Part shown: positions 1 through 63,535 of the stretch, in pieces
Numbering within the stretch: position 1 is the first letter of the stretch
How the letters are laid out: every line of letters begins with the position of its first letter
Assembly (NCBI GenBank): GCA_002633005.1
Contig: NMRA01000367.1
Span: 43,818 to 107,352 of the forward strand
From: Phoronis australis
Lineage: Eukaryota; Animalia; Phoronida
Length of the DNA: 63,535 nucleotides
Reading direction: 5' to 3'
Position numbers and translations under genes: made by a program
Notes under the pieces: generated by a model
Databases searched by the model: none
What the model was told of the DNA's origin: nothing
The model's input: the letters and a program-made list of their open reading frames with translations, nothing else

Positions 1-1334
1 AAAAGATTTCGGTAGGTTATCTCAACAGTGCTTAGTGCATGTTTTGCTCATCCTGTGAAATGTAATATTTATACTGAAGAGTTTATCATCGCTAGTGCCT
101 GTGTCCCTCATTGCTTTTCCCAAAGAATGAACAACTAGTCATGTTAACGTTTGAAATTCTCATGCACAATATATATCACACTATTCCGAAATCTTACACT
201 TATTTTCATTGCCCAAGCACTAATCTGAAGAGTGGCCTACTAGTTATGTGGAATGCGCACAATGCATTGTTGAAGCGAGGTGGTCGTATGCCGCTGGGTT
301 TTTGTTTTCTTACTCTTTGTGAACGCAGTGCCTGTAATTCGCATTTATTCCTAAGTTTATGCAATCATTTTAAATTACAAAACATGAAACCCTGGAAACC
401 GGTGGGGCAGTTAAATTTTGACATCGACAATATATACGTGTCATTTGAAGTAGTAGCCCGTTGTAGGGTGCCACGACCAAAAATATGGGTACACATCACA
501 CGTTTAACCACAAACAACAAGTGAAAGAGTTACTTTTTCAGGTAANNNNNNNNNNNNNNNNNNNNNNNNNNNNNCATTTTTTCTGTGCCAGTTAATTTAG
601 GTACACAGCAACTGAAAAAATGGATAAATCACGTCATTTTAAATCTCCATATCGCTCCGTTATGGCCACTTCGACTTGAATGGATTTTGGCTCTTTCAAA
701 CACTCCACCATGCTCTATTTTTTGAAGTTCGTTAACGAAAACGCGTACCAGGATATAAGGTTCGTGCCCTCCCCTCGAGTTTTAGTTGGCAATTTTGACA
801 TGAAGATGATGGTGATATTTATGCGTTCCTTGACGAGAATTCCAGCAAGTCAAGTTTTGCCTAATTCAGCATTTCATTCATTTTTATACCGTGTGTGGTC
901 GCTGGCAAAATAAGATACCATCAAGATTTTAGTCTAGATGTTTCCTAACTCGGTTTTTGGCCATAACACTAGTTATAGGAATCTGATTATGAGCGCGCAA
1001 GAGAAGACGGAACATATTTGCGACGTTTCGTTACTCAAGTTAATGAGCCCAAACGTCAGAAATATTTGTTTTCTCTTTCTCGCTTATAATGATTTTCAAG
1101 GGTTTCCGTTATTCAATTTCGGCAAGGTCGTCGCTTTCTCGCAAAACTACTGATTGGATGATCAATTACGCACTTATTTGCTCTCCGTTTTAATGTTGAT
1201 CATCGTCAATACACCTCCAAAAATTGCACATCGTCTTTGCGCAAACTACATTGAGATTTAAGTCTCCCGAAAAAAGTTGACGATCGGATAGTGTTTAAAA
1301 GTCTACTTCTAAATTTCTCCAGTTAGTGCACAAA

Positions 1335-1497
1335 TGAAGTAAAAGAAAGTAGTTCTGCTTGTCGCGTCAGCTGTTGGTATCATTATCTCGATTTATGACC
1401 CACAACGCGTGACTGGACAAAGCCTTTTCAAATTAGCCGGTGGAGCGTGAGACCCCTGAGGTCCCAATCGAGTCCTCACGACAACTTCGCGTTATGG
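1335..1497 (+). repeat. Partial LTR-like direct repeat, homologous to ~16405-16579
   Basis: Aligns by eye with the 3' half of the LTR at 16288-16579 (agtagttct..ctg..ggtatcattatc..gactgg.caaag.cttttcaa..tggagcgtgagaccc..cctcacgaca..gttatgg); diverged. Confidence 0.6.
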
Positions 1498-1499
1498 GA

Positions 1500-1688
1500 G
1501 CCAATTGAGGCCAGTGCAGGCCAGTGCAGGCCATTGGAGGCCCGTGGAGGCCATTGGAGGCCCGTGGAAGCTAGTGGAGGCCAGTGAAGTCCAGTGGAGG
1601 CCATCGGAGGACTTTGGAGGCCAGTGGAGGCCAGCAGAGGCCAGTTCATGTCAGTGGAAGCCCCTGGTGGCCAGCGGAGGCTATTGGA
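1500..1688. repeat. ~10-bp minisatellite (GAGGCCAGTG-like)
   Basis: Degenerate decamer repeats ending at the N at 1689; accounts for the low-complexity ORFs at 1476-1895 and 1505-1720. Confidence 0.85.
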
Positions 1689-1689
1689 N

Positions 1690-2998
1690 GTGTTGTGGTC
1701 GTCATTGTAGTTGGCGTTGACGACATGGTGGACACTGGCACAACAACTGATGAGGATTTCACTTGACCTCGAGATGACAGATAAGTCTTCCTCTTGCCCT
1801 GTGACGTTGAAGGACCAAATTCCTGAAAAGCCTAGATGTACAAAAATAACAGAGTTGATATATCTGTGAATTGGTGAACAAAATACAGTATTCATTTACA
1901 TATTTTCAAAATTGCACTAGAATTTTCGCACCGTGTTTTACAAAAAACTGTACAAAAAGGTAATGACCAAGGAAGGACCCCACTGCAAATTTCTATATCA
2001 TCCCCTGCGGTAAATGTAGCTTGAGAAAAGACTCCTCAAATGTCTTGTGAAAACATAAATGATAAAATCATGCAATAAATCAATACCCATTTACCCATTA
2101 GTACATAGAAAAAATCTTCATCAGTGTTCACTCATCATGCTTGGGCGTATCTGATGTTTCGTGAAAATAAAATGGCCCGTACCCAACAGACATTTCAATG
2201 ACAGTGTTTCCATTCCTATCCTCACTGTGCCTTGAGCTCAGACAAGAAACAAAACGTCTCTCAGAGAAAGGAAGTAAACTTGAAGTCTAGGTAAACATAT
2301 GAAGATTGAATTACACATGTATGGGTGGTTTTAGTTATACAAGTGACAATTTAGATTGACATGTCTGCGTAACATGTTAGTAAAAATGATAGTAAAAATG
2401 ATAAACTTCGACTTCCGCTGAGTGAAATGGCAACCGTAATTCAAAACAAAAAAACTGACTTCGTTTTACGTTCCTCAGACACGGCCTGTTGTCTTTTGAG
2501 CTTGTCAGCAACTGATCCACGTTTCTTTGCCTCCTTCCTGCCGAACGCAAACACACTAGGCACAACATCTGACTTCAGCCTCGGTTGCTTTTTCTGCCCT
2601 GGCATGAGCTGTTTGGCGAGCCGGGATTCGCCAGTGAAATCACTGTCCAGGAAATGCCGGGCACAGACACGGAGATGTTTCACGCCCTCGTACTTGGTAT
2701 GAACGCCGTAGTTTTCATTTTTCACTGCTGCGAGGAACTTCCTTAGCATTTCGGGCTTTCGAGGAAATTGAAAAAACGATGTACCCGCTTTCCTCGCCGC
2801 TTCATTGCTCGAACAGGCGGGAACGACACACCACACCGTGGCGGATATCACTCTGCATATGAACTACTGACGTCGCTGCGGACTTTCTCACCTTCCTCAC
2901 ACCTCTCGGCAAGGTAAGATCGACTGTGTACGAGCCGATGTGGCCCCAGACCGATTAAGACGGTAAAAAAGACTAATTAATTCGGATGGCATGCTCGT
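1690..2998 (-). mobile_element. 5' part of a THAP-encoding Kolobok-like DNA transposon
   Basis: Terminus ...ggatggcatgctcgt|TTAA (2999-3002) matches the end at 29546 (gggtggcattctcct|TTAA); THAP ORF inside; other end lost at the N gap. Confidence 0.65.
2441..2851 (-). CDS. THAP zinc-finger domain (transposon-derived first exon)
   Basis: CVVPACSS...FFQFP...RVCARHF...RLKSDVVPSVF: C2CH THAP signature with AVPT-like tail. Confidence 0.85.
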   Translation of the reverse strand: MISATVWCVVPACSSNEAARKAGTSFFQFPRKPEMLRKFLAAVKNENYGVHTKYEGVKHLRVCARHFLDSDFTGESRLAKQLMPGQKKQPRLKSDVVPSVFAFGRKEAKKRGSVADKLKRQQAVSEERKTKSVFLF

Positions 2999-4106
2999 TT
3001 AAGGTGAACACGTAAAGTCATGAATTTGAGGCTTTTTGCGAGACGTATGGGATGAAACACACCATCAGGAGCCCCGGTATCCCCAAGGGAACGCAATGGC
3101 GGAACGCACTATTCTGTCAGTAAAAAATCTGTTAAAGAAAGCGATGACGTCGGGAGGTCGACTGTGCACAAGCCGATGTGGCCCCAGACCGATTAAGATG
3201 GTAAAAAGGACTAATTAATTCGGATGTTATGCTCGTTTAAGGTGAACACGTAAAGTCATGAATTTGCGACTTTTTGCGAGACATATGGGATGAAACTCAC
3301 AATCAGGAGCCCCGGTATCCCCAACTGAACGCAATGGCGGATCGCACTATTCTGTCAGTAAAAAATCTGTTAAAGAAAGCGATGACGTCGGGAGGTCGAC
3401 TGTGCACAAGCCGATGTGGCCCCAGACCGATTAAGATGGTAAAAAGGACTAATTAATTCGGATGTTATGCTCGTTTAAGGTGAACACGTAAAGTCATGAA
3501 TTTGCGACTTTTTGCGAGACATATGGGATGAAACTCACAATCAGGAGCCCCGGTATCCCCAACTGAACGCAATGGCGGATCGCACTATTCTGTCAGTAAA
3601 AAATCTGTTAAAGAAAGCGATGACGTCGGGAGGTCGACTGTGCACAAGCCGATGTGGCCCCAGACCGATTAAGATGGTAAAAAGGACTAATTAATTCGGA
3701 TGTTATGCTCGTTTAAGGTGAACACGTAAAGTCATGAATTTGCGACTTTTTGCGAGACATATGGGATGAAACTCACAATCAGGAGCCCCGGTATCCCCAA
3801 CTGAACGCAATGGCGGATCGCACTATTCTGTCAGTAAAAAATCTGTTAAAGAAAGCGATGACGTCGGGAGGTCGACTGTGCACGAGCCGATGTGGCCCTA
3901 GACCGATTAAGACGGTAAAAAAGACTAATTAATTCGGATGGCATGCTCGTTTAAGGTGAACACGTGAAGTCATGAATTTGCGACTTTTTGCGAGACGTAT
4001 GGGATGAAACACACAATCAGGAGCCCCGGTATCCCCAACTGAACGAAATGGCGGAACGCACTATTCTGCCAGTAAAAAATCTGTTAAAGAAAGCGATGAC
4101 GTCGGG
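2918..4106 (+). repeat. 238-bp tandem repeat, 5 units
   Basis: Near-identical ORFs start at 3036, 3274, 3512, 3750 and 3988 (period 238). Unit = Kolobok-like terminus + TTAA + Gypsy integrase fragment. Confidence 0.95.
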
Positions 4107-4319
4107 CCAAGACCCCAAACTTGCGCTACTTACCTTTCAATCAACACCGCTTTCAAATTCTTTGCCGTCACCCGCCGAACTTGTACAAGCAAGTAGATTG
4201 CGTACCTAACTGCCGACTACGCGTCGCTCGCACTAACACAGTGATAATGACCATGGTGGAGTAAAAACTACACTAAAGGAACGGCAGGACGTGCAAAAAT
4301 ATTACTACGATCAGAAATC
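3965..4319 (+). pseudogene. Ty3/Gypsy integrase fragment (core C-terminal half)
   Basis: SHEF..F...YG..H / YPQ.N..AERTI..VKNLLKKA..GQDPKLALL.FQSTPL...LPSPAEL...RLRT.LP...KERQ..QKYYYD, with frameshifts and stops. Confidence 0.85.
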
Positions 4320-4320
4320 N

Positions 4321-4445
4321 GGCAAACACCGTCCACTGACTCACAAACACGGGAACGGACTCACAAAACACGATCCACGCACCCAAATACACGGGACACG
4401 GACTCATATTCACGAGGAAACACGGTTAACGGACCGCCAAACACG
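4321..4445 (+). repeat. Left TIR of element A (truncated by gap)
   Basis: Inverted match to 15929-16053; repeated ACACGG/GACTC motifs continue to ~4490. Confidence 0.9.
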
Positions 4446-4796
4446 ATCCACGCCGATAAAGCATGCCATAAACACGGGACACGGACTCATCGCCTTCCTA
4501 GGTCAGCCTCAAGATGGCGTTAATCTGCTTAGCGATCAGCGCTCTCTTGAGGCTTGCGGACGAGGATGCTTCCTAAGTAAATAGCGCGAAATAGTGACAA
4601 TAACTACGCAGAAAGTGAATTGATTAATCTTCAACTATTTGGCAATACCTTCACTTAAAAAGCTTGATTTTAATAAAAAAATACAAAATGAGCTAACTTT
4701 CATATAAGACAAATATTTCAAGTCATATGATGCTATAATCCTTTTCTATGTTCTTTTTAATGCGCATTGACATTATTGTAAACAGGCATAAACAGC

Positions 4797-6257
4797 ATGG
4801 CGAGCGTGAACAACGAAAAGATATTACCAGAAGCCTTTACTCAAGAGTTCTTTTCCATTTTAAACGAAACACGTAAGTTTTTACATCATGTTTGTTAATT
4901 CAATCGATCGCAAGTTTGGTGTCTGCGTGAAATTCATTGAAATTGCAGCATGTTCAATAACTCTTGATTTCTATAAACAATGACAAGTGAGTCGTGAAAT
5001 GCAAAAATTCCGGGAAAATATGTCAGCTGATCTCTTGTGGATCGGCGTCTGTCACGGATTTACTGGTACTGCAAGCAAGTACTCTTAACATCACATATTG
5101 CAAGTGGCTACTCTACCGTTAATATTTATGCAGCTCTTACTTTGCTGTATGTGTATGATCACTCAGAACTTTTTTTTTCAGCAGACAGTGTTATGCAAGT
5201 AGAAACCCGTGATCTAGAAAGAGGTAAGCAGTCCTGATAACTTTTTAGTGCTACTAATGTTCCCAACGACAGAAACCTTCAACTAAACAAAAGTTGTAGG
5301 TCTCGTAATTTATTGTTGTTTAAAAAACCGGTAATTGCACTTGATTTCTCTAAAGGTTTGGTATCCCAGGCAACATGACATAGTAGGTTAGGGCAAAAGC
5401 AGCGGAAATACTTGCAATAAATACACTAAATTAGGAAATGAATGCTTATAAAGATCTTTATATTGTATTGTATTTTTCAGTAGACAACGTGACACAACAT
5501 GACATTAGCCATTCTACTGAACAGCCCCCAGCACCCCACACAGACACAATTGCAGGTAAGACAACAGTTCACCATGGTCAACTTCCTAAAGTTTGCCTTT
5601 GGAATTCTGTTCAATGTCTCAAGTTTTGTGCAATTCAAAAAGGGCTATACCACTCAAATAGTACCTATGATAAGGTGGTGAATTGCTAATGTTGTGCTTT
5701 ACATTTCAGCCAACTTAGACTGTGAATTTTGTGAGAAGTCCTTTAGCTGTAGAAGCTCTCTGAACAGGCACAAGAGAGTGCACATCAACGCTCAAGGATA
5801 CAGTTGCAATGAATGTGAAATGAAATTCCACACACAAGTCAAAGTCGACGACCACAACCGAACGGTGCATGGTGCACCCAAATTACTCTGTGGTCGTTGT
5901 CCAAAGAAATTCATGACTGTTGACGGAATACGTGAGCACCAACACCTCCACTCACCAACAAAATACTATTGTCCAACATGCGGCATGGATTTCAATACAA
6001 AAAGAAATTTATCACGCCACATCTCCGCCCACACTCCACAACTGAAGTGCAAGACTTGTGACTGCAGCTTCATGACAAGGCAGCACTTGGAGTGCCATGT
6101 CTTGGCAATGCACACCAATACTGCCTCTTTCAAGTGTGACAAGTGCAGTTTTTCTACAAAGCATTTGCGGTCCATTCAGCGTCATGCACTTGGCCACGCT
6201 GAAACAAGTGCTTGTGTTCAAAGTGTGGGAAAGGATTTAAACGAAAGGAGTATGTAA
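4797..6257 (+). CDS. Spliced multi-C2H2 zinc-finger gene carried by element A (exons 4797-4872, 5182-5223, 5481-5555, 5710-6257)
   Basis: GT-AG phase-1 introns join in frame; six C2H2 fingers; a seventh finger (CSKCGKGFKRKEYVNKHERRC) lies in another frame after ~6205. Confidence 0.85.
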
Positions 6258-9200
6258 ATAAGCATGAGCGAAGATGTAAAGGAAAAGAGGAGACTTGGAG
6301 TGTGGAAGTGAAAGTAGCGATTGTGTAAATACCTGTTTTGTGTTATAAATATCCATTTTGTTAGTATCTATACTCAAGTGTACAGTAGGCTAGATTAGAT
6401 CAGAGTTATGTTGATTGCTATAGTTTATAAACATATTGAAGATATTACACGTTTTTGTTATGAATACTTATATGGCTGCTGATGTGTATGGTTTTAAAAC
6501 TTAAGACAATTCTACATTTTCAGTGGAGGTATCTGCCATTACACTTTGGACCATTTTCACTTTCCAATTGAAATATATTCTAATGTAAACCTTGCATTTA
6601 CCGGGGTACCTGATAATCCAATACTCTTTTTTGACACATCTCATTCTTAAAAACATTTGGCAGTCTTTAACTATTCACATCGTTGCTTAAATCTAATTAA
6701 TTTGACCAAGCGACCACAGAGATGAGGAATTGGCGTGCAAGTTCCAGTTGAATGAAACAATTTATTATTGTTGAACTCGTGTTGTCAATCATAGGTACAT
6801 TGTATATAAATCTTGAACTAGCATGGAAATAAATCACAAACATTTCTGGTGTACATGCAACCTGTTGACCTAATCTACTGACCTTTTGAACATAGCATAA
6901 AGATTTCGGACCAACCAGTCCAAAAAACTAACTAGAATGTCCCAAAATGTGAAGAAAGGGCCACTTCCATAACTTGCATATTCCAGAAGACCTCAAAAAC
7001 AACTATTCAAGTACATCATAATGATTGTAATCACTTAAGTATATTAGGCGTTGTTGAACTAGATAGTTCCATTCGTACAAGGGGGTTAAGTTCCCCTTCC
7101 TTGACCTTGTGATATGTCCGTACTCCAGTAACTCCTTTGGCTGGGTCATGAAGGCCTGAGATCCCGGTTGGTTTTTTGGGAACACGACGTCTTCTGTGAC
7201 GGCTGTCAAATAAATGATCCTGCAAATGAGTAACATAATTAATCTTTCTTTATACTTTCAGCCAAACGCATCTTCCTGAAAGCATAATGTCGGACACATG
7301 AGCAACTATCATTGTCAGGATAACTCCTTACAAACTGGTTGTAATTAAAACTGTACAGTACACTGTACCAAAAAACATTTAAGTGATGGTGGCAGAATGC
7401 AGAAGCAAGTTGCATAGATAAATTCAAATTTGTTGTGCTATGAGATGGTAATACACCACTTGTCTTGCTATACAAAACATTTTGTTGAAAAAATGTTAGT
7501 GCTTGTGCATGCTTACATTGCAGGTGGTATTTCAGTAAAAAAAGTTGTTCGTGAAACACCCTTGAAATATATTGAATGAATTATCCTTTTTTGTTTGTGT
7601 TCGGAAAAAAGGCGATTTAGTGTGGATGAAGTTGAGAATAACCCTTGGATGTGGTAGAGGGCCGACATCCTGTTCCAGGACTTTCTCGGGGTATACTGGA
7701 GCACACGACAGGTGTAGGGGAAATTCCCTAAAAAGCAAAAAAAATGATTTAAATTACCACATTCAAGCGTTTGCGAAGTTATAATTTGTGCAAGCCCTCA
7801 TGGCACAATGGAACAGCTATCTCAAACTCTATTTTTGCCACTGAGATCAATTTAACAAAAAATAAGCTATACAATGTTTCTTTCCATTTCTAAAACTAAA
7901 AATATCAATGGCAACCATATACACACTTATACACAACTTCAACAATACTAACCTTCCTGGACCTAATCGAATGAGCGCCTCCCCAATTACTTTTCCCAGA
8001 TAAGTCTCTAGTGTTACACAGCTCGGGGTTCCATTGTGGGATGAATTGCAGAGTAGCTAAGCTTGAGAACAACCCCTCACAAGGCTGGGTTCCAATTGCT
8101 CGTTGATTGTAAGTTCCTCTCCTAGCAAGGCCATACAGTAAAATATCACCATCAATAGCTGCTATAAGCGACTCCCACAGCTGTTTTGGATAACCTCCAA
8201 CGTAGCTTCCAACAGGGGGGAAGGAGTGAACGTCTACCAGATTAGTCAACATCTTTCGGTACCTGGAAACACGACAAAATATAATAAATGAAAACGCCCT
8301 ATCTACTTCCACATAACATGCTATGCTCGCCATGAACTAGCCAAACAAAAATACTAGTTGAAACAAAGTCCAATTCTGCAAGACAAGGGAAAGTCAAAAA
8401 GCTTACTTAAGTTTCATTTCACAGCGACGTAAAGCAGGAATTGCAGCATCATCACACGCCATGAACCACTCTCTAACCTGAAAGGAAAAAGGAAATCGTT
8501 AGTTGACTTCATATGTACATTGAACAGCATTATATGATGGTTTAGAACAGAAATTGTGCCTGACTCGCCATCACATAAGTTAACATTCGGTAACTTGTTG
8601 CTTTGGTGCAGCCCAAAGGCATTTGCATAATTTGTCACCTTTAGTGTTGTGTCGTGATGACTAAGCAAGGATCGATCATGGCATGAAGAACAATGATTTC
8701 CAAGACTGAAAAGATTGAAAAATTAAAAACTGTTTAATTTAGTTTTGCATGATGGAAAAACTGTTAAATTTCTATGTAGATTCACCAAGAATTGACCTGT
8801 TGGTTTTTCTTCCAAAGATGACTGAAGCTACAGAAGTGTACAGGAAGTGACTTTACTGTTACTACGTATGTTAATTGTTTTTTGTGTTAACTCTAAGAAA
8901 ATTGTTTTACCAGTTGCCTCATGACGTGAAGTCTTCTTAACTTAAGTACCGAAAACACCAAAAAAGTAGTCGCAACCTTTAAAGTAGGAAAAAAGTACTC
9001 ACCCTTTCGCACAGTTCAGCACTCCCAGCATAGCCTTTGTTCTTTAATTGCTGCTGAACATCTTCACCAAATGTCAGCAAACTGAGATCAGTAGATTGCA
9101 TATCCAGGTTGTCCTCCATCATCCCCACTTTAAGTCGAGTCTTTCTTTCACTAGCAACTTCCAAAAATTCACATCGTTTACCACCAGCTAGATCACGCTT

Positions 9201-10559
9201 ATTCAATGCAGCCCGAGTTCTTGTCAGTAAATGGGTGGTGTCAATAAGACGAACTTCTAACTGGTTTCTGTTATTGACATACTGAGGACAATAATGCCGC
9301 TGCAGTGGATAGAATTCTTCCAGTCCTGCAATTATGATTTTCGTCAAAGGGGAGAGTCGCATTCCAGTCTGAGACTACTTCTATGAATCTCCACTCAGCA
9401 AAACTGATGTTTAATGCAGCCTTTGGATAGCTTTTCCCCATCACCACTTTCGTAGCCATTGCCATGAGTTTCGGGGGTGTTTTTCTCTTACTTGTCAGGT
9501 AGTCCCCAGACAGTCGTAATTTTTCAGCAATGGTACTGACAAGTGTAATTTTTTTTGATTGCCAATCACAACATGTAGCGCATTGCCTACAGTAACCAGC
9601 TCTGGCACTGTTAAACGTTGTAGAGAAGGAATATTGGTGAACAAAAAGGACATCTAATCATGTGATTTTTCTCGATACTTCATGTGAGACTGCTTAAGTG
9701 CCAAAATTGCATGAAGAACACCTGTTGTGTCTACTCCGTCTTCCGCATCTTGTTCTTGCTGCTGTTGGGTAGTTGCTGTGTCCATGGCAGCCAGCATATA
9801 TATTATCTCCTCTGCAGCATTATTATCGGTGGATATTACTTGTGGAGTCAGTCGAGGCTCATCATAGGTGGAGTTTGCGCCACAGGCAGGCAATCTGTGA
9901 ATCGCAGAACTTGGCAAGCAAAAATTATCCTTGAGTTTAACAGTGAAACTTCCCCACTCTCTGGTAATGACGTAACATTCATAGTTCAGTGTCTTGAACT
10001 CGACCAGCATTTTTTGCTTAGACAGGCTGCGTACTTCTTGCCAAAAGTCTCTCTGAAGTTGTGTCAATGTCATTGGTCTCCCACGTAAATCCCTACTTAA
10101 AAAATTAACAAAGGCTCCGTCGAAACTAACAACTGGTACATGAATGCCATCAGCATAGAGTTTATCTAGAAGATCCTCGAGGATTTTACGCATAATCTCG
10201 ATGGGCAAACTGTACCCTTTGAGCATGTAGCAGACGGGTGCTCCGAGGATTCTGCTCTCCTGGTTAACCCTATCAAGATCACTTAAGACAAAAGCAACCA
10301 TTTCGGTGGCCTTGTGCCGCAACAATTCATAGGTCTTCTTTAAGTTTTCTTCAGCTACATCAAACACTGTACAGTCCAATTCGCATGGTGTCAGGTCAAG
10401 GTCAGGTGGTTGGATGTATGCATCAGTAGGTACACGATACTGTTGTACCTGTTTACTTTCTCTGCAAACATGAACCGACTTCAGTTCAGCTACAAGCTGG
10501 CAATTGTCCTTTACCCTCTGTTTGATCAGGGCGAACAAGATCTTTGACGTTGGTGTTAA

Positions 10560-11160
10560 ACATATGGGTTTCTTGGCATCTTTCTTGTAAATGAGGCCAA
10601 TCTCGGAAACAGCCATATCCCAAACTTCCTGGTCAAATTCAATTCGAAACACTCTTGTCGTGTGTTCACGGAAGGAAACGAACAATGCACTGGTTGACTG
10701 AGAGTGCCACCACCTCGGCTTGAATTTGAAGATAGTATTGCGCTGGCACTGTAACATGATGTCTCTCCAAAAAGTACGGACATTTTATCTCTAAGGCAGC
10801 GATCGGAACACCATTTTCTTTCAAACAACCATCTGGAGAACTTATGGTGGACACTCCATCCAGGGTCATGGGTATGCCGCCTACTTCAAATAACTCCCAC
10901 TTTGGTTCAAAAACAGGCAAATACTTTGTGCACACAGTTGCAATTGCACAATTTTCATGTAAATTCCCATGCTCCATTGCCTGCCGAACTTCAAGTGACG
11001 GTTCTTCACGCGCTTTACCTAGAATCTGTTGTTCAAAAAACGCCTTCTGCTTTTTCAGTGAATCTCCGCCTAGTGCCTCAAATAGCCTGCTACCAGTGAG
11101 GGTGGCTTTACTCCTTGCCTCTAACCAAGCACTTGATCTCTGCTTTATGAAGGCAAGTCC
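10560..11160 (-). other. YqaJ / lambda-exonuclease-like PD-(D/E)XK domain within the transposase
   Basis: KQRSSAWLEAR...LTGS...AMEHGNLHE..A...SSPDG...LEIKCP...YYLQIQAE...FVSF. Confidence 0.9.
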
Positions 11161-13399
11161 TTTTGACATCACAGTTTGAAGGTCAGTCACATCCTCAATC
11201 ACGTCACTAACTGGTGGTAATGTGGCACTCCGTCAATAGAAATTGGCGGATCATGGCACCAGTTGCTAAACTTGGAATTTAAAACTGCAGCGGTTTGACA
11301 TAACTTGTCAATGATGGTGAGGTTTGTTACAAGTACTTCACGAATCTCCACTAGTGTAGCTATAAGTAAACTGATGACAAAAGAAAACCTGGAATTTCTG
11401 TAGTCTGGTCCACTCTCTTTTTGCATCTTTTCCAAGGCATACTCTTTTTTGATTGCATAGCTTCCAACTCTGCTCTTCGTTCACCCAAGTTGCTGACAAC
11501 ATCTTTGATGGCAGATGAGAGCACAGAGTCTGTGTTAGAGTTGCCCAAGCCTATGAATAGTGATCCAGCAGACTGCACAAACTCTATTTCCTTATCATGA
11601 CGGTTTCGTCTTTCTTGCAGCGTAGTATCGGGGTCATAACCTAATAAGTTGACATCCCCACGGTTTCCTCGTAATCCTGGAGCCACTTTCTTTCCATCAA
11701 GAGAGAGACAAACGCTTGTGTTTTGAGCACGAACAGCTACTTGCTGAGCTATTGATTGGCAATATCCAGGAGACAATTTCTCTGGCCAGTTGATACCAAG
11801 GGGTCTATAATTTCTCACGATGGCTTCATCTGGTATGGCAAGAATTAGGTTTAAGCCAGCATGGTTCAGTTGCTGATCTTGAGAGTTCCCTCTTATCAGT
11901 GCCCCCTCTCCACGCCACCCAGTGAGATAACGAAGAGGGGCTGTCCCCCATTTTATTTGGAAAAGCTTCCAAAAAGTTTTTGTTGTAGTCGAATACCTCA
12001 TGGCTCGTATACATGGAAGGTTTAACTGCTGCAATGTTTCTAAAATAATGTGAAATGTCACACTTGATGCTGTAAGTATGTCTTTGTCAAGTGCCATTAA
12101 CAGTCGATGAACTAAAAGCTTGTTCTTGTCTGAAGCTGCGCATACTTTAAGAAAGAATCTTGTCATTTCATCTGACCTGCAACTGAAAAAATCTAAATGT
12201 ACTTTGATAAAAGCTATAATTCAATATGTAAAGAACCAGCTCATAAATAAAAAAACTATCATATAAGCAATCAACTACTACTCCATCAGCAAGCCAAGAC
12301 CGGTCCTATCGTCTGGAGGAATAACTGATAACTTAAAATTTAAGTAGGTAAAAAGTATCTGCCAAAAATTTACCATAAGTTTTGAAAAAAATTTCAACGA
12401 ATATTTCAGAAAGTATGAAGACTCTTCACTAAAAAATAAAGTTGTCTTCAAACAGATTTCAAAAGAGGGAAGTCCTTTGAAAACATAAGAAAAAATGTTT
12501 ACCTCCCCTTGGAAAAGCTGTTTTCCTTCTCTGTCTTGATGAAGTCTGTATATTGTGTACTGACACCGCAGTTTGATTCTACACTGCATCAAAAGAAGAT
12601 CCTTTCTCACTAAAAACATCAATATCAATTTCAATTTACAAAGAACTTATTGTTGTAAACTGTACTTGTGAACATAAAAAATGAAATTAGGATATCACAC
12701 AACAGACTATTGTTGTTTTCATTTTTATTTAATCATCCCTGCTTAATGGAAGAAAATGTAAATGAATTCATGATGTCTGGTTTCATAAATTTTACACATG
12801 GTTAACAGTGAAATTGTAGTGAGCTTTACACGTAACGTATAGACACATAAGAAAACAACAGGTCGAACAAAAAATTCCTGCTGCCTGAAATGCTGGATGG
12901 AAGATTAAATACCAGAAAACCAAGTCGCTTCACTTAACAAAGCTTTGGAAGTAAAGCAATTTCAGTGAAAAGTGTGCAAAAGGCCTCTATAGCAAGAACG
13001 TAGGCTTGCTGAGAATGAACATTGCATTTAAGCACAGTGTATATCGCAATGGACTTATAGGGGGCCTAACTAACGTGCTCCCATTTCTGTTTTGCAGATT
13101 TTAACACCACTGTCCCACCATTATTATTTTTATTTAAAAAATCATCAAGTATGTACGTTTTTGTCGTATCTTGGAAAGGTTGTGGCTTGTTCACTGAGAT
13201 TGGTGAAACACATGGGGAAACTAATGAGCTCTGTTTCCTGTAAAAAAAGCAGCAAAATACAAGAAAAATGAAAAACCAAATGATCGCCGCACAAAAATTT
13301 CATGATAAACCAACGTTTCGGCTATTCGTTAGACATAATCAGGATATTTACATAAGACAACAAGTGCCAAGATACATCTCAGGTGACATCCATGAAGTG

Positions 13400-13615
13400 A
13401 AGTGAGAGATGTTTTCAAACCTCTTCGCAAACTTTCCAGCATGCTATATATGCAAACTGAAGTCACCCATCACTTTACTGAACTAGAGCAATGTTGTTTA
13501 TGAGGTTGAATTTGACAACTGTAAGGAATTCTATATCGGACTCACACAGAGACGCCTCTGTGACAGGCTGAAAGAACATCACACCTCAGAGAAAAGCAAC
13601 ATATATAGACATGTA
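13400..13615 (+). mobile_element. Penelope-like retroelement fragment (GIY-YIG endonuclease) in an intron of element A
   Basis: SNVVYEVEFDNCKEFYIGLTQRRLCDRLKEH...SNIYRH. Confidence 0.75.
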
Positions 13616-14970
13616 TGATGCCAATTTGTTTGCACAAAGTGCTGCCTGTTGAGAATTTGACTAGCCAGTCAGAAACGCCGGTGTAAAATAATTTCCCGAG
13701 GAAAATTAAGTGTTACCGCGTGCTGGCTATTGACCACCTAGCAGCACACAGGGAACCAGCGAGAGTTCAGTCTCCCGTTCAGTAACTCTAGGACCTCGCT
13801 AAAAAGCAAGACTTCGCAGGATTACGTGAGATGTTGCTGTGTATTTTAAATAAGAGCACCTGACTTTGGCTAGATCAAAGCTAGGTCAAATCGTAGGTCC
13901 TATCGTTAATGAACACAAGCCCAGTATGAAACAAGGGTTACCTCCATCAGTTTACTAAAAAAGAGGTTCAACTTAAAATTGAAGTTCCTTTCGAAGAACG
14001 GGAAGTATTCATAAACACATCCTACATTTATTGATTTTTCCTTATTCCAAAGAAATAATAGGTTACCTCTTACTGTTGATGAAACTGGGATAGTCATCTT
14101 CAAGCTCATGTTCAAAATGCGATTTTTCATTGGTTGTTGTTCCAGAAGTTGATGCATCACTGAAAATAACAAGACTGTCAATCATGCTGTGTTGATTTCC
14201 CGCCAAGAACTAACAGTGCTGTATTTTCACACACATCACAGCTTTATTACAAATCATAGACGTTCATCATAATGTGGAACGGAAGGTTAGCATGCATATG
14301 TTTCCAACCTAAATGAAAATCGGTTGACAAAAGTGTTATCAAACTTCGTGAATTCTTATAACCCACTCAGTTGGTACGTCCCACATGAAATATTGCAAAA
14401 TGGTCATATACCAAATTCAGTAAACAAGTTTTATTCTTCATTCGAATATAAATTGTAAAACAGTTTTTAAAAAATATGTATTTTATGTTGTTGTACACTC
14501 AATAGTGGACTTGACATGTTCTCCTTCCATTAACAAATTTGAATAAGCAAGCATGGTCTTACACTTGTGCATTAATGATTAAAGAATGTGCTGCTTCATT
14601 TATAACTTGAAAAGACCACAGACAATCACAAAAAGTAGAATTAAGAGCTCATAGAGAGGGCTGTGTAAGGCTGACTTTTTCAGAAATACTTAAATAGTGT
14701 GTATACTATCATCTGCTGAAAATTTACCTATCAAACATGTAAGTAGATCAATCTGGGTTTAAGTCTAATACTGGACCACGCAGTTACTTGAACCTGTGGT
14801 CAATTCCACCTGGTAATAATAGTCCTTGGATAATGAAGTATATATATTGTTTTGAGGAAATTGATTTGATAGGCTAATACTGATACGTACTGTGCACTCT
14901 GTGACATCAACCAGTATATTCAGCCAGTGCAAGTTAGGTAAAAATGGTAAAATTGAAAGACTGAGGTTGA

Positions 14971-15249
14971 GGGGTCAACGCTTGATTTCGAGTCTGTTCG
15001 TACCCTTACTCGCACCCAAGTTCCTTGTCTGCATGTGATCCAACCAGTAATTGTGTGATCAACTCAACAATTTTCATTTTCTAAATAACAGGTAATATTG
15101 AGTCATTTTGCACATATATATTTGGCAGGATTGATTGATTTTAAATATCGTATGCCAAAAATCAACTATTGAAACACTTTTGAAACTTGATCTGGGTAAG
15201 AGTTGGCTTGGGTAAGAGTTGACTTGGGTTCGAAGTGACCTGTTTCCCC
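14971..15249. mobile_element. Small MITE-like insertion in the first intron of the element A transposase
   Basis: Inverted sub-terminal repeats (cgtaccc/cgcacccaag versus ttgggtaagagtt..ttgggttcgaagtgacc); related fragment near 18106-18150. Confidence 0.4.
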
Positions 15250-15928
15250 AAGTCCAGGTTGAAACTAAATTAATAAAGTTTAATGTGATAAATATGACTT
15301 ACGTTACGTCTTGTCCACATTTACAGCACAAAGAAAATGGCCTTGAATTAGTTGAGTGACTACAATTGAGTAGGCCTGGGTTGTCTTCGTCTCCACATGC
15401 ACCACATTTTACACATAACTCGCCGGCTATATGCGTCAAATCACAGCCAGTTAGAGATGATCGCCAAGTCACTCCACAGCGTTCACAAAAACCATTTTCT
15501 GACGCGGCGAGAAATGAATGCGAATGAGAAGAATGGTGATATTCTTTTTCCAAATTACGTTTTGCCTGGCTGACAGATCTTTGGGGTGTCGAAAAATGTT
15601 TTCTTGGAGCAGATCCGAAAGGTGAAATAGGTGAAAGACAGGGTCTTTTCGAGTTAGAACGGTCCATGTCATTTTGAGAATAAAGCGCGCGAAGAAAGCA
15701 GGCGATAACTGAAGTCGCTAGTCTCACTGTCAAAATTAAGATTTGATGTTACAAACAGGTTTGGAAAGTCAATAAATTGCAGAACAAATAATTAGTTTCA
15801 ATAATGTTTATTGTTTCTAAATCATAACAATTACATCACAGTACAGACAAAAATAACATCAAAAATATATTTAATCTCGCACCCATTACACAGCTGTCAA
15901 CGCTGAAGTTGACATTTTGTCTGTTGAC

Positions 15929-16109
15929 CGTGTTTGGCGGTCCATTAACCGTGTTTCCTCGTGAATATGAGTCCGTGTCCCGTGTATTTGGGTGCGTGAA
16001 TCGTGTTTTGTGAGTCCGTTCCCGTGTTTGGGAGTCAGTGGACGGTGTTTGCCGGTCCGTGAGTCGTGTTCATGCGTCCGTTCCCGTGTTTTTGAGTCTG
16101 TTGACCGTG
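15929..16109 (-). repeat. Right TIR of element A (~180 bp, terminus 5'-CACGGTCAACAG)
   Basis: Inverted match to the left TIR; periodic CCGTGT motifs; followed by TAG and Gypsy sequence. Confidence 0.9.
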
Positions 16110-16245
16110 TAGTTTAGGTACCTTGACAATGACCATGGCAATTGGTCTCCCAGTAAAGTGGTTGAGGTGTCGGGGCAGATCTCCCGAATCATTTGTCGTA
16201 ACAACACCGGGTGGTGTCAGTATTCGCCGCAATCGAAGAGAGAAG
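16110..16245 (+). pseudogene. Gypsy integrase C-terminal (GPY/F-like) fragment
   Basis: RYLDNDHGNWSPSKVVEV / SPESFVVTTPGGVSIRRNRR, continuing the 3965-4319 fragment. Confidence 0.8.
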
Positions 16246-16287
16246 TTTTTAGTTATTAAAATAGTGTTAAATGACTCAGCGGGGAGA

Positions 16288-16579
16288 TGTAACAGTATTG
16301 ATTAGTACATGTGTACTTGAGTTATTATTCATAATGCTAAATCGTCGTGAGAGACCGTTCGGAGTTGGTATATGGTGCAGTTCTACTGTGAGTCTATAGA
16401 TCAATGTGATAAACGAGAGTAGTTCTACTTGCCACGTTAGCTGCAGGTATCATTATCGTTTTTATGACACAAATTGTGAGACTGGGCAAAGACTTTTCAA
16501 CTTAATGTATATAAACCAGTGGAGCGTGAGACCCTCGAGGTCCTTAATTGTCAAGACCTCACGACAATTCTACGTTATG
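16288..16579 (+). mobile_element. 3' LTR of the Gypsy relic
   Basis: Starts TGTAAC directly after the purine-rich gcggggaga (PPT-like) tract; homologous to 1335-1497; right boundary approximate. Confidence 0.7.
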
Positions 16580-17090
16580 GTTAGCTTAGGAGCTTGTATT
16601 GACAAGTGAAACTAGTTCTGGTGCAGCCATATTGAATGGTAGTGATCTTGTCATAGGTGACGAATCAGTTCCAAATGGGTTCGCTTGGCTGAAGCACTTT
16701 CAAGAGCAGTTTTAGGTTGTTCTATTTGAAAACCTAAACTCTCAGCAACCGTCACTTGCATGACTGCTCTGTTTTGACACTGTTTGCCCAAGAACCGATC
16801 CGCCATGTTGCCCTATCAATAAAATACAGTAAACAGCAGAAGCCTCTATGAACTTGGACAAACCTCTAGCCAGAGATGATAGTCGATTTAGTCAAGCATT
16901 TGATACAATGAAACTTATTTTCTGTCAAATTTAAAATCACAACTAGTTTGCCTATAGTCGGTAATTGCTCCTTTGTAACAATTACAAGCCTTTCGAGCCG
17001 ACCAGCCGTGAGACAACTGTGCACATTTTTCTACATGAACATTTTCATCGTCCTCGATTCATGCATGAATACAAAATCATTTAACGTATC

Positions 17091-17392
17091 TGGTGATAGA
17101 ATGGATTTAGTGGCTGAAGCGTATTTACTGTTTGACTTCGCGTTGCGTGCTCTGCATGTGATTTTTGTGTCGCTCACCTACTTTTCGTACTTCGTGAAGC
17201 TAGTGTAGTTGCGGGCTTGGTGTTCTTCAAGCTCTGTGTTTTGTTAAGTTTATTGTAGATCCCCTTCTATAGACCATTCAAACTCCACGTCCCAATATAC
17301 ATGTAGGTAATCTGTTGGACACCCTAAAATGTACTACCTGCCCGAAGCTAGGAGCCAAAAGCAGCGATCATCCGCAAAGTTTGATGGGCCGT
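17091..17392 (-). pseudogene. Degenerate paralog of the Ig-like exon at 34989-35312
   Basis: Same acceptor agACGGCCCATCA; matching VEFEWSI..KITC.ARNAKSNSKY; stops and a deletion. Intron homology continues to ~16680 (versus ~34520). Confidence 0.85.
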
Positions 17393-17566
17393 CTGGAAGA
17401 ACAATTATTTAGGTAGGATAATGTGTAACTGTTGCAATTAGAATTGATGGCACAATGCGATATTATTTGTACAGTACCAGTGGCGAATCTAGGATATCAC
17501 AAGGGGGCCAACATTTTTTTCTGTAAGCAATTGCGCAAACCACGATTATAGATGCGCATAGCACCN

Positions 17567-17567
<1 letters not shown>

Positions 17568-17620
<53 letters not shown>

Positions 17621-17625
17621 ATACA
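17568..17625. repeat. (CA)n microsatellite
   Basis: Visible directly, adjacent to N17567. Confidence 0.95.
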
Positions 17626-17827
17626 TTTAAAATATATATGTGATGTGTAGTGTACTTGGCACAATCAGAATTTGAAAACGCCTGTGGTCAGTCCCAGGCG
17701 CCCACATCCTCACTGGTGAATCGTGTTTCAGCCGTGAATAAATACCAGTTTCAGTGATAAAAAATGATTTTTTTTTTGGCATTTTAACAAATCACTCAAA
17801 AAGTGTTCGTTCTCTGATTATTTGTAG

Positions 17828-17890
17828 ACAGTGTGTAGCTAAGTGGCTTGAGCTCGTGAGAGTTATGTTCGAATCCTGGCTTTCACTGAC
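17828..17890 (+). mobile_element. Possible tRNA-derived SINE head
   Basis: A-box-like TAGCTAAGTGG (17836) and B-box GTTCGAATCC (17867); no full cloverleaf. Confidence 0.35.
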
Positions 17891-20081
17891 AGATAGTTGA
17901 TCAATGCACAACATTGTCTCCTACTGCTCAGAGACTGAGCTCGTTGTTATTAGTGAGTGAATAAAATAATTCAAGGGAATGAATGAGAGCCAATTTGCAA
18001 TAATTGGCTGTGGAGTGCAAAGAAAAGGATGAAAGAATTACAATTTAATAATTTAGACTTTCTCACCTCGGGGCTGGGGAGGGGGTTAATTCTACAAGGT
18101 TATAGAACAGGTCACTTCATTTTCGTACTCAAGGGTCAAGTCAACTCGGATTCATATCAATGTGAACAGGTGTTCTAAAACAGGACGGACTGTTCTAGCT
18201 TTCTACCCTCAACCAGGAAATGGGGAGGACTTTGAGTTAATTTTTTTAAAAGTTTCATCCGTTTATAGATATCAATGGTTGTCTTAGTACCGGAAAGCCA
18301 ACTCCTGCACATGGCCTATATTTTCTATTATTCAAATGTGTGAGTCGGGGACTAGCCGTACAGTGTATGTAATTCGAATTAGTTGCAAAATGTTGTAGTG
18401 ACAAATTCCATGGAAAGAACAAACATCGTAACAGACGAATGCTATCGCAGCGCAAGGGCATGTAATTGAAGTTGGCATTCCATGAACATACTTCTGTGGT
18501 TTCAAAATTGTAAATATATGACACAGCCTGTAGCATTTATTGATTCTCATTAATCTGGGTACTTATAACAACATAGTCATGAGAAGTGTAATTGAACTAG
18601 GACTACATTATAAACATCTAAACTCAATATCATTTAAACTTTTGGTTCACCTCGGAAAAAAGAGGAATTGGTCTTATTCGAGCACAGTTTATGTGCTTGA
18701 AGTTAACAGATTCAACCTTATGACTGTTACTAAGTTTTGAATCTGGTCAATTGTCTGAGGTTGAGAATGAATCTCCTACCCTGTTCTTATACTGTACAGT
18801 AGAACTCTGTAAATTGGTAATGCTTCATTTGGAATTTTAGAAAAGGTTTAAATTAATTCCGCAATAACGCCTCGAGATAAATCAGACTTTGACGAAATAT
18901 ATCAGTGTCGCTGGAACCAACTTAGCCATTTCTACTGTAATTCAATGAGATATCAACTAGAACGTCACACAAACCACTGAATCTTAACCCAAAAGCTCCA
19001 ATATGCAATAGCTTTAGGTGTCTATGACTTGGTATAAAACACAAAAAGTATTCACATGTGCAGGATGTGGGAAATCTTGAAATAGTGTTTGTATCACTCA
19101 CTCAAAAATTCTCGAGAAAATGTTTTTGAATTTTGTGGACATTTTAGGGCGTTTCCAGATGCATTGTAATTGCCGTCTATCCCCGCTCCTAGGTAATTGC
19201 TTATTGGCTAATAGATGCTACCATTATAATCTAACCAATCAGAGTACCGTTTTGATGATTTTTAGCTTGTGCAGTCATTTACAGCGCTCGTTTCGCATAT
19301 TGGTTTTCAACATGTTGTGATGCTGTTTAGATTGAGGATTAGCTGCGTCACGCGCAAAATTCCAGTAAGTACATGTAATGCAGTTGAGGTTTTACGTTTA
19401 GTCTATTAATGTAAGCCTGCTGGATATTGTACATGTATGAATAGTGTTTAATTGTTGAACTGTAACGGCTGCTTTGTGGTGGATTCGTCTTATGCGGGTC
19501 CAAGTCCCGTGTGCCAGCCATATTGACTATTAGATAATATTTTGAGAACATTGTTTGGTTCTGTTGTGTGACAAACTTTAATTATCGTTTGTAGATAACC
19601 GTCAATTCAAGAATAAATCGATTAAACGAAGCTGACGCGTTATACTATCGCCCAAACTAATAGGTACATGTACCTCTTTACCCCCACTTAAGAAAGTCTA
19701 CCTATACCGATGCACTGTATGGGACAGCAACAGTTTCGAGTGTCAATCAACTATATCTAAAAAGCTATGCCACAAAATTTATAGTCCTTGAATTGAAGAA
19801 ACATTGAAATATCTCCAGGGGCGGAGCCAGGACTTTGAGTTAGGGGGGCAGGGCACAGTATTAGTCATGATTTTGCCCGTCAGACATTAGCACCATCAAA
19901 TTGGGGGGACATGGCCTCCTCTAATTCCGCCAATGGTTCCAAAATAAAAGCATAGTACATTACCAGGTTTATCTCTACAAAAGGGACAGGAAAATGCCAC
20001 GCACAAAAGCTATTCACAATTTCCAGTACTGGTACTACTGTATAAATACTCTGGCTTTGCTATCTGTACCACTATCAAAAT

Positions 20082-21000
20082 TTAATGTAGGACATTGGCA
20101 GTGACTGTCAGATATGTGACGGAAAGAAATTCCAGTGCTTTCACTGACAAAGCAGTCAGTCTGAATTTATCTGGATAACGGATCGTCATCTGTGCCACTG
20201 CATCCTCCTTGGACAAAACTGAAGCATCGGTATTCGGCATTGGAGGGGAATCAATTCCTAAGCGAATTTTAAGATCACCAGCTTCTCTGTTGTTCCGCAC
20301 TAAGTGCAAGGTGTTCTCCCCTACTTCATTTACATATTCTGAATAGCACAACAGCAGCAATTTATAAGTAAAAAAACACAAATCATGAGTAATCCATGAT
20401 TAAAAGAGAACACGACGATATCTAATTGTAAGATTTCGCCTACCTTTATAACCTTCTAACAAATGCCAAAAGTAGATTTCAATCTCGTTTTTTGAAGCAG
20501 ATTACATGTATTTTAACAATCACAACCTTGGAATTGAGTTACCATCCTGTTTTACTCTATTCATAGTCTGCAATGTTTTCAAAATACACGAACCTTTGGC
20601 GATCAGCTTTCCTTGCTGTGACTTTTAGTTTTATCCATGTCTGACTAAATGTTTCATGGAAAAACACTTGCGAAATATGGTGATTGTGAAAAAGATCGTT
20701 ATTATTTAGGCACTGCAAAAGCGTCATGAATTTTTAGACAACAATATTATCAAGGTAACTTACACCAGCTTCAACCTTCATGACGAGTTTGTCGTCGAAG
20801 CAACCGTCCTCAAAATGGTCGGAGCATATTTGGGCTCCAGCACATGGCTGACTCGACAGTCATTTTCAAAAGACGAGCAGTGCACACGAAAACGTGCCAT
20901 TACGCGGCCAGATGCTTGTCTTTTGGGAATTTAATAGCGCTCACGCCTTCCACCTGGGTGGTGTTAGAACACCATTGCTAAACACCCCAAGGTTGAACGG
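20082..21000 (-). mobile_element. Internally deleted THAP/Kolobok-like transposase relic
   Basis: Degenerate THAP at ~20775-21000 (WCSNT..EGVSAIKFPKD...ICSDHFEDGCF) and a C-terminus YSEYVNEV...PP...SKEDAVAQ..RY resembling Kolobok transposase ends. Confidence 0.5.
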
Positions 21001-21815
21001 TCTTTATTCGTCGTGTACTGTTACACAATGACGGTGAACTACATCGTGGGATATGATCTAGTTTGTGTAACCCAGCACCATGTCACGGTGTCAAAAGTCA
21101 ACGTTTCGCGGATTTTATTTTATTTTCGCTTTTTGAAAATAACTAAAGATACAATTTTACGATAATTTGAATAAAATACATCCAAATTGCAATACCTTGA
21201 AGATATTACTGCAATTTAACATGTTTCGACCTTGATAATTTCACTTTAAAGATAAGATGTTCTAAAGCAGCAATTCCTTATTCTGGGCTCGGGTTGCTCT
21301 AGAAATCGCAGGTACACTTACATATTACGTTCCGATTTAATACAATGTCAAGAAAAATGTTTTATGAGCTCTGGTACATTATGCGTTATGTTCCCGACTC
21401 TATACTGCAGGTTTGGAATTGGTGGTATCTACAATTGAGTTTGCAACTGTTCGAAGTCGGGAAAATGGAGATTTCAAGTGTGTCACTGAGGGCAGAATAG
21501 TGGACACTACAACAGGGGAGCGAAAATGTAAAAAATAAGTTCGAGCTATGAAACACCCACTTGATCAAGCTCTGATCTTATTATTGAAATGTAAGGCGTT
21601 TATCCTCATTCAAATTTGGACCATAAACATCAGGGATGTCGATTTTCCTCTGCAGAGTAACTATCACATTCGCGGGCACCTCCCTCGGTTGTACGGCTGT
21701 ATCAAAGTAATCGAATGACTGATGGCAACTAACTTAGTTCAATTCGTGGAATTGCATATACATCCAGGCAATCGTCTCAAGAAAATCAGCGATCAATCTG
21801 CAATCTTTTACTTAC

Positions 21816-22166
21816 ATAAAAAATTCAAGTTTCAAATTGACTTGAACTTCCTGCCGGTGATCGATAGTATTCCTCGCTCGAAATTTCAACGACAGGCCCC
21901 GACGAAGTACCTCTCGAGGTACATCAATTCTTTCGAAATAATATACGAAGGGTGTAGGTGACTTCGCCGTCTTGTTGTTACCGAAACGTTTCCACCTGAT
22001 GCGTCAACTTAAATCGAGGGGCTTGAGTACATGTACATGTACACGTAGTCTGTGTAAATGACCAATTCGTAAACTTTTCAGCAAACAACAATGCATTCAC
22101 CGGAGTATATTTCATGCCGTTGTATCTTGCTCGCAGTTGATTGAACGGAGAGCATTCTTGGGCCAT
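21816..22166 (-). pseudogene. Degenerate paralog of the Ig-like exon at 53021-53359
   Basis: Same acceptor (cagATGGCCCAA) and donor (..EFL|gtaagt); frameshifts and stops; flanking homology extends to ~22.8 kb versus ~54.0 kb. Confidence 0.85.
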
Positions 22167-23373
22167 CTGTGGTCGAACAAGAAGCTAAATATACTACAGT
22201 ACTTAATTAATTATGCGAGTAAGTACTTGGGAGCAGATCGCTTGTCCAATAGTGAACTAATCTCCAGTTTCACTGGTACAAAGGTCTACTAATCATGCAA
22301 ATCTCAACCTTCTGATGAAGTTTTGTCGGCATTTTACGATACTCACAGACGCGTCAAATAAATGGCAGCGCTTGGTCTGTCGCACCTAGTTTGTCGGTAA
22401 AAAGACATTCGGTTGGGGGTCGTTACCACCAAACAATCATACATGTATTTCTGCCGGTGCATTGAATCACGTGCAACTAAAGGCACTTAATGGCTGAAAA
22501 GCAGTTTTCGACATCTTGCCTCTCCTTTTCCGAAATAAAATTGGTGAGATTTTGCTTAAAAATGCCTCGAAATGAGATTTTTGGCGAGCGGCAAAATTGA
22601 TGTCCGGACGTCACCGATCGTGTTTCATGTTTTTGAAATTTTATTAAACCATCATTCGCGATCAACAATGAGTTAATTAGATTTATTTTATTTCGCGGTG
22701 AAAGCGTGTGATAGTGTTTGCCAAAAAAGTGGGATGTCGATCTTGTGCAAACGTAACAACATTAATGAAAACGCAAGGATAATGCTTTTCGCGTCCATTC
22801 AGTGACGGATGGAGGAATTGTGTTTAGACAAAGGCCCGTAGAAACAATGAGTTTTAAGAGTATTTTTGGGCCATTGAGCATTCTTTGAAGCCCGATTTTG
22901 CCAAGTCCAAGAAATCTAAACTAGGTGCATAAATTCCCGGCAGGTCGATGTTGACGGTAGATAGGCTTGCGCAAAAAGATCGCAGAAACGAAGTACAGCA
23001 CAGCCATTTAATTATTAGCCTTCGTCCGGTCTGCCTCTGGTCTAACTAGGCGTGACGGTAACCAAGGACAGACCGGAGAGTGAGGCTTGAGTCGACCTTC
23101 ACAACTAGCGTGTGCGCAAGCGTGACGGTGCCCGGAGCTTACCACGAGTCAGGCGTGAACGAAGCACGAAGGGCTGTTAGCCAGGCGTGAGTCAGAAACC
23201 CTTAGGCGGCGAGAAAGATAATACATTTATGTAACTAGGAAAGTGTAATGCAAATGGACAGGCATAACGAAATAACCACCAAAATATGTATCTATTCCGA
23301 CATCTTAAAATGCGGCAAATTATCACTTAACGTTCCCCAGGCTTGGTAAATCGATGCAAACTTTTTGCTCAAG

Positions 23374-24005
23374 TCACCTTGCTGACCGAGTCCTTTTAGT
23401 TTTAACTCTTCTCTTTGGCCAAGTATTCCCGGTATCTGTCGAATTCTTCATTATTGTGATTTGTTTGCAACCTTTCATTGTTTTCATTCTCGATTTCGAG
23501 TACGACTTTTTCGATGCAGAATCTTTCTTTTTCATCTCACTGTTTTTTGATGACCGCTGATCTTCATCTTTTTTTACTGATGATCGTGGCGTTTTGACTT
23601 CGGAGTCTGGTGAACATTTCAAATGACCATTTGAAGCAGACTCTATCAGTTCATCAATATTGACAGACACGTTGCTGCCTGGTGTCTGGGACCTATCAGA
23701 TTTCTTGTTAATTGGCGGCTCCTCGTAAATGTTGCCTTCTGTTTTCAGAGACATTTTCACTAGTAGCTCAATACTGTCCATCAGCACCATTTCTTGTCCA
23801 TCGTCTTTTTTGAAGCAATACGTTGGACTGGGTTCGTTCGCTTGCTTAAGAAAACTTTCTGCCATGTAACACGAACTCGGTTGTTTGTAAGGGGGCTTGA
23901 TGGAGTTCGAACGCCTTCTGTTCTTGAACAAAATGACCAGAACTCCAGTAAAGATGACCAGGAAAAAACCTCCGCCAAAGGATGGCACTATGATCACCGC
24001 AACAT
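23374..24005 (-). CDS. Host gene last exon: transmembrane helix and Ser/Lys-rich cytoplasmic tail
   Basis: Acceptor ttttagATGTTG, phase 1; VAVIIVPSFGGGFFLVIFTGVLVILF followed by KNRRR; open to the stop at 23374. Confidence 0.85.
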
Positions 24006-25572
24006 CTAAAACAAAAAAAAAACATGACTAACGTGTTCTAGGAATATTGGTTAACTCCCGTTAATTAAGAATACTTACGTAACACGCGATATTGGTTTTG
24101 ACTTTGCCAAACGTGAATTTGAAAAACTGCGCTGTAACTAGATCAGTCTCGCTTTCTGACAAGTTTCTTGGACCAAGCTAACGTGTCAGTGTTTCTCGTA
24201 ACAAAAACATACGACAAACGTTTAAGTCTTAAGAGTGCAGTACACTTAAGGGAGCATGCCACCCAAAAACAACCTAATTTGTATCAATTTAGATCGAGTA
24301 GTTCTAGTCCATAACGACACGTATGGTTGCGTTACCTGACACATGATGGCAGACGGAGGTGTTGAAATTATCCAATGACGTCATCGGTTTCAATGCAGCC
24401 CGTTCAGCAGTTCACAACACGGGTTACTGGTGTCAGCTTATCGCTTGAAGACATCGTTTAACACCAATAAATCATCAAACTTCGAGTTCTTATAAAAACG
24501 TGTTGTTTTATTTCGCTCTTACGGATATATTGGTATTTGGACACACCGTAGCTTACAAAGTTCGGCAGGCAAATAAGGTCCCTTAGCAGGAGTTTGGGGT
24601 CTGTTCGGAGATAATTTCGAAGTAAATTTCGTGAGATACAGACAGGAAGACCTAGATCCCAGTTGTTTAGAATTGAGATTTTTTGAGTTCTTAATACAAA
24701 ACGCTTGTTATCCTGGCCAGTGGCTCGGAGCCCGATCAGGCCCGTCGCGGCCGGCCGGATTGACTCGTTATCCCGGCCTGTAGCTTGGAAACTGATCCGA
24801 CATCACGAACATAAACCAGCCAAAGTTCAGTGGAAACTAAACTTCCATCCAAAAAAGTACTATACTAGCGAGCCAAAGTGACGTGCACGTGATTATGTTG
24901 GCGAATCAGCCACGAAACTGCAAATCTACTTACTCGTCGGGGGCCGCGAATTCATGTTCCGCTTTGGCCACAGCACCGCCGGTCAGGGCAAAAGTTGTAC
25001 ATTAACAATCATTATTTGAGTAAGGTAAATGTAAATAAAGATTCCCCTAACACCTGGCCGTGAGATGGAAATCGAGTTGTTTCACAACAGTTTCTGCCAG
25101 CAAACACTAAATTAGCATGAGCTCGCGCGGCCTCGGTGTCCCGTTAATTAGTTTTATTGCAGCTAAAGCCGGTAACGCAGTGATTTATTCCTTGCTGGCT
25201 TCTCAAATCATTTGCACTCACGAACACTCCAAAGGCATTACAAATTGCATCTAATGAGACAGACTTTGTTTCTGTTTGGTTAGGGTGAGAATAATTCATG
25301 TTTAAGCAGAACGCTCAATAATAAACGCCAACATGGTATCTCGCAATCCCCGGCCGACTTGAACGAGCTAGAGCTCACCAGTCCCGACTTTGCAGGTGGA
25401 TCGTTAAGTTTTACAGGCTATCGATTCGAACAGGAATACAGTGAATAAGAAATACTAGAGAGGCGCCGTGAACAAGCTCAGACGCTGAGGGAACGTATAG
25501 AGTTATTTGTCAGGCACTGTCGACGTCTGCAGGCCACAGACGAGGAGATGTTTCACTGCCTCATACTTGGTA

Positions 25573-28500
25573 CAGCACACATCACGAATTTTTGTCCGCC
25601 CAACAACGGTCGGCTAGGAGCCGTCTACTGAGTCGCCTCTGTAGTCGGCACTTGGGTCGGCTAAGTGGTCGCCTAGCGTGGACGACCAATTCGGATTAAG
25701 CGTGTCCTTGGTCGGCAATTACCATTTTATGACTTAACGGGTGAACTTTAGCCAAACAAACATTTTACTGTTCGCTGTTCGTTCACCACTGGCAACTCAG
25801 GTCTTGACATCGGTTTATAAACTTTTGTTCAACTGTTGAAAGGAAATAAAATCGAATCAACCTACAAATACGAAGTGCGTGACATTACACCAGCCTAAAA
25901 CTTTATGTTGAATTAATGACGGCGTGGTAAAATCAAACGTTAAGTGATATCGCGGAAGCATAATTTCTAAATTTAGATATGAGACTTTTTATACAGNTAA
26001 AGGGGCGCAATTTCAAACCTTTGGCATGAATCAGTGTTATAAAAATGGAAATACATGTAGACCGACTTTAGTTCATCAGCAATCTAGACACAACAGTTAC
26101 AGACACTCACTGCGTTTGTTAACGTCTTGTGGCAGTGATAAAAATAATTTTTTCTACTATGATTGATAACAAGTTTTACTCTGATGAGGTATGATGCAAT
26201 ATGCACGTCTGATATGCAGAGTCAGCAGTTGCAAAAATATTTACTGGGTTTAATGAATCCGTTTGTTATGTACCACTGCAAAAGTATAATTACTAATTGT
26301 ACATTCGAAGCACGCCTCATTAGAATAAAAACATACACATGCTTGATGATCCTGGGAGTACCTCTTTTACAGGCATGAATGAAGATACACTGTATATTGT
26401 TGTTAAGCCATAGAGGATAGTAAAGCTTAGATAATATCACACTGAGCCATGTACATCAGGCATATACAAAGGATACAGTATTTCAAAAGAAGCCTCAACT
26501 ACTCATTTTTCATAGTCATAACTACTATTTTTCATAGTATTACTAAATCACGAACACCTAGATTTATATTAGAAGTTACATAGTACGATGCTACACAACC
26601 TGCTCTCCCCCCATTTATGGGAGGCCTAATTTGAAACAGTTAACGACATATCTTTTCTATGCAAGATTAAAACCAAGCAAAACGTGTGAAACTCTCCAGG
26701 ACTAAAAATAAATATCTCAAAACCTGACATTTTACTTAAGCAGGAATTAAAACAACCCAATACATTGAGATTGTTTTCACACAGAAGACCATAGAGCAAA
26801 TAAAGACCAAAATTCACCACGTCAAGGCTGAAAATTTATCACATCAGCACCTATAATTTATCAAGTGGGGACCAAAAATTCTTCACTACAGGATCAAAAT
26901 AAAATACGACCGAACTGAAAAATTAATAAGTCAGGTTCAAAAACTTACCGTGTCAGTAACTTTCACGCCAGAACACCACGTCACCATCCCAAAGCATGGA
27001 TCTTTCAAAGTGATAATGTCCGTACTACATGTATACATATAAACAAGGGCTATATGTTCAACTTCTCGCCGACAACAGACCTATTATCTTGGAAATGCGG
27101 TTGAATTTCTTTTGTCTAATCCACGTTTTACAATAGATGCCAATGTGTGGGTACACACTGGATTGTCACCATTGCATAATGGGTGATCACGTAGCCTCCG
27201 GGCTTGAAAACAACTCTCTCTCCTGGCGTGATAAGTTGTCTGACACAATGAATCCTGGTTGCCAATTGTTTTTGATTCTACAGAGATTTCAATTCCTGAA
27301 TAGAAAATGTGTGTTCTGGATGTTTTCGCTTCAGCTTTCCATTCAGCTAACTAGTGTACAGCACAGTGTTTTTACTATCCCGTGGCTGCTCCACTGCAAC
27401 AAATAACTTCTAGTACAACCTTCCCTAAACTACGCTCGTATTTTGCACATTTCTTCGGGGTAACAGTTTTCTAAGAGCTATATATTCATTGGACAAGAAT
27501 ACCAGTCTCAGGTAGTCCTTGAGCTCATGCTCTGAATGTTTTGTAAACGCAACTCTTTCTTTACGCAGATACAGTTTTCTGCCCGTGGACACCGACTCGC
27601 TGAATTCATCAACCAAACATTTATTTTTGAAAATGCCCTCAAAAGTGTACTTTTTTAAAACACCGAGTTGACCATAGTCGTCAGTGTAGAAAAGCGAAAT
27701 GAACAAATTTGTACACAGTGCTCAAAGCACGTTTGAGGACATACGGAAACGCCAGCGTCTCTGTCTTACAACGCTGCGTGTACTTGGCATTTCATTTCAC
27801 GCTGGAAACTTTTTTAAGACAGAGCACCGTTTCAAAAAAAATAGCATTTTTCTTACAGCTGAAAACAGAAGAATTATTCTGCGATTTTAGGACTGAAATG
27901 GAACCAAATCTCGAGTCAGTGGTGACTCATTAGCATGTGCAAAACTCGGGGAGGGGGGGGGGTGGCGATATATATACAAGCATGATTTATTTATTTTTTT
28001 ATTTTGATTTTGTAGTTGCCACTTCTCATTTTTCTTAAGGTGGCCAGATCATACGCTATCAATATGACCAGACGCTTTGCTTCTCAAAAGTGCACCTTTG
28101 TGTATTTTCTATCATTCTTTGCCATCGCAATCGCTTTACCAAAGGTTCGCGCACATATGCCGCGTAGTGAATACTTCTTCATCACGTATTCACATCTTCC
28201 CGTTCACAATTATTTTATTTTGCATAATTTGTCTATACGTTGTTGACAGAAAATATTTATTTTTGGAACAACGTGAACGACCAACTGATAGGGGACTACG
28301 TGTATACGACTGCTAGCCCGGATTTTAACGTCACCGATACTTGAAAACGGAATGCGCAAAGCTACAATTGCCTCCAGCCTCAACAGTGGTGATGTCACCG
28401 TCTTAGTTCGTGGAAATCGTAACCATACTATGATTTCGAAGTTAGAACCATCGAAGTCCGTGGGTTTAAGGCATACTGGACCGTGAATTTCGAGTCTGTA

Positions 28501-29229
28501 CTGCAAGGGTCAATACTATAAAAATGAAATTACCGGAGTGAGAGCTCTTCGCGGTGTAACAACTCACTCACTAATCCATCATCATGAGCGCGTGATAGGA
28601 GACCGGTGACTAACTTAAAAAACGCAAAAAGATGCAGTTTGGCGTTAAACAAACAAAATCAATTGCGGTTAAGACTGTTAAAAATAGCTGCGTTTACAAA
28701 ATGTCTACAGCGTTGTATTGACCGGGAAGCAACCAATCTAATACATCTTGTTAACGTCACGAGTCAAACGAGATCAAACGTAAAGAAAACTTTCACGTTT
28801 TTCATCCCAAACTTGCTGCATTGTCCATAATCCAATGTTTACTAGTGCCCCTTGCCTTCAACCTTCGAATTAGTGGTGTTACACAACCGACGTGAACTCA
28901 TGTAACCGAGACAGTAAAACTAGGTTAATTTATTTGACCCTGCGCTGAGACGAATATGCATCGACACGCAAAGTGGCATCAGCCTGACAACCTGTTACGC
29001 AACTGCGACTCTAGCCTAAAAATAGCAGCCGACCAGCTGGTCGGCTGATGGCCGGTCGCCTGAAGGGTCGGCTGAAGGGACGGCAGGGGAGTCGCCTTAT
29101 GAGTCGGCACTGCGGGCGGCTGCCGGTCGGCTAATTTTTAGCCGACCGGTCGGCTAATTTGCCGACCGGTCGACGGCTAGTCGTCGACTAATTTCCGACC
29201 GGGCGGACAAAAATTCGTGATGTGTGCTG
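25573..29229. mobile_element. Non-autonomous TIR element with TA TSD
   Basis: Perfect 29-bp TIRs cagcacacatcacgaatttttgtccgccc (25573-25601 and 29201-29229), TA on both sides, GTCGGC/GCCGAC sub-terminal repeats. Confidence 0.9.
26805..26952 (-). repeat. Solo CACGG-type terminus with 21-22 bp degenerate repeats
   Basis: About seven units (e.g. gctgaaaatttatcacatcagc, accaaaaattcttcactacagg) ending in ...cttaccgtg. Confidence 0.5.
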
Positions 29230-30279
29230 TATTTCCAGCGTACATTTCATTCTTCGCTACCGTGAGCCACTTCCTAAGCATTTCGGACTCTCGGTGAAGT
29301 GAAAAACAAACGATATACCCGCTTTCCTCGCAGCTGCTTAGTTTGGACAAGCGGGAACGATGCACCGCAACATAGCGGCAATCATTCTGCATATGAACCA
29401 CCGACGTCGCTAGCGTCGTTTCTCACGTTCCTCACAGGTTAACGCGACACCTCTTGGCAAGGTAAGGTCGACCGTATGCGAGGCGATGTGGATATAGATC
29501 GATTAAGACGGCAAAAAAGTCTAATTAAATCGGGTGGCATTCTCCTTTAAGACCAGGCAAAAATAGATAGAGGGGTGATAAACCCTATGTGACGGATTTG
29601 GATCATATTCTGCATTTTTGTTTACTTTCTTATGGTAATTACTAAAATGCACTTTAAACAAATTCTATCGCGTTAGGTAGCTTAAAAGTCGGGTACCTCA
29701 CTTTTCACTGAAAACCACTATCAGAACTTGCCCCAATAATCCCAGTTTTTGTGATATTGTAAGTAATTACAGAAGCTACTAGAAAATGAAATAGCTACTG
29801 TTTTGTATCCATTGTCTTCGTAAAATGAAAAATAAATGTGTCAAGTTGCACCTTAAATTCCACATTTCGGGTTTGAAAGGTCATGGGTTTATACAAGCAG
29901 AAAACATGGATAACTTGCCCAGGTTTGAGTCAATCTCCTCTGAAGCCAAATTTTACACTTTGGAACTTTATTGTGGGTTTGATCTATCTTAGTAGAATAG
30001 GTATTTGGCATCAAAACCACCGGCAAACACATGTCTTCATATAGTAATGAGCAATTGTTCGCAGCCACCTCAGCCAAAGTGAGCACTTGTGACAATAACT
30101 ACTAGTCATCGAAAATGTTGACTTTTGAGGTTAAAAAGTGCTCAAAAGGTTGTTAAATTATTGAGCTTACTTCTTAGAGAATAAAATTCAATAAAATTAG
30201 TATTTTTTGTATTTTTTTACTGTGAGTTACCATTTTGATGAAAAGCCCTTCAGGTGTCTCTGATATCACTGAAGAAAAC

Positions 30280-31560
30280 ATGGCTGATGAGGTGGCGGAA
30301 GTAGATAATATAGTGTGTTTGTGGGCATAATCCTTCAAATCTGGTTTATGGAGCTTCAAAGGAATCTGGAACCATGCAGCAAGCAATTGAAGCAATAACT
30401 GATTGCAGAAAGTCCATAGCAAGCCATTTGATATATGTTAAAGTCACCGACCTAGTCCCGTTCAGTGACAGTGCTGAAACTGAAAGTGGCAGCCGATTCT
30501 TGCCAGGGTCAGAGTGGGCTTGTTTACAACAGTTTGCCCCCCCCCCCCAGTTTTTGGAAATCGTCGATCTCAGCATGTTATCAGATGGAGGCTAATTAAA
30601 AGTAAGATACGTGTCCACCTTCAACATCAGAAAGGCTCTAAGCCCAAGGCCAAGCTTGAGTTTGGAATGTAAGTGGAAATGCAGTCAACAAGGGATTTCT
30701 GGAAGAACAGAATGTATCGATTCCAGTTGGGTCAGGTAAGTTGTGCTGCAGGTCATCAATACTCTATACCTGTTGATAACGACTTTATTATGTTTGCTTT
30801 CTCAACTAGATTCTGGCTGCAGTCGCCAGGAAGGGCACAACCCTATGAAGTAAAGCGACACTCGAGTACTAGAGTAATTTTAGTTACTTCTTCCAGTACT
30901 GACTTGTATTAGTAAAATATTCACTTTATCTCAATATTTAGGGTTTGTCGAAATATATTCCATTTTATGATCACGCATGTGTAAGAAGTGAAAACTTGGT
31001 GTCCATAATCAAAAGATTTAATCGAGCCCTTGTCTCCTAGCTGACACCAATTTCTCGTCTAATTCACCTGCAGTTGGTCACATTGCTCTATCCGTAGGGG
31101 AAAGGCTATTTATGGAAAATATAATTCTTGTGTTTACGGATTAACTTTCATACAATTGTAATATTTACAGGCAGTTTTTTCAAGTGGAAACGAGGGTGAC
31201 CAACCATCATTCTGGCTGCCCAAGCCTTTGCCAAAGAGCCATAAGTCGAATCAGTTTCTCACTGCTGCATCTGATGGAAGAGTCAACCCTGTTAGGACCC
31301 AGCTTCTAACTGACATCGATGAATTTGCCGAAAGGTCCTAGCGATATTACAAAGAAAAAGCCAGCAAAGCATTATCTGTAACTCATGTATGTATTGCTCC
31401 TGGTCATATTGATGTTCTGAAGAATGTCTCTCATCCAGTCAGCATATCAAATATTTTCCCGTTTAGCAGCACTCAATCATTCTGGGAAACTCGCACAGTT
31501 TGATGCCTTTGGAATGAAAAGAATCGCTGAGGAAAACCAACGATTTGAACTGTGACAAAC
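30280..31560 (+). pseudogene. Decayed N-terminal part of a Sola-like transposase
   Basis: ITDCRKSIASHL...VSIPVGS|...GRVNPVRTQL...RYYKEKA...CIAPGH...FWETR, with stops; family recognised from memory. Confidence 0.5.
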
Positions 31561-34019
31561 GATTGTTGAGTCCATGGAATTGCCGCAGTAGCACATTTCA
31601 TGTATACAAGACTCAGAAACATTTGAAATACAGTATCTCAAAAGGAGACAAACAAAATGCTATTTCCATTTCGTGACGTTTCATCTGTGCTGACTAAAGG
31701 TGTCTCATCGTGCACCTAATTTGCTCGCATTTTGTAAATGTGACCACATTTGTTCTTTTCTATTTACTTGGTTGATGGCGTGTAACTTGCCTGTGTCCTA
31801 TATCAGCCTCAATATAGTATTAGTATTCTCTAAACTACTTTGGTGCTTGTTTAATGTTTGGCTATCTTATTGTTTTGCTACATAAGTACAGTATAACCTG
31901 CTCTGCTGCATATTTGTATAACATACACCTGTAATAAACAATATTTTAAATCAGGACAGTTTTTAAATATTGCCCAACTTTGTTCCAAAATCTCTTTGCA
32001 GGATTACCAAAGTTCAACTATATGCAGTCTGAATGTTTGTGTGTTTTATTTTCGTTTTGCTGCACATGCATTGTCTTATGATTTTTCAATGAAGTAGCTG
32101 ACACTACATGTACATGTATTAGTCTCGAGACTTCTGAATTTTTGGAGTCTGACTGATGGTAAGCACAAAACACCATTGCATACCCATACTAAACTCGGGC
32201 GGATCCAGGATTTTTAGCTGGGGCCATGGCACAGAATTTCGTCACATCCGTGCGCCCTCCCTAAAATGTAGGGATGCAAGGGTCTCGCAATTTTGAGTTT
32301 GTGGATCTTATTACTAAGAAAATCCGTTAAAGGGGGTTTGTTCAAGGCCAATGCATTGTGCATTCGCCCCCGGAGCCCCCTGGGTGCTCGAAAATGCTAG
32401 TCAGCAGTTCACACCCCGAACTTACAAATGGTATCTGGGAGAATTTTAGGGGGGCATGGCCCCCTCCTGGAATCCACCATTGAAACTGTGATAGATGCAG
32501 AAAACATCTGAACTGATTTTTCTGCTATCTTGCGTGTGAAATACTCGGTTTCCTGTTTTTTCATGAAAATGTCTACGAACCTTCCGCAAACACATCATTC
32601 TATGCGTTGTCGGTAAACACTAAAAAAAACATTGGTATCCATAATGCGAGAATATTCAGACATCCATATGCACATCTGGGCGTGTGCTGTTCGGGGACTT
32701 CTCGAATGAGAAGCGTAAGAAAAGTTTATTCAACAACGCCAATTTCACCGATAGTCGACTGTCCTCATTAGATCTGTTCTTCTAACCTCATTTAACTGCA
32801 TCTACCCCATACCATTTCAATATATCTCTTTTTTATGACTAACTACTTTGCTGTATGATTTGTTCGGGTTTCGGGTTTGCTGATATGTACTGTATGGAGA
32901 TGCAGTTGTCTACTTCCGGCGCAATACACCTATTATTGTTTTTTATAAAATTCGTTGAACTGAGATGCGTCGGGACGCGATCAACCGACTTCGAGAAAAT
33001 TAGAAAACTAAATTTGAATCAGACCCACACATTAAACTTTTAGAATTTGGGTTCGCAGTTATGTATAACTGAAGACTTATTAATAGATTTTTTACTCAAC
33101 CATAATGCATTTTGAAACGGTGAGTATTTGCACATGCTATTGGCAGCGTTATCGTCAGGGTCAAAGGAAACCAACGTGCCTTTTTGTGCTTCTTATTCTT
33201 TTCAGTAAAATAACAAAATTATAGCTCTCTTGATATGTTCGATCGCCTATTTTAAGATTTCAAAACAGTATTTTGAATCCTCGCATATATTTGTTACTAT
33301 GCAGACATTGGCCAGTTGCACAATTTTGGTGAGGTGCCTTACTTCTAGAGCCCGACGCGGTATGAAGAAGGGTAATTGCCTAGACTTTTGTTGGTTTTAT
33401 TTTGTAGAGCTAAGATAAATCTAAACAATGGTTGTAGTTTTGTTGTTTTAGATTTGGCTTTAGCTGATATATGTAGGCAGGAAGTAGGGAAATTTTCAAC
33501 ATTTTAGAATCACCACAAACTAGCCAAACTGGTAGCCTACAAAAACGGCTAAGATGTAACTGAAACCGTGATATTTTCTACGACTGGCAAGTTGAAAGAC
33601 ACCTCAATTCAGTGATAAACTTGAAGTGTTTCACTTTGCTTTAATGTTCTCAAGGTAAGTTCGCAAAAAGTGCCAAAAAAGCTGTAACGAGGCTTGGAAT
33701 TGGCAGAAAAAAACACGTTCCCATAGCAACCACAAGGTGGCGCACGCAAAACAAAAATTAATGTTGGTGTGAATGTTGAGGCATCAACCCCTACCATCAT
33801 GCAAAAAAATCGAGGAAATCCGTGACATAGCCTTTATCACTTTTTGCCTGGTCCATTCGTGGACGTGCTCTTAAGTTCTTTTAAAAAACAAATTTTAACC
33901 GACGTTCCGTAAATGGTATGCGGTCTACATCAAAAGCTTGGCGTTTGCTATAAAAGTGTGACTCTCTGAAGCATGGAGTCTTTGTTGACAACATTTTTTT
34001 TTCGAGTCATCATACTTAC

Positions 34020-34199
34020 CCAAGCACCTTGTTTCTGCAGAACAGGTCATCACCTCACGACCTTGACCCCAGCAGTAATTTCCTCCATAATAAGGAACTG
34101 GGTCGTCGCAAGTTCGGTTACGGAAGACACTACCGGTACCAGAATCGCAACTGGCGTTACATTTGCTCCAGGCAGCCCACTCCGACCACCCACCATCAA
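34020..34199 (-). CDS. Host gene exon: thrombospondin type-1 (TSP1) domain
   Basis: 180-nt phase 1-1 exon: VDGGWSEWAAWSKCNASCDSGTGSVFRNRTCDDPVPYYGGNYCWGQGREVMTCSAETRCL (absent from the ORF track). Confidence 0.95.
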
Positions 34200-34239
34200 C
34201 TAATGTAATAAGGGATGATAAGTGTACAAATTACAACTT

Positions 34240-34302
34240 CACTTTGGCAGATGTCAGATTGTTTGTAAACCGTTTACCAATAATCTGACATCTGCCAAAG
34301 TG
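34240..34302. repeat. 63-bp near-perfect hairpin (CAC...GTG)
   Basis: 31-bp arms with 2 mismatches and a 1-nt spacer. Confidence 0.9.
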
Positions 34303-34988
34303 TATAGTATATATATAATAGTACTATGACAAAATGCAAGGGTATGAAACAAATCACTTGAACAAGTTGTGAGGGCTCAAAAGTGAAACTGGCAGTGTGC
34401 TGAAGACGAATATTTGAACAAGAACAAAAGCGACCTTTGACAGCTGAATGGAAATTTTCCTTGGCCCTCAACGTACTAGTTCGCAGTTATTGTGAAGCAA
34501 ATTGGCAGCTCATTTTTACATGTGTTTGCTCAGCTGAAGCAGTTTAAAGAACAGTTTTAAGACGCATGGAACGAAAACAGTAATTAGGACTTCTGCTTTG
34601 TATAGAAGATGTTTGCCAAAGAAATGACCAGCTGTTTTTTTAATGTGCAATTTTGTAAATGAACTAGCCAAAATAAGACAGGCCCCTAAACCTAGGACAA
34701 ACCTCTAACCGTAGTCGGGAATTTGAAATAATGACTTTGCATTTCCAGTTTTATTAACTCTAATGAGGCGACTTAAAAACTTGCAAAGCTAGCTGTCCCT
34801 TTATAGTAATAGTGCTTCTAACCTTACACGTATATGTTGAAATATTGCTAGGAATTCGACGGAATTGAAACTTGATAATTCGAACTCCGCTACAGGACCA
34901 TCTTGGATACTTCCGCACTAACACATTTTTACTCAACTGCGATGCTTTCATAAATACGGAGTTATAAACTTATATCAAATTGCATTAC

Positions 34989-35312
34989 CCGGTCGTAAGA
35001 TGGACTTAGTAGTTGAGACGTATTTACTGTTAGACTTTGCGTTGCGCGCGCTGCACGTGACTTTCGTGTCTCTCTCCCGCACTGCATACTGCATGAAGCT
35101 TGTATAGATGCGGCCTTGGTACTCATCAAGCACCGTGTTTTGTTCAGTTTCCTTAAGTTCACCTTGTATCGACCATTCGAACTCCACTTCCCCATATACG
35201 TAATCTGTTGAACACCCAAAGGTGTAGGACTTGCCGGAAGCTAAGGACCAACCTTCGCAATCATCCACAATGCTTGATGAAATACAATTTAGTGTAACTT
35301 TTGATGGGCCGT
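34989..35312 (-). CDS. Host gene exon: Ig-like (C2-type) domain
   Basis: 324-nt phase 1-1 exon: YGPSKVTL...YTFGCSTDYVYGEVEFEW...KVTCSARN; canonical AG/GT sites. Confidence 0.85.
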
Positions 35313-35786
35313 CTGAAAGAATATTACCGATTTCTCGGATTAATGCGCAAGAGTTGCATTTGCAGTTTATAACACCGTGCAAAACTATTTGAAGAACGAG
35401 CTCCTAGTTTCTCGTGCTTCAGAAAACAGACGTCAACAGGGGTGGACTTAAAGAGGCACGGCGCCATGCCCACCCTTAAATTCTCCCAGATTCCATTTGG
35501 CAGTTCGGTGCTCCGAATGTCTGACGGGCAACATCCTGGCTAATACCTTGCCCTGTGCCGGCCTCAAAGTCCTCAATCCACTCCTGGTCAGTATGTGTTG
35601 ATGCCGTCGTTGTGCATATAACGTCCACGTTTTCTTACGCATCATTTGTTTAGTCAATAAAACAACCCTCACAACAAGGGCTGTATTTAAGGGCTGAGTA
35701 TTCCAAATCGGTCGATCTGTTTTTTAACTCATCCCATGCAAACTCTCATCAGAGGTAGGGAGATTTACTGGTTTGGTACCACTGAA

Positions 35787-36620
35787 AGGGGAATGCCAAA
35801 CAAAATACAACATATTTTGTATCAATATAGATCGAGTAGTTCCACTCGATAACAGAAAGTTCAGTTTTTATACCTGAAACCTGACGGCAGACAGAAGTGT
35901 TGAAATTATCCATTGACGTAATCGGTTCGAATGCAGCCGTTCACAACACGCTTACTGGTGTCAACTTATCGCTTGAATACATCGTTTTACAGCAATAAAT
36001 CGTCAAATTTTGATGTAAAACCCTTACAAATACATCGAGTTCTTGAACAAACGTTTTGTTTTATTTTACTGTTTCGGATTTATAGGTATTTCAACGTACT
36101 GCAGGTTCGGTAGACCAATTTATCATGGTCGATAGCGGCAGTTTGTTTTTTTTTTGGTGATAAAGTCGAATCATTCTTCCGTGATATACATGCATTTCAA
36201 ATAACTGTGGGTTGTACTTTTAGACTGGCGTTTTTTTCAGTGGTTCTACCACACAAAACGCTTGTTATCCCAGCCAGCGCCTCGTATCCCTGGTGATCAG
36301 GCCCGTCGCGGCCCGCGTGACTGGACATCACGAGCATAAACCAGCTTCAGTTAGTAACTAAACCTGCAGTGACGAAAAGACTATACTAGTGAGAAAAAAG
36401 AAATAATGTGCACTTAATTATTTTGGTGAATTAGCCAGGAAACTGCAAAACTACTTACTTGTTCGGGGCCTCGAAGTCAACTTGCCCTTCTATAGAACCT
36501 GCGTCAGGGCAAATGCTGTACACGAACAATGATGTGTATAATGTATTTTTATATCTAAGTAAAGATTCCAGTAACATGTGACCATCGCAGTTGAGTTATT
36601 GTTTCACCACAGCATTCTGT
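35787..36620. mobile_element. Truncated second copy of the Kolobok-like end at 24250-25100
   Basis: Co-linear similarity (gtatcaat.tagatcgagtagtt, gttgaaattatcca.tgacgt.atcggtt, gatcaggcccgtcgcggcc). Confidence 0.8.
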
Positions 36621-38160
36621 CACGTTGGCGTTTTCGAATGTTCGCAAATGTACTTTAAGCATTGTGTACAAATTTGTTCATTTCGCTTTTCTACACGAAT
36701 ACGACCAATACGGTGTTTACAAGAAGTCCTCTTTTAAGGGCATTTTCAAAAATTAATATGTGTTTCGTTGATGCATTCAGTCAGTGCCCATGTCTTACAT
36801 GAAATGTAGTCGTCGGCAGAAAAGGCATCTGCGAAAAGAAATACATGTAAAGCGTTTTTAAAACTTTCAGAGTCGTGTGGTGTCAGGGCCCTACATTAAT
36901 CAACCGAGGCCAAGTACATAGCACGTCTGAAATTTTTAAATAAACAACGTTTACGGCATGCCGAATACAGGGTCACTGTCTTGGAGCACGTTCTTAAGCA
37001 TACGTGTACGTGTATCGTAATATCGGTTGAACTATGTGTAATGACTCTGAATTGCATGTACGCGTGCAGTAAGTCATTCGCATTTCTGATCAAAATTCTC
37101 CCCCTGCTTTGAAAACAAACAATCATTTTCATAATTTTCGGAAAGAAAGTGAACTAAGACGATAGCAAAAACACTACATATGATAGTCCAGATTCTACAT
37201 TTAAAGAACGCTCTTGTCAGAAAGGAACTCTCAACAGGAGATGTTTGTAGTGACAAGTAAATAAGTATAACTTTTATTTGCCCTGAATACGTACTATTTG
37301 CATAATCCTTACAACACAGACAATTAAATTAAACTCTTAAATTTAACTTAACTTTAAACCTTTAATCACAGCCTCCCGAAATTATCCTGCACATCAACAA
37401 AACCTATTATTACCGATTGACTTGCCTTTTTACACTTCATGGTAATTGCATGAAGGCAATTTTTCCAGAGAATTAAAATCTTCCACAGAACCACCATATT
37501 TTCAGTCTCAATCTGTTTATCCAACTTACATTGGGAACTGGACCAGTCTTCAAAAGTTGACATGGATCAGCTGACACGGAACGTGTTGTTCCATTGTGTA
37601 AAGGGGACTGACACGAGCAAACTGACACCGCGTTGACAATTTTTGCCACCCGTACACCGAACATCGCGAAACTGGGGCAAGGCGGAAAGATAATCCCTAC
37701 TGCGCTTGCCAACAGATGACCTACGTACGGGTTCTTTGTCTCTGCAACTCTCGTCATTTGTAAACCTGCACATGTGTGATCCAGGCTCTCCAGTCTGCAA
37801 TTTCCGTCTTGCCACAGTTAGTTTGTTTTGTGTGTAAATGGCCGCTAGACACGGGTCAATTTGCTTCGCGTCAGTTGAGCCGGGCCAAACGATGATGTCT
37901 AAACGGGACTTAGTGTTCATTAGAAGAAACACGTCCTATACATGTATACTGCACGCATTAATTCTAGATAATGGCACCTAGAAGATCCTGTCAACAGTTT
38001 GTCTCCTTGTGCCATTACGCGCGACTTGTTGATGTTTATCTCCGATTCTTCCCTATCTTGAGAAGTATTTCAGTTGTAGCCTCGAAAATAAAGCATCAAA
38101 ACACCGACAATAGCCTTCGCGCCGTATAATTCAGAAGACTTGAACTATTGTCATCAATTT

Positions 38161-38314
38161 CACGGGTGAGAAACAACATGACTGCCGGTCCTCCAAATCG
38201 GACCGGCTCACCCAAAAAAGGACCTCCGGGAATCAAATGGGACCACAGCACCAGAAAATGGGACTGACACCCCTAAAAACATGACTGCCCCACCGGGGAC
38301 TGAACATGACCTCC
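38161..38314 (+). repeat. Left TIR of element B
   Basis: Imperfect inverted match to 50211-50383; GGACC/GACT motif recurring about every 20-22 bp. Confidence 0.85.
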
Positions 38315-38693
38315 AGACAAAATATTATTATCAATGGTTGTGGGTCATACTGGTTACGACGATAGTTTACCCGAGAACAAGTTATCCTCGATCGCATTTT
38401 TGACTTGACTAAAACGTTACATTAAAAAACTGAAATTAATTTGTTTTACAACTGACTCAGTGGATAAAATTATGTTTATACAGACAAAAATGCGCAACAT
38501 GCTTGGTTTTAAGTTAGATTTATTAAATCTAAATGTTGTTATGGTCTTTGGGCCAGAGGGTAGCGGCGCGCCATTTTCATCGAAAAAAAATAGTTTGCTT
38601 AATTTTTTACTATGTCCGTTGTTTTATAACGCCTGAACTGTTGAATGCTATTGCCCGAGGGAGGCTCGTAGTAGGGGAAGCAAAGGGCATCAA

Positions 38694-41600
38694 TTGTTTT
38701 CACCCATTTTGCCGCTAGTTCAACACGTTCCAGTGAAGTTTCCGTCGTCAACGCCAGCATCAAAGCGGACTCTATTCAACGAGCCATCTGAATCCTATGC
38801 CGATAAGTCCCACTCGCATTCATTGCTGGGCTTTGGAATATGTGAACGCTGCGGTCATCAGCAGCAAGGTCGGGCTGATCAATCGAACTCCAGTCACTCT
38901 CATTCCATGTTAGTGGGAATCTGTGACCGTTGTGGACTCACGGCAGAACCAGAAGATGAGTCGAGTAATTCCAGGACCATGACCATAGCCTCAGGCATAG
39001 GTCACAACGTCAGAGTTCACTGCAGTCATTCAGAAACTCCTGACTGGGAGCTGTGTTTCACATGCGGGTCAAGAAATACAGATCAACCTGAGTGAGTTTG
39101 CTCCGCATATTTTGTTCTAGCAGTGCTTGTGCTAATGTTTTTGAATTGATTCGGACCAACTACAGTACTTAAAAATATAAATTTATACTTACTTTTCTCC
39201 ATTTTAATGACATTAAAATTCATTACCTTATTCTGTTATGACGCCCTTATTTACTGAAATTTGAAATATATATTTTAAATTTATTTTAATATCAGATCAT
39301 TTTGTTAATTTCTTTATAGTTTTATTGATTCTGAATAAATTATACCACTCCACCGTGATGAGTATGGAAGACCTCCATGGTCTCCAGCACCTGTCCTGTC
39401 TCAAGTGGAGAATGGGTAATTAAGTCACATGCAGAGAATTTAACTCTAAGTGCATTCAATCAAGCTAGTAAACATCATCTAACCTAAAGGATGGTTTTAT
39501 GGCCAATGACTTTGTATATTTGAGTAAACGTGATTGTTTCACATAGCGACCGAATGCAGTACATCAGGTGAGTTCATGGTTAAAGACACTGTACATGTAT
39601 TTGTAAGGCAATGTGCACCTTGTCGCAATTTGATGTGTAATCACACAATTGACTGATGTTAAAACATTTACAAAAGGTAATGAGCCAAGACTTAAAGAAT
39701 TATGGTCATTACTATTTAAGTTAGCGTGTGCAATAAATTACAATTAAATTGAACTGTGTACTTGATTAATTTCAAATCATTTATTTGTTTTTATTTCATA
39801 ACATTGAGCATGACACCTTTCCCTCTCAAGGAATGAATGCACGTGGGAACAATGGGAACATGACCTTTGACTTGTAAGTAACTGATAAAAGTATTAAGAG
39901 TTACTGAAGAACACATACTATCCTGGTATAATGTTCATTAGATTTGTTTAATTCGTTTAATTCGTGTTGTTTCTCGTTAAAATAGTTAAGAACATATTTT
40001 GGTGATTTTAAATGCTCATTGTCTTGTAAAACCATAATTATCTTTCATCAAATTCAATGTTGTTTAAAGTGCAATATTCCATATTTCACATTAGATTTGC
40101 CAAATCTTTGCGTTACTTTTGATTTCTAAGTTGCACGATTCATTTACAGAGATGGTGAAGATGATCATGTACACTTGAAGATCTGTGAGCCGTTGACTCG
40201 TGTACTTCAGTTTAGCAGTGCACCACAACTAGTTGTCCAAGTCCTGTTGGCACTGGATTCTGGAAATCTCGATACATCATGCCTCACGAATAACATCATC
40301 CTTGAGACTGTTCTGCAACTGAATCTGGACTCTCTGTGGAACATGCGCTATATGAAGTTGTTTCAGCTCAAATTTGGAAGCGCACCCTTGCGGGTTTTGG
40401 CTGGGTGGAAGTGTTTTGGACAGTTAAGCCAATATGATGCCAACAGTAGTATTGATCCATCATTGATGGATGCTATCATAGCTGTTCCAGATCCTCGTTC
40501 CTTGGAAGATCACATTCCAGATCAGAACTGGCCTGATAAGCCGACTCGTGGTTATTGCAAGGAAGTGGCAAAAATTGTTTCCAAGTCAGCAGCAGGTACT
40601 AGCCTCTGTCTGGCGTTTGACGCAAAAAAGTTGCCCCCGGGAATAAAAGGAGACCGTGAGGACATCAGTCTTATAGGCCACGATACATGAAAGACATTGC
40701 TACAAACAAAAGAAGACCACGCTGAAGAACTTGCCCTAGCTTAATCAGCCAGGTCAAACTATAGCTCTGCCAGTGGCTGACATCATCCAAATGTTATCGA
40801 TACGACGGTTGCAGTTACTGGAAACACTACAGAAAAAGAAATATGCGGTAGAAAAGTTAAGAAAAGATGGTGGCCCTGATTACCGACAGTCAAAGTATTC
40901 CTTTGTGATTAGCCTGCTATTGGCAACTGTGGTCGAATTCCAGGAGGCCCCTGTGACCAACATGTCTGTTATTGATAATATGACAACTACCCTGTCATCT
41001 CAGTCAGTCAGATTGGTGGAATTTCATGACATCGATGCATTACAGTGTTCATCTGCACCTGAAGACATTGCCTTAGCACGCCACATTGAACGGAAGGGCC
41101 TCCCATTTGTGAAGCAAAGAAGTGCTGCGTGGTTTGATGTTAGAAAGGGTCATGTGACAGGAAGCCGGTTGTATGAAGCCGTGGGGGAGACACGTTATTG
41201 AATCAGAAGGCTTACTTCGATAATGTGATGAATGGTGACCATGAGACTGCAGCTACTCCAGAGGTTCGGGCTGCGATGAAACATGGGACGAGGCACAAGG
41301 GCTGTGCAACAGCAACTGTTTGCTCCAAGTTTCTCCCTTTATTTCATCACACGTCAATCTTCAAGGAAGTTGGTTGTTTTCCTATCGAATATAACAACTT
41401 CAGAGTTATCATATCACCGGACGGCTATGTGATAGATGAGAGTACCGGGTACACTGCAGCAGTGGAAAATAAGTGCCTACACTTTACACTGCAACCACAC
41501 CGGCACTTACCACCTCGCTATTACCTTAAATTCAAGGAGAAATGGTTGCATTGAACACTAGCAGCTGTCTTATCATTTGGTGTGGAAACGTGCAACGTTT

Positions 41601-44600
41601 TTGAAGTGAAATATGATGATGAAGTTTGAGAAATGGCAGTTGCAGAAGTCTTCACAATATTCAACCCAGACAGCCCTCGTCGCCCTGTATCACGATCTCC
41701 ATCATCAAAAGCTCTTAAGGCTATTAAATTGAACTGCAAAGTGAACTGCACCTTAATTGCTTGTGTCAAGTCATTTCATGTCTGTGGTATGCACGACCAG
41801 GAACCTACATCTATACAAGTTTATCCTTCTCTGAATGATATTTAGGAAAAAGCGAAACACACATGAAGAAAGTGTATCAGCTGTTGAGACAAAATGCTAC
41901 AGAGATGGTGGCGTTTGTGTTTTCCGATCTCGACCGAATAAATAGCGAAAATCGTGTTCTATGTGTGCCTGTGTGTTATTTTTAAAGGATTACAGTCTGC
42001 CAAACAGTATCATGCGTAGCATCCTAGTAGACTTACTAAACAAGTTGTGGAAGGATAGCCACTGACGATATTGAAACTACATACAGTAAGGATTGTTGGT
42101 TTGAAGTCCGTCAAACGTCAAAGAGTGTCATAATCAAAGCTTTCAGAGAAGCTGGAGCAGCTAGATATGCTTTTTCAAGACAAGGCAGTTGCTTGGTGGT
42201 TGAGTTGAAGCCTGGGGAATTGCTGCCATGATGACCAAAGAATGTGAAACATGAACTAACTCAGGAGGCACATGTATTTGTTGAGGACACGAACATGGCT
42301 GCAGGAGATTTAATGGCAAGGGCAGAAGATGCTGAGACAGATTTAAACTCAGTTGAAACAGTGGCCAACGATGAAAATACAGCAACCATATGTGCAGAAA
42401 ATGCCACAGAGGCCATTGTTTCGGTCCAATTGCATCAGTTCTGAGAAAAAAAGCATACCAGGTTCGAGGGTTACTCTCAACTAGCTTTGGAGGCGTTGTT
42501 TATAGACATGAGTATGCTCCAAAAATTTACTATTCCTGAACTGTTACAGTTATCACGGCTTTGGAATTAAGACTGCCACGAACACGGTTAAAGTGCGATT
42601 TAGTTAATGCAGTAGCATTATATAGGAGAGTTATAGCATTATAAGAGAGTTTGTGCCACGGAAACGAAGAAACCCAACGTCAATAGCCCTGCTTTGTCAA
42701 AAAGCCACTTCCAAGCTACCGAAAGTTGAGCTGAGTGCTGCCTACTGTGAGTGGGTGTTCCCATCAAAAGTAAGAGAATGGCAGAGTTCTTTGCCATTTA
42801 ACGTGCACATGACAATTCCTGGCTTAGAAGATTTCCAGTTACAGGGGTTTTACTCACATGAGTTCAGTGAGTCGAGACAACGAGCTGAAATTCGACGAAT
42901 TGATACCCCACACCTGCTTACAAGGCATAGGTCAGCAATAAATAGAGGAAACCTGGGGTCAGCTAGGAAAGGTGACTTCGTGAAAGTTGCAACTGAAATG
43001 AGAACTCCGTTGAAGATATGAATGATAGAAGACAACTTGAGTATACAGTCTACGGATTTCGCACAAATCACATTTTCGAAGGACGTTGAGAAGGAGTTGA
43101 CGCGTTTGGGTTGACTTTGTAGTGCAGACTTGTGTAAACAAGTTTGTAAGCACCTAGTTTAGCCTTCTTGGCATGATTACCTATGGCATAGGCTTAAAAA
43201 AAGCAATGTGGGATAGAAACTACTTTTTAAGTGTAAACTTAAGTTGGGAACTGTTTTCCTTCTGAACTGCGTTGCCCGAGATTTGATTGTTGATAACCTC
43301 ACAAAACTTGCATTAGACAGCTGTAGCCTTAAGAAATTATTTCAAATTATATATTTATTTGTTGCCCTTAGGTTTGTGAGTGGTTTCAAGCGTGCGATGA
43401 ACCTGGTATCCCAGCTTTATCTCGCTGTAGATTGAAACTTGAGTGAGTAGTATGTTTTTTCTCTTCTTTTTGCTTTTGCTTGAACTGGATACATTCAACA
43501 AGTTCCAGAACCAATCTTTCTGATTGCGAACACTAATTTTGTGTTAAGGTAACTAGAAACTTGAAATGCAGGTTTTTGCAGCACACCAGAGTAATTTATG
43601 TTATTGTGGATTCATTATAGTTCATCAGAACACTTGGAGTTGAGATAATATTTCTGTTGTAGCTTCCGCAAAGTATTAAATGAAAACTGTCATTAATTAA
43701 AATGATTAGTACATTGTATATATCGTTAAAAATAACAAAACTGAAACAATTTCTCAGGCCGTTTAAGACAATTTTATGAGCTATCAACATGACTTGATGT
43801 ACACAGGCATCTAAGGAAATTGATGAGCTTGGTGGATTTGACGTCATTCCAACCAACTGGTTCACACATATGTGGTTATCTTAAGGTTCTATGGGAGGCA
43901 ACAGTTGCTGTTATTGATGCTGACATTCAGCTATATGCCCTGGCCAAAAGGAGGACTGACAGCCAGAGATCTCTGGGCAGTCAGCCATGTGAGGGACTAT
44001 TCTCAAGTCTTGCAACTATGCCATCATTACATAATGGAACTCCAAGCTGTGTTGCTCAACAGACCGATCTTTGGAAAGTCTTGGGCGAAGGCATGGTCAG
44101 ACTAGATTCATCAAGGTATATGCCTTTAAAGGCGAAGGAAACCTTTTTTCATGTCATTTTTAGCAAAAATATGGTTCGTTTATTATCCTAGACATATTTT
44201 ACACTTATTTACGGCTCTTCGTAATTTAATTAATCACTCGTCGTCTACTGCGGAAGTGACGTATTGGGAGGCAAGAATTTCGCGCCAATTTCTTTTCATA
44301 TAGTCTGACTGTTAGAGCAGTCGAGTCAGTCATTGTTCTACCTCAGTTGTGATAAGTTCAATCGTCGTTTGCTTTTGCTTACGAGTCAGTCAACATGCTA
44401 CGCTGTTGCTGCGTACTGGAGTGTACTCACGTACAGAGGAAGAACTGTCCCACTTGCCCGACTGTCCCGCGACACACTCCCAATGGAGGGTGATCTGAGC
44501 ACCCAAACTGCTTACATACCGCCGTGTGACTCCCGCGCCACACACCTGGCACCTTCCAAGTAGCTCCAATACACCTCCACAATAAACTTATCAAACTTAG

Positions 44601-46275
44601 GCTCACCGATCTGTTCATTGGATGACGAACTGTCCTCTTCACCGAACTGGGCCTGTATTCACTTCCACTACTCAACATCGCTGCAGGGCTCTTTACAGGC
44701 TCTAGGCTAGAGACAACAGCATAGGGCGAATCACTGCTAGTTCCCGGAATTGCACGCAATGGGGTACGTTCGGAGGCACGGGTAACGGTAGATGAAGTGC
44801 CTCCAGTCACTGTATATTGTGGCCACAGCTCGCGAGACTTCTTGCTTCAAAAACGCACTTCTCGGGGTTGGCGACCGGGCACTGCCGGAAATATACAGCG
44901 ACGGTATGTTACCCTTCTTAAGGCGTTGTTTCGCAGGGCCCTTCATCAATTCCGCGTACATATCTCTGTCGTAATCTGACGGCAGAAAATGCTTGCCACA
45001 CTCGGTAACCCTCCATTGCTTTGTACGTTGCGTGGACGGGTTGCTCTGCGTTCTTCACATGAACGAGCTAGCCAAGTAAGGCGAAGTGTGTCATCCTTCG
45101 GAAAGCGACGCAAGGTACCCAAAGCGCGTGTGAGACGATAATGAGTACATCCCAGCACGCAGCAACAGCGTGGCATGTCGACTGTTGACTGTCTTATAAA
45201 CAAAAAAACGACTACCGAGGTAGAACAATGACTGACTCGACAGCTCTCACAGTCAGACTATAATGAAAAGAAATTGGCGCGAAACTCTTGCCTCCCAAAA
45301 CGTCACTTCCGGAGTAGAGGACGAGAAATTAATCAAATTAGAAAAAGCTGTAATTAAGTGAAAAATGTGTCTGGGATAATCAACAAACCTTTTTTGCTAA
45401 AAGTGACATGAAAAAAGGTTGCCTTCGCCTTTAAAAACATAACCATGTTCATGTCTCACATACTTCCAATATTAGGCCTTTATATGTTTTGCAAAGATCG
45501 CTATTTAATGTAAGGCTATAACAATTTGTAATATATTTGTTCCATTTTGTAGCCCCAAAAATTGTTCATGAATAAAGAAATAGGGAACAATTACATTCAT
45601 ATTACCTGTAATTATTAATATCGTTTGCAGAGATTTTTCCACTGCGATTATCTATAGCTCCAGTCTATCCAGAAAAGGTGCTTGCAGGAGATGCTGGTGT
45701 GTTACCTCTACCCCAAGCAGCTCCCACCTTCATAGATACCATCAGTATTAAGGTGTATTAGACCATTCCGTGCTACCTCATTCTTGTATAGATGAAATTT
45801 GTTATCTTACGTGATTATCTTGCTGCCATGACTGGATTTGTTTTATGCTGAATTGCTATTTGGATTATTGTGTTATTTAATTACCGCACCCATTCGGGTT
45901 AAGTTCAGGACTTTAACTCGATCAACTCAAAATCAGGGGTTGGATTTTAAACTAAACGCAATGAAACATGGGGCTTAAAAGAAGTTTGTTAAGTTTTGGG
46001 GTGGCACTTATCCAAGCCTTGGCGGTAAACCCAAATATAGGGAAACGATAAAATGATTTTGTTTTGTATTTTGGCATTTTCAGAACCGTTTGTTTGACAG
46101 TAAACACAGAAAGAGGAGGAAATCCAGAAGACCCACTGGCATTTCGAGTTTGCATGAGCCATCAAAAGGAGTCACTGGTGTAAGGTTCCATCATAAAATT
46201 AATGAAGGTGCAATGAATCCTTTGGTGAGGCTTGGTATTTCGACACGCAAATCTCTGGAAAGCTTAATTGGGTGA
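38694..46275 (+). pseudogene. Degenerate spliced P-like transposase with YqaJ domain (element B)
   Basis: Exon 1 to ~39091, large exon ~40150-43140 (CLAFDAKK, KQRSAAW, ISPDG, VENKC, IDTPHLLTRHR), then 43372-43442, 43807-44115 (SQPCEGLFSSL), 45632-45752, 46084-46275; many stops. Confidence 0.8.
44130..45430 (-). mobile_element. Kolobok-like THAP element with ~220-bp TIRs and TTAA TSD, in an intron of the element B transposase
   Basis: TTAA|aggcgaagg.aacc ... ggttgccttcgcct|TTAA; frameshifted THAP (MPRCCCVLGC..RFPKD..W / KHFLPSDY..RLKKGNIPSL) at ~44740-45177. Confidence 0.85.
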
Positions 46276-47339
46276 TTTACTTATCCACATTTTGAGTTTA
46301 CGGAACATGATTTTTCAGACTGCCTTCTTATAAGGAAGAGTGTACGTGGATGCTTGCATAGGCTATGAATCTCAAGTTTCAGTTTTTTGCTGTGTTCCAC
46401 ACCCTGTGCTGTACTCTCTTCTTAAGGAATGCACATTAAGAGAATCAAAATTAAACATTCGTGAGGTGACATGGGAGAAGCAGTAAATGACACTGATTTT
46501 TTGTTCAACACTATCATGACATCAAAGGCCTACATGAGACAACTGTCTCTAATTCGTCCTCCATAAAAGCACGTTTTGTACTTTCATGAAATTATCGTTA
46601 AGTCTTAATAGTTTCCAAGTGACTGAGCTGGTTTTAGAACTGATAGCCATGGAATACCTACATGTATGTAGCCACGAGAGTGGGGGGACACAGCATGTGT
46701 ATTGCTCGATTGAGAATCAATATGCTAATATATTTTGAAAGGTTAGCAGCAGTCTGAAAGAATTTAAAATTAAAGAGAAATTTCCTTCTTCCTCATTGAT
46801 AAAGCTTCCAGCCGTAGAAAACATTCATTTCGTTCATGATCTCCCTAGTTACATTCGATGGTAAAAATCCACTGCTTCTGTGTCAAAGAAAGTTTTGTGA
46901 CCGGTTTGATACATCAATTTTGCCAAAGCTGTTATTTTTTATGATAAGTAGCAAACAGGAAGAAGGAATGTCTCTTTAAATTAGAATTGCATTTACCTTT
47001 GAAGTGCATTTTACTACATTACTCAGTTTTGGCCGACCATAAACAATCAATGCTCAGCATTTCGCAACTCTTATCTACTATGCACTGAACTATGCTGATG
47101 AGGGTGGGGTCAAAGTAAAGTAAAACCTGGTTGAAGTAGAGCCGACAATGATGTAAAATAATGTACATGTATTAGTTGGCAACAACATTAGTGTTGCCTC
47201 GATTGAATCATTCCAGTCGGTCTTTGAAAATAAAAGTCATATGTGTGATGTTATTTTTGAAAGGTTGTCATTTTACATAGCATTGTGATAGTATGATTAA
47301 GTTTCCTTTTTATGAATAAAGCACAGCTTCAGTTTCATG

Positions 47340-47660
47340 CCTCGTCTGCTTTGAATTCATGCATACTGTGCGTCCGCAGTTTTTCTTCTCGCACTAATTG
47401 CACTGGTATGTAGTGGGTGAGTGCACCTCACTGTGTCGCTGCAACCCACTCTGTGGCGCAAAAGTACGCCGGCATACCTTGCAAGGTATTTTTTGGCCCG
47501 TGGCTTCCGCTTTCATGATCTTCACGTTCCGCTTTGCTTTAGAAGTGCCGGTGACACAGTTGGCACCGAAATGGCAACTTTCCCTCGTGTTCGTGAACGT
47601 GACGGTCCAATGCGCTGCGGTGTGTGAACTCCTTAACACAAACTGAGCAACGATGACTTT
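47340..47660 (-). pseudogene. Degenerate C2H2 zinc-finger exon of element B
   Basis: Phase-1 acceptor then CSVCVKEFTHRSALDRHVHEH, CQLCHRHF*..EDHESGSH, CKVCRRTF..GLQRHSEVHSPTTYQC; candidate upstream exons near 48140-48225 and 50083-50160. Confidence 0.8.
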
Positions 47661-48524
47661 CTGAAAATAAAAAAGACCCAAGTAAGCACAGAACAGGAAA
47701 AAATGAAGCAAATCTCAAAGATTGACTACAGAGCTGTCGGATCTGAGGTTTCCAAATTCACACTTTTTTATACAACTTACATATTGTGTCAGATCAAATA
47801 CAGTAGATTTCAAGATTGCTTACTAAGAGTGATTTTTCCTCATCGGAAACAGTTACGATACATGTACATTAAACAGTGGTTATTTAGTTAGATTTAGTTA
47901 GATTTCATTTTATTCATTTCATATAAAGTAATAGGAACCTCTTAAACACAGGAATTTATGCATAAGTCAATAAATTGCAATCTGATGGAATCTGATTTAT
48001 CCAGAGTAAGTGAGATATTATCTAGAATGGATAGTGAATGGACGTGAGACAATAATGCAAAACAATTGTAAAGGTTGACTCCATGGCATCAAAACTTACA
48101 TGAAATGTGAGGTATTGGCACAACAAGTGCTTTGGCCTCAAGTTGGTGTACATAACCACCGATTCCTCACAGCATCCTTTGATACAATTCATTGATACTG
48201 ACGCTTCTTGAACAGTGAAAGATTCTGTAAAGTAACATGTCAAATTTAGGTTAACTTGCACAAATGGTAGTAGACTGCAAGCACAGAGTTGTTAACGCAG
48301 GAATAGATATTTATTATCAGTTATTAGTAGTTATCAAAGGTGTGTTGAAATATCACTTCATACAACAGCCAGGCATTGCCGACAGAGCTTAAAAATTAGA
48401 GAGGTAACTAAAATTGGTGAAATTTTCACTGCACGTTAGTAAGTTACTGGGGGGCATCATGGCCTCTTCCGCTAACCACTAAGCATGCAGAGCACGTTTG
48501 TTACTCAATTATTGCACATAAGAA

Positions 48525-49845
48525 GGAGAGAGTGGGGCACTATGAGCCAATTTTCAAATTATTGGTCTTAACATCTAAATGAACAAACTAATTTCAGAAA
48601 CTAAAACACGATAATAAACTACAATGTACCCTTATTGTATATAATAATAAAAATAATGAGAATTGAAAAAGTGCAACATGTTTTTTGGTATTTTACGCTA
48701 GTTAGTCAGATGGCTCAAAGTACCCCTACTATGGGGCACTTTGATCCAGGCATGGGGCACTTTGATAAGTATAGTCAACAAAACGCATTCAATATCTTAA
48801 AAATATATTTGGTTACTTAATGCATGTCTTTGACTTGATACATGATACTGTTTGACGAAATAAGGAATAAACTAACTACCAGTTTAACCCAGGTTTTAAT
48901 CTAAACACGAGTCACACCTAAAGTCTCCTACACCGATATACGATGTGCAGGCTTCGTGAGCCCAGTCAAGGCAGGTTTTGCACTGTATCCAATCTTCTGT
49001 AATTGGTTCCACATATTGTTCATTGCATATCAGGAAGTAGTAATTTCTGACAAGGGACATGACACCTCCTTTCCTCAAACCTTTAGTGGATCGCTTTGGC
49101 TGTGATGTCATAGATAATGTGCCCGGCCGGGTTGATTTTTGTTAGTTCTTCGACGTTCTTTATCGATCTAGTCAGCTTTTTTGAGGGCTGCTATAATGTC
49201 AGCAGCTTTGCATATCCACGTTGGCGATTTTTGATGGTGGCTGCAGCAGTGGAAAAATGCGACATCAGACGGATGTCTAATACGTCATCGAAAGAAAAAT
49301 CTCAGTGTCATACATTCCTCTTTTAGTCTCCCGTTGATATTTTCTAATCATTTTCTACACTAAAGTTTTACACAAAAAATTTTAAAACTTGTTTAAGTTT
49401 TTGCTTACACAACGATGTGACATTATCAGCTGTGGCTCAACCTGCCCCGCACACTATCGCTCATAGTGCTCCATCTTCAAATTCTGAAACAAAACAAGAG
49501 TAACTCACTATTAGGTCAACTCTCAACATTGAAATGTATTGCTGCTTATAGCCCATTTCTACACGTATTATTACAGCTACATGTATCTAGTTCCCGTGTG
49601 TCTAGCCTATCGTTTATTACAGAAGGAAAACTAGCATACCTTGAAATTTTACTGAAGTCGGCGAATTATTAACAACACGCTACAAAATCCACATTTGCGC
49701 GAAACAGAAAATGATACAAAATGGTTTCACACCTTGCCAGCAGGAGCACATGCATGTGACATCTGGTGCCAAAGTATTGGCTTATTTTAATTTGGCAAAC
49801 AAAAGGAACATAGTGCCCCATCGCTCAAAGTGCCCAACTTTCTCC
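48525..49845 (-). mobile_element. Internally deleted pogo-like (Tc1/mariner) element
   Basis: TIRs ggagagagtggggcactatgagc / gctcaaagtgcccaactttctcc|ta; N-terminal MIRKYQRETKRG (psq-HTH-like) and C-terminal PHD finger (CNEQY..EDWIQCKTCLDWAHEAC..FRCDSC). Confidence 0.75.
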
Positions 49846-50210
49846 TACACCTTGAGGAAGTCAGAACTCAGTCAGGACAATGGGCTTTAATCCAACTCGA
49901 GTAACAGCACTGTCAAGGTAAGCTAAAGGCAACTCATGCTGAATAGGTCTACGTTAACAATACGTAACAATCCCATGTGTGATTTGTCACACGCTGCCGG
50001 CGGGGTATATCTATTTGGCCTAAACCTGCATTACTACAAAACCCAGTGGTACATGGATTTCATTATCACGCAAGTACATACCTGCCTCACGCAAAATGCT
50101 TAAAACACTGGAGAAACTCGACGTCCGACTTTGTCGTTGTTGGTGACTGTGCACGTACAGAGTCTAATGCAATATGCGGACCTTGTTTCAATTGCTTATA
50201 GTGGAGAGGC

Positions 50211-50383
50211 GGGAGTTATGTTTCAATCCTCGGTGGTCCTGTTTTGTGGTGGGACAGTGATGTTTTTAGGTGTGTCAGTCCCATTTTTCTGGTGCGGTGG
50301 TCCTATTTGATTCCCGGCGGTGCTGTTTTGGGTGAGTGAGTCCGATTTAACAGGACCGGCGGCCATGTTGTTACTCACCCGTG
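50211..50383 (-). repeat. Right TIR of element B
   Basis: Ends ...ttactcacccgtg at 50383. Confidence 0.85.
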
Positions 50384-51899
50384 ACGTGGATTCTTACAGC
50401 TTGCCTTCCGAGTTGATGAAATATCGTGTAAAAAGCTTAGAAAAAACAACTTAACTGTTGGTGAAATCAACCTCCTTGTTGAAGACCGTCACAATGTATC
50501 AAAAAGGTCGGTCAAATATCTAGTCGGCATGTTTAGAAAAGGTGCAAGTACATGTATCAAGGAAAACTTTACAAACAACGTGCGAAAAAACTCAAAGGGC
50601 ATGCACGTGCGTTCATCGACCAACATATGAAAGAAAACGATAAAACAACTGCCACAGAAGTACAAGGGTAATAAGAGAGTTTCATCTCTTAGAGTAGACA
50701 CGAAATGCTAGGTACTGTGTTCTTACTCCAAATGGCTCGGAAAGCTCAAGTCTTAGTGATAAGCTGCGCCGATGTGGGAAAATCTGTACAGATAAAATCT
50801 TCCTTGAGTAATTTTAAGTAATTTAATTAATTACGCGCGTTGCAAAAATTGGTTGTATACCGTTATCCTGCTGCTAAAATTGTGGTATGCTATTTTGTGT
50901 CGGCTTTCGGCGCAATGAAATACTGTGTCACCTATTAGCCAGTTTCTTTTCCCACATTCTTTAATTAAACGTTCACCCCCGAAGTTGCGTAAACGACACA
51001 AAAATGATCAGAATTGGTTTCACTTTAAGTATTTGGAATTTTGATATCGGTAAATCGAATTTTAGAACAAATTTTGCTGTGATTCGGTCATCATCTCAGA
51101 AGAGATGTCGAAAAAAATGGAAGAGGCGCGTGACACGAATGTAGTCCTTTCAAAATTACGACATAATTTTATGTTACAAAAGGCGGAGAATAACGCAAGA
51201 AAATGACGTTGGGTATTTTTCGCTTAAACGGCTGTAACGGGCAAGGCGAGTGCATATTGACTTCCAGATTTTGCATGCACGCCCGCTGGTATTTAACTCA
51301 TGTTGATACAAGTTGCACGAGCAGGTGATGAGCGTAAATATACGGGCTGTGTGCAAATTGGAGGTCTGTCGCAGATCATTACACAGTGGCACCTTGCTGT
51401 ATTTTGATGATTGTTTCCATACAGCTACCAGCTTAGATAGGAAAGTGACGTCAAATTCAAAATGATGATGGATCATTGTTGATATTATATTTCCGTTTAC
51501 ATTCTTCCGTTTTCATGCGCCCGTGATTAATATCTGCGCTATGTTCAAACCATTGTATACGTTGTTCCATGGCTGTACCACCATATTAAGAAATTCTAAA
51601 AAATAAACAACAATTTTCTGTGGGAAAGCGCAATATGCAGCGTGATGAAGTGATGATCAAGAGCAATAACGGATGAGCGCAAATGCGTGCTAATTGTTAA
51701 GAATTCACGGACATGAAATCACTTGAGGGCGTAAAACATCCAGCGTTGTATTCTGATTTTTAAGCAATTTTACTGTAACTCTTCAAATTTCCTGGTTGTT
51801 GCATAATGTATAAAAAGTCTTTTATCAAGAATTGGAAATTATGTTTTTGCACTATCATTGAACGTTTGATTTTACCAGCAAATCAACATAAAGTTTACC

Positions 51900-52185
51900 T
51901 TGGTGGAATGTCACGCAATTCGTACTTGGATTCAATTTTACTACCTTTCAATAGTTGAACAAAAGTTGATTAACCGAGGTCAAGACCTGAGTGGCCACTG
52001 GTGAACGAACAGCGGACAGATAATTGTTTGTTTGGCCAAAGTTCACTCGCTCAGTCATAAAATTGTAATTGCCGAACAAGGACACGCGTGATCCGAGTTG
52101 GTCGTCTATGCTAGGCGACCACGTTGCCGAGCAAAGTGCTCACCGAAGGGAAGATACTGTAGACGGCTCCTAGCAGACCGTAGAA
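51900..52185 (-). repeat. Inverted partial copy of the left part (~25610-25900) of the TA-flanked element
   Basis: caagacctgagt.gcca.tggtgaacgaacagcg..., caaggacacgc, ctaggcgaccac and gtagacggctcctagc are reverse complements of motifs at 25610-25810. Confidence 0.8.
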
Positions 52186-52298
52186 GAAATGACATCTTAG
52201 TGGCGCTTTCTTCCTGGCTTTGGGATCTTTACTGAGTTTCTGTCGCCGAGCAAAGCTCTGTTTTCCAGTTCGTTTTGATGAAGGCTGCTGGTTAGTAT

Positions 52299-52575
52299 CA
52301 GTGGCGGATTTAGTATACCATAAGGGGGGCACAGCATGTTGGATCGGCAATTGACAGAGCGCGGTTGCATGTGCATAGGAGCTCGAAAGCACTAAACAAG
52401 TGAACACGATTCCGCCACGTCCTGAGGTCTGAGCCACCCCTCATCGTCTACCGGTCCTACATACTGAACACAATGTTTCCTCACGCTTCTGGCTGTTTCT
52501 ATTTCATTTTGCTTGCGGCAGCCAAGGGGGGGGGGTGGGTGGCGGCGGACCCCTACCCCCCTAAATCCGCCTATG
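52299..52575. mobile_element. MITE with CAGTGGCGGAT-type ends (similar copies near 17478, 19816-19935, 32197-32482)
   Basis: cagtggcggatttag ... ctaaatccgcctatg; no clear TSD. Confidence 0.55.
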
Positions 52576-53020
52576 GGTATTTGTGACTAAGTTGGCAAAT
52601 GACCCGAGCGATGCAATGTATTTAATGCATTTAGTAGTTGAGAAAAGACACATTTTTCGTCAAGGAGATCGCAACAATTAATCAATCTTTCGGGGTGAAA
52701 AGGAAACACTGTTCGACACGACAATAATGAATTATAGGGAACAGGTGATGTTCCCCTCAAAGCGAAATTTTGACCTACACAACCTATGCCAACCTCCGAG
52801 CGTTGTTACCCACTCAAGTACAAACACTGATCACCAGGGGAGTAAAATGCACATGTACTCTGCAAAGTGACTATATTTGTGGGACTTTCCTGGGATGTCG
52901 GTTTTTTAAATGTAGCCGAAATGTTGATGGACACAAAGCAGGTTACTTCCCTGGAATTTAACATAACGCGAGCCGTACGTCAATAGCAAATCTGCCATCA
53001 CAATACACCCTTGTACTTAC

Positions 53021-53359
53021 ATAAAACTTCTAGCTTTAAATTGACTTCAACTTTGTGCCACCGAGCGAATGTATTAAGCGCTTGGAATTTCAACGTCAAG
53101 CCCTGATGCCGTGCCTCTGGAGAGTATGTTAATTCTTTCCATATAATAAACGACGGGTGTAACTGACTTCGCTGCCTTTTTGTTACAGAAATGTTTCCAC
53201 CAGGTGCGTCAACGTAAATCGAAGCGTTTGGGTATACGTAGTTTGTGTAAACGATCAATTCGTGAACTCTTCCGCAAACAACAATGTATTTGCCAGAGTA
53301 CAAGCCATGCCATTTTAACTTGCCGACTGTTGATTGGACAGATAACGTCGTTGGGCCAT
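53021..53359 (-). CDS. Host gene exon: Ig-like domain lacking the canonical cysteines
   Basis: 339-nt open phase 1-1 exon: GPTTLSV...ELIVYTNYVYPNASI...ELTYSPEARHQGLTLKFQALN...LKLEVL|Y; splices in frame to 35312. Confidence 0.75.
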
Positions 53360-55194
53360 CTGTAGTTGAATCAGATGCTAATATGTATTACAAGTACATG
53401 TACATCACTTTATTAAATCTGATAAAAATATGTGTGCAACTATTTGGGAGCTACTCGATTGTCTAAATGAGCCCTAGTCCTCAGGTTCCCTGGCTTGAGC
53501 GTCTACTGATCAGGCGAACTAAGCCTTGAGACACAATTCTGACGACATTCTACGATACTCACAATTACGTCAAAAATGACTGCACTTTGATTTTTACGCT
53601 TGGCTTGCCTGTCGAACGGAAAATATATTTGGAAATCGTCACTGGCAACCAATCAAATCTCCGCCGAAGTATAGAAATCAAGTGCAGGCAAGGACAACGA
53701 AGAAATGACAAGGCATAGTATGTTTAAATGGAATTACCAAAGTGATCAATTGCAATGATAATTTTCGTTTTAAACTTAAAATTAGTGAGATTCTGCTTAA
53801 GTTCACGTGCTTCACCAATGGTGTTCCAATTTTTGCAACTTCATCGAGACATCAATCGTGATCAACAATGATTCAAATCTTTCTTTCACGGGTAAAGCTT
53901 CTGGTATGGGTTTTATCACAATGTACGCCCTCGCTCATGCGCAAACGTAGCAGTATTTACAAAAAAAACGTGAGTGGGTTTTTCAGCCCATACAGAGACG
54001 TGTGAAGTGGAAGAATCGCGTTGGGGCGAAGGGTCGTCGGAACCATGTTGTGTTGGAATAAAGACATCACATAGCCCCTCGGCTGGCCAGTTAAGGCATA
54101 CAATACTTCCAATCACATTCTGTACGAATTTTTCCCTTGCATTTTAAACGGGCGGTAGGCAAAATCCTCTCTCCGTTTGAGAGTTTTCACGTCGTCAAAA
54201 ATACACTCTACACTTAACACTGTGGCTTAAAAAGCGCTTAATTTCTTCGGTGGTCCTCTCTACTTGTACACATGTCTTCGATGAAGTATACATGTAGCTA
54301 CGAGATGTAAAGACATGCTAAAATGAGCCAACTGCCTTTTAGATATGTTAAATATATGCACTTTTGTGCAACATGTCTTTGTTTCGTATTATTCCACACA
54401 ACCACTAACTATTTATCCACATTTTACGCTCCCCATATTATGTGCCCTCGCCGGAAAGCACTGTTATTGTCTGAACGAGTCACAGCAGACTGGTCTATTG
54501 ACATCATCGTTGTGAGCAACACATTACCGCACCAACCACAACCTGAGCAGCTGATCGGCTGCCGGGATAGCAAAAAATTAAGAAGTTTGCTCAAGAAACG
54601 TCACCAATTAAAAACATCGCCTACGTTAGGCATCAGTATCCATTGATAATGCCATTACAAAGCAGAACAATCATGTCAGGTAAAGCACTCTTCGAAACGA
54701 GCAACGGCGTTGATCTCGGATAGGGCGCTATCGATTCCCTCACGACCCGAAGGCGAAACAATTTTCGAAGTATTTGAACCCATGTAAAATGCAACACAAC
54801 AGCTACCTTTCATACTAAACCTGACAACGGCAAACTTACCGAACATGTGGTGAAAAAAATATTTATTTTTCACGTAAGGTATTTGGATTCTCCACTGAAA
54901 ATATCCCCGAAAATAAATCATCGCCGCACTGGTCGGTATCATTTTATACGATCGTGACTCAGAGATGTCGTCAATTAACTGAGTGTGTGAATGTACGGCT
55001 CGTTTTTATCGTAAAAAACATGCGTGAAGATGACAACCCTTGCCTTAGTAGCAAAACGACGGTCACAACTTGTCAAGCGTCAGAGTAATCATACGTCGGC
55101 AACAAATGGGGCTATTCGGAAAATCTACAATAACTAGAGGGCGCGCGAAAACTAGTGGTGATAGATTAACAGCCTCGATTTCGTGAGCCCTTTA

Positions 55195-58100
55195 AATACA
55201 TGGTGAAATGGCTTGCAGCCGTGCCAACTGAATCTGAGATTGCGTGAAAAGGGTGCTTCTCTGAGAGGAAGTAAGCACGAACTTATACAAAGGTAAGGTT
55301 TGTGATTATTTTAACGATTATTCCATGATTATTCAACCGATGCCTGTTAACAGAGGTACTCGCCGATATCGACTTCGCGGCAGTCGCCAGTCGGGTTAAT
55401 CTTTATTTTTTGTGATGTGTGATACGATACTTGACGTAGCAATCGGGATCTTTTCGTACATCAACCCATTATTATTGCTTGGAATGATTGTTAAAAGTTT
55501 ATCAGTGATAGTTACATCAATCAATGCTGAATGTAAATGCTGTCAACTCGATACAGGTTAATGAGTTAAGATTACAATCCAAGCCCAATGGCAAAGGGTA
55601 CATGACAAATATCCACTGCATTAGACTATTTGTTTACTCCCTATCACATGTCTTCTGGAAACGTATTACACGTTGAAATGGAAATCTACCACGTCTGTTT
55701 TCACGTAACCTTTGTTTTTTAGGTTTGAGGACTTGTACCCTGCAGAGTAGATATGCATCGCTTGTGCACCGTCCATGGATGGAAAAAAATGGTTTTAGCA
55801 TTTGACTGCAGCTAAACAACAAGGTTCTCCCATCCAGTAAAGATCTGTTGCCAAAGCCTAATTTCATTATTGGAGACAACAAACAAAGCCTTTGAAAAGG
55901 AACAGCTATTTTTAAAGAAAGGTATGCAAGTCATTTTGTTAATTTACTTATTCAGGTCCTTAGCGGGGGATTGGCATGAGGGGAATGTGTGGAAATAACA
56001 GGTAACACATGTTTGGGGGAAAGAGCATGGTAAGGTATTTCTTAACCTTCATGAAGTCCCTTCAAGTTGATTTCATGAAACTGTTTTGCTACTTGTATCA
56101 ATTGTAAATCCATGAAAATATATTACATTTTCTGAATTCACAGTGACTGAATAATCTTATCTCATGCCTTGAAATGTTGCAAGTAGTTATAAATTCTAAT
56201 GACTGCCATTTTTGTGAAAATTGCATTTTTGATGGTGCATTACGATTTGTAATCACTCTTAAACAACAGAAAGTCTATCCATCATTTTTAAATGACCCAA
56301 GTCTTCATATCTTCCATTAGAAGAAAAAAATTAAAGTCTGAGAAACGGTTCCCTCAAGCTTAGACTAGAAGTATGCTTGAGAGACCCATGAATCTGTAAT
56401 CGAAGTTAAAAATTGCTGAAAGTATCAAAATTACAAAGGCCATGAAAATGGTGGTTTGTCAGTTCCTGATATAAATATTATGTACAAGTCATTATTAGTT
56501 AAATGGGTTACGCGTTGCTTAGATGGAAACAATGAAATTTTCAAAGTGTTTCCGGGGTATGTTTTTAAAATATATGGAGGTGTTTGGTTCTTTAAATAAA
56601 ATTATGATTGTAAATTGCTGTCTCTTGAAACTATTGATACCTTCTATCTTGACATCTTGATTGCTTGGAAGAAATTAGTGTTCATTTACATAAGGACATA
56701 ACAATTGTAAACCAAGTAGTGTGGAATAACAAAAAACATATTGATTAATAGGAAGACTGTATTCTTTAATAGTTTCTTTCAGGCTGGTATTACTTTTGTG
56801 AAGGATCTTTTGAACTTTGAAAATAAATTTCTGACATGGGAGGTTTTGAAAAATAGATAAAAGCTTTCGAATTGGATTCATTATGCTGCTTTGAGCGTGC
56901 GATTAAGTTGAAAGCTGATCCTTCAATTTCAAAATGCATACATAACCAGTCAAGCCAAATTACTAATGTGTTTTCTAGAAATATTTTGCTTTCCAAAATT
57001 GTTTTGTCTCCTGATATAGAGTACAGATTAACTGACATTTACTCTAGACAACGAATTAAACAAATTTATGTTCTTCCACACAAACTCTTGTTACCTCCTT
57101 ATGTTAAAACCTTTAAGTACTTCTATATTCATAGAAAAGTGTTTACAAAACTTATTTTGAAAAAGATGAACTTAGTCAGTGATGACAAAGGTGCATCTTG
57201 TGGAAGTGTTGAGACTTTTAACCATATGTTTGTGGAATGTGGTTCTGTGAAAACTTTGTAGTGTGAAATTCAGAAACGTTTAATTTTACGTAACTGCACA
57301 ACACGATTTAGTCTTGGATAGAAATGTTATTTTGACAGCATAACTTGGATGTAATTTTGAAGATACATGTATCAATACCATATTAACTATTTGCCCGTAT
57401 TTCATCCATAAATGTTCTCGAAGCCACATTATTCCTAAATATTCGCAATTTTAATGTTTATTGTATAATTATTGTAAAGTAAGGAATATACAACCCCGCA
57501 AAACTGCCTTTTAGGAAACCATCAATGCCTATTTATTTTAGACCAACCGTGAATTTCTGTAATTTAGATATGTGTGTGTGCGTGTGTGTGTGTGTGTGCC
57601 TGTGTTTCATTTACAAAGATCTTATTGTTTGTAAATATTAGTGTATTGAGAAATAAAAATATTTGACTGAAAAATGAAAATAAAAAAATAAAAAACAAAA
57701 GCTTGAAAATGGGTAACAAAGGTTTGAAGTTGTTTCAAAAAAACTTGTATATTTTGCAGGCAAGTGATCCGTTTAAAGAATTGTTATGGCTAGGAATAAA
57801 AAATAGACATAGTTTTATGCAATACTTATTATATACACCCTTGGTTTCTGAAAATAGTAATTATTTAATCTTATGTGAAACTGTAGAGCAGTCACCATAT
57901 ATTTTTGAAAAACAGGGATAACATTTTGACCCAATACGGAGTACTTAATTATTCATATTTCAATATTTGTTCCAGGTTCAGTGATATTTTAAGGCCACTT
58001 CAAGCTGTATCATAGGCACGCTCTGTTACTCCGTTCTCTTCCCACAGCAGTTCCACACACCAGCAGTGCGGCATGGCACAATGTACAAGTCAGTGGCCCT

Positions 58101-58480
58101 GGAGAAATGTAAATCGCAGTACTAAGTTACCTTAAGACAATGTGCCAGTTGACTGTCTGTGTATTGAGACGAGCTATACCTGACTGCTACACAAGTAAGT
58201 CTTGTTGGTGAGGATGCCCTTTCATAGGCAATGAGTCATGTGTGGACAATAGTTTATTTCCTTTCCTGGAAGAAACATGAGGTACTGAAACTAAAGAAGA
58301 CCTATTGACACTCTGGTCAAGTTCAGGGTCTGATTTTGAGCTCAAAACGATTCAAGTGATATGCTGCTGTGTTTACCTTCAAGGGCCTAATTGTGGGTGT
58401 TATTAAGGCTGAATGGGGTTACATGAAAGAATGCCACTGGACATATTTTACAAGCGCTTCTATAAGCCATTGAAACTAGA
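55195..58480 (+). pseudogene. Highly decayed SAP + YqaJ exonuclease gene (ISL2EU/Kolobok-type accessory gene)
   Basis: LREKGASLRGSKHELIQR|gt near 55240-55292; TPAVRHGTMYKSVALEK, YLTAT..LVGEDAL and QVQG...VFTFKG at ~58048-58470. Confidence 0.55.
56400..57700 (+). mobile_element. 5'-truncated L1/Tx1-like non-LTR retrotransposon
   Basis: KGHENGGLSVPDINIMYKSLLVKW, zf-RVT-like SCGSVETFNHMFVEC, then (TG)n and an A-rich tail. Confidence 0.8.
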
Positions 58481-61400
58481 TCCCAGTGAAATGAAAGCCA
58501 AAAGCTGAGTGACATTAACTTTTCCTTTCAGAAGAAAGGCTTTATACTATCGGTAAAAACTTTTCAATTTGGTACACATTATTGAGAAATGACATTCAGT
58601 GACTGCATTGGTTGTCTTATTGCATGTTTTCAATTGTAGCTAGTTGGATAAGAATCTGCTATGCACAAGATTCTAGAATAAACAATTATCAGTGTATTTA
58701 AAAACAAATGGTAAACTGAAAAACACAGGAAGAAACAACATTGTGACGGAGTCCATAATCAGGCATATCAAGTGCTGAATTTCTGAATAAGTATTATGTT
58801 CAATTCTCTCGGGTTATTGCTGAAGGATTGCTTTTTACTTTGTCCAAAGGTAAAATAGATAATTGGGCGGTTGGTTTCAGTTGTTTTCTCTCACCTGTAA
58901 CAGAATAGTCGGAGAAATATTAGCGAATTGTAAAAGACAAAACAAAACTACTTTTGTAAGGCAGAACGTACTTGACGTTTCCTCTTCATGTTTATGTGTG
59001 GAAACAAAAAACTTTTGTACCCAAGTCTTATGTAATATCTGAAATAAAATCTGTGACCCATGCTAAAAGTGTTTTGACAATTTGTAGTTTCATGACACTT
59101 AAAATGTGCTTCTGATCTCAACAAGTAAAATTCATTCTAGGAGTCATTTTTTTCCTATTCAATGTTACGACATTTACTGAATAAGGCTTATTCATGTTAG
59201 TTCGATAACTGATCTGGTAGTCCTGGGGGTGGGGTCTGCGATAAAATAAGGAAAGTCACTCATCTAGAGAATTTTTATGGAAACATAATAGTTTTGAAGA
59301 GAAACTGACACTAAATTTTGGTACTTCCTGTCTTCTAGAGGACTTTTGTCTCGTTTTGTACTTTTTTTGGAGTTCGTGCTTCTCTGACTGAGGCAGACTT
59401 TTTTTCCATTTCTCTAAATAGGGGACTCGTTCGAGCATATAAACATGACAGGTCTAATAAACAATGTTATCATTTTTATTCATTAAGCCAAAATGATTAA
59501 ACGTTTTAACATAATAAGTAACTTAAAATGCACAATACTTCACAACATTCAGCATTACAAACACTGTCCAACAGCACACGTTTCCATGATATGAAAGTGG
59601 ACATAAATGTAACTATTACCAGTGTTTCCTTACACCAGAATTTGTCAAGTATAGTTTAAAAAATATGAAGTTGCAAGGAACAAAAATTGGAGGCTTGAAG
59701 CTTCACAATCCAACATAGCTTATTTCTTTAATTAAGATTCCTCATATTGTTCACTTGATAACCTAAATTAAGAAAGCAGCAATAAGTTGCAAAACATTAC
59801 TTGAAAGCAAATTAGACTTAAAATTTAGAAAAATATGAATCATTTTGTGACACCTAATCATGTCTTGAACAGCAGTTGATAGTCAAACAAAAAAAAAAAC
59901 ATTTCAAAATTACTTTAACTATTTTTAGCTTGCTGTAAGATCACCTGAATGGGAAATTCACAGTAAAATAATTTGAAAATATCTCATATTTTTGCACAAA
60001 AACACGACAACTGAACAAAGTTCCTTTTTGTAGCAACGTTTGTCAAAATGTACCAACGTTAGAGCTTCACAAATTACAAAGTAACAGGTTGAAAATGACT
60101 CAGTTCAGCTAAAGTCGTCATCTTGTCGTTGCCGCCAGAAATGAGACTAAGCCCAACGGGAATTGTGAGCACATTTATCCCTTGATAAGAAACAACTTCG
60201 ACGCTGAAATTTGGTGAAAAATGTTGAATCGTGCAGAATACTAAGTAAAGATACGTGTATGTCTCACTAAATGTCACCGTAAATTGTTGGCGGAAACAAT
60301 TTACTCAAAGTTATAAACTCGTAAGTTATCCCGCTGTCCTCCAATATGGCCGACGCGATCCAAACAAAGTGACTCTAATTTCGCCACAAAAATTGCTATA
60401 ACTTTACACTGCTTGCCCCTATTTTGATACTTATTCGATTTTTACTGAGTAGAATGCACTACCTTTCCGATGAGAGCAAAGTACTTTTTCAAAACGAGAA
60501 AAAAATCAAAACGAAAAAAATTGGTTTGACTCATATTGGTTCCTAGGTTCGACCGCCCTACGTAAGGAACTAAACAACAATGGTGCTTTAACATAATAAG
60601 TACGCGTAACACTCCAAAAAAATTCAACGACCACTAACTAAAAACTATAAATACACTACATATGAAAACGAATCACGAGATATTACTAAGAAAACAAAAT
60701 AATAAAGACTATTCGAGCAAGGATAGCACATTCAGTTACAAGGATAAAATGACGGCGTTCAGGACAAGTTCCTGAACTGATGAGCCGGAAATGTGGGTAC
60801 GGAAATAACCGATGACAGCCGGTAATTATACGCTTACAGAGAAGGGTCAAATACTGTTAAAAATCGCTTTTGGCAAGAAAGGCGAAAAGAATATAAAGAA
60901 AGGGTGTCGAAAATAAGATTTTTTTAGTAAGCATTTTGGATACTGGAATCACATGGGTAGTTTGAGACCAGGACTTTAATGAGAGCGGCGGCAGTTCTAA
61001 ATAAAATATTGCACCGGCCACATTCTTTGAAATCAACATCGCAAAAGGGTGTACTTACAAACCCAGCATGTGAACGTAGGGCAGTACGGCTTTGGGTACA
61101 CTTTGGAGGCACGCACTGGAAAAAGTGTGCAGTCAGCATGTCGATGTGTTGTGTTGTAACGGGTACGTCGTATTTCCCCGACTTCAAAGTATAAACTGTC
61201 TTGCGCAATTGGTCTTTCTCATTGAACGATAGTTTAAATATGACAACCTATACGTAGCGCTAACTTCGTTTGTCCTTTTTATTCAAATATATTTTGTTCC
61301 CACCTCAATCGTTTAGACTTTCCTGAAGGTCTCAGTAATCGGCGTCCAGCTAGTTGCGTACCCTACGGGCTAAGTTTCGTACGCCTTGTGTAAATTGCCT

Positions 61401-62069
61401 TTATCTTCAAATGAATAATAATAGTGATAAAAATGTCGAATTTTGTCGTGTCAAGGTTGCAACATAATCGTTGTGTTAGTTTTGTCAGTCGTTTTTTGTT
61501 TGGTATTTTGCCCGTACCACAATAGCATAGACATTCCTGACGGCCTCCCGTTTGTTTACATCTCAAACATTTCAAATGCAAACTGACCAGTTGACCTACT
61601 GTTGTGCTAGAATCTAATCCAATGCATAGTACATGTATTCTGGTGGCAAGTTAAAAACTGGTGTCTTGCGACCCAGTTTCAAGTTAAATTTTGAATGTGC
61701 AGATATCGCAATGCATGCTCATAAAACTACATATTTCTTCATAGAAGCATAGTGAAACCAAAATAGAAATCTGGTGGAAATAAATACATGTATTTAGAAT
61801 TTCACGCGAAAAATTTTGCTACACAATTTCCCCAATTTTCGATCACAACAAATAATGTCAGATTAACTTGAATTCTACCGTAATAGTAATTTCGTTGATA
61901 GATTTTACATTTTACTCACCAACAACAAACATCGCCTCCGAGACGGTCGGTAGCCTATTCCGTTACAAGTGCCTGGTTTTCGCCCTCTCTTTACTCGGAT
62001 TCTTATGGTTCGAACATATGCTACGCTAACCCATACAAACGTGGTGGCTACATTTCCTTAATCTTCCAT

Positions 62070-62640
62070 TTTACCGTAAAGTCAGAACACTTGCGCTGTA
62101 ACGTCCGTCCATGGCATGGTATTATGCGTTCCTGACGCAAGTGCAAAAAGTCTCGGGTAATTCTTTTTTATCAGGCTGCGCGTGAGCCTTTCGCTTTGTA
62201 AGATGTGTAACGCCGACTTACTGAACGACATAATCCCGTAATTATCACGGAGCAACTATAAACAGATTAGTTCTCTGTTACACGCATTCCGTCAGGAGGT
62301 CGCCGTGGGTCCGACGAATCTCCATTCATTGCCAACACGCAGGACGGGTTCGTTAGACCCCGACGTCTTTGTGAATAAGCGTTTGATGTTAGACTGAGTA
62401 AGCGATCCCCACCGAGAACGCGCTACTGTCTTCGGGGACGCTAGACTATTGAGGCACAGTGACTTGTAAGATATTACTTTGGCGGATATACGTTTTCAGT
62501 AAGGGGTTGAGATTCCCGCAAAGGTCGAATCCGAGGCACGTGGCGCTGAGCGCGGGAGAAGACAATTTTTTGTGTTTTTTTGTAGCCAAATAGTGAAATT
62601 CCCATGCATCCTCATAAGTTTCTGGCACTTAACATGTCTC
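62070..62640 (-). pseudogene. Possible decayed V-set Ig exon
   Basis: Fragments TC*VPETYEDAWEF and VTEN*SVYSCSV in different frames; weak. Confidence 0.25.
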
Positions 62641-63535
62641 TTGAGATTTGTTTAAGATAATTTAAAACCCTTCTTGAATCGTCATATGAACATGGCTCAT
62701 AAGTTTCGTGAAACCATATTTGTGCGCATCTGGGTATGAGTCACGCCACCAGCAAAAATTTTTGTTGGAACATCTGCTTACACACACCTTTTTAGCATAC
62801 AAAAAGTCGTATATGAAAAAGTGTGGTGTGTGGGGGGGGGTTTAGACAACTACCAAATATTCAAGATCACAAGGAGCACCGACGGGGCGTAAACAACTGA
62901 ATATCAGATGATCGCGTAACATCAGCCTCAAGTTGTTTAAGAACGAAGACCTATACTGTTAGTCCGAAAAAAAAACATGTTTCTGTCTCTTTACGAGAAC
63001 AACTGCCGAACGATGGTGCTCTCAGCTCATAGTCTATTATTAAAAGAGACAATATACAATTAAGTATCACTTTATTAAGCTGGATAACGATGACAACAAT
63101 TGCAAAACGTCAAATGTATCAGGAAACAAATCATTTAAAACAGTTTCATGAAACCAAAATGCGAACACAACAGCACATTGAATTCAGTCCAGCTGCCTGG
63201 GCTGCTTGGTCACGTACGTAATCCTTTAATGACACCTCATTATGCCATAAAACTACGTGCCTGTCGACTATTGGCAAAAAAATAAAGTTTATTTTAAAAA
63301 TCTGCCTGCCTAACCGAATTCCTCGCGAAAATCTAAGCATTTTAGAACTTTGAATTTTCTTTCCAAGCCAGAAAATAAAGTTTTAATTAATATAAAAATT
63401 TACCACCTTGTGTACGAGCAGAGCACAAGAATTTACAAAGGGTATATTGTGATTCGCCGCCATGAGGCAGCTTATAATTTCCTACCAAAAGGCCAAAATG
63501 TACCACAATCAATTTGTTTTAATGAAACACAAGTT

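Follow-up and report, generated by a model that had tools for sequence, protein, structure and literature searches.

The window analysed here is a stretch of 63,535 nt of Phoronis australis DNA, in which we recognise two related transposons, called elements A and B. Element A, at positions 4321-16109, carries a transposase gene and a convergent zinc-finger gene between terminal inverted repeats (TIRs).

4320..4320, no strand: assembly gap, a single N, which takes away the left terminus and flank of element A
4321..4451, plus: left TIR, incomplete, rich in CACG(G) and GACTC units, with high depth in DNA runs
4797..6328, plus: C2H2 zinc-finger gene (Pfam zf-C2H2, E 3.9e-12)
4797-4872, about 5185-5223, 5481-5555, 5710-6328, plus: C2H2 exons, inferred from splice signals; their lengths preserve the frame
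7031..15667, minus: P-type transposase gene, broken, with 52% identity to the family protein P0001 over 1108 columns
15667-15303, about 12176-9003, 8477-8407, 8262-7953, 7727-about 7610, 7219-7031, minus: transposase exons, inferred; more small 5' exons are possible
11696..11698, minus: first catalytic Asp, DGKK (equivalent to P0001 D314 and P element D230; 63/64 rows)
10686..11190, minus: YqaJ / lambda-exonuclease domain, inserted in the core after strand 1 and before strand 2
10119..10121, minus: second catalytic Asp, FDG (equivalent to P0001 D846 and P element D303; 74/77 rows)
9231..9242, minus: DxxH signature, DTTH (D in 71/71 and H in 71/71 rows)
8076..8078, minus: catalytic Glu, CEGLF (equivalent to P0001 E1291 and P element E531; 67/69 rows)
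15923..16109, minus: right TIR, with its CACGG terminus on the minus strand

The copy of a cut-and-paste DNA transposon that element A represents is dead. Its transposase gene bears about six frameshifts and one stop, all catalytic residues being kept, and assembly error was rejected as the source of these breaks because a contig that spans 6477-13397 shows just 7 letter differences and one gap. A preliminary description of this DNA had proposed long TIRs around two genes, and indeed the arms at 4321-4451 and 15923-16053 (131 nt, 96% identity) enclose both. The ends CACGG...CCGTG that it gave are seen at the right (CCGTG at 16105-16109) but not at the left, where the first 56 nt are absent and the arm starts to match the right repeat at its position 57. 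Since the N at 4320 removes the left terminus, the target duplication of element A is unreadable and CACGG is visible at the right only. The same description had the unit split a host Gypsy integrase; both flanks are high-copy and translate to motifs that resemble those of an integrase C-terminus, but a Pfam search of the two pieces returned no match. It mentioned neither the dead state of element A nor element B. Many DNA records fuse both ends of element A with the middle absent (joints are, for example, 4574-15712, 4726-15770 and 4431-16103), and DNA-read depth is about 35,000 in the terminal bins vs 44 in the interior, values that do not measure copy number.

As already described, the transposase gene is spliced on the minus strand, with canonical GT-AG sites and a full-length Lingula protein matched over residues 165-1429, and every motif of the series first named is present, so that the D-D-DxxH-E set is complete. 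The reported YqaJ/lambda exonuclease inside the transposase was likewise recovered (Pfam PF09588, E 7.5e-8); its motifs W, R, S, E, SPD, E-x-K and Q are all intact, and the nested domain is conserved across a large family. The exon at 15667-15303 encodes H-x-H...C-x2-C-G repeats. The zinc-finger gene, given earlier as a plus-strand gene of six to seven fingers tail to tail with the transposase, has six in a single frame and a seventh past a frameshift near 6200-6212. DNA depth over the zinc-finger region is 87-192 vs 44 in the transposase interior, hence copies of this gene may occur apart from the transposase. RNA reads cover both genes at a depth of 0-3, mostly in one orientation, which fits transposase or host-gene transcripts alike, and no spliced joint was found among the matches listed.

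Element B repeats this layout in the same genome, as follows.

38161..50383, plus: element B, a second family member, with both CACGG termini, inverted repeats of about 155 nt and both junctions bridged by contigs
38700..46270, plus: transposase gene, severely damaged, with a YqaJ domain nested in it
47340..47660, minus: C2H2 exon, decayed, convergent with the element B transposase

The transposases of A and B share 43% protein identity; that of B misses the second Asp region and has an altered exonuclease Glu. The ends of element B are identical at 29 of 32 terminal nt vs 12 of 40 outside. Within the window, its C2H2 exon was matched by the fingers of element A (tblastn, E 2e-5), and Pfam zf-C2H2 scored it at E 0.0015, below the curated cut-off. 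This single old copy displayed no target duplication: the test at 7-8 bp gave 1/7 and 2/8 matches, and comparison of 3-4 bp of the flanks 0/3 and 2/4. TTAA is absent at all three visible junctions of the two elements. CACGG stands at 3/3 visible termini (the right one of A and both of B), and we take it to be an instance of the P-type CANRG consensus, on which the literature searched held nothing relevant. RNA reads over element B differed from run to run. A scan of 25 CACGG and 44 CCGTG sites revealed no third element within the window.

A full HMMER search gave 1459 matches, and word-index protein searches none, one and two. The transposase family comprises 240 clusters at E<1e-30; names were obtained on seven of 22 clusters looked up, all from animals of five phyla, none carrying a transposase label. 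Judged by sequence, the transposase belongs to a large unlabelled family. At a mean identity of about 32%, the exonuclease residues E, D, E, K and Q are conserved in 93-99% of rows, as strongly as the DDE residues. All eight scored exonuclease residues are kept in 44 of the 51 complete proteins; one or more are missing in the other seven, several in five. Five proteins with a complete DDE set and long open frames (P0102, P0113, P0115, P0098 and P0044) have lost exonuclease residues, on at least two separate branches of trees that cover the nested-exonuclease family only, and the clade of P0102, P0113 and P0115 keeps the domain and its W/R phosphate-pocket motif, the metal ligands being gone. 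The spacing from first to second Asp has a median of 541 aa. PF21787 matches six of 35 proteins, at profile positions 62-134 only and after the exonuclease. THAP (PF05485) was found neither in P0001, nor in any of 35 relatives, some of whose N-termini may be incomplete, nor in the first exon of either element. The position three before the catalytic Glu, equivalent to P D528, is Leu in 41 of 51 proteins and Asp in none, and the inferred D444 column is variable; these two were compared by alignment columns, the remaining GTP-residue equivalences by motif context. Viral contigs yielded one distant YqaJ stretch (L002, 23%) and nothing else, prokaryote genomes no family locus, and metagenomes a single contig (L001), whose 1532-codon frame is intact.

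A sequence search of solved structures matched no transposase, and kinship with P comes solely from the fold and from weak Pfam and Atlas leads (scores <0.9). The protein folded was P0030, a relative 25% identical to the window protein (pLDDT 84, pTM 0.75); a run with two sequences, at pLDDT 32, was not used. The P0030 model superposes on P transposase (6p5a) with Z 26.7 and rmsd 3.3 over 347 aligned residues across model positions 1-1137, vs Z 10.6 for Transib, 8.9 for RAG and 7.9 for Hermes, and P transposase ranked first again in an independent wide structure search. LHK-Exo and lambda Exo match positions 268-485 (Z 14-15, 171-186 residues), and helical-bundle matches cover 107-573. In this relative, an RNase H-like P-type core and a lambda-exonuclease fold are therefore both predicted, which supports the P-type kinship first suggested from motifs. 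The P-type core is predicted to close around the insertion, in which a four-helix stalk, departing after strand 1 and rejoining the core before strand 2, carries the exonuclease. Lambda Exo / LHK-Exo profile matches have E 8.6e-7 and 2.3e-4; the nested domain holds a PD-(D/E)xK active site and a 5'-phosphate pocket, its residues aligning with lambda Exo W24, R28, E85, D119 and K131, whose roles are described (PMC7496540).

Our leading interpretation, for which we see about equal chances of being right or wrong, is a P-type transposon with a nested exonuclease that resects broken host ends after excision, the element being recopied by gap repair. Its parts differ in strength. The DDE core very probably cuts and joins as in P, and the exonuclease, almost as probably, acts on 5'-phosphate ends. 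That the exonuclease is an accessory, which resects donor flanks and favours homology-directed repair, raising copy number and leaving internally deleted copies, is plausible but falls somewhat short of an even chance. The DDE core would excise the element and leave broken host ends, the nested exonuclease would chew back the donor flanks, and the resected gap would be mended by homology-directed repair that copies the element back, with copy number rising and internally deleted copies being left. Donor breaks of P are repaired by HR or NHEJ (PMC7776569). An accessory role is suggested because the five proteins named above keep the DDE set yet lost exonuclease residues, although such proteins may be decaying rather than still mobile. 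Deletion derivatives occur widely among DNA transposons and are no specific sign of resection. Lambda Exo forms a ring of three subunits to act (PMC7496540); how a dimeric or tetrameric transposase could accommodate such a ring is not easy to see, which weighs against the exonuclease proposal. It is an evenly balanced question whether this transposase does without GTP, as we propose.

The exonuclease might instead act on the ends of the element itself, recessing the non-transferred strand to give a P-like long 3' overhang, or trimming the ends at the insertion site, which would leave no target duplication. P leaves a 17-nt staggered end, the order and mechanism of whose cleavage are reported as not known (PMC7776569), and lambda Exo generates 3' overhangs (PMC7496540). 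The domain also sits within the catalytic core, element B lacks a target duplication, and Leu at the D528 position together with the variable D444 column suggests that end positioning differs from P. On the contrary, an obligatory step should not vanish more than once, as it would have in the seven complete proteins lacking exonuclease residues, a processive 5' exonuclease would put the excised element at risk, and the absent duplication is known from a single old copy, so that we hold action on the element's own ends to be rather unlikely. Somewhat less likely still is a separate P-related group in which the nested exonuclease stands in for the GTP-dependent staggered cut and the zinc-finger protein for THAP, with insertion without duplication. 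The exonuclease fold could also be retained chiefly as a clamp or scaffold for donor or target DNA ends, its catalysis being incidental, as the P0102, P0113 and P0115 clade with its pocket and without metal ligands might suggest; the near-invariance of the catalytic residues across so divergent a family makes this improbable.

The role of the zinc-finger gene is similarly debatable. Its C2H2 protein could substitute for the absent THAP domain and bind the CACG repeats in the ends, a tentative proposal to which we give a little less credit than to its being captured cargo, or a host-directed regulator of one sub-lineage, in a system whose transposase itself binds the ends, through helical domains and the Cys/His repeats of its N-terminus; the latter is itself not quite an even chance. 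The H-x-H...C-x2-C-G repeats are indeed common to elements A and B, P0001 and P0154, a weak SAP-like match lies in the second insertion of P0006, the reads over element A contained no zinc-finger RNA in spliced or sense form, and the fingers of element B resemble those of A at only about 30%. However, the gene has the same position and orientation in two elements at just 43% identity, the fingers of element A are intact in a single frame, and the ends of A and B diverge past CACGG, as do their fingers. This two-gene layout was encountered in elements A and B of a single genome only. As to classification, many marine-invertebrate transposon families exist solely as Repbase entries, and the element may belong to a group already catalogued in Repbase or Dfam (of P, Kolobok-E, ISL2EU or Chapaev type), with an architecture that the papers searched do not describe. 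Chapaev, too, is typified by CAC termini (PMC4079192), but the lack of a transposase label on all seven named clusters counts against this fairly unlikely alternative.

A P-type transposase with a nested exonuclease was not found in the papers searched, Repbase and Dfam being outside that scope; the combination is new relative to this literature. Of the distinct P-related lineage first proposed, the kinship with P is supported by the predicted fold, the putative zinc-finger partner recurs convergently in the 43%-identical element B, and novelty stands for the papers searched only. Lambda-type exonucleases have been acquired repeatedly by unrelated DNA transposons (ISL2EU, KolobokE), and the literature searched held no test of why transposons carry them. 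In the present family the nuclease sits inside the catalytic core itself, in a relative of one of the most thoroughly studied transposases; with natural nuclease-dead branches as controls and intact open frames, the question becomes approachable with P-element assays. The arrangement would show that an RNase H core tolerates 470 residues inserted between strands 1 and 2, would provide a label for hundreds of animal proteins that lack annotation and are listed only as YqaJ or uncharacterised, and would be relevant to two unexplained features of P, its staggered cut and its GTP requirement.

Among known systems, lambda exonuclease and LHK-Exo (1AVQ, 3SLP, 3SYY) share the fold, profile match, phosphate pocket and catalytic residues of the nested domain, whereas they are free-standing trimeric rings accompanied by an annealase in phages, and here the domain is nested and no annealase was seen in the element. 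KolobokE, of the Kolobok superfamily, similarly unites in one protein a DDE transposase with DxxH and a nuclease resembling lambda exonuclease (PMC9587614); we did not assign our elements to it, since their nuclease is placed after the first Asp and before the second, and the three visible junctions lack a TTAA duplication. ISL2EU, of the PHIS superfamily, is a TIR element with two genes that carries YqaJ (PMC4482050), but in its second ORF, beside a Harbinger-like transposase with THAP, with GG ends and an AT duplication; YqaJ within the transposase and CACGG termini set our elements apart from it. Chapaev, of the CMC group, has 5'-CAC termini (PMC4079192) and duplications of 3-4 bp, none of which is seen in element B; despite the shared CAC we did not assign our elements to it, no Chapaev structure being among the matches and the fold matching P. 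The Drosophila P element/THAP9 (P superfamily, 6P5A) is the closest by predicted fold. From it, the family differs by about 470 more residues between strands 1 and 2 (helical stalk and exonuclease; the first-to-second Asp spacing of P is 73, D230-D303, PMC8230255), by about 300 more between the second Asp and DxxH, by the lack of a detected THAP, by Leu at the D528 position (the P GTP-binding residues compared being K385, K400, V401, S409, F443, D444, N447 and D528), and by repeat-rich ends of 130-190 nt, a second gene and no 7-8 bp duplication in the single complete copy. With P it shares the predicted fold over 347 residues, the D-D-DxxH-E order, the DxxH-to-E spacing (167 vs 192), a helical insertion that follows strand 5 and precedes the Glu helix, ends beginning with CA and internally deleted derivatives.

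The minus-strand gene of element A, the transposon at 4321-16109, matches residues 165-1429 of P0001, a full-length relative of 1435 aa from Lingula (52% identity over 1108 columns), and canonical splice sites are present where the match jumps, which bears out the spliced transposase of the preliminary description. The copy is no longer intact, with about six frameshifts plus a stop; nearly all the breaks within 6477-13397 are real, since a DNA-run contig covering that region agrees with the window but for 7 letters and 1 gap. All 15 positions scored in the family alignment are intact. The first intron region (about 13400-13900) contains a repeat of very high copy number, together with a GIY-YIG fragment (PF01541, E 2e-4). 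The convergent plus-strand C2H2 gene proposed earlier was also recovered: it has three short exons, whose lengths preserve the frame into the last exon, where six fingers are encoded, and a seventh finger lies beyond a frameshift. The two genes are arranged tail to tail, with about 700 nt between their ends.

Structure comparisons agree with the P-type kinship and with the embedded YqaJ/lambda exonuclease. The modelled relative, P0030, is only 25% identical to the window protein, to which the fold is transferred via the alignment. Its model, built with 60 sequences (pLDDT 84, pTM 0.75), is closest to the Drosophila P transposase (Z 26.7, rmsd 3.3, 347 residues, model 1-1137), with weaker matches to Transib (Z 10.6), RAG (8.9) and Hermes (7.9). 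Residues 268-485 match LHK-Exo and lambda exonuclease (Z 14-15), and a second structure search, not reliant on Foldseek, returned the same top three. The first two Asp, 73 residues apart in P (PMC8230255), are separated by a median of 541 residues in the family, and a second insertion ahead of DxxH has a median of 351 versus 36 in P. The predicted nesting of the exonuclease in a P-type core is thus well supported, and helical-bundle matches covering residues 107-573 of the model indicate that it is probably borne on a four-helix stalk, with three outgoing helices and one returning.

At E 0.001 the full HMMER search returned 1459 clusters, a number that falls to 754 at 1e-10 and to 240 at 1e-30; the analysis covers the best 150 of the 1459, and the weaker matches may include unrelated YqaJ proteins. 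Among 22 clusters looked up, the seven named ones belong to Lingula, Branchiostoma (three), Ptychodera, Owenia and Cyprideis, which represent five animal phyla, and none of the seven bears a transposase label. In 77 proteins of at least 1000 aa, counting the rows that cover each position, the core residues are kept almost throughout (first Asp 63/64, second Asp 74/77, DxxH 71/71, Glu 67/69), as are those of the exonuclease (E 68/70, D 75/77, E 74/75, K 72/76). Of 35 relatives searched with Pfam, 24 gave YqaJ and six the P-type RNase H profile, by its second half only (two of them passing the curated cut-off); none gave THAP. The exonuclease and DDE trees share many clades, including one grouping A, P0001 and element B, and across protein pairs the identities of the two parts are correlated (Spearman 0.44, 2556 non-independent pairs), a pattern that fits a single old insertion of the exonuclease. 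An intact member of 1532 codons with all motifs lies on a metagenome contig (L001:430-5028), and its transposase itself bears an N-terminal C2H2-like motif.

The repeats and the second family member are as follows.

4321-4451 and 15923-16053: inverted arms of element A, 131 nt, 96% complementary
38161-50383: element B, with CACGG at both ends and repeats of about 155 nt

The right repeat of element A extends to 16109 and terminates in CACGG on the minus strand. Short CACG(G) and GACTC units make up the ends of this element. The long repeats described as ending CACGG...CCGTG are borne out for the arms and the right terminus; the left arm begins at an assembly N (4320) and picks up the right repeat at its position 57, which leaves the left terminus and any target duplication of this copy outside the sequence. 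Both flanks are high-copy in the DNA runs. Their translations show integrase-like motifs that we take to be Gypsy-type, in line with the proposed split Gypsy integrase, but Pfam matched neither piece. Immediately to the left (2900-4100), five tandem copies of an integrase-like piece are spaced by 238 nt, and left of this array lies a separate THAP-domain ORF (2441-2863, minus; PF05485, E 1.7e-15).

Element B was found through a match of P0001 to its transposase (40226-46266, plus strand), which is 43% identical to that of element A. Its ends share 29 of 32 terminal bases versus 12 of 40 outside, contigs bridge both junctions, and a decayed C2H2 exon faces the transposase (E 2e-5, search within the window); no target duplication was seen in its flanks at lengths of 2 to 12. 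Since A and B have the two-gene layout and the CACGG terminus in common, these features predate the split of the two elements, as seen in one genome. Element B appears to sit in an intron of a likely cell-surface host gene, with scattered exons at 23374-53387 on the minus strand that give a TSP1 match (E 1e-6), a weak Ig-like match and a hydrophobic stretch followed by a tail. An intron of its transposase (about 44120-45440) carries a very high-copy nested element with long inverted ends starting TTAAAGG-like and a THAP fragment (PF05485, E 8e-4), presumably a Kolobok-like non-autonomous element. A multi-copy insert with a minus-strand PHD finger (about 47850-50050; PF00628, E 0.0018) breaks up the zinc-finger side; it has RNA reads from one strand and resembles a pogo-like transposase C-terminus.

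Summed contig depth, which is no copy number, reaches about 27,000-35,000 in the terminal bins of element A versus 44 in the transposase interior. Contigs also fuse the two ends of the element and skip its interior, at joints that include 4574-15712, 4726-15770 and 4431-16103 among the 15 covered of 74. Depth and joints together fit many non-autonomous derivatives. Several relatives are present as four to six near-identical members, each on different large contigs.

Lambda exonuclease binds the 5' phosphate via Trp24 and Arg28 and also uses Glu85, Asp119 and Lys131 (PMC7496540); all five align with conserved family positions. We scored 72 rows for retention (the 77 minus 8 truncated or redundant, plus P0154, A and B). 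The DDE set is complete in 51, of which 44 keep all eight scored exonuclease residues but seven do not, and heavy losses lie in at least two branches of the family tree, suggesting that the exonuclease is usually under selection yet not obligatory. Five relatives with a complete DDE set, long open frames and a degenerate exonuclease site (P0102, P0113, P0115, P0098, P0044) are natural controls for its role. The nuclease could produce the recessed end that P obtains by a 17-nt staggered cut, and this would suit the loss of P's D528 (Leu at the equivalent position in 41/51) and the missing target duplication of element B; however, losses beside a complete DDE set fit an essential cutting step less well than resection of the donor break. 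By such resection the exonuclease would favour homology-directed repair; P donor breaks are repaired by HR or NHEJ (PMC7776569). The finger protein is a candidate binder of the element ends because THAP was not found in the family proteins searched, a role that the N-terminal Cys/His repeats of the A/B/P0001 sub-lineage could fill instead.

In the openly searchable literature, as distinct from Repbase, Dfam and subscription papers, we found no description of the nested P-core/exonuclease architecture, to which the window contributes the anatomy of the element (ends and two genes) around the transposase. Chapaev elements are described as having CAC at their ends and duplications of 3-4 bp (PMC4079192); the visible termini of A and B likewise begin with CAC (CACGG), and in the flanks of element B no such duplication was seen. 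P-superfamily elements are described with THAP and 7-8 bp duplications (PMC3698922, PMC7776569). The element shares the P core and is predicted to work like P, but the THAP of P was not found here, and agreement on two further P features, the GTP-binding residues and the 7-8 bp duplication, is uncertain; despite its core, we therefore class it as P-related and do not place it among the canonical P elements.

Follow-up and report, generated by a model that had tools for sequence, protein, structure and literature searches.

A 63,535-nucleotide stretch of Phoronis australis DNA (the window) contains element A, an inactivated member of a widespread group of animal DNA transposons. Its transposase is almost certainly built as a P-type enzyme in which a helical stalk, leaving the catalytic core between strands 1 and 2, carries a lambda-type exonuclease. 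The case is built from the remains of two elements in the window, from protein relatives in which the same parts form single chains, and from predicted structures of two of these relatives.

Results

Elements A and B

Elements A and B look like transposons of ~12 kb each, with inverted ends and a C2H2 zinc-finger gene convergent on the transposase gene (Table 1); a convergent gene of this kind was seen at two further loci.

Table 1. Parts of elements A and B, in window coordinates
Feature	Position	Strand	Remarks
A: upstream inverted end	15923..16125	-	begins CA at boundary 16125/16126; short repeated motifs inside
A: Cys-rich probable first exon	15302..15748	-	ORF; GT donor near 15301
A: helix-turn-helix (HTH) region ahead of RNase H core	11699..12178	-	P0036 equivalent matches the P transposase structure, starting at its residue 135
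A: D1, putative first catalytic Asp, RNase H strand 1 (CLSLDGKK)	11698-11696	-	
A: long helical stalk out to nuclease	11234..11620	-	frameshift near 11450; helices 246-366 in P0036 model
A: YqaJ/lambda-exonuclease-like PD-(D/E)XK domain	10690..11145	-	motifs intact; flanked by frameshifts
A: return linker and helix, nuclease to core	10320..10689	-	
A: RNase H strands 2-4 (KATEMVAFVL ... VVSFD)	10119..10319	-	D2 at end, 10121-10119
A: second insert, variable, partly acidic, D2 to DxxH	9340..10118	-	stop near 9655 and frameshifts
A: DxxH signature (DTTH, D at 9242-9240) and start of P-type helical insertion domain	8997..9339	-	
A: two exons, ~8477-8403 and 8262-7952	7952..8477	-	GT/AG sites; third catalytic residue inside
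A: putative third catalytic residue, QPCEG Glu	8078-8076	-	
A: last two exons, ~7729-7586 and 7225-7052, basic C-terminal tail	7052..7729	-	tblastn to P0151 1570-1666
A: second gene, facing the transposase gene and encoding six C2H2 zinc fingers	5682..6257	+	
A: downstream inverted end	4321..4490	+	outer part missing in gap at 4320
B: upstream inverted end	38160..38294	+	87% inverted match to 50248-50384
B: Cys-rich first exon	38637..39095	+	tblastn to P0001 125-224, E 6.5e-6
B: transposase pseudogene	40148..46257	+	part order as in element A
B: landmarks	D1 codon 40619-40621; YqaJ ~41113-41600; DxxH near 42900; E exon 43799-44131	+	
B: remnant of the convergent gene for C2H2 zinc fingers	47340..47673	-	
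B: downstream inverted end	50248..50403	-	outer limit set by analogy with element A

An earlier note had placed a full YqaJ domain between D1 and D2 of element A, ~1.58 kb apart; the distance is 1577 bases (525.7 codons) on the minus strand, and the order of parts, the helical stretch and the nuclease motifs all stand. One correction is called for: in this copy D1, YqaJ and D2 lie in three different frames, separated by frameshifts near 11450, 11210-11230 and 10690-10727, and past D2 there are another stop and more frameshifts. A contig from a DNA run (X1) spans 6800-13397 with seven differing letters and one gap, none of them between D1 and D2, so these breaks are not an assembly slip, on the agreement of a run that is possibly the source sample itself and hence not independent of the window. 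Introns as an explanation for the breaks were ruled out: the homologue matches abut and leave no spare sequence.

The upstream end of element A is a 96% inverted match to 4321-4451 and has a sharp outer boundary. X1 contigs continue from it into dissimilar flanks (59 at 16125 and 46 at 16126), summed X1 depth drops there from ~85000 to ~40, and short two-ended derivatives occur. Inverted pairs lie at both sides of A and of B, and since the end repeat is high-copy, either copy alone could be flanked by chance. The far end of element A falls within a gap, and both ends together were seen in none of the seven metagenome loci.

Element B shares 394 of 972 aligned transposase residues with element A; its D2 segment is deleted, and its YqaJ domain has Lys in place of the upstream Glu. 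No target-site duplication was found among 10094 pairs of ends tried at this old and eroded copy. The probable first exon of element A has a weak tblastn match to residues 130-173 of P0001 (E 0.01). Raw RNA reads from three same-species runs cover the element A locus to a depth of at most 2.2, in a single orientation; these few reads gave no joint inside the element among those listed.

The YqaJ nuclease

The nuclease of element A matches Pfam PF09588 (E 7.5e-8, profile positions 2-144 of 150) and retains its E (10956), S-P-D (10839-10831), E-I-K (10791-10783) and Q (10722). Of the 28 long relatives, 27 retain every one of the nine residues equivalent to those of LHK-Exo (W8, R12, S19, E68, S100, D102, E, K and Q137). 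In LHK-Exo, R12, S19, S100 and Q137 are described as the 5'-phosphate pocket (PMC3239189); to judge by sequence, the relatives' YqaJ domains would form an equivalent pocket. Lambda-type exonucleases are described as trimeric rings (PMC3239189; 1avq) and the P strand-transfer complex as a dimer (PMC7776569), a tension of geometry that counts against the best overall explanation discussed below.

One chain in the relatives

A full HMMER scan with an element A query that contained part of the stalk, and which therefore biased the set toward insert-bearing proteins, supplied the homologues; 159 proteins were scanned, and those holding both halves were taken as informative. YqaJ lies between D1 and the strand 2-D2 segment of one chain in all 39 such proteins, and C-terminal of D1 in all 45 with room for it. 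Two of the seven metagenome loci carry the full layout in one stop-free frame (L003, 1362 aa; L004, 2031 aa), and L001 and L002 run from D1 through strand 2. That YqaJ and the DDE core might be separate proteins, a possibility the earlier note had raised against itself, is thus answered in the negative by the relatives. The insert is kept, with its nuclease, among hemichordate, cephalochordate and mollusc relatives; near-identical members (95-99%) sit on different contigs in a 34-member cluster, that of P0157.

The D1-D2 distance is 494-602 residues in 26 relatives, as against ~70 in P transposase (D230-D303, the spacing quoted earlier, which agrees with PMC7776569 and PMC8230255), and shrinks to 82-87 once the insert of 409-517 residues, roughly 460, is removed. 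The Asp of D1 is kept in 27 of the 28 long relatives; together with the shortened spacing and the predicted position of D1 on strand 1, this speaks against a true first Asp beyond YqaJ. The D and H of DxxH are present in 24 of the 28, the other four rows being incomplete sequences, and follow D2 by 168-471 aa (23 relatives), compared with 36 residues in P (D303-D339). Mean identity is 35% in YqaJ, 33-36% in the core and 20% in the linkers.

A THAP-like pattern was present in none of 21 relatives' N-termini of at least 80 residues, in gene models that may be incomplete, nor was THAP among the matches listed (25 of 28 Pfam families). PF21787 is matched by the window over profile positions 85-130 (E 0.082) and by P0095 over 64-132 (E 1.4e-5); the six matches listed all begin at position 63 or beyond, after YqaJ. 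Isolated D1, DxxH and E stretches of the window had no Pfam match. Nothing was found either when two window ORFs were compared with proteins by word index, one window ORF was scanned against metagenomes, or the window's YqaJ was searched against PDB sequences. As leads only, ESM Atlas scores of 0.84-0.87 pointed to PF21787/PF12017 clusters, with recognition below threshold, and a score of 0.88 to a 1399-aa YqaJ cluster.

Predicted structures

The AlphaFold models are of two relatives with ~25-35% identity to element A. Drosophila P transposase is the top structural match of both, across the insert, in keeping with a looped-out nuclease, the arrangement that the earlier note had proposed to test by structure prediction. 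The P0036 model (pLDDT 86, pTM 0.82) superposes on 6p5a with Z 28.4 and an rmsd of 2.9 over 376 of 442 residues, model residues 96-1128 falling on chain residues 135-567, and this single superposition covers both the HTH and the helical insertion domain (strand 5 to E helix). The second model (pLDDT 84, pTM 0.75) matches P transposase with Z 23.3. In both, an RNase H fold is predicted that puts the first Asp on strand 1, the second on strand 4 and the Glu on a helix past the insertion domain; in the P0036 model DxxH directly follows the strand at 924-926, the [C/D]xxH arrangement expected after strand 5. Lambda Exo and LHK-Exo head the nuclease rows for both models (LHK-Exo in P0036: Z 15.8 over 409-608).

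A model trimmed to start eight residues before D1 aligns its first residue with P 220, Hermes 172, mouse RAG1 592 and HzTransib 117; if ungapped, its D9 would fall on P 228 (within two of D230), Hermes 180, RAG1 600 and Transib 125. The last three we take to be the first catalytic Asp of each enzyme. The models support assignment of D1 (the LDGKK Asp) as the strand-1 Asp of the RNase H core, and they predict that strand 1 rejoins strands 2-5, with D1, D2 and E in one active site. When the A1 profile was searched against PDB sequences, exonucleases were found and P transposase was not; the link to P transposase rests on the folds and on the weak PF21787 matches.

Discussion

The transposases described here have in common with Drosophila P transposase (PDB 6P5A/6PE2) and vertebrate THAP9 an HTH, a split RNase H fold, DxxH past strand 5, a helical insertion domain followed by E, and inverted ends. 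GTP binding by the insertion domain and an 8-bp target-site duplication are further marks of the P superfamily. The present elements differ from P in the nuclease insert between strands 1 and 2, the longer D2-DxxH spacing, the ~12 kb length, the second convergent C2H2 gene and the THAP motif that was not found, for which last reason we file them as P-like and not as canonical P elements. With lambda exonuclease, LHK-Exo and the YqaJ family the nuclease shares its fold (Z 15-16), PD-EXK motif, an E68/E85 equivalent and the 5'-phosphate pocket, but lambda exonuclease is free-standing, whereas this nuclease is embedded in the transposase through both termini. In KolobokE (Kolobok superfamily) a lambda-type exonuclease lies downstream of the transposase domain, in contrast to its place here inside a P-like core. 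ISL2EU (PHIS superfamily) is likewise an animal TIR transposon with a YqaJ domain, of stated-unknown function (PMC4482050), carried there on a second ORF beside a PIF/IS5-type transposase with THAP, and here in a single frame with the transposase (L001, L003, L004). Tn7, which pairs a second nuclease with a DDE enzyme, offers a functional analogy only: TnsA and TnsB are separate bacterial proteins and TnsA is an endonuclease, unlike the lambda-type exonuclease of one chain considered here. No description of YqaJ inside a P-type transposase was found in the literature searched, Repbase being outside that search. P families bearing a YqaJ domain are reportedly recorded in Repbase, and this one may thus have received a name already.

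As the best overall explanation, in which our confidence is evenly divided, element A is a dead P-fold element of a kind whose exonuclease, in working copies, resects the ends of the donor flanks. DDE cuts would leave these ends with a 5'-phosphate, and their resection by the looped-out exonuclease, a particular role that we put forward tentatively, would produce 3' tails and so tilt mending of the vacated donor site toward homology-directed repair; P donor breaks are described as repaired by HR or NHEJ (PMC7776569). With the sister chromatid as template, a copy could be restored at the donor site even as the excised copy enters a new site. The earlier note's inference, end resection or donor-site processing coupled to transposition, is in this light plausible. 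In place of the missing THAP domain, the C2H2 protein might bind repeated motifs in the ends. An accessory role for the nuclease fits P0020 and L004, in which the DDE layout survives although the nuclease motif has decayed. These two may, alternatively, simply be decaying.

The same architecture could also serve a division of labour in one chain like that of TnsA, which cleaves the transposon's 5' ends, and TnsB, which cleaves its 3' ends (PMC9527255): YqaJ would cut or trim the element's own 5' strand and the DDE site would act on the 3' ends. Tight coupling is suggested by the position within the catalytic core, and the residues of the nuclease hardly vary. The 17-nt staggered cut of P is, moreover, unusual, and PMC7776569 describes its order and mechanism as unknown. 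We nevertheless think this somewhat unlikely, given that the fold and 5'-phosphate pocket are of the end-loading exonuclease type, that P cuts both strands without a domain of this kind, and that P0020 and L004 keep the core while losing nuclease residues. Unlikely, too, is the full set of propositions that these are undescribed, widespread and recently active ~12-kb animal transposons in which an in-sheet exonuclease is obligatory for the non-transferred strand and C2H2 replaces THAP.

We hold it distinctly improbable that the nuclease works once strand transfer is complete, to trim 5' ends or flaps where the element has inserted, or serves mainly as an end clamp. The 5'-phosphate pocket would suit target-site ends too, and the undetected target-site duplication of element B points the same way but means little in so eroded a copy; the retention of catalytic as well as binding residues in 27 of 28 relatives speaks against this reading.

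A passenger or nested YqaJ gene, with D1 non-catalytic or the fusion an artefact of gene prediction, is largely refuted and very improbable: the separate frames of element A, the separate YqaJ ORF of ISL2EU (PMC4482050) and the P0151 gene model, which is without the D1 strand, are outweighed by stop-free genomic frames, by the 39 single chains, by element B, which reads through two of element A's three breaks, and P0003 (Branchiostoma belcheri), contiguous over the third, and by predicted models that close the fold. Domesticated host genes are no more credible, the single X1 copy at 85% likeness, the few RNA reads and the missing target duplication being set against two pseudogenes with inverted ends, the sharp, many-flanked end of element A with its short derivatives, and the 34-member cluster.

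The place described for insertion domains in DDE transposases is between strand 5 and the E helix (PMC7776569); the present proteins house an entire additional enzyme between strands 1 and 2. Because the nuclease is carried in a single chain with near-identical, multi-copy members, one protein and a set of point mutants would allow the role of a lambda-type nuclease in transposition to be tested. If these transposases do resect the breaks they make, that would be relevant to the way in which cut-and-paste elements increase in number.

Results

Element A, one of two copies here of a P-like transposon carrying a YqaJ (lambda-exonuclease-like PD-(D/E)XK) domain, has its three candidate catalytic codons (D1, D2 and E) on the minus strand, just where the earlier note had placed them. 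That note's full YqaJ domain with catalytic motifs is likewise borne out: the Pfam match covers profile 2-144 of 150 (E 7.5e-8, exceeding the curated cut-off), and E...SPDG...EIK...Q is intact. The proposed D1-D2 span of ~1.58 kb enclosing YqaJ holds as a distance (1577 bases) but not as a continuous frame: more than one frame is used, with three frameshifts (near 11450, 11210-11230 and 10690-10727), and past D2 come a stop near 9655 and additional frameshifts. Over 6800-13397, a DNA contig from sequencing run X1 shows seven other letters and one gap, none between D1 and D2, at a flat depth of 43.6; X1 is possibly the source sample, so that this agreement excludes an assembly slip only. Element A is a pseudogene. 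RNA reads at this locus are sparse. Element B, 40.5% identical to A over 972 aligned residues, shares its domain order with similar exon breaks and is contiguous across two of A's three breaks; its D2 segment is lost.

Features of the window, of metagenome locus L004 and of the P0036 model
Feature	Sequence	Position	Strand	Detail
D1 codon, A	window	11698-11696	-	
D2 codon, A	window	10121-10119	-	
E codon, A	window	8078-8076	-	
Pfam YqaJ, A	window	10669-11232	-	
Short repeat in A's long first intron	window	13300-13900		very high copy, plentiful in RNA reads, both strands
Inverted repeats, A	window	4321-4451 / 15923-16053		96%
Element B	window	~40150-46250	+	
Insertion nested in B intron	window	44119-45441		1.3 kb; inverted ends ~310 bp, 81%
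Inverted repeats, B	window	38160-38294 / 50248-50384		87%
C2H2 gene, A	window	5682-6257	+	
C2H2 gene, B	window	47340-47673	-	
Tandem units	window	2917-4300		five of 238 bp, 94-97% alike, abutting gap at 4320; possibly assembly collapse; sequence they run into looks by eye like an LTR-retrotransposon integrase end
ORF	window	34978-35403	-	weak immunoglobulin C2-set match, E 0.004; possibly host exon
Old dispersed repeat pair	window	21648-22373 / 52858-53587		67-69% alike (both pairs)
Old dispersed repeat pair	window	24243-25099 / 35780-36622		
Divergent member	L004	1898-7990		2031 aa stop-free; PD-EXK residues lost from YqaJ; additional acidic insert ahead of E helix
Strand with D220	P0036	214-223		
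Three long helices	P0036			between strand 214-223 and nuclease
Nuclease	P0036	~386-602		
Return helix	P0036			after nuclease
Strands	P0036	698-706, 718-726		
Helix	P0036	732-748		
Strand ending at D759	P0036	752-758		

Used as an HMMER query against 1.84 billion representatives, A's ORF 11363-12220 yielded 225 matches at E <=0.001, the best 150 of which entered the analysis. Our alignment of 28 long relatives comprises 26 of the 27 listed matches of at least 968 aa (P0090 was excluded) and two cluster members, near-duplicates of P0002 and P0003; segment profiles derived from it were run against 159 proteins. D1 was detected in 150 of these; YqaJ lies downstream of D1 in 45/45 proteins with at least 330 residues after D1, and between D1 and the strand 2-D2 block in all 39 proteins holding both, in a set that is biased because the query takes in part of the stalk and that retrieved no canonical P transposases. 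We checked for gene-model artefacts in raw DNA of seven metagenome loci. L003 and L004 encode the helix-turn-helix region (HTH), D1, YqaJ, D2, the P-type DxxH signature and E in a single stop-free frame; in L001 and L002 a single frame runs from D1 as far as the strand 2 block. L005 is disrupted; L006 and L007 provide only short stretches. The 39 single chains and the stop-free frames of L003 and L004 contradict, for the relatives, the possibility raised in the earlier note that YqaJ and the DDE core are separate proteins. Named hosts of the relatives are Ptychodera flava, Branchiostoma belcheri, Batillaria attramentaria and Mytilus edulis; several relatives are 95-99% identical copies spread over different contigs, as expected for recently mobile elements.

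D1 is Asp in 27/28 aligned relatives (the strand is absent from one gene model), as is D2 in 27/28. DxxH is kept in 24 rows, the other four being truncated, and E in 21 (six gaps, one Lys), one of which is probably misaligned. D1-D2 spacing, 494-602 residues in 26 rows, becomes 82-87 after removal of the block from G-x-E (after strand 1) to the K-A-x-E strand; P has a spacing of 73 and THAP9 one of 70 (PMC8230255). The P-type RNase H profile PF21787 matches 12/28 members weakly (best E 1.4e-5), and the six matches displayed start at profile position 63 at least, past YqaJ.

For the AlphaFold model of one relative, P0036 (70 sequences; pLDDT 86.2, pTM 0.82), the top Foldseek rank is P transposase. 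With a Z of 28.4 at 2.9 A, VIA-align superposes 376/442 residues of the Drosophila P structure 6p5a, pairing model residues 96-1128 with chain residues 135-567, so both flanks of the insert (stalk, nuclease and return helix) fit a single rigid P-like core; the insert itself matches LHK-Exo, a lambda-type exonuclease, and lambda exonuclease at Z 15-16. As a register test, L003 was folded starting 8 residues upstream of D1 (pLDDT 83.8, pTM 0.75), and the superposition pairs the first model residue with P 220, Hermes 172, mouse RAG1 592, other RAG1 entries 612 and HzTransib 117. The test gives end points only; assuming the first nine residues to be ungapped, D9 would fall at P 228, within two of D230, and at Hermes 180, RAG1 600 / 620 and HzTransib 125, which we take to be the first catalytic Asp of each. 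Conservation of D1, its spacing without the insert and this register argue against a true first Asp after YqaJ. In the relatives' models, made by the kind of structure prediction that the earlier note had called for, the P-like core is closed; these predict a single DDE active site and a nuclease carried out on its stalk. Fold and register together place the insert after strand 1 and before strand 2, whereas the insertion domains described so far sit between strand 5 and helix 4 (PMC7776569). A second, variable insert separates D2 from DxxH by 168-471 residues, versus 36 in P.

The profile built from the alignment matches LHK-Exo and lambda exonuclease. Conservation of PD-(D/E)XK residues, another check suggested earlier, is seen in 27/28 rows, where none of the nine residues equivalent to LHK-Exo W8, R12, S19, E68, S100, D102, the EXK pair and Q137 is lost; PMC3239189 assigns R12, S19, S100 and Q137 to the 5'-phosphate-reading pocket. 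YqaJ has a mean identity of 35%, compared with 32-43% for core blocks and 20-22% for linkers. In P0020 and L004 the nuclease motif has decayed and the core is retained; that two otherwise complete members lack the nuclease residues leans toward an accessory role, or may be decay.

A's upstream end has a sharp boundary at 16125/16126 against dozens of unlike flanks (DNA contigs; four runs of one sample). Inward of it lies multi-copy sequence, and joints on opposite strands are consistent with short derivatives bearing both ends. The repeat is so abundant that its flanking position, taken by itself, could have arisen by chance, but A and B show this geometry alike, each with a different repeat. 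This very high-copy repeat (15750-16125) is probably a MITE family mobilised by this P-like YqaJ lineage. No target duplication is readable at the elements; A's far side meets the gap at 4320.

A C2H2 zinc-finger gene faces the transposase 3' end in A and B, between it and the far inverted end, and the two genes account for all 8 C2H2 motifs in the window's six frames. A convergent C2H2 gene also lies downstream of the transposase in unrelated L002 (8203-8892, minus) and L005 (7971-10409, minus), and is likely a second element gene. L004's downstream ORF differs, and the other four loci have no C2H2 motif within the DNA available for each. A THAP-like pattern occurs in 0/21 N-termini.

Discussion

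What might the nuclease do? DDE hydrolysis would leave 5'-phosphates on the donor flanks, and such ends would be a substrate for a lambda-type pocket. This favours donor-end resection that steers repair toward homology-directed copying, a reading we put forward tentatively. Its main rival, processing of the element's non-transferred strand, has a precedent in TnsA of Tn7 (PMC9527255) and would be the less likely role; action at the target site is improbable.

Repbase reportedly notes P families with YqaJ. Among the papers listed in our literature search, none was seen to place YqaJ inside the core of a P-type transposase, and the passages searched in PMC5718144, PMC4455052, PMC6431247 and PMC12730594 are silent on it. 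KolobokE encodes a nuclease of this kind, located downstream of the transposase (PMC9587614); that of ISL2EU occupies a second ORF and is stated to have an unknown function (PMC4482050). We regard the YqaJ-bearing protein as a real feature, a form of P-like transposase whose copies in this window are dead and whose relatives elsewhere are intact and recently mobile.

Follow-up and report, generated by a model that had tools for sequence, protein, structure and literature searches.

The question raised by this locus is whether positions 38161–50383 of the window (the whole 63,535-nt stretch of Phoronis australis DNA that was analysed) hold a second, deeply diverged family of a two-gene element also present elsewhere in the window (element A), as a sequence-only reading had proposed, and to which transposon group such an element belongs. 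The second element, B, is real at these limits: its terminal inverted repeats (TIRs) start with CACGG at 38161, end with CCGTG at 50383 and are 86.8% identical over 136 nt. The main gene of B lies on the forward strand and a C2H2 zinc-finger gene on the reverse strand, tail to tail, and A shows the same gene order and convergent arrangement in the opposite orientation, as had been claimed. The following features of B were located.

38161–38314, + strand: left TIR, starting CACGG, with degenerate sub-repeats of ~21 nt (A-run plus GGAC)
38637–39093, + strand: first exon region of the transposase gene, encoding three H-x(n)-CxxC repeats; no start codon found
40150–43141, + strand: transposase large exon, bounds inferred, 8 stops and 9 frameshifts; encodes in order the N-terminal domain, inferred first catalytic D (D1, 40619–40621), coiled segment, YqaJ domain, RNase H strands, SAP-like region and DxxH (42902–42913)
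41082–41580, + strand: YqaJ / lambda-exonuclease-like domain, decayed
43372–43442, + strand: 71-nt exon matching 8407–8477 of A, phase 0 / phase 2
43807–44115, + strand: exon with inferred catalytic E (43991–43993)
44130–45430, no strand assigned: nested foreign element, presumably Kolobok-like, with ~300-nt TIRs, TTAA duplication, AGG...CCT ends and a THAP remnant; very high copy
45631–45752, + strand: small transposase exon
46084–46275, + strand: last transposase coding exon, with AATAAA downstream at 47229 and 47315
47380–47660, − strand: C2H2 zinc-finger exon of the convergent gene, with three whole fingers, a fourth that is broken, 1 frameshift and 2 stops
48524–49846, − strand: nested foreign element in the zinc-finger gene intron, which we take to be pogo/Fot1-like, with a PHD finger at 48902–49141
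50232–50383, − strand: right TIR, with a period-21 array at 50240–50279

B is a dead TIR DNA transposon and cannot itself encode an active enzyme, a heavy decay left unmentioned in the sequence-only reading; the second catalytic D (D2) has been lost by a deletion near 42060. Its ends persist in many non-autonomous relatives. Exon–intron limits were assigned from GT-AG signals and homology because no splice joint was present among the RNA-read joints listed, which are filled by high-copy nested repeats; the donor position of the exon at 43807–44115 is common to A and to locus L001, which together with L002 represents a distant family. Exons upstream of the zinc-finger exon at 47380–47660 were looked for and none was found. 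A seeming match to an upstream exon of the finger gene lay on the wrong strand and was dropped, and RNA over 48575–49428 was rejected as a finger-gene transcript on account of many fixed differences and its position inside the nested PHD-bearing element. The flanks of B, a single old copy, gave target-site duplication (TSD) matches of 0/2, 0/3, 2/4, 1/7, 2/8 and 2/9, and neither a perfect direct repeat of 2–12 nt nor TTAA or AT was found in them.

Element A served as the comparison copy in the window.

4321–16125, − strand: element A, with its true right end, which starts CAAGG, at 16125 and its left end missing through a gap of one N at 4320
~15667–7031, − strand: A transposase
5710–6257, + strand: six-finger C2H2 exon of A

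Within the A family, contigs (23+18 in X1) and reads (60+40 in X6, 90 in X7) continue as far as 16125/16126 and then diverge, indicating that A ends 16 nt further out than had been read and begins with CAAGG, the CACGG of A being a sub-terminal repeat. Position 4252, with a 7/8 repeat of the right flank followed by CATGG, was set aside as a left end of A because 4237–4319 reads as continuous retroelement integrase. The earlier statement that the TIRs of A and B do not align beyond CACGG was correct as to the lack of significant alignment (301/1000 and 57/1000 dinucleotide shuffles scored as well) but not as to CACGG being the end of A. Periods of 21, 42 and 62 occur in the TIRs of both families, with ~21-nt periodicity in both TIRs, and a GGAC core, picked after the fact, is shared.

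Relatives of the transposase are intact in at least Lingula, Ptychodera and Branchiostoma (XP_013399595.1, KAI8490370.1, KAI8508949.1 and XP_070575153.1) and are ~1,400–1,600 aa long, with 1435 aa in Lingula and 1536/1599 aa in Branchiostoma belcheri. Nearly identical copies sit on separate scaffolds in two species; the two B. belcheri proteins are such a pair, and the Ptychodera members lie on three chromosome-scale contigs. An Atlas cluster of 58 members (1399 aa, with YqaJ in 64%) scored 0.98. A homologue search with the 376-aa frame of A returned none of 2301 long candidates, locus scans of viral contigs and prokaryote genomes gave no matches, and 2 of 67 candidate stretches were confirmed in a metagenome scan. 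All sequences covering the relevant motifs carry invariant D, D, DxxH and E residues (SFDG, ID..HLL, E), D1 being a putative assignment. PF09588 (YqaJ) was matched in A, Lingula and Branchiostoma with the PD-(D/E)XK residues intact in all three, and the domain lies between the inferred D1 and D2; in the Lingula protein it occupies residues 504–643, ahead of D2 (846). The first catalytic D is likely the aspartate of DGKK; in that case the nuclease would sit within the RNase H fold, after strand 1 and before strand 2. The H-x(n)-CxxC repeats of the first exon region are also found in A, number two in the Lingula protein and are absent from the B. belcheri protein; the transposase also has a weak SAP/Rho_N-like motif. 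PDB sequence searches gave a lambda-type exonuclease, 3syy, as sole match (E 6e-5). AlphaFold gave models of low confidence (mean pLDDT 48.1 and 45.3), and fold searches with them carry no weight in either direction: Foldseek found nothing at E<=0.001, and the matches from VIA-align were helical bundles of a generic kind (best Z 8.6).

Sequence matches that are weak but agree with each other make ancestry in the P superfamily probable. PF21787 (P-element RNase H N) matched the strand-helix-strand-D2 segment in 4/4 of the divergent sequences in which this segment is kept (E 0.2, 0.042, 0.045 and 0.17), all under the curated cut-off of 24.6 bits and spanning only profile positions 63–130 of 137. 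Of the nine Atlas matches listed for the C-terminal part, eight bear P-element families (score 0.77–0.79), which serves as a lead only. PF21788, PF21789 and PF12017 were unmatched in every Pfam scan, and the D1 segment searched alone gave no match. THAP (PF05485) was found in none of the Lingula protein, both B. belcheri proteins and the A and B transposase ORFs, whose annotated N-termini may be incomplete. The termini of B (CACGG) and A (CAAGG) are CA...TG as in P, and the terminal consensus of the P superfamily is CANRG. P transposases have a split RNase H fold with a helical GTP-binding insertion and carry out GTP-dependent 17-nt staggered cleavage. A P-type TSD of 7–8(9) bp is absent on the single old copy B. 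Besides P, the groups hAT, MuDR, Kolobok and Dada also share DxxH (PMC9587614).

The zinc-finger partner recurs with the transposase. A convergent C2H2 gene was present in 4/4 readable loci of three families, the count comprising A, B, L001 and L002 with the Lingula, Ptychodera and Branchiostoma neighbourhoods outside it; homologues generally lacking the partner, which would have spoken against a shared design, were thus not seen. L001 and L002 form one family from one sample, and the recurrence there of a convergent, intron-containing finger gene bears out the view of an old, stable design over chance nesting. The finger exons of A and B agree in acceptor position and in phase, and share finger spacing and an HG..K linker. 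At 51 bits their similarity comes no higher than that of unrelated C2H2 arrays at their best (50–55 bits), and the case for orthology is therefore drawn from spacing and intron position. Base-contacting finger positions vary between families.

B is, we consider likely, the dead remnant of a DNA transposon with two genes, probably derived from P, with a transposase carrying a YqaJ exonuclease-like domain and a convergent C2H2 protein that would bind the ~21-nt end repeats. A six-finger protein, with a predicted contact of about 18 bp corresponding to one 20–21-nt unit, could quite plausibly replace the missing THAP and recruit or regulate the transposase at the ends. More tentatively, the tethered 5'-3' nuclease might resect the non-transferred strand or the donor break, and this resection might leave P-like 3' overhangs or steer repair to homologous copying, restoring the excised copy.

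The same element could also carry its C2H2 gene outside the transposition machinery, as a regulator of element promoters or host genes that is stably kept and serves as autorepressor or as anti-silencing factor, the ends being bound by the N-terminal H/C-CxxC repeats and helical domain of the transposase. This is a possible but clearly less probable reading; it draws on the transposase having candidate DNA-binding parts of its own (the zinc-knuckle-like repeats and the SAP/Rho_N-like motif), on the variation of base-contacting positions, and on P elements being known to encode repressors (PMC7776569). Retention of the finger gene across ~30%-identical families with THAP missing fits an essential role instead, the B. 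belcheri protein does without the CxxC repeats, and finger number matches TIR unit length. Bolder and rather doubtful is an extension of the P-derived, two-gene reading in which the elements would form an undescribed superfamily-level branch with a split, rebuilt enzyme: a separate C2H2 array co-evolving with the 21-nt TIR units would recognise the ends, the exonuclease within the RNase H fold would make a long 3' overhang or resect the donor break, insertion would possibly occur without target duplication, and the element would be a mobile C2H2 carrier across brachiopods, hemichordates and cephalochordates. A literature search with Repbase outside its reach found no description of such an element.

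Membership of CMC (CACTA/Mirage/Chapaev), suggested by the CAC terminus, is unlikely. B starts with CACGG like CNEST, an EnSpm-like element of Cryptococcus (10.1101/2025.05.19.654958), and a decayed 4-bp TSD (2/4) is conceivable, CMC TSDs being 2–4 bp (PMC4482050). However, A starts with CAAGG and the B flanks match at 0/2, 0/3 and 2/4, so that CAC termini with a 2–4-bp TSD are not found together; EnSpm, RAG1 and Plavaka were unmatched in every Pfam scan while the P family matched repeatedly, and the Atlas neighbours are P transposases.

Still less probable, and very unlikely, is a rearranged KolobokE or ISL2EU, both of which have a lambda-exonuclease/YqaJ domain. KolobokE likewise combines a DDE transposase with DxxH and such a domain, but its nuclease comes after the transposase domain, not upstream of D2 as here, and a convergent C2H2 gene is not mentioned in the excerpt available (PMC9587614). 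ISL2EU (PMC4482050) is likewise a two-gene TIR element encoding YqaJ, but with YqaJ in a second, separate ORF, THAP on the transposase, TIRs starting GG and an AT TSD; termini here are CA-N-GG, and the B flanks lack both TTAA and AT. The target of KolobokE is TTAA.

A and B are colinear with 52% amino-acid identity over 677 codons, and their DNA aligns at E<0.01 in only four patches of 68–74% identity. Four-fold sites are 28% identical versus 27% expected by chance (n=146) with dN about 0.40, pointing to purifying selection on the transposase gene; synonymous sites are saturated, so B is no recent duplicate of A, the outcome set beforehand as refuting a separate family. The 71-nt exon is exactly 71 nt in both, AG/GT-flanked, translates as earlier quoted and is identical at 52/71 nt; with three further matching intron positions it confirms that introns fall at the same places. 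It is absent from L001/L002 and specific to the A/B/Lingula subclade. Since A and B (55%) are no closer to each other than either is to the Lingula protein (62% and 58%, respectively), they represent sister families within a single subclade. It is L001 that supplies the real depth: the L001/L002 family is 29–31% identical to A and B, the L001 values being slightly underestimated (a small exon was compared in the wrong frame), and forms the other deep branch of the tree. Recent duplication of A, or chance nesting of the finger gene, is scarcely credible: other truly nested insertions do sit in both elements, but synonymous saturation, unalignable TIRs, the conserved finger-exon acceptor and the same layout in L001/L002 refute it.

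Among known systems, the P elements (Drosophila P, Galileo, 1360, THAP9) share the D, D, DxxH, E order, an intron-containing transposase and CA...TG termini, and Galileo also has long TIRs with internal repeats. DxxH-to-E spacing is 166 aa here and 192 in the Drosophila P transposase, whereas D1–D2 spacing is 532 aa (from the inferred D1, with the coiled segment and YqaJ within) against 73, and the D2–DxxH gap ~280 aa against 36. Unlike P, the element lacks THAP, is ~12 kb long and has a second, convergent C2H2 gene, and B lacks a TSD. Lambda-exonuclease-like domains have also been recruited by at least two further groups of DNA transposons, ISL2EU and KolobokE, with no function given for them in the available parts of those sources; in the present element the nuclease is joined to the transposase, seemingly within the catalytic fold of an enzyme of P-like type. 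The chemistry of P, with its 17-nt staggered cut and donor-break repair, is well studied. B itself is only a fossil; intact ORFs in Lingula and amphioxus make a role for a transposon nuclease directly testable. A C2H2 gene of the element's own, kept across ~30%-identical families, offers a natural system for co-evolution of fingers and binding sites and a possible route for C2H2 gene spread in animal genomes. RAG1 was unmatched in Pfam scans of the element proteins. A transposase with a partner gene is also the arrangement of ProtoRAG/RAGL, Harbinger and CACTA, and ProtoRAG is likewise tail-to-tail and found in marine invertebrates; the partners there are RAG2-like, Myb/SANT or TnpA proteins, and here a C2H2 array.

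The transposon-like element B (window 38161-50383), bounded on both borders by inverted repeats with 86.8% identity across 136 nt, is probably a dead copy of a two-gene transposon, likely P-derived, that encoded a YqaJ-domain transposase and a convergent C2H2 zinc-finger protein that would bind the approximately 21-nt repeats of its ends. Six-frame comparison with the element A (window 4321-16125) revealed colinear protein similarity from the first to the last exon of the transposase (main) genes, the two elements lying in opposite orientations, and similarity of the oppositely encoded C2H2 genes, in agreement with the common gene order and convergent layout proposed by the sequence-only reading. 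The 71-nt exon reported for both was present exactly as quoted (52/71 nt identical). Similarity at the DNA level was confined to four patches (68-74%, E<0.01), whilst protein identity was 52% (ten in-frame blocks, 677 codons), with identities at codon positions 1, 2 and 3 of 61%, 73% and 34%. Four-fold sites were 28% identical versus 27% by chance, dN was approximately 0.40 and dS was saturated, values which indicate that the A and B families are old and were held by purifying selection. With dS saturated, B is not a recent duplicate of A, in line with the sequence-only reading.

A profile search with the DxxH region identified Lingula anatina XP_013399595.1 (1435 aa) and one Ptychodera flava protein (2/3584 candidates), and a search with the Lingula protein gave one Branchiostoma belcheri protein, the sole relative besides the query among 7994 scored. 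In each species the cluster members are spread over several contigs, and all carry the annotation uncharacterised or hypothetical. An unnamed 58-member Atlas cluster has the same architecture, and a metagenome scan yielded two loci, L001 and L002, of one family. In a tree of the C-terminal region (six sequences) A, B and Lingula formed one unresolved clade (55-62% identity) with Ptychodera next, and B. belcheri and L001 formed the other deep branch (29-34% identity to A and B). The proposal that introns fall at the same places held for A and B, which share four C-terminal positions, phase included, but only in part for L001, which has one position exact, one within a base and one of its own, the pair flanking the 71-nt exon being absent. 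Both metagenome loci carry an intron-containing C2H2 gene downstream of and convergent with the main gene. The partner was thus found in 4/4 loci readable at the DNA level (the Lingula, Ptychodera and B. belcheri neighbourhoods not being among these) and, occurring in A/B and in L001/L002, on both deep branches, which supports its place in an old, stable design. The finger exons of A and B share a phase-1 acceptor four codons ahead of the first cysteine; by score alone, A and B fingers (51 bits) are level with the best unrelated C2H2 arrays. Tandem repeats of approximately 140 nt were seen by eye between the converging genes in L001 (3240-3900) and also in L002.

The intact Lingula protein shows the following conserved features:
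D314, in DGKK
504-643, YqaJ domain
D846, in SFDG
D1125, in DxxH
E1291
The Drosophila P transposase has the triad D230, D303 and E531, with D339 in a DxxH motif, according to PMC8230255 and PMC7776569. The segment ending at D846 matched PF21787 (P-element RNase H) in Lingula, B. belcheri, L001 and A; all four matches were below cut-off and confined to the second half of the model, as expected from an insertion after the first strand. The segment of the inferred first catalytic aspartate alone gave no match in a Pfam scan, and the region preceding this residue presumably resembles P transposases. Atlas neighbours of the C-terminal part were P transposases, with scores at lead level only. A, Lingula and B. 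belcheri retain intact nuclease motifs (HG..HE, SPD and EIKCP), whereas those of B have degraded.

Compared with the Lingula protein, the large exon of B contains 8 stops and 9 frameshifts and has lost SFDG by deletion, whilst A contains 1 stop and 5 frameshifts; the finger exon of B has 2 stops and 1 frameshift. B introns also hold two foreign elements:
44130-45430, TTAA-flanked, THAP-bearing; relatives stop at exactly these borders in 82-96 contigs
about 48524-49846, PHD-bearing
The first is non-autonomous, its TIRs of approximately 300 nt being 81% identical and its THAP remnant frameshifted; contig depth here is by far the highest within B and RNA is abundant on both strands. The inverted ends of the second, which carries a PHD finger, contain GGGGCACT, and both RNA runs include transcripts of its diverged relatives. 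Contig depth was flat at about 45 across the B coding region and far higher across the left TIR; this suggests a family with a single coding copy and numerous short relatives, the summed depth being no copy number. Reads of RNA run X5 over 46013-47293 were one-sided (12.3, 8.7 and 12.2 versus 0.2, 0.5 and 0), coverage dropping near AATAAA at 47229/47315, and run X6 showed the same bias more weakly. As the strandedness of the libraries is unrecorded and the RNA reads over B list no splice joint, this bias is only suggestive.

B has no target-site duplication: its flanks contain no direct repeat of 2-12 nt that is perfect, with the terminus shifted 0-3 nt outward. CACGG, proposed as a common terminus, fits the B ends, but at the right end of A, contigs and reads part from the window at 16125/16126 and not at CCGTG 16109, so that the A family starts CAAGG, with CACGG repeated further inside. 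The consensus terminus of the P superfamily is CANRG. Alignment of A and B TIRs beyond CACGG was no better than that of shuffles, as anticipated. In each, autocorrelation is highest at lags near 21, 42 and 62, with a repeat unit comprising an A-run and a GGAC-containing unit; the common GGAC, picked post hoc, is weak evidence and the common period the firmer point. A contig joint at 4574/15712 (depth about 600), which RNA reads also show, indicates a short A-family derivative with an internal deletion.

A is inserted into an integrase remnant (4003-4319 and 16126-16260), which we take by its motifs to be Gypsy-type and which gave no match in a Pfam scan. Of the 13 nt at 4244-4256, 12 are identical to those flanking A on the right (16126-16138), and the following 20 nt resemble the A terminus. 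An insert within A (13300-13900) contains a Penelope-like GIY-YIG fragment (PF01541, E 2e-4), after which a repeat of very high copy number begins at about 13770. What appear to be tandem host genes occupy the minus strand at 17087-37900 and 52998-53900; they have Ig-like exons, TSP1 exons and a membrane-spanning tail, and the repeats pair as 17087/34986 and 22039/53232. An intron is the probable location of B. A THAP-domain ORF (PF05485, E 2e-15) adjoins five 238-nt tandem copies (2441-2863 and 2920-4106), with related pieces near 25528 and at 29305-29551. Two dispersed repeat families have two window copies each (25606-25995 and 51807-52181; 24265-24964 and 35803-36489).

A full-text literature search found no description of this architecture; its coverage leaves out Repbase Reports, most subscription journals and supplements, so a catalogue entry for the group may exist, a chance we put at about one in three. 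The same nuclease occurs, differently arranged, in KolobokE and ISL2EU (PMC9587614, PMC4482050), and an EnSpm-like fungal element is described with CACGG ends, as in B (10.1101/2025.05.19.654958). P-family TSDs are given as 7-8(9) bp (PMC3698922). Strict P membership is not established, given the absence of THAP, the lack of a TSD on the one copy open to testing, and domain matches that are all sub-threshold. The P transposase finds its ends by THAP and makes a 17-nt staggered cut, the donor break being repaired by HR or NHEJ (PMC7776569). The present lineage shows no THAP but has a six-finger protein and ends built of 20-21-nt units, from which we infer, at even odds, that the finger protein would read these units and recruit or regulate the transposase. 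A tethered 5'-3' nuclease might, rather more tentatively, process the non-transferred strand or the donor break. The element would most likely move by cut-and-paste, and its working may be likened to that of the P element with these two additions.
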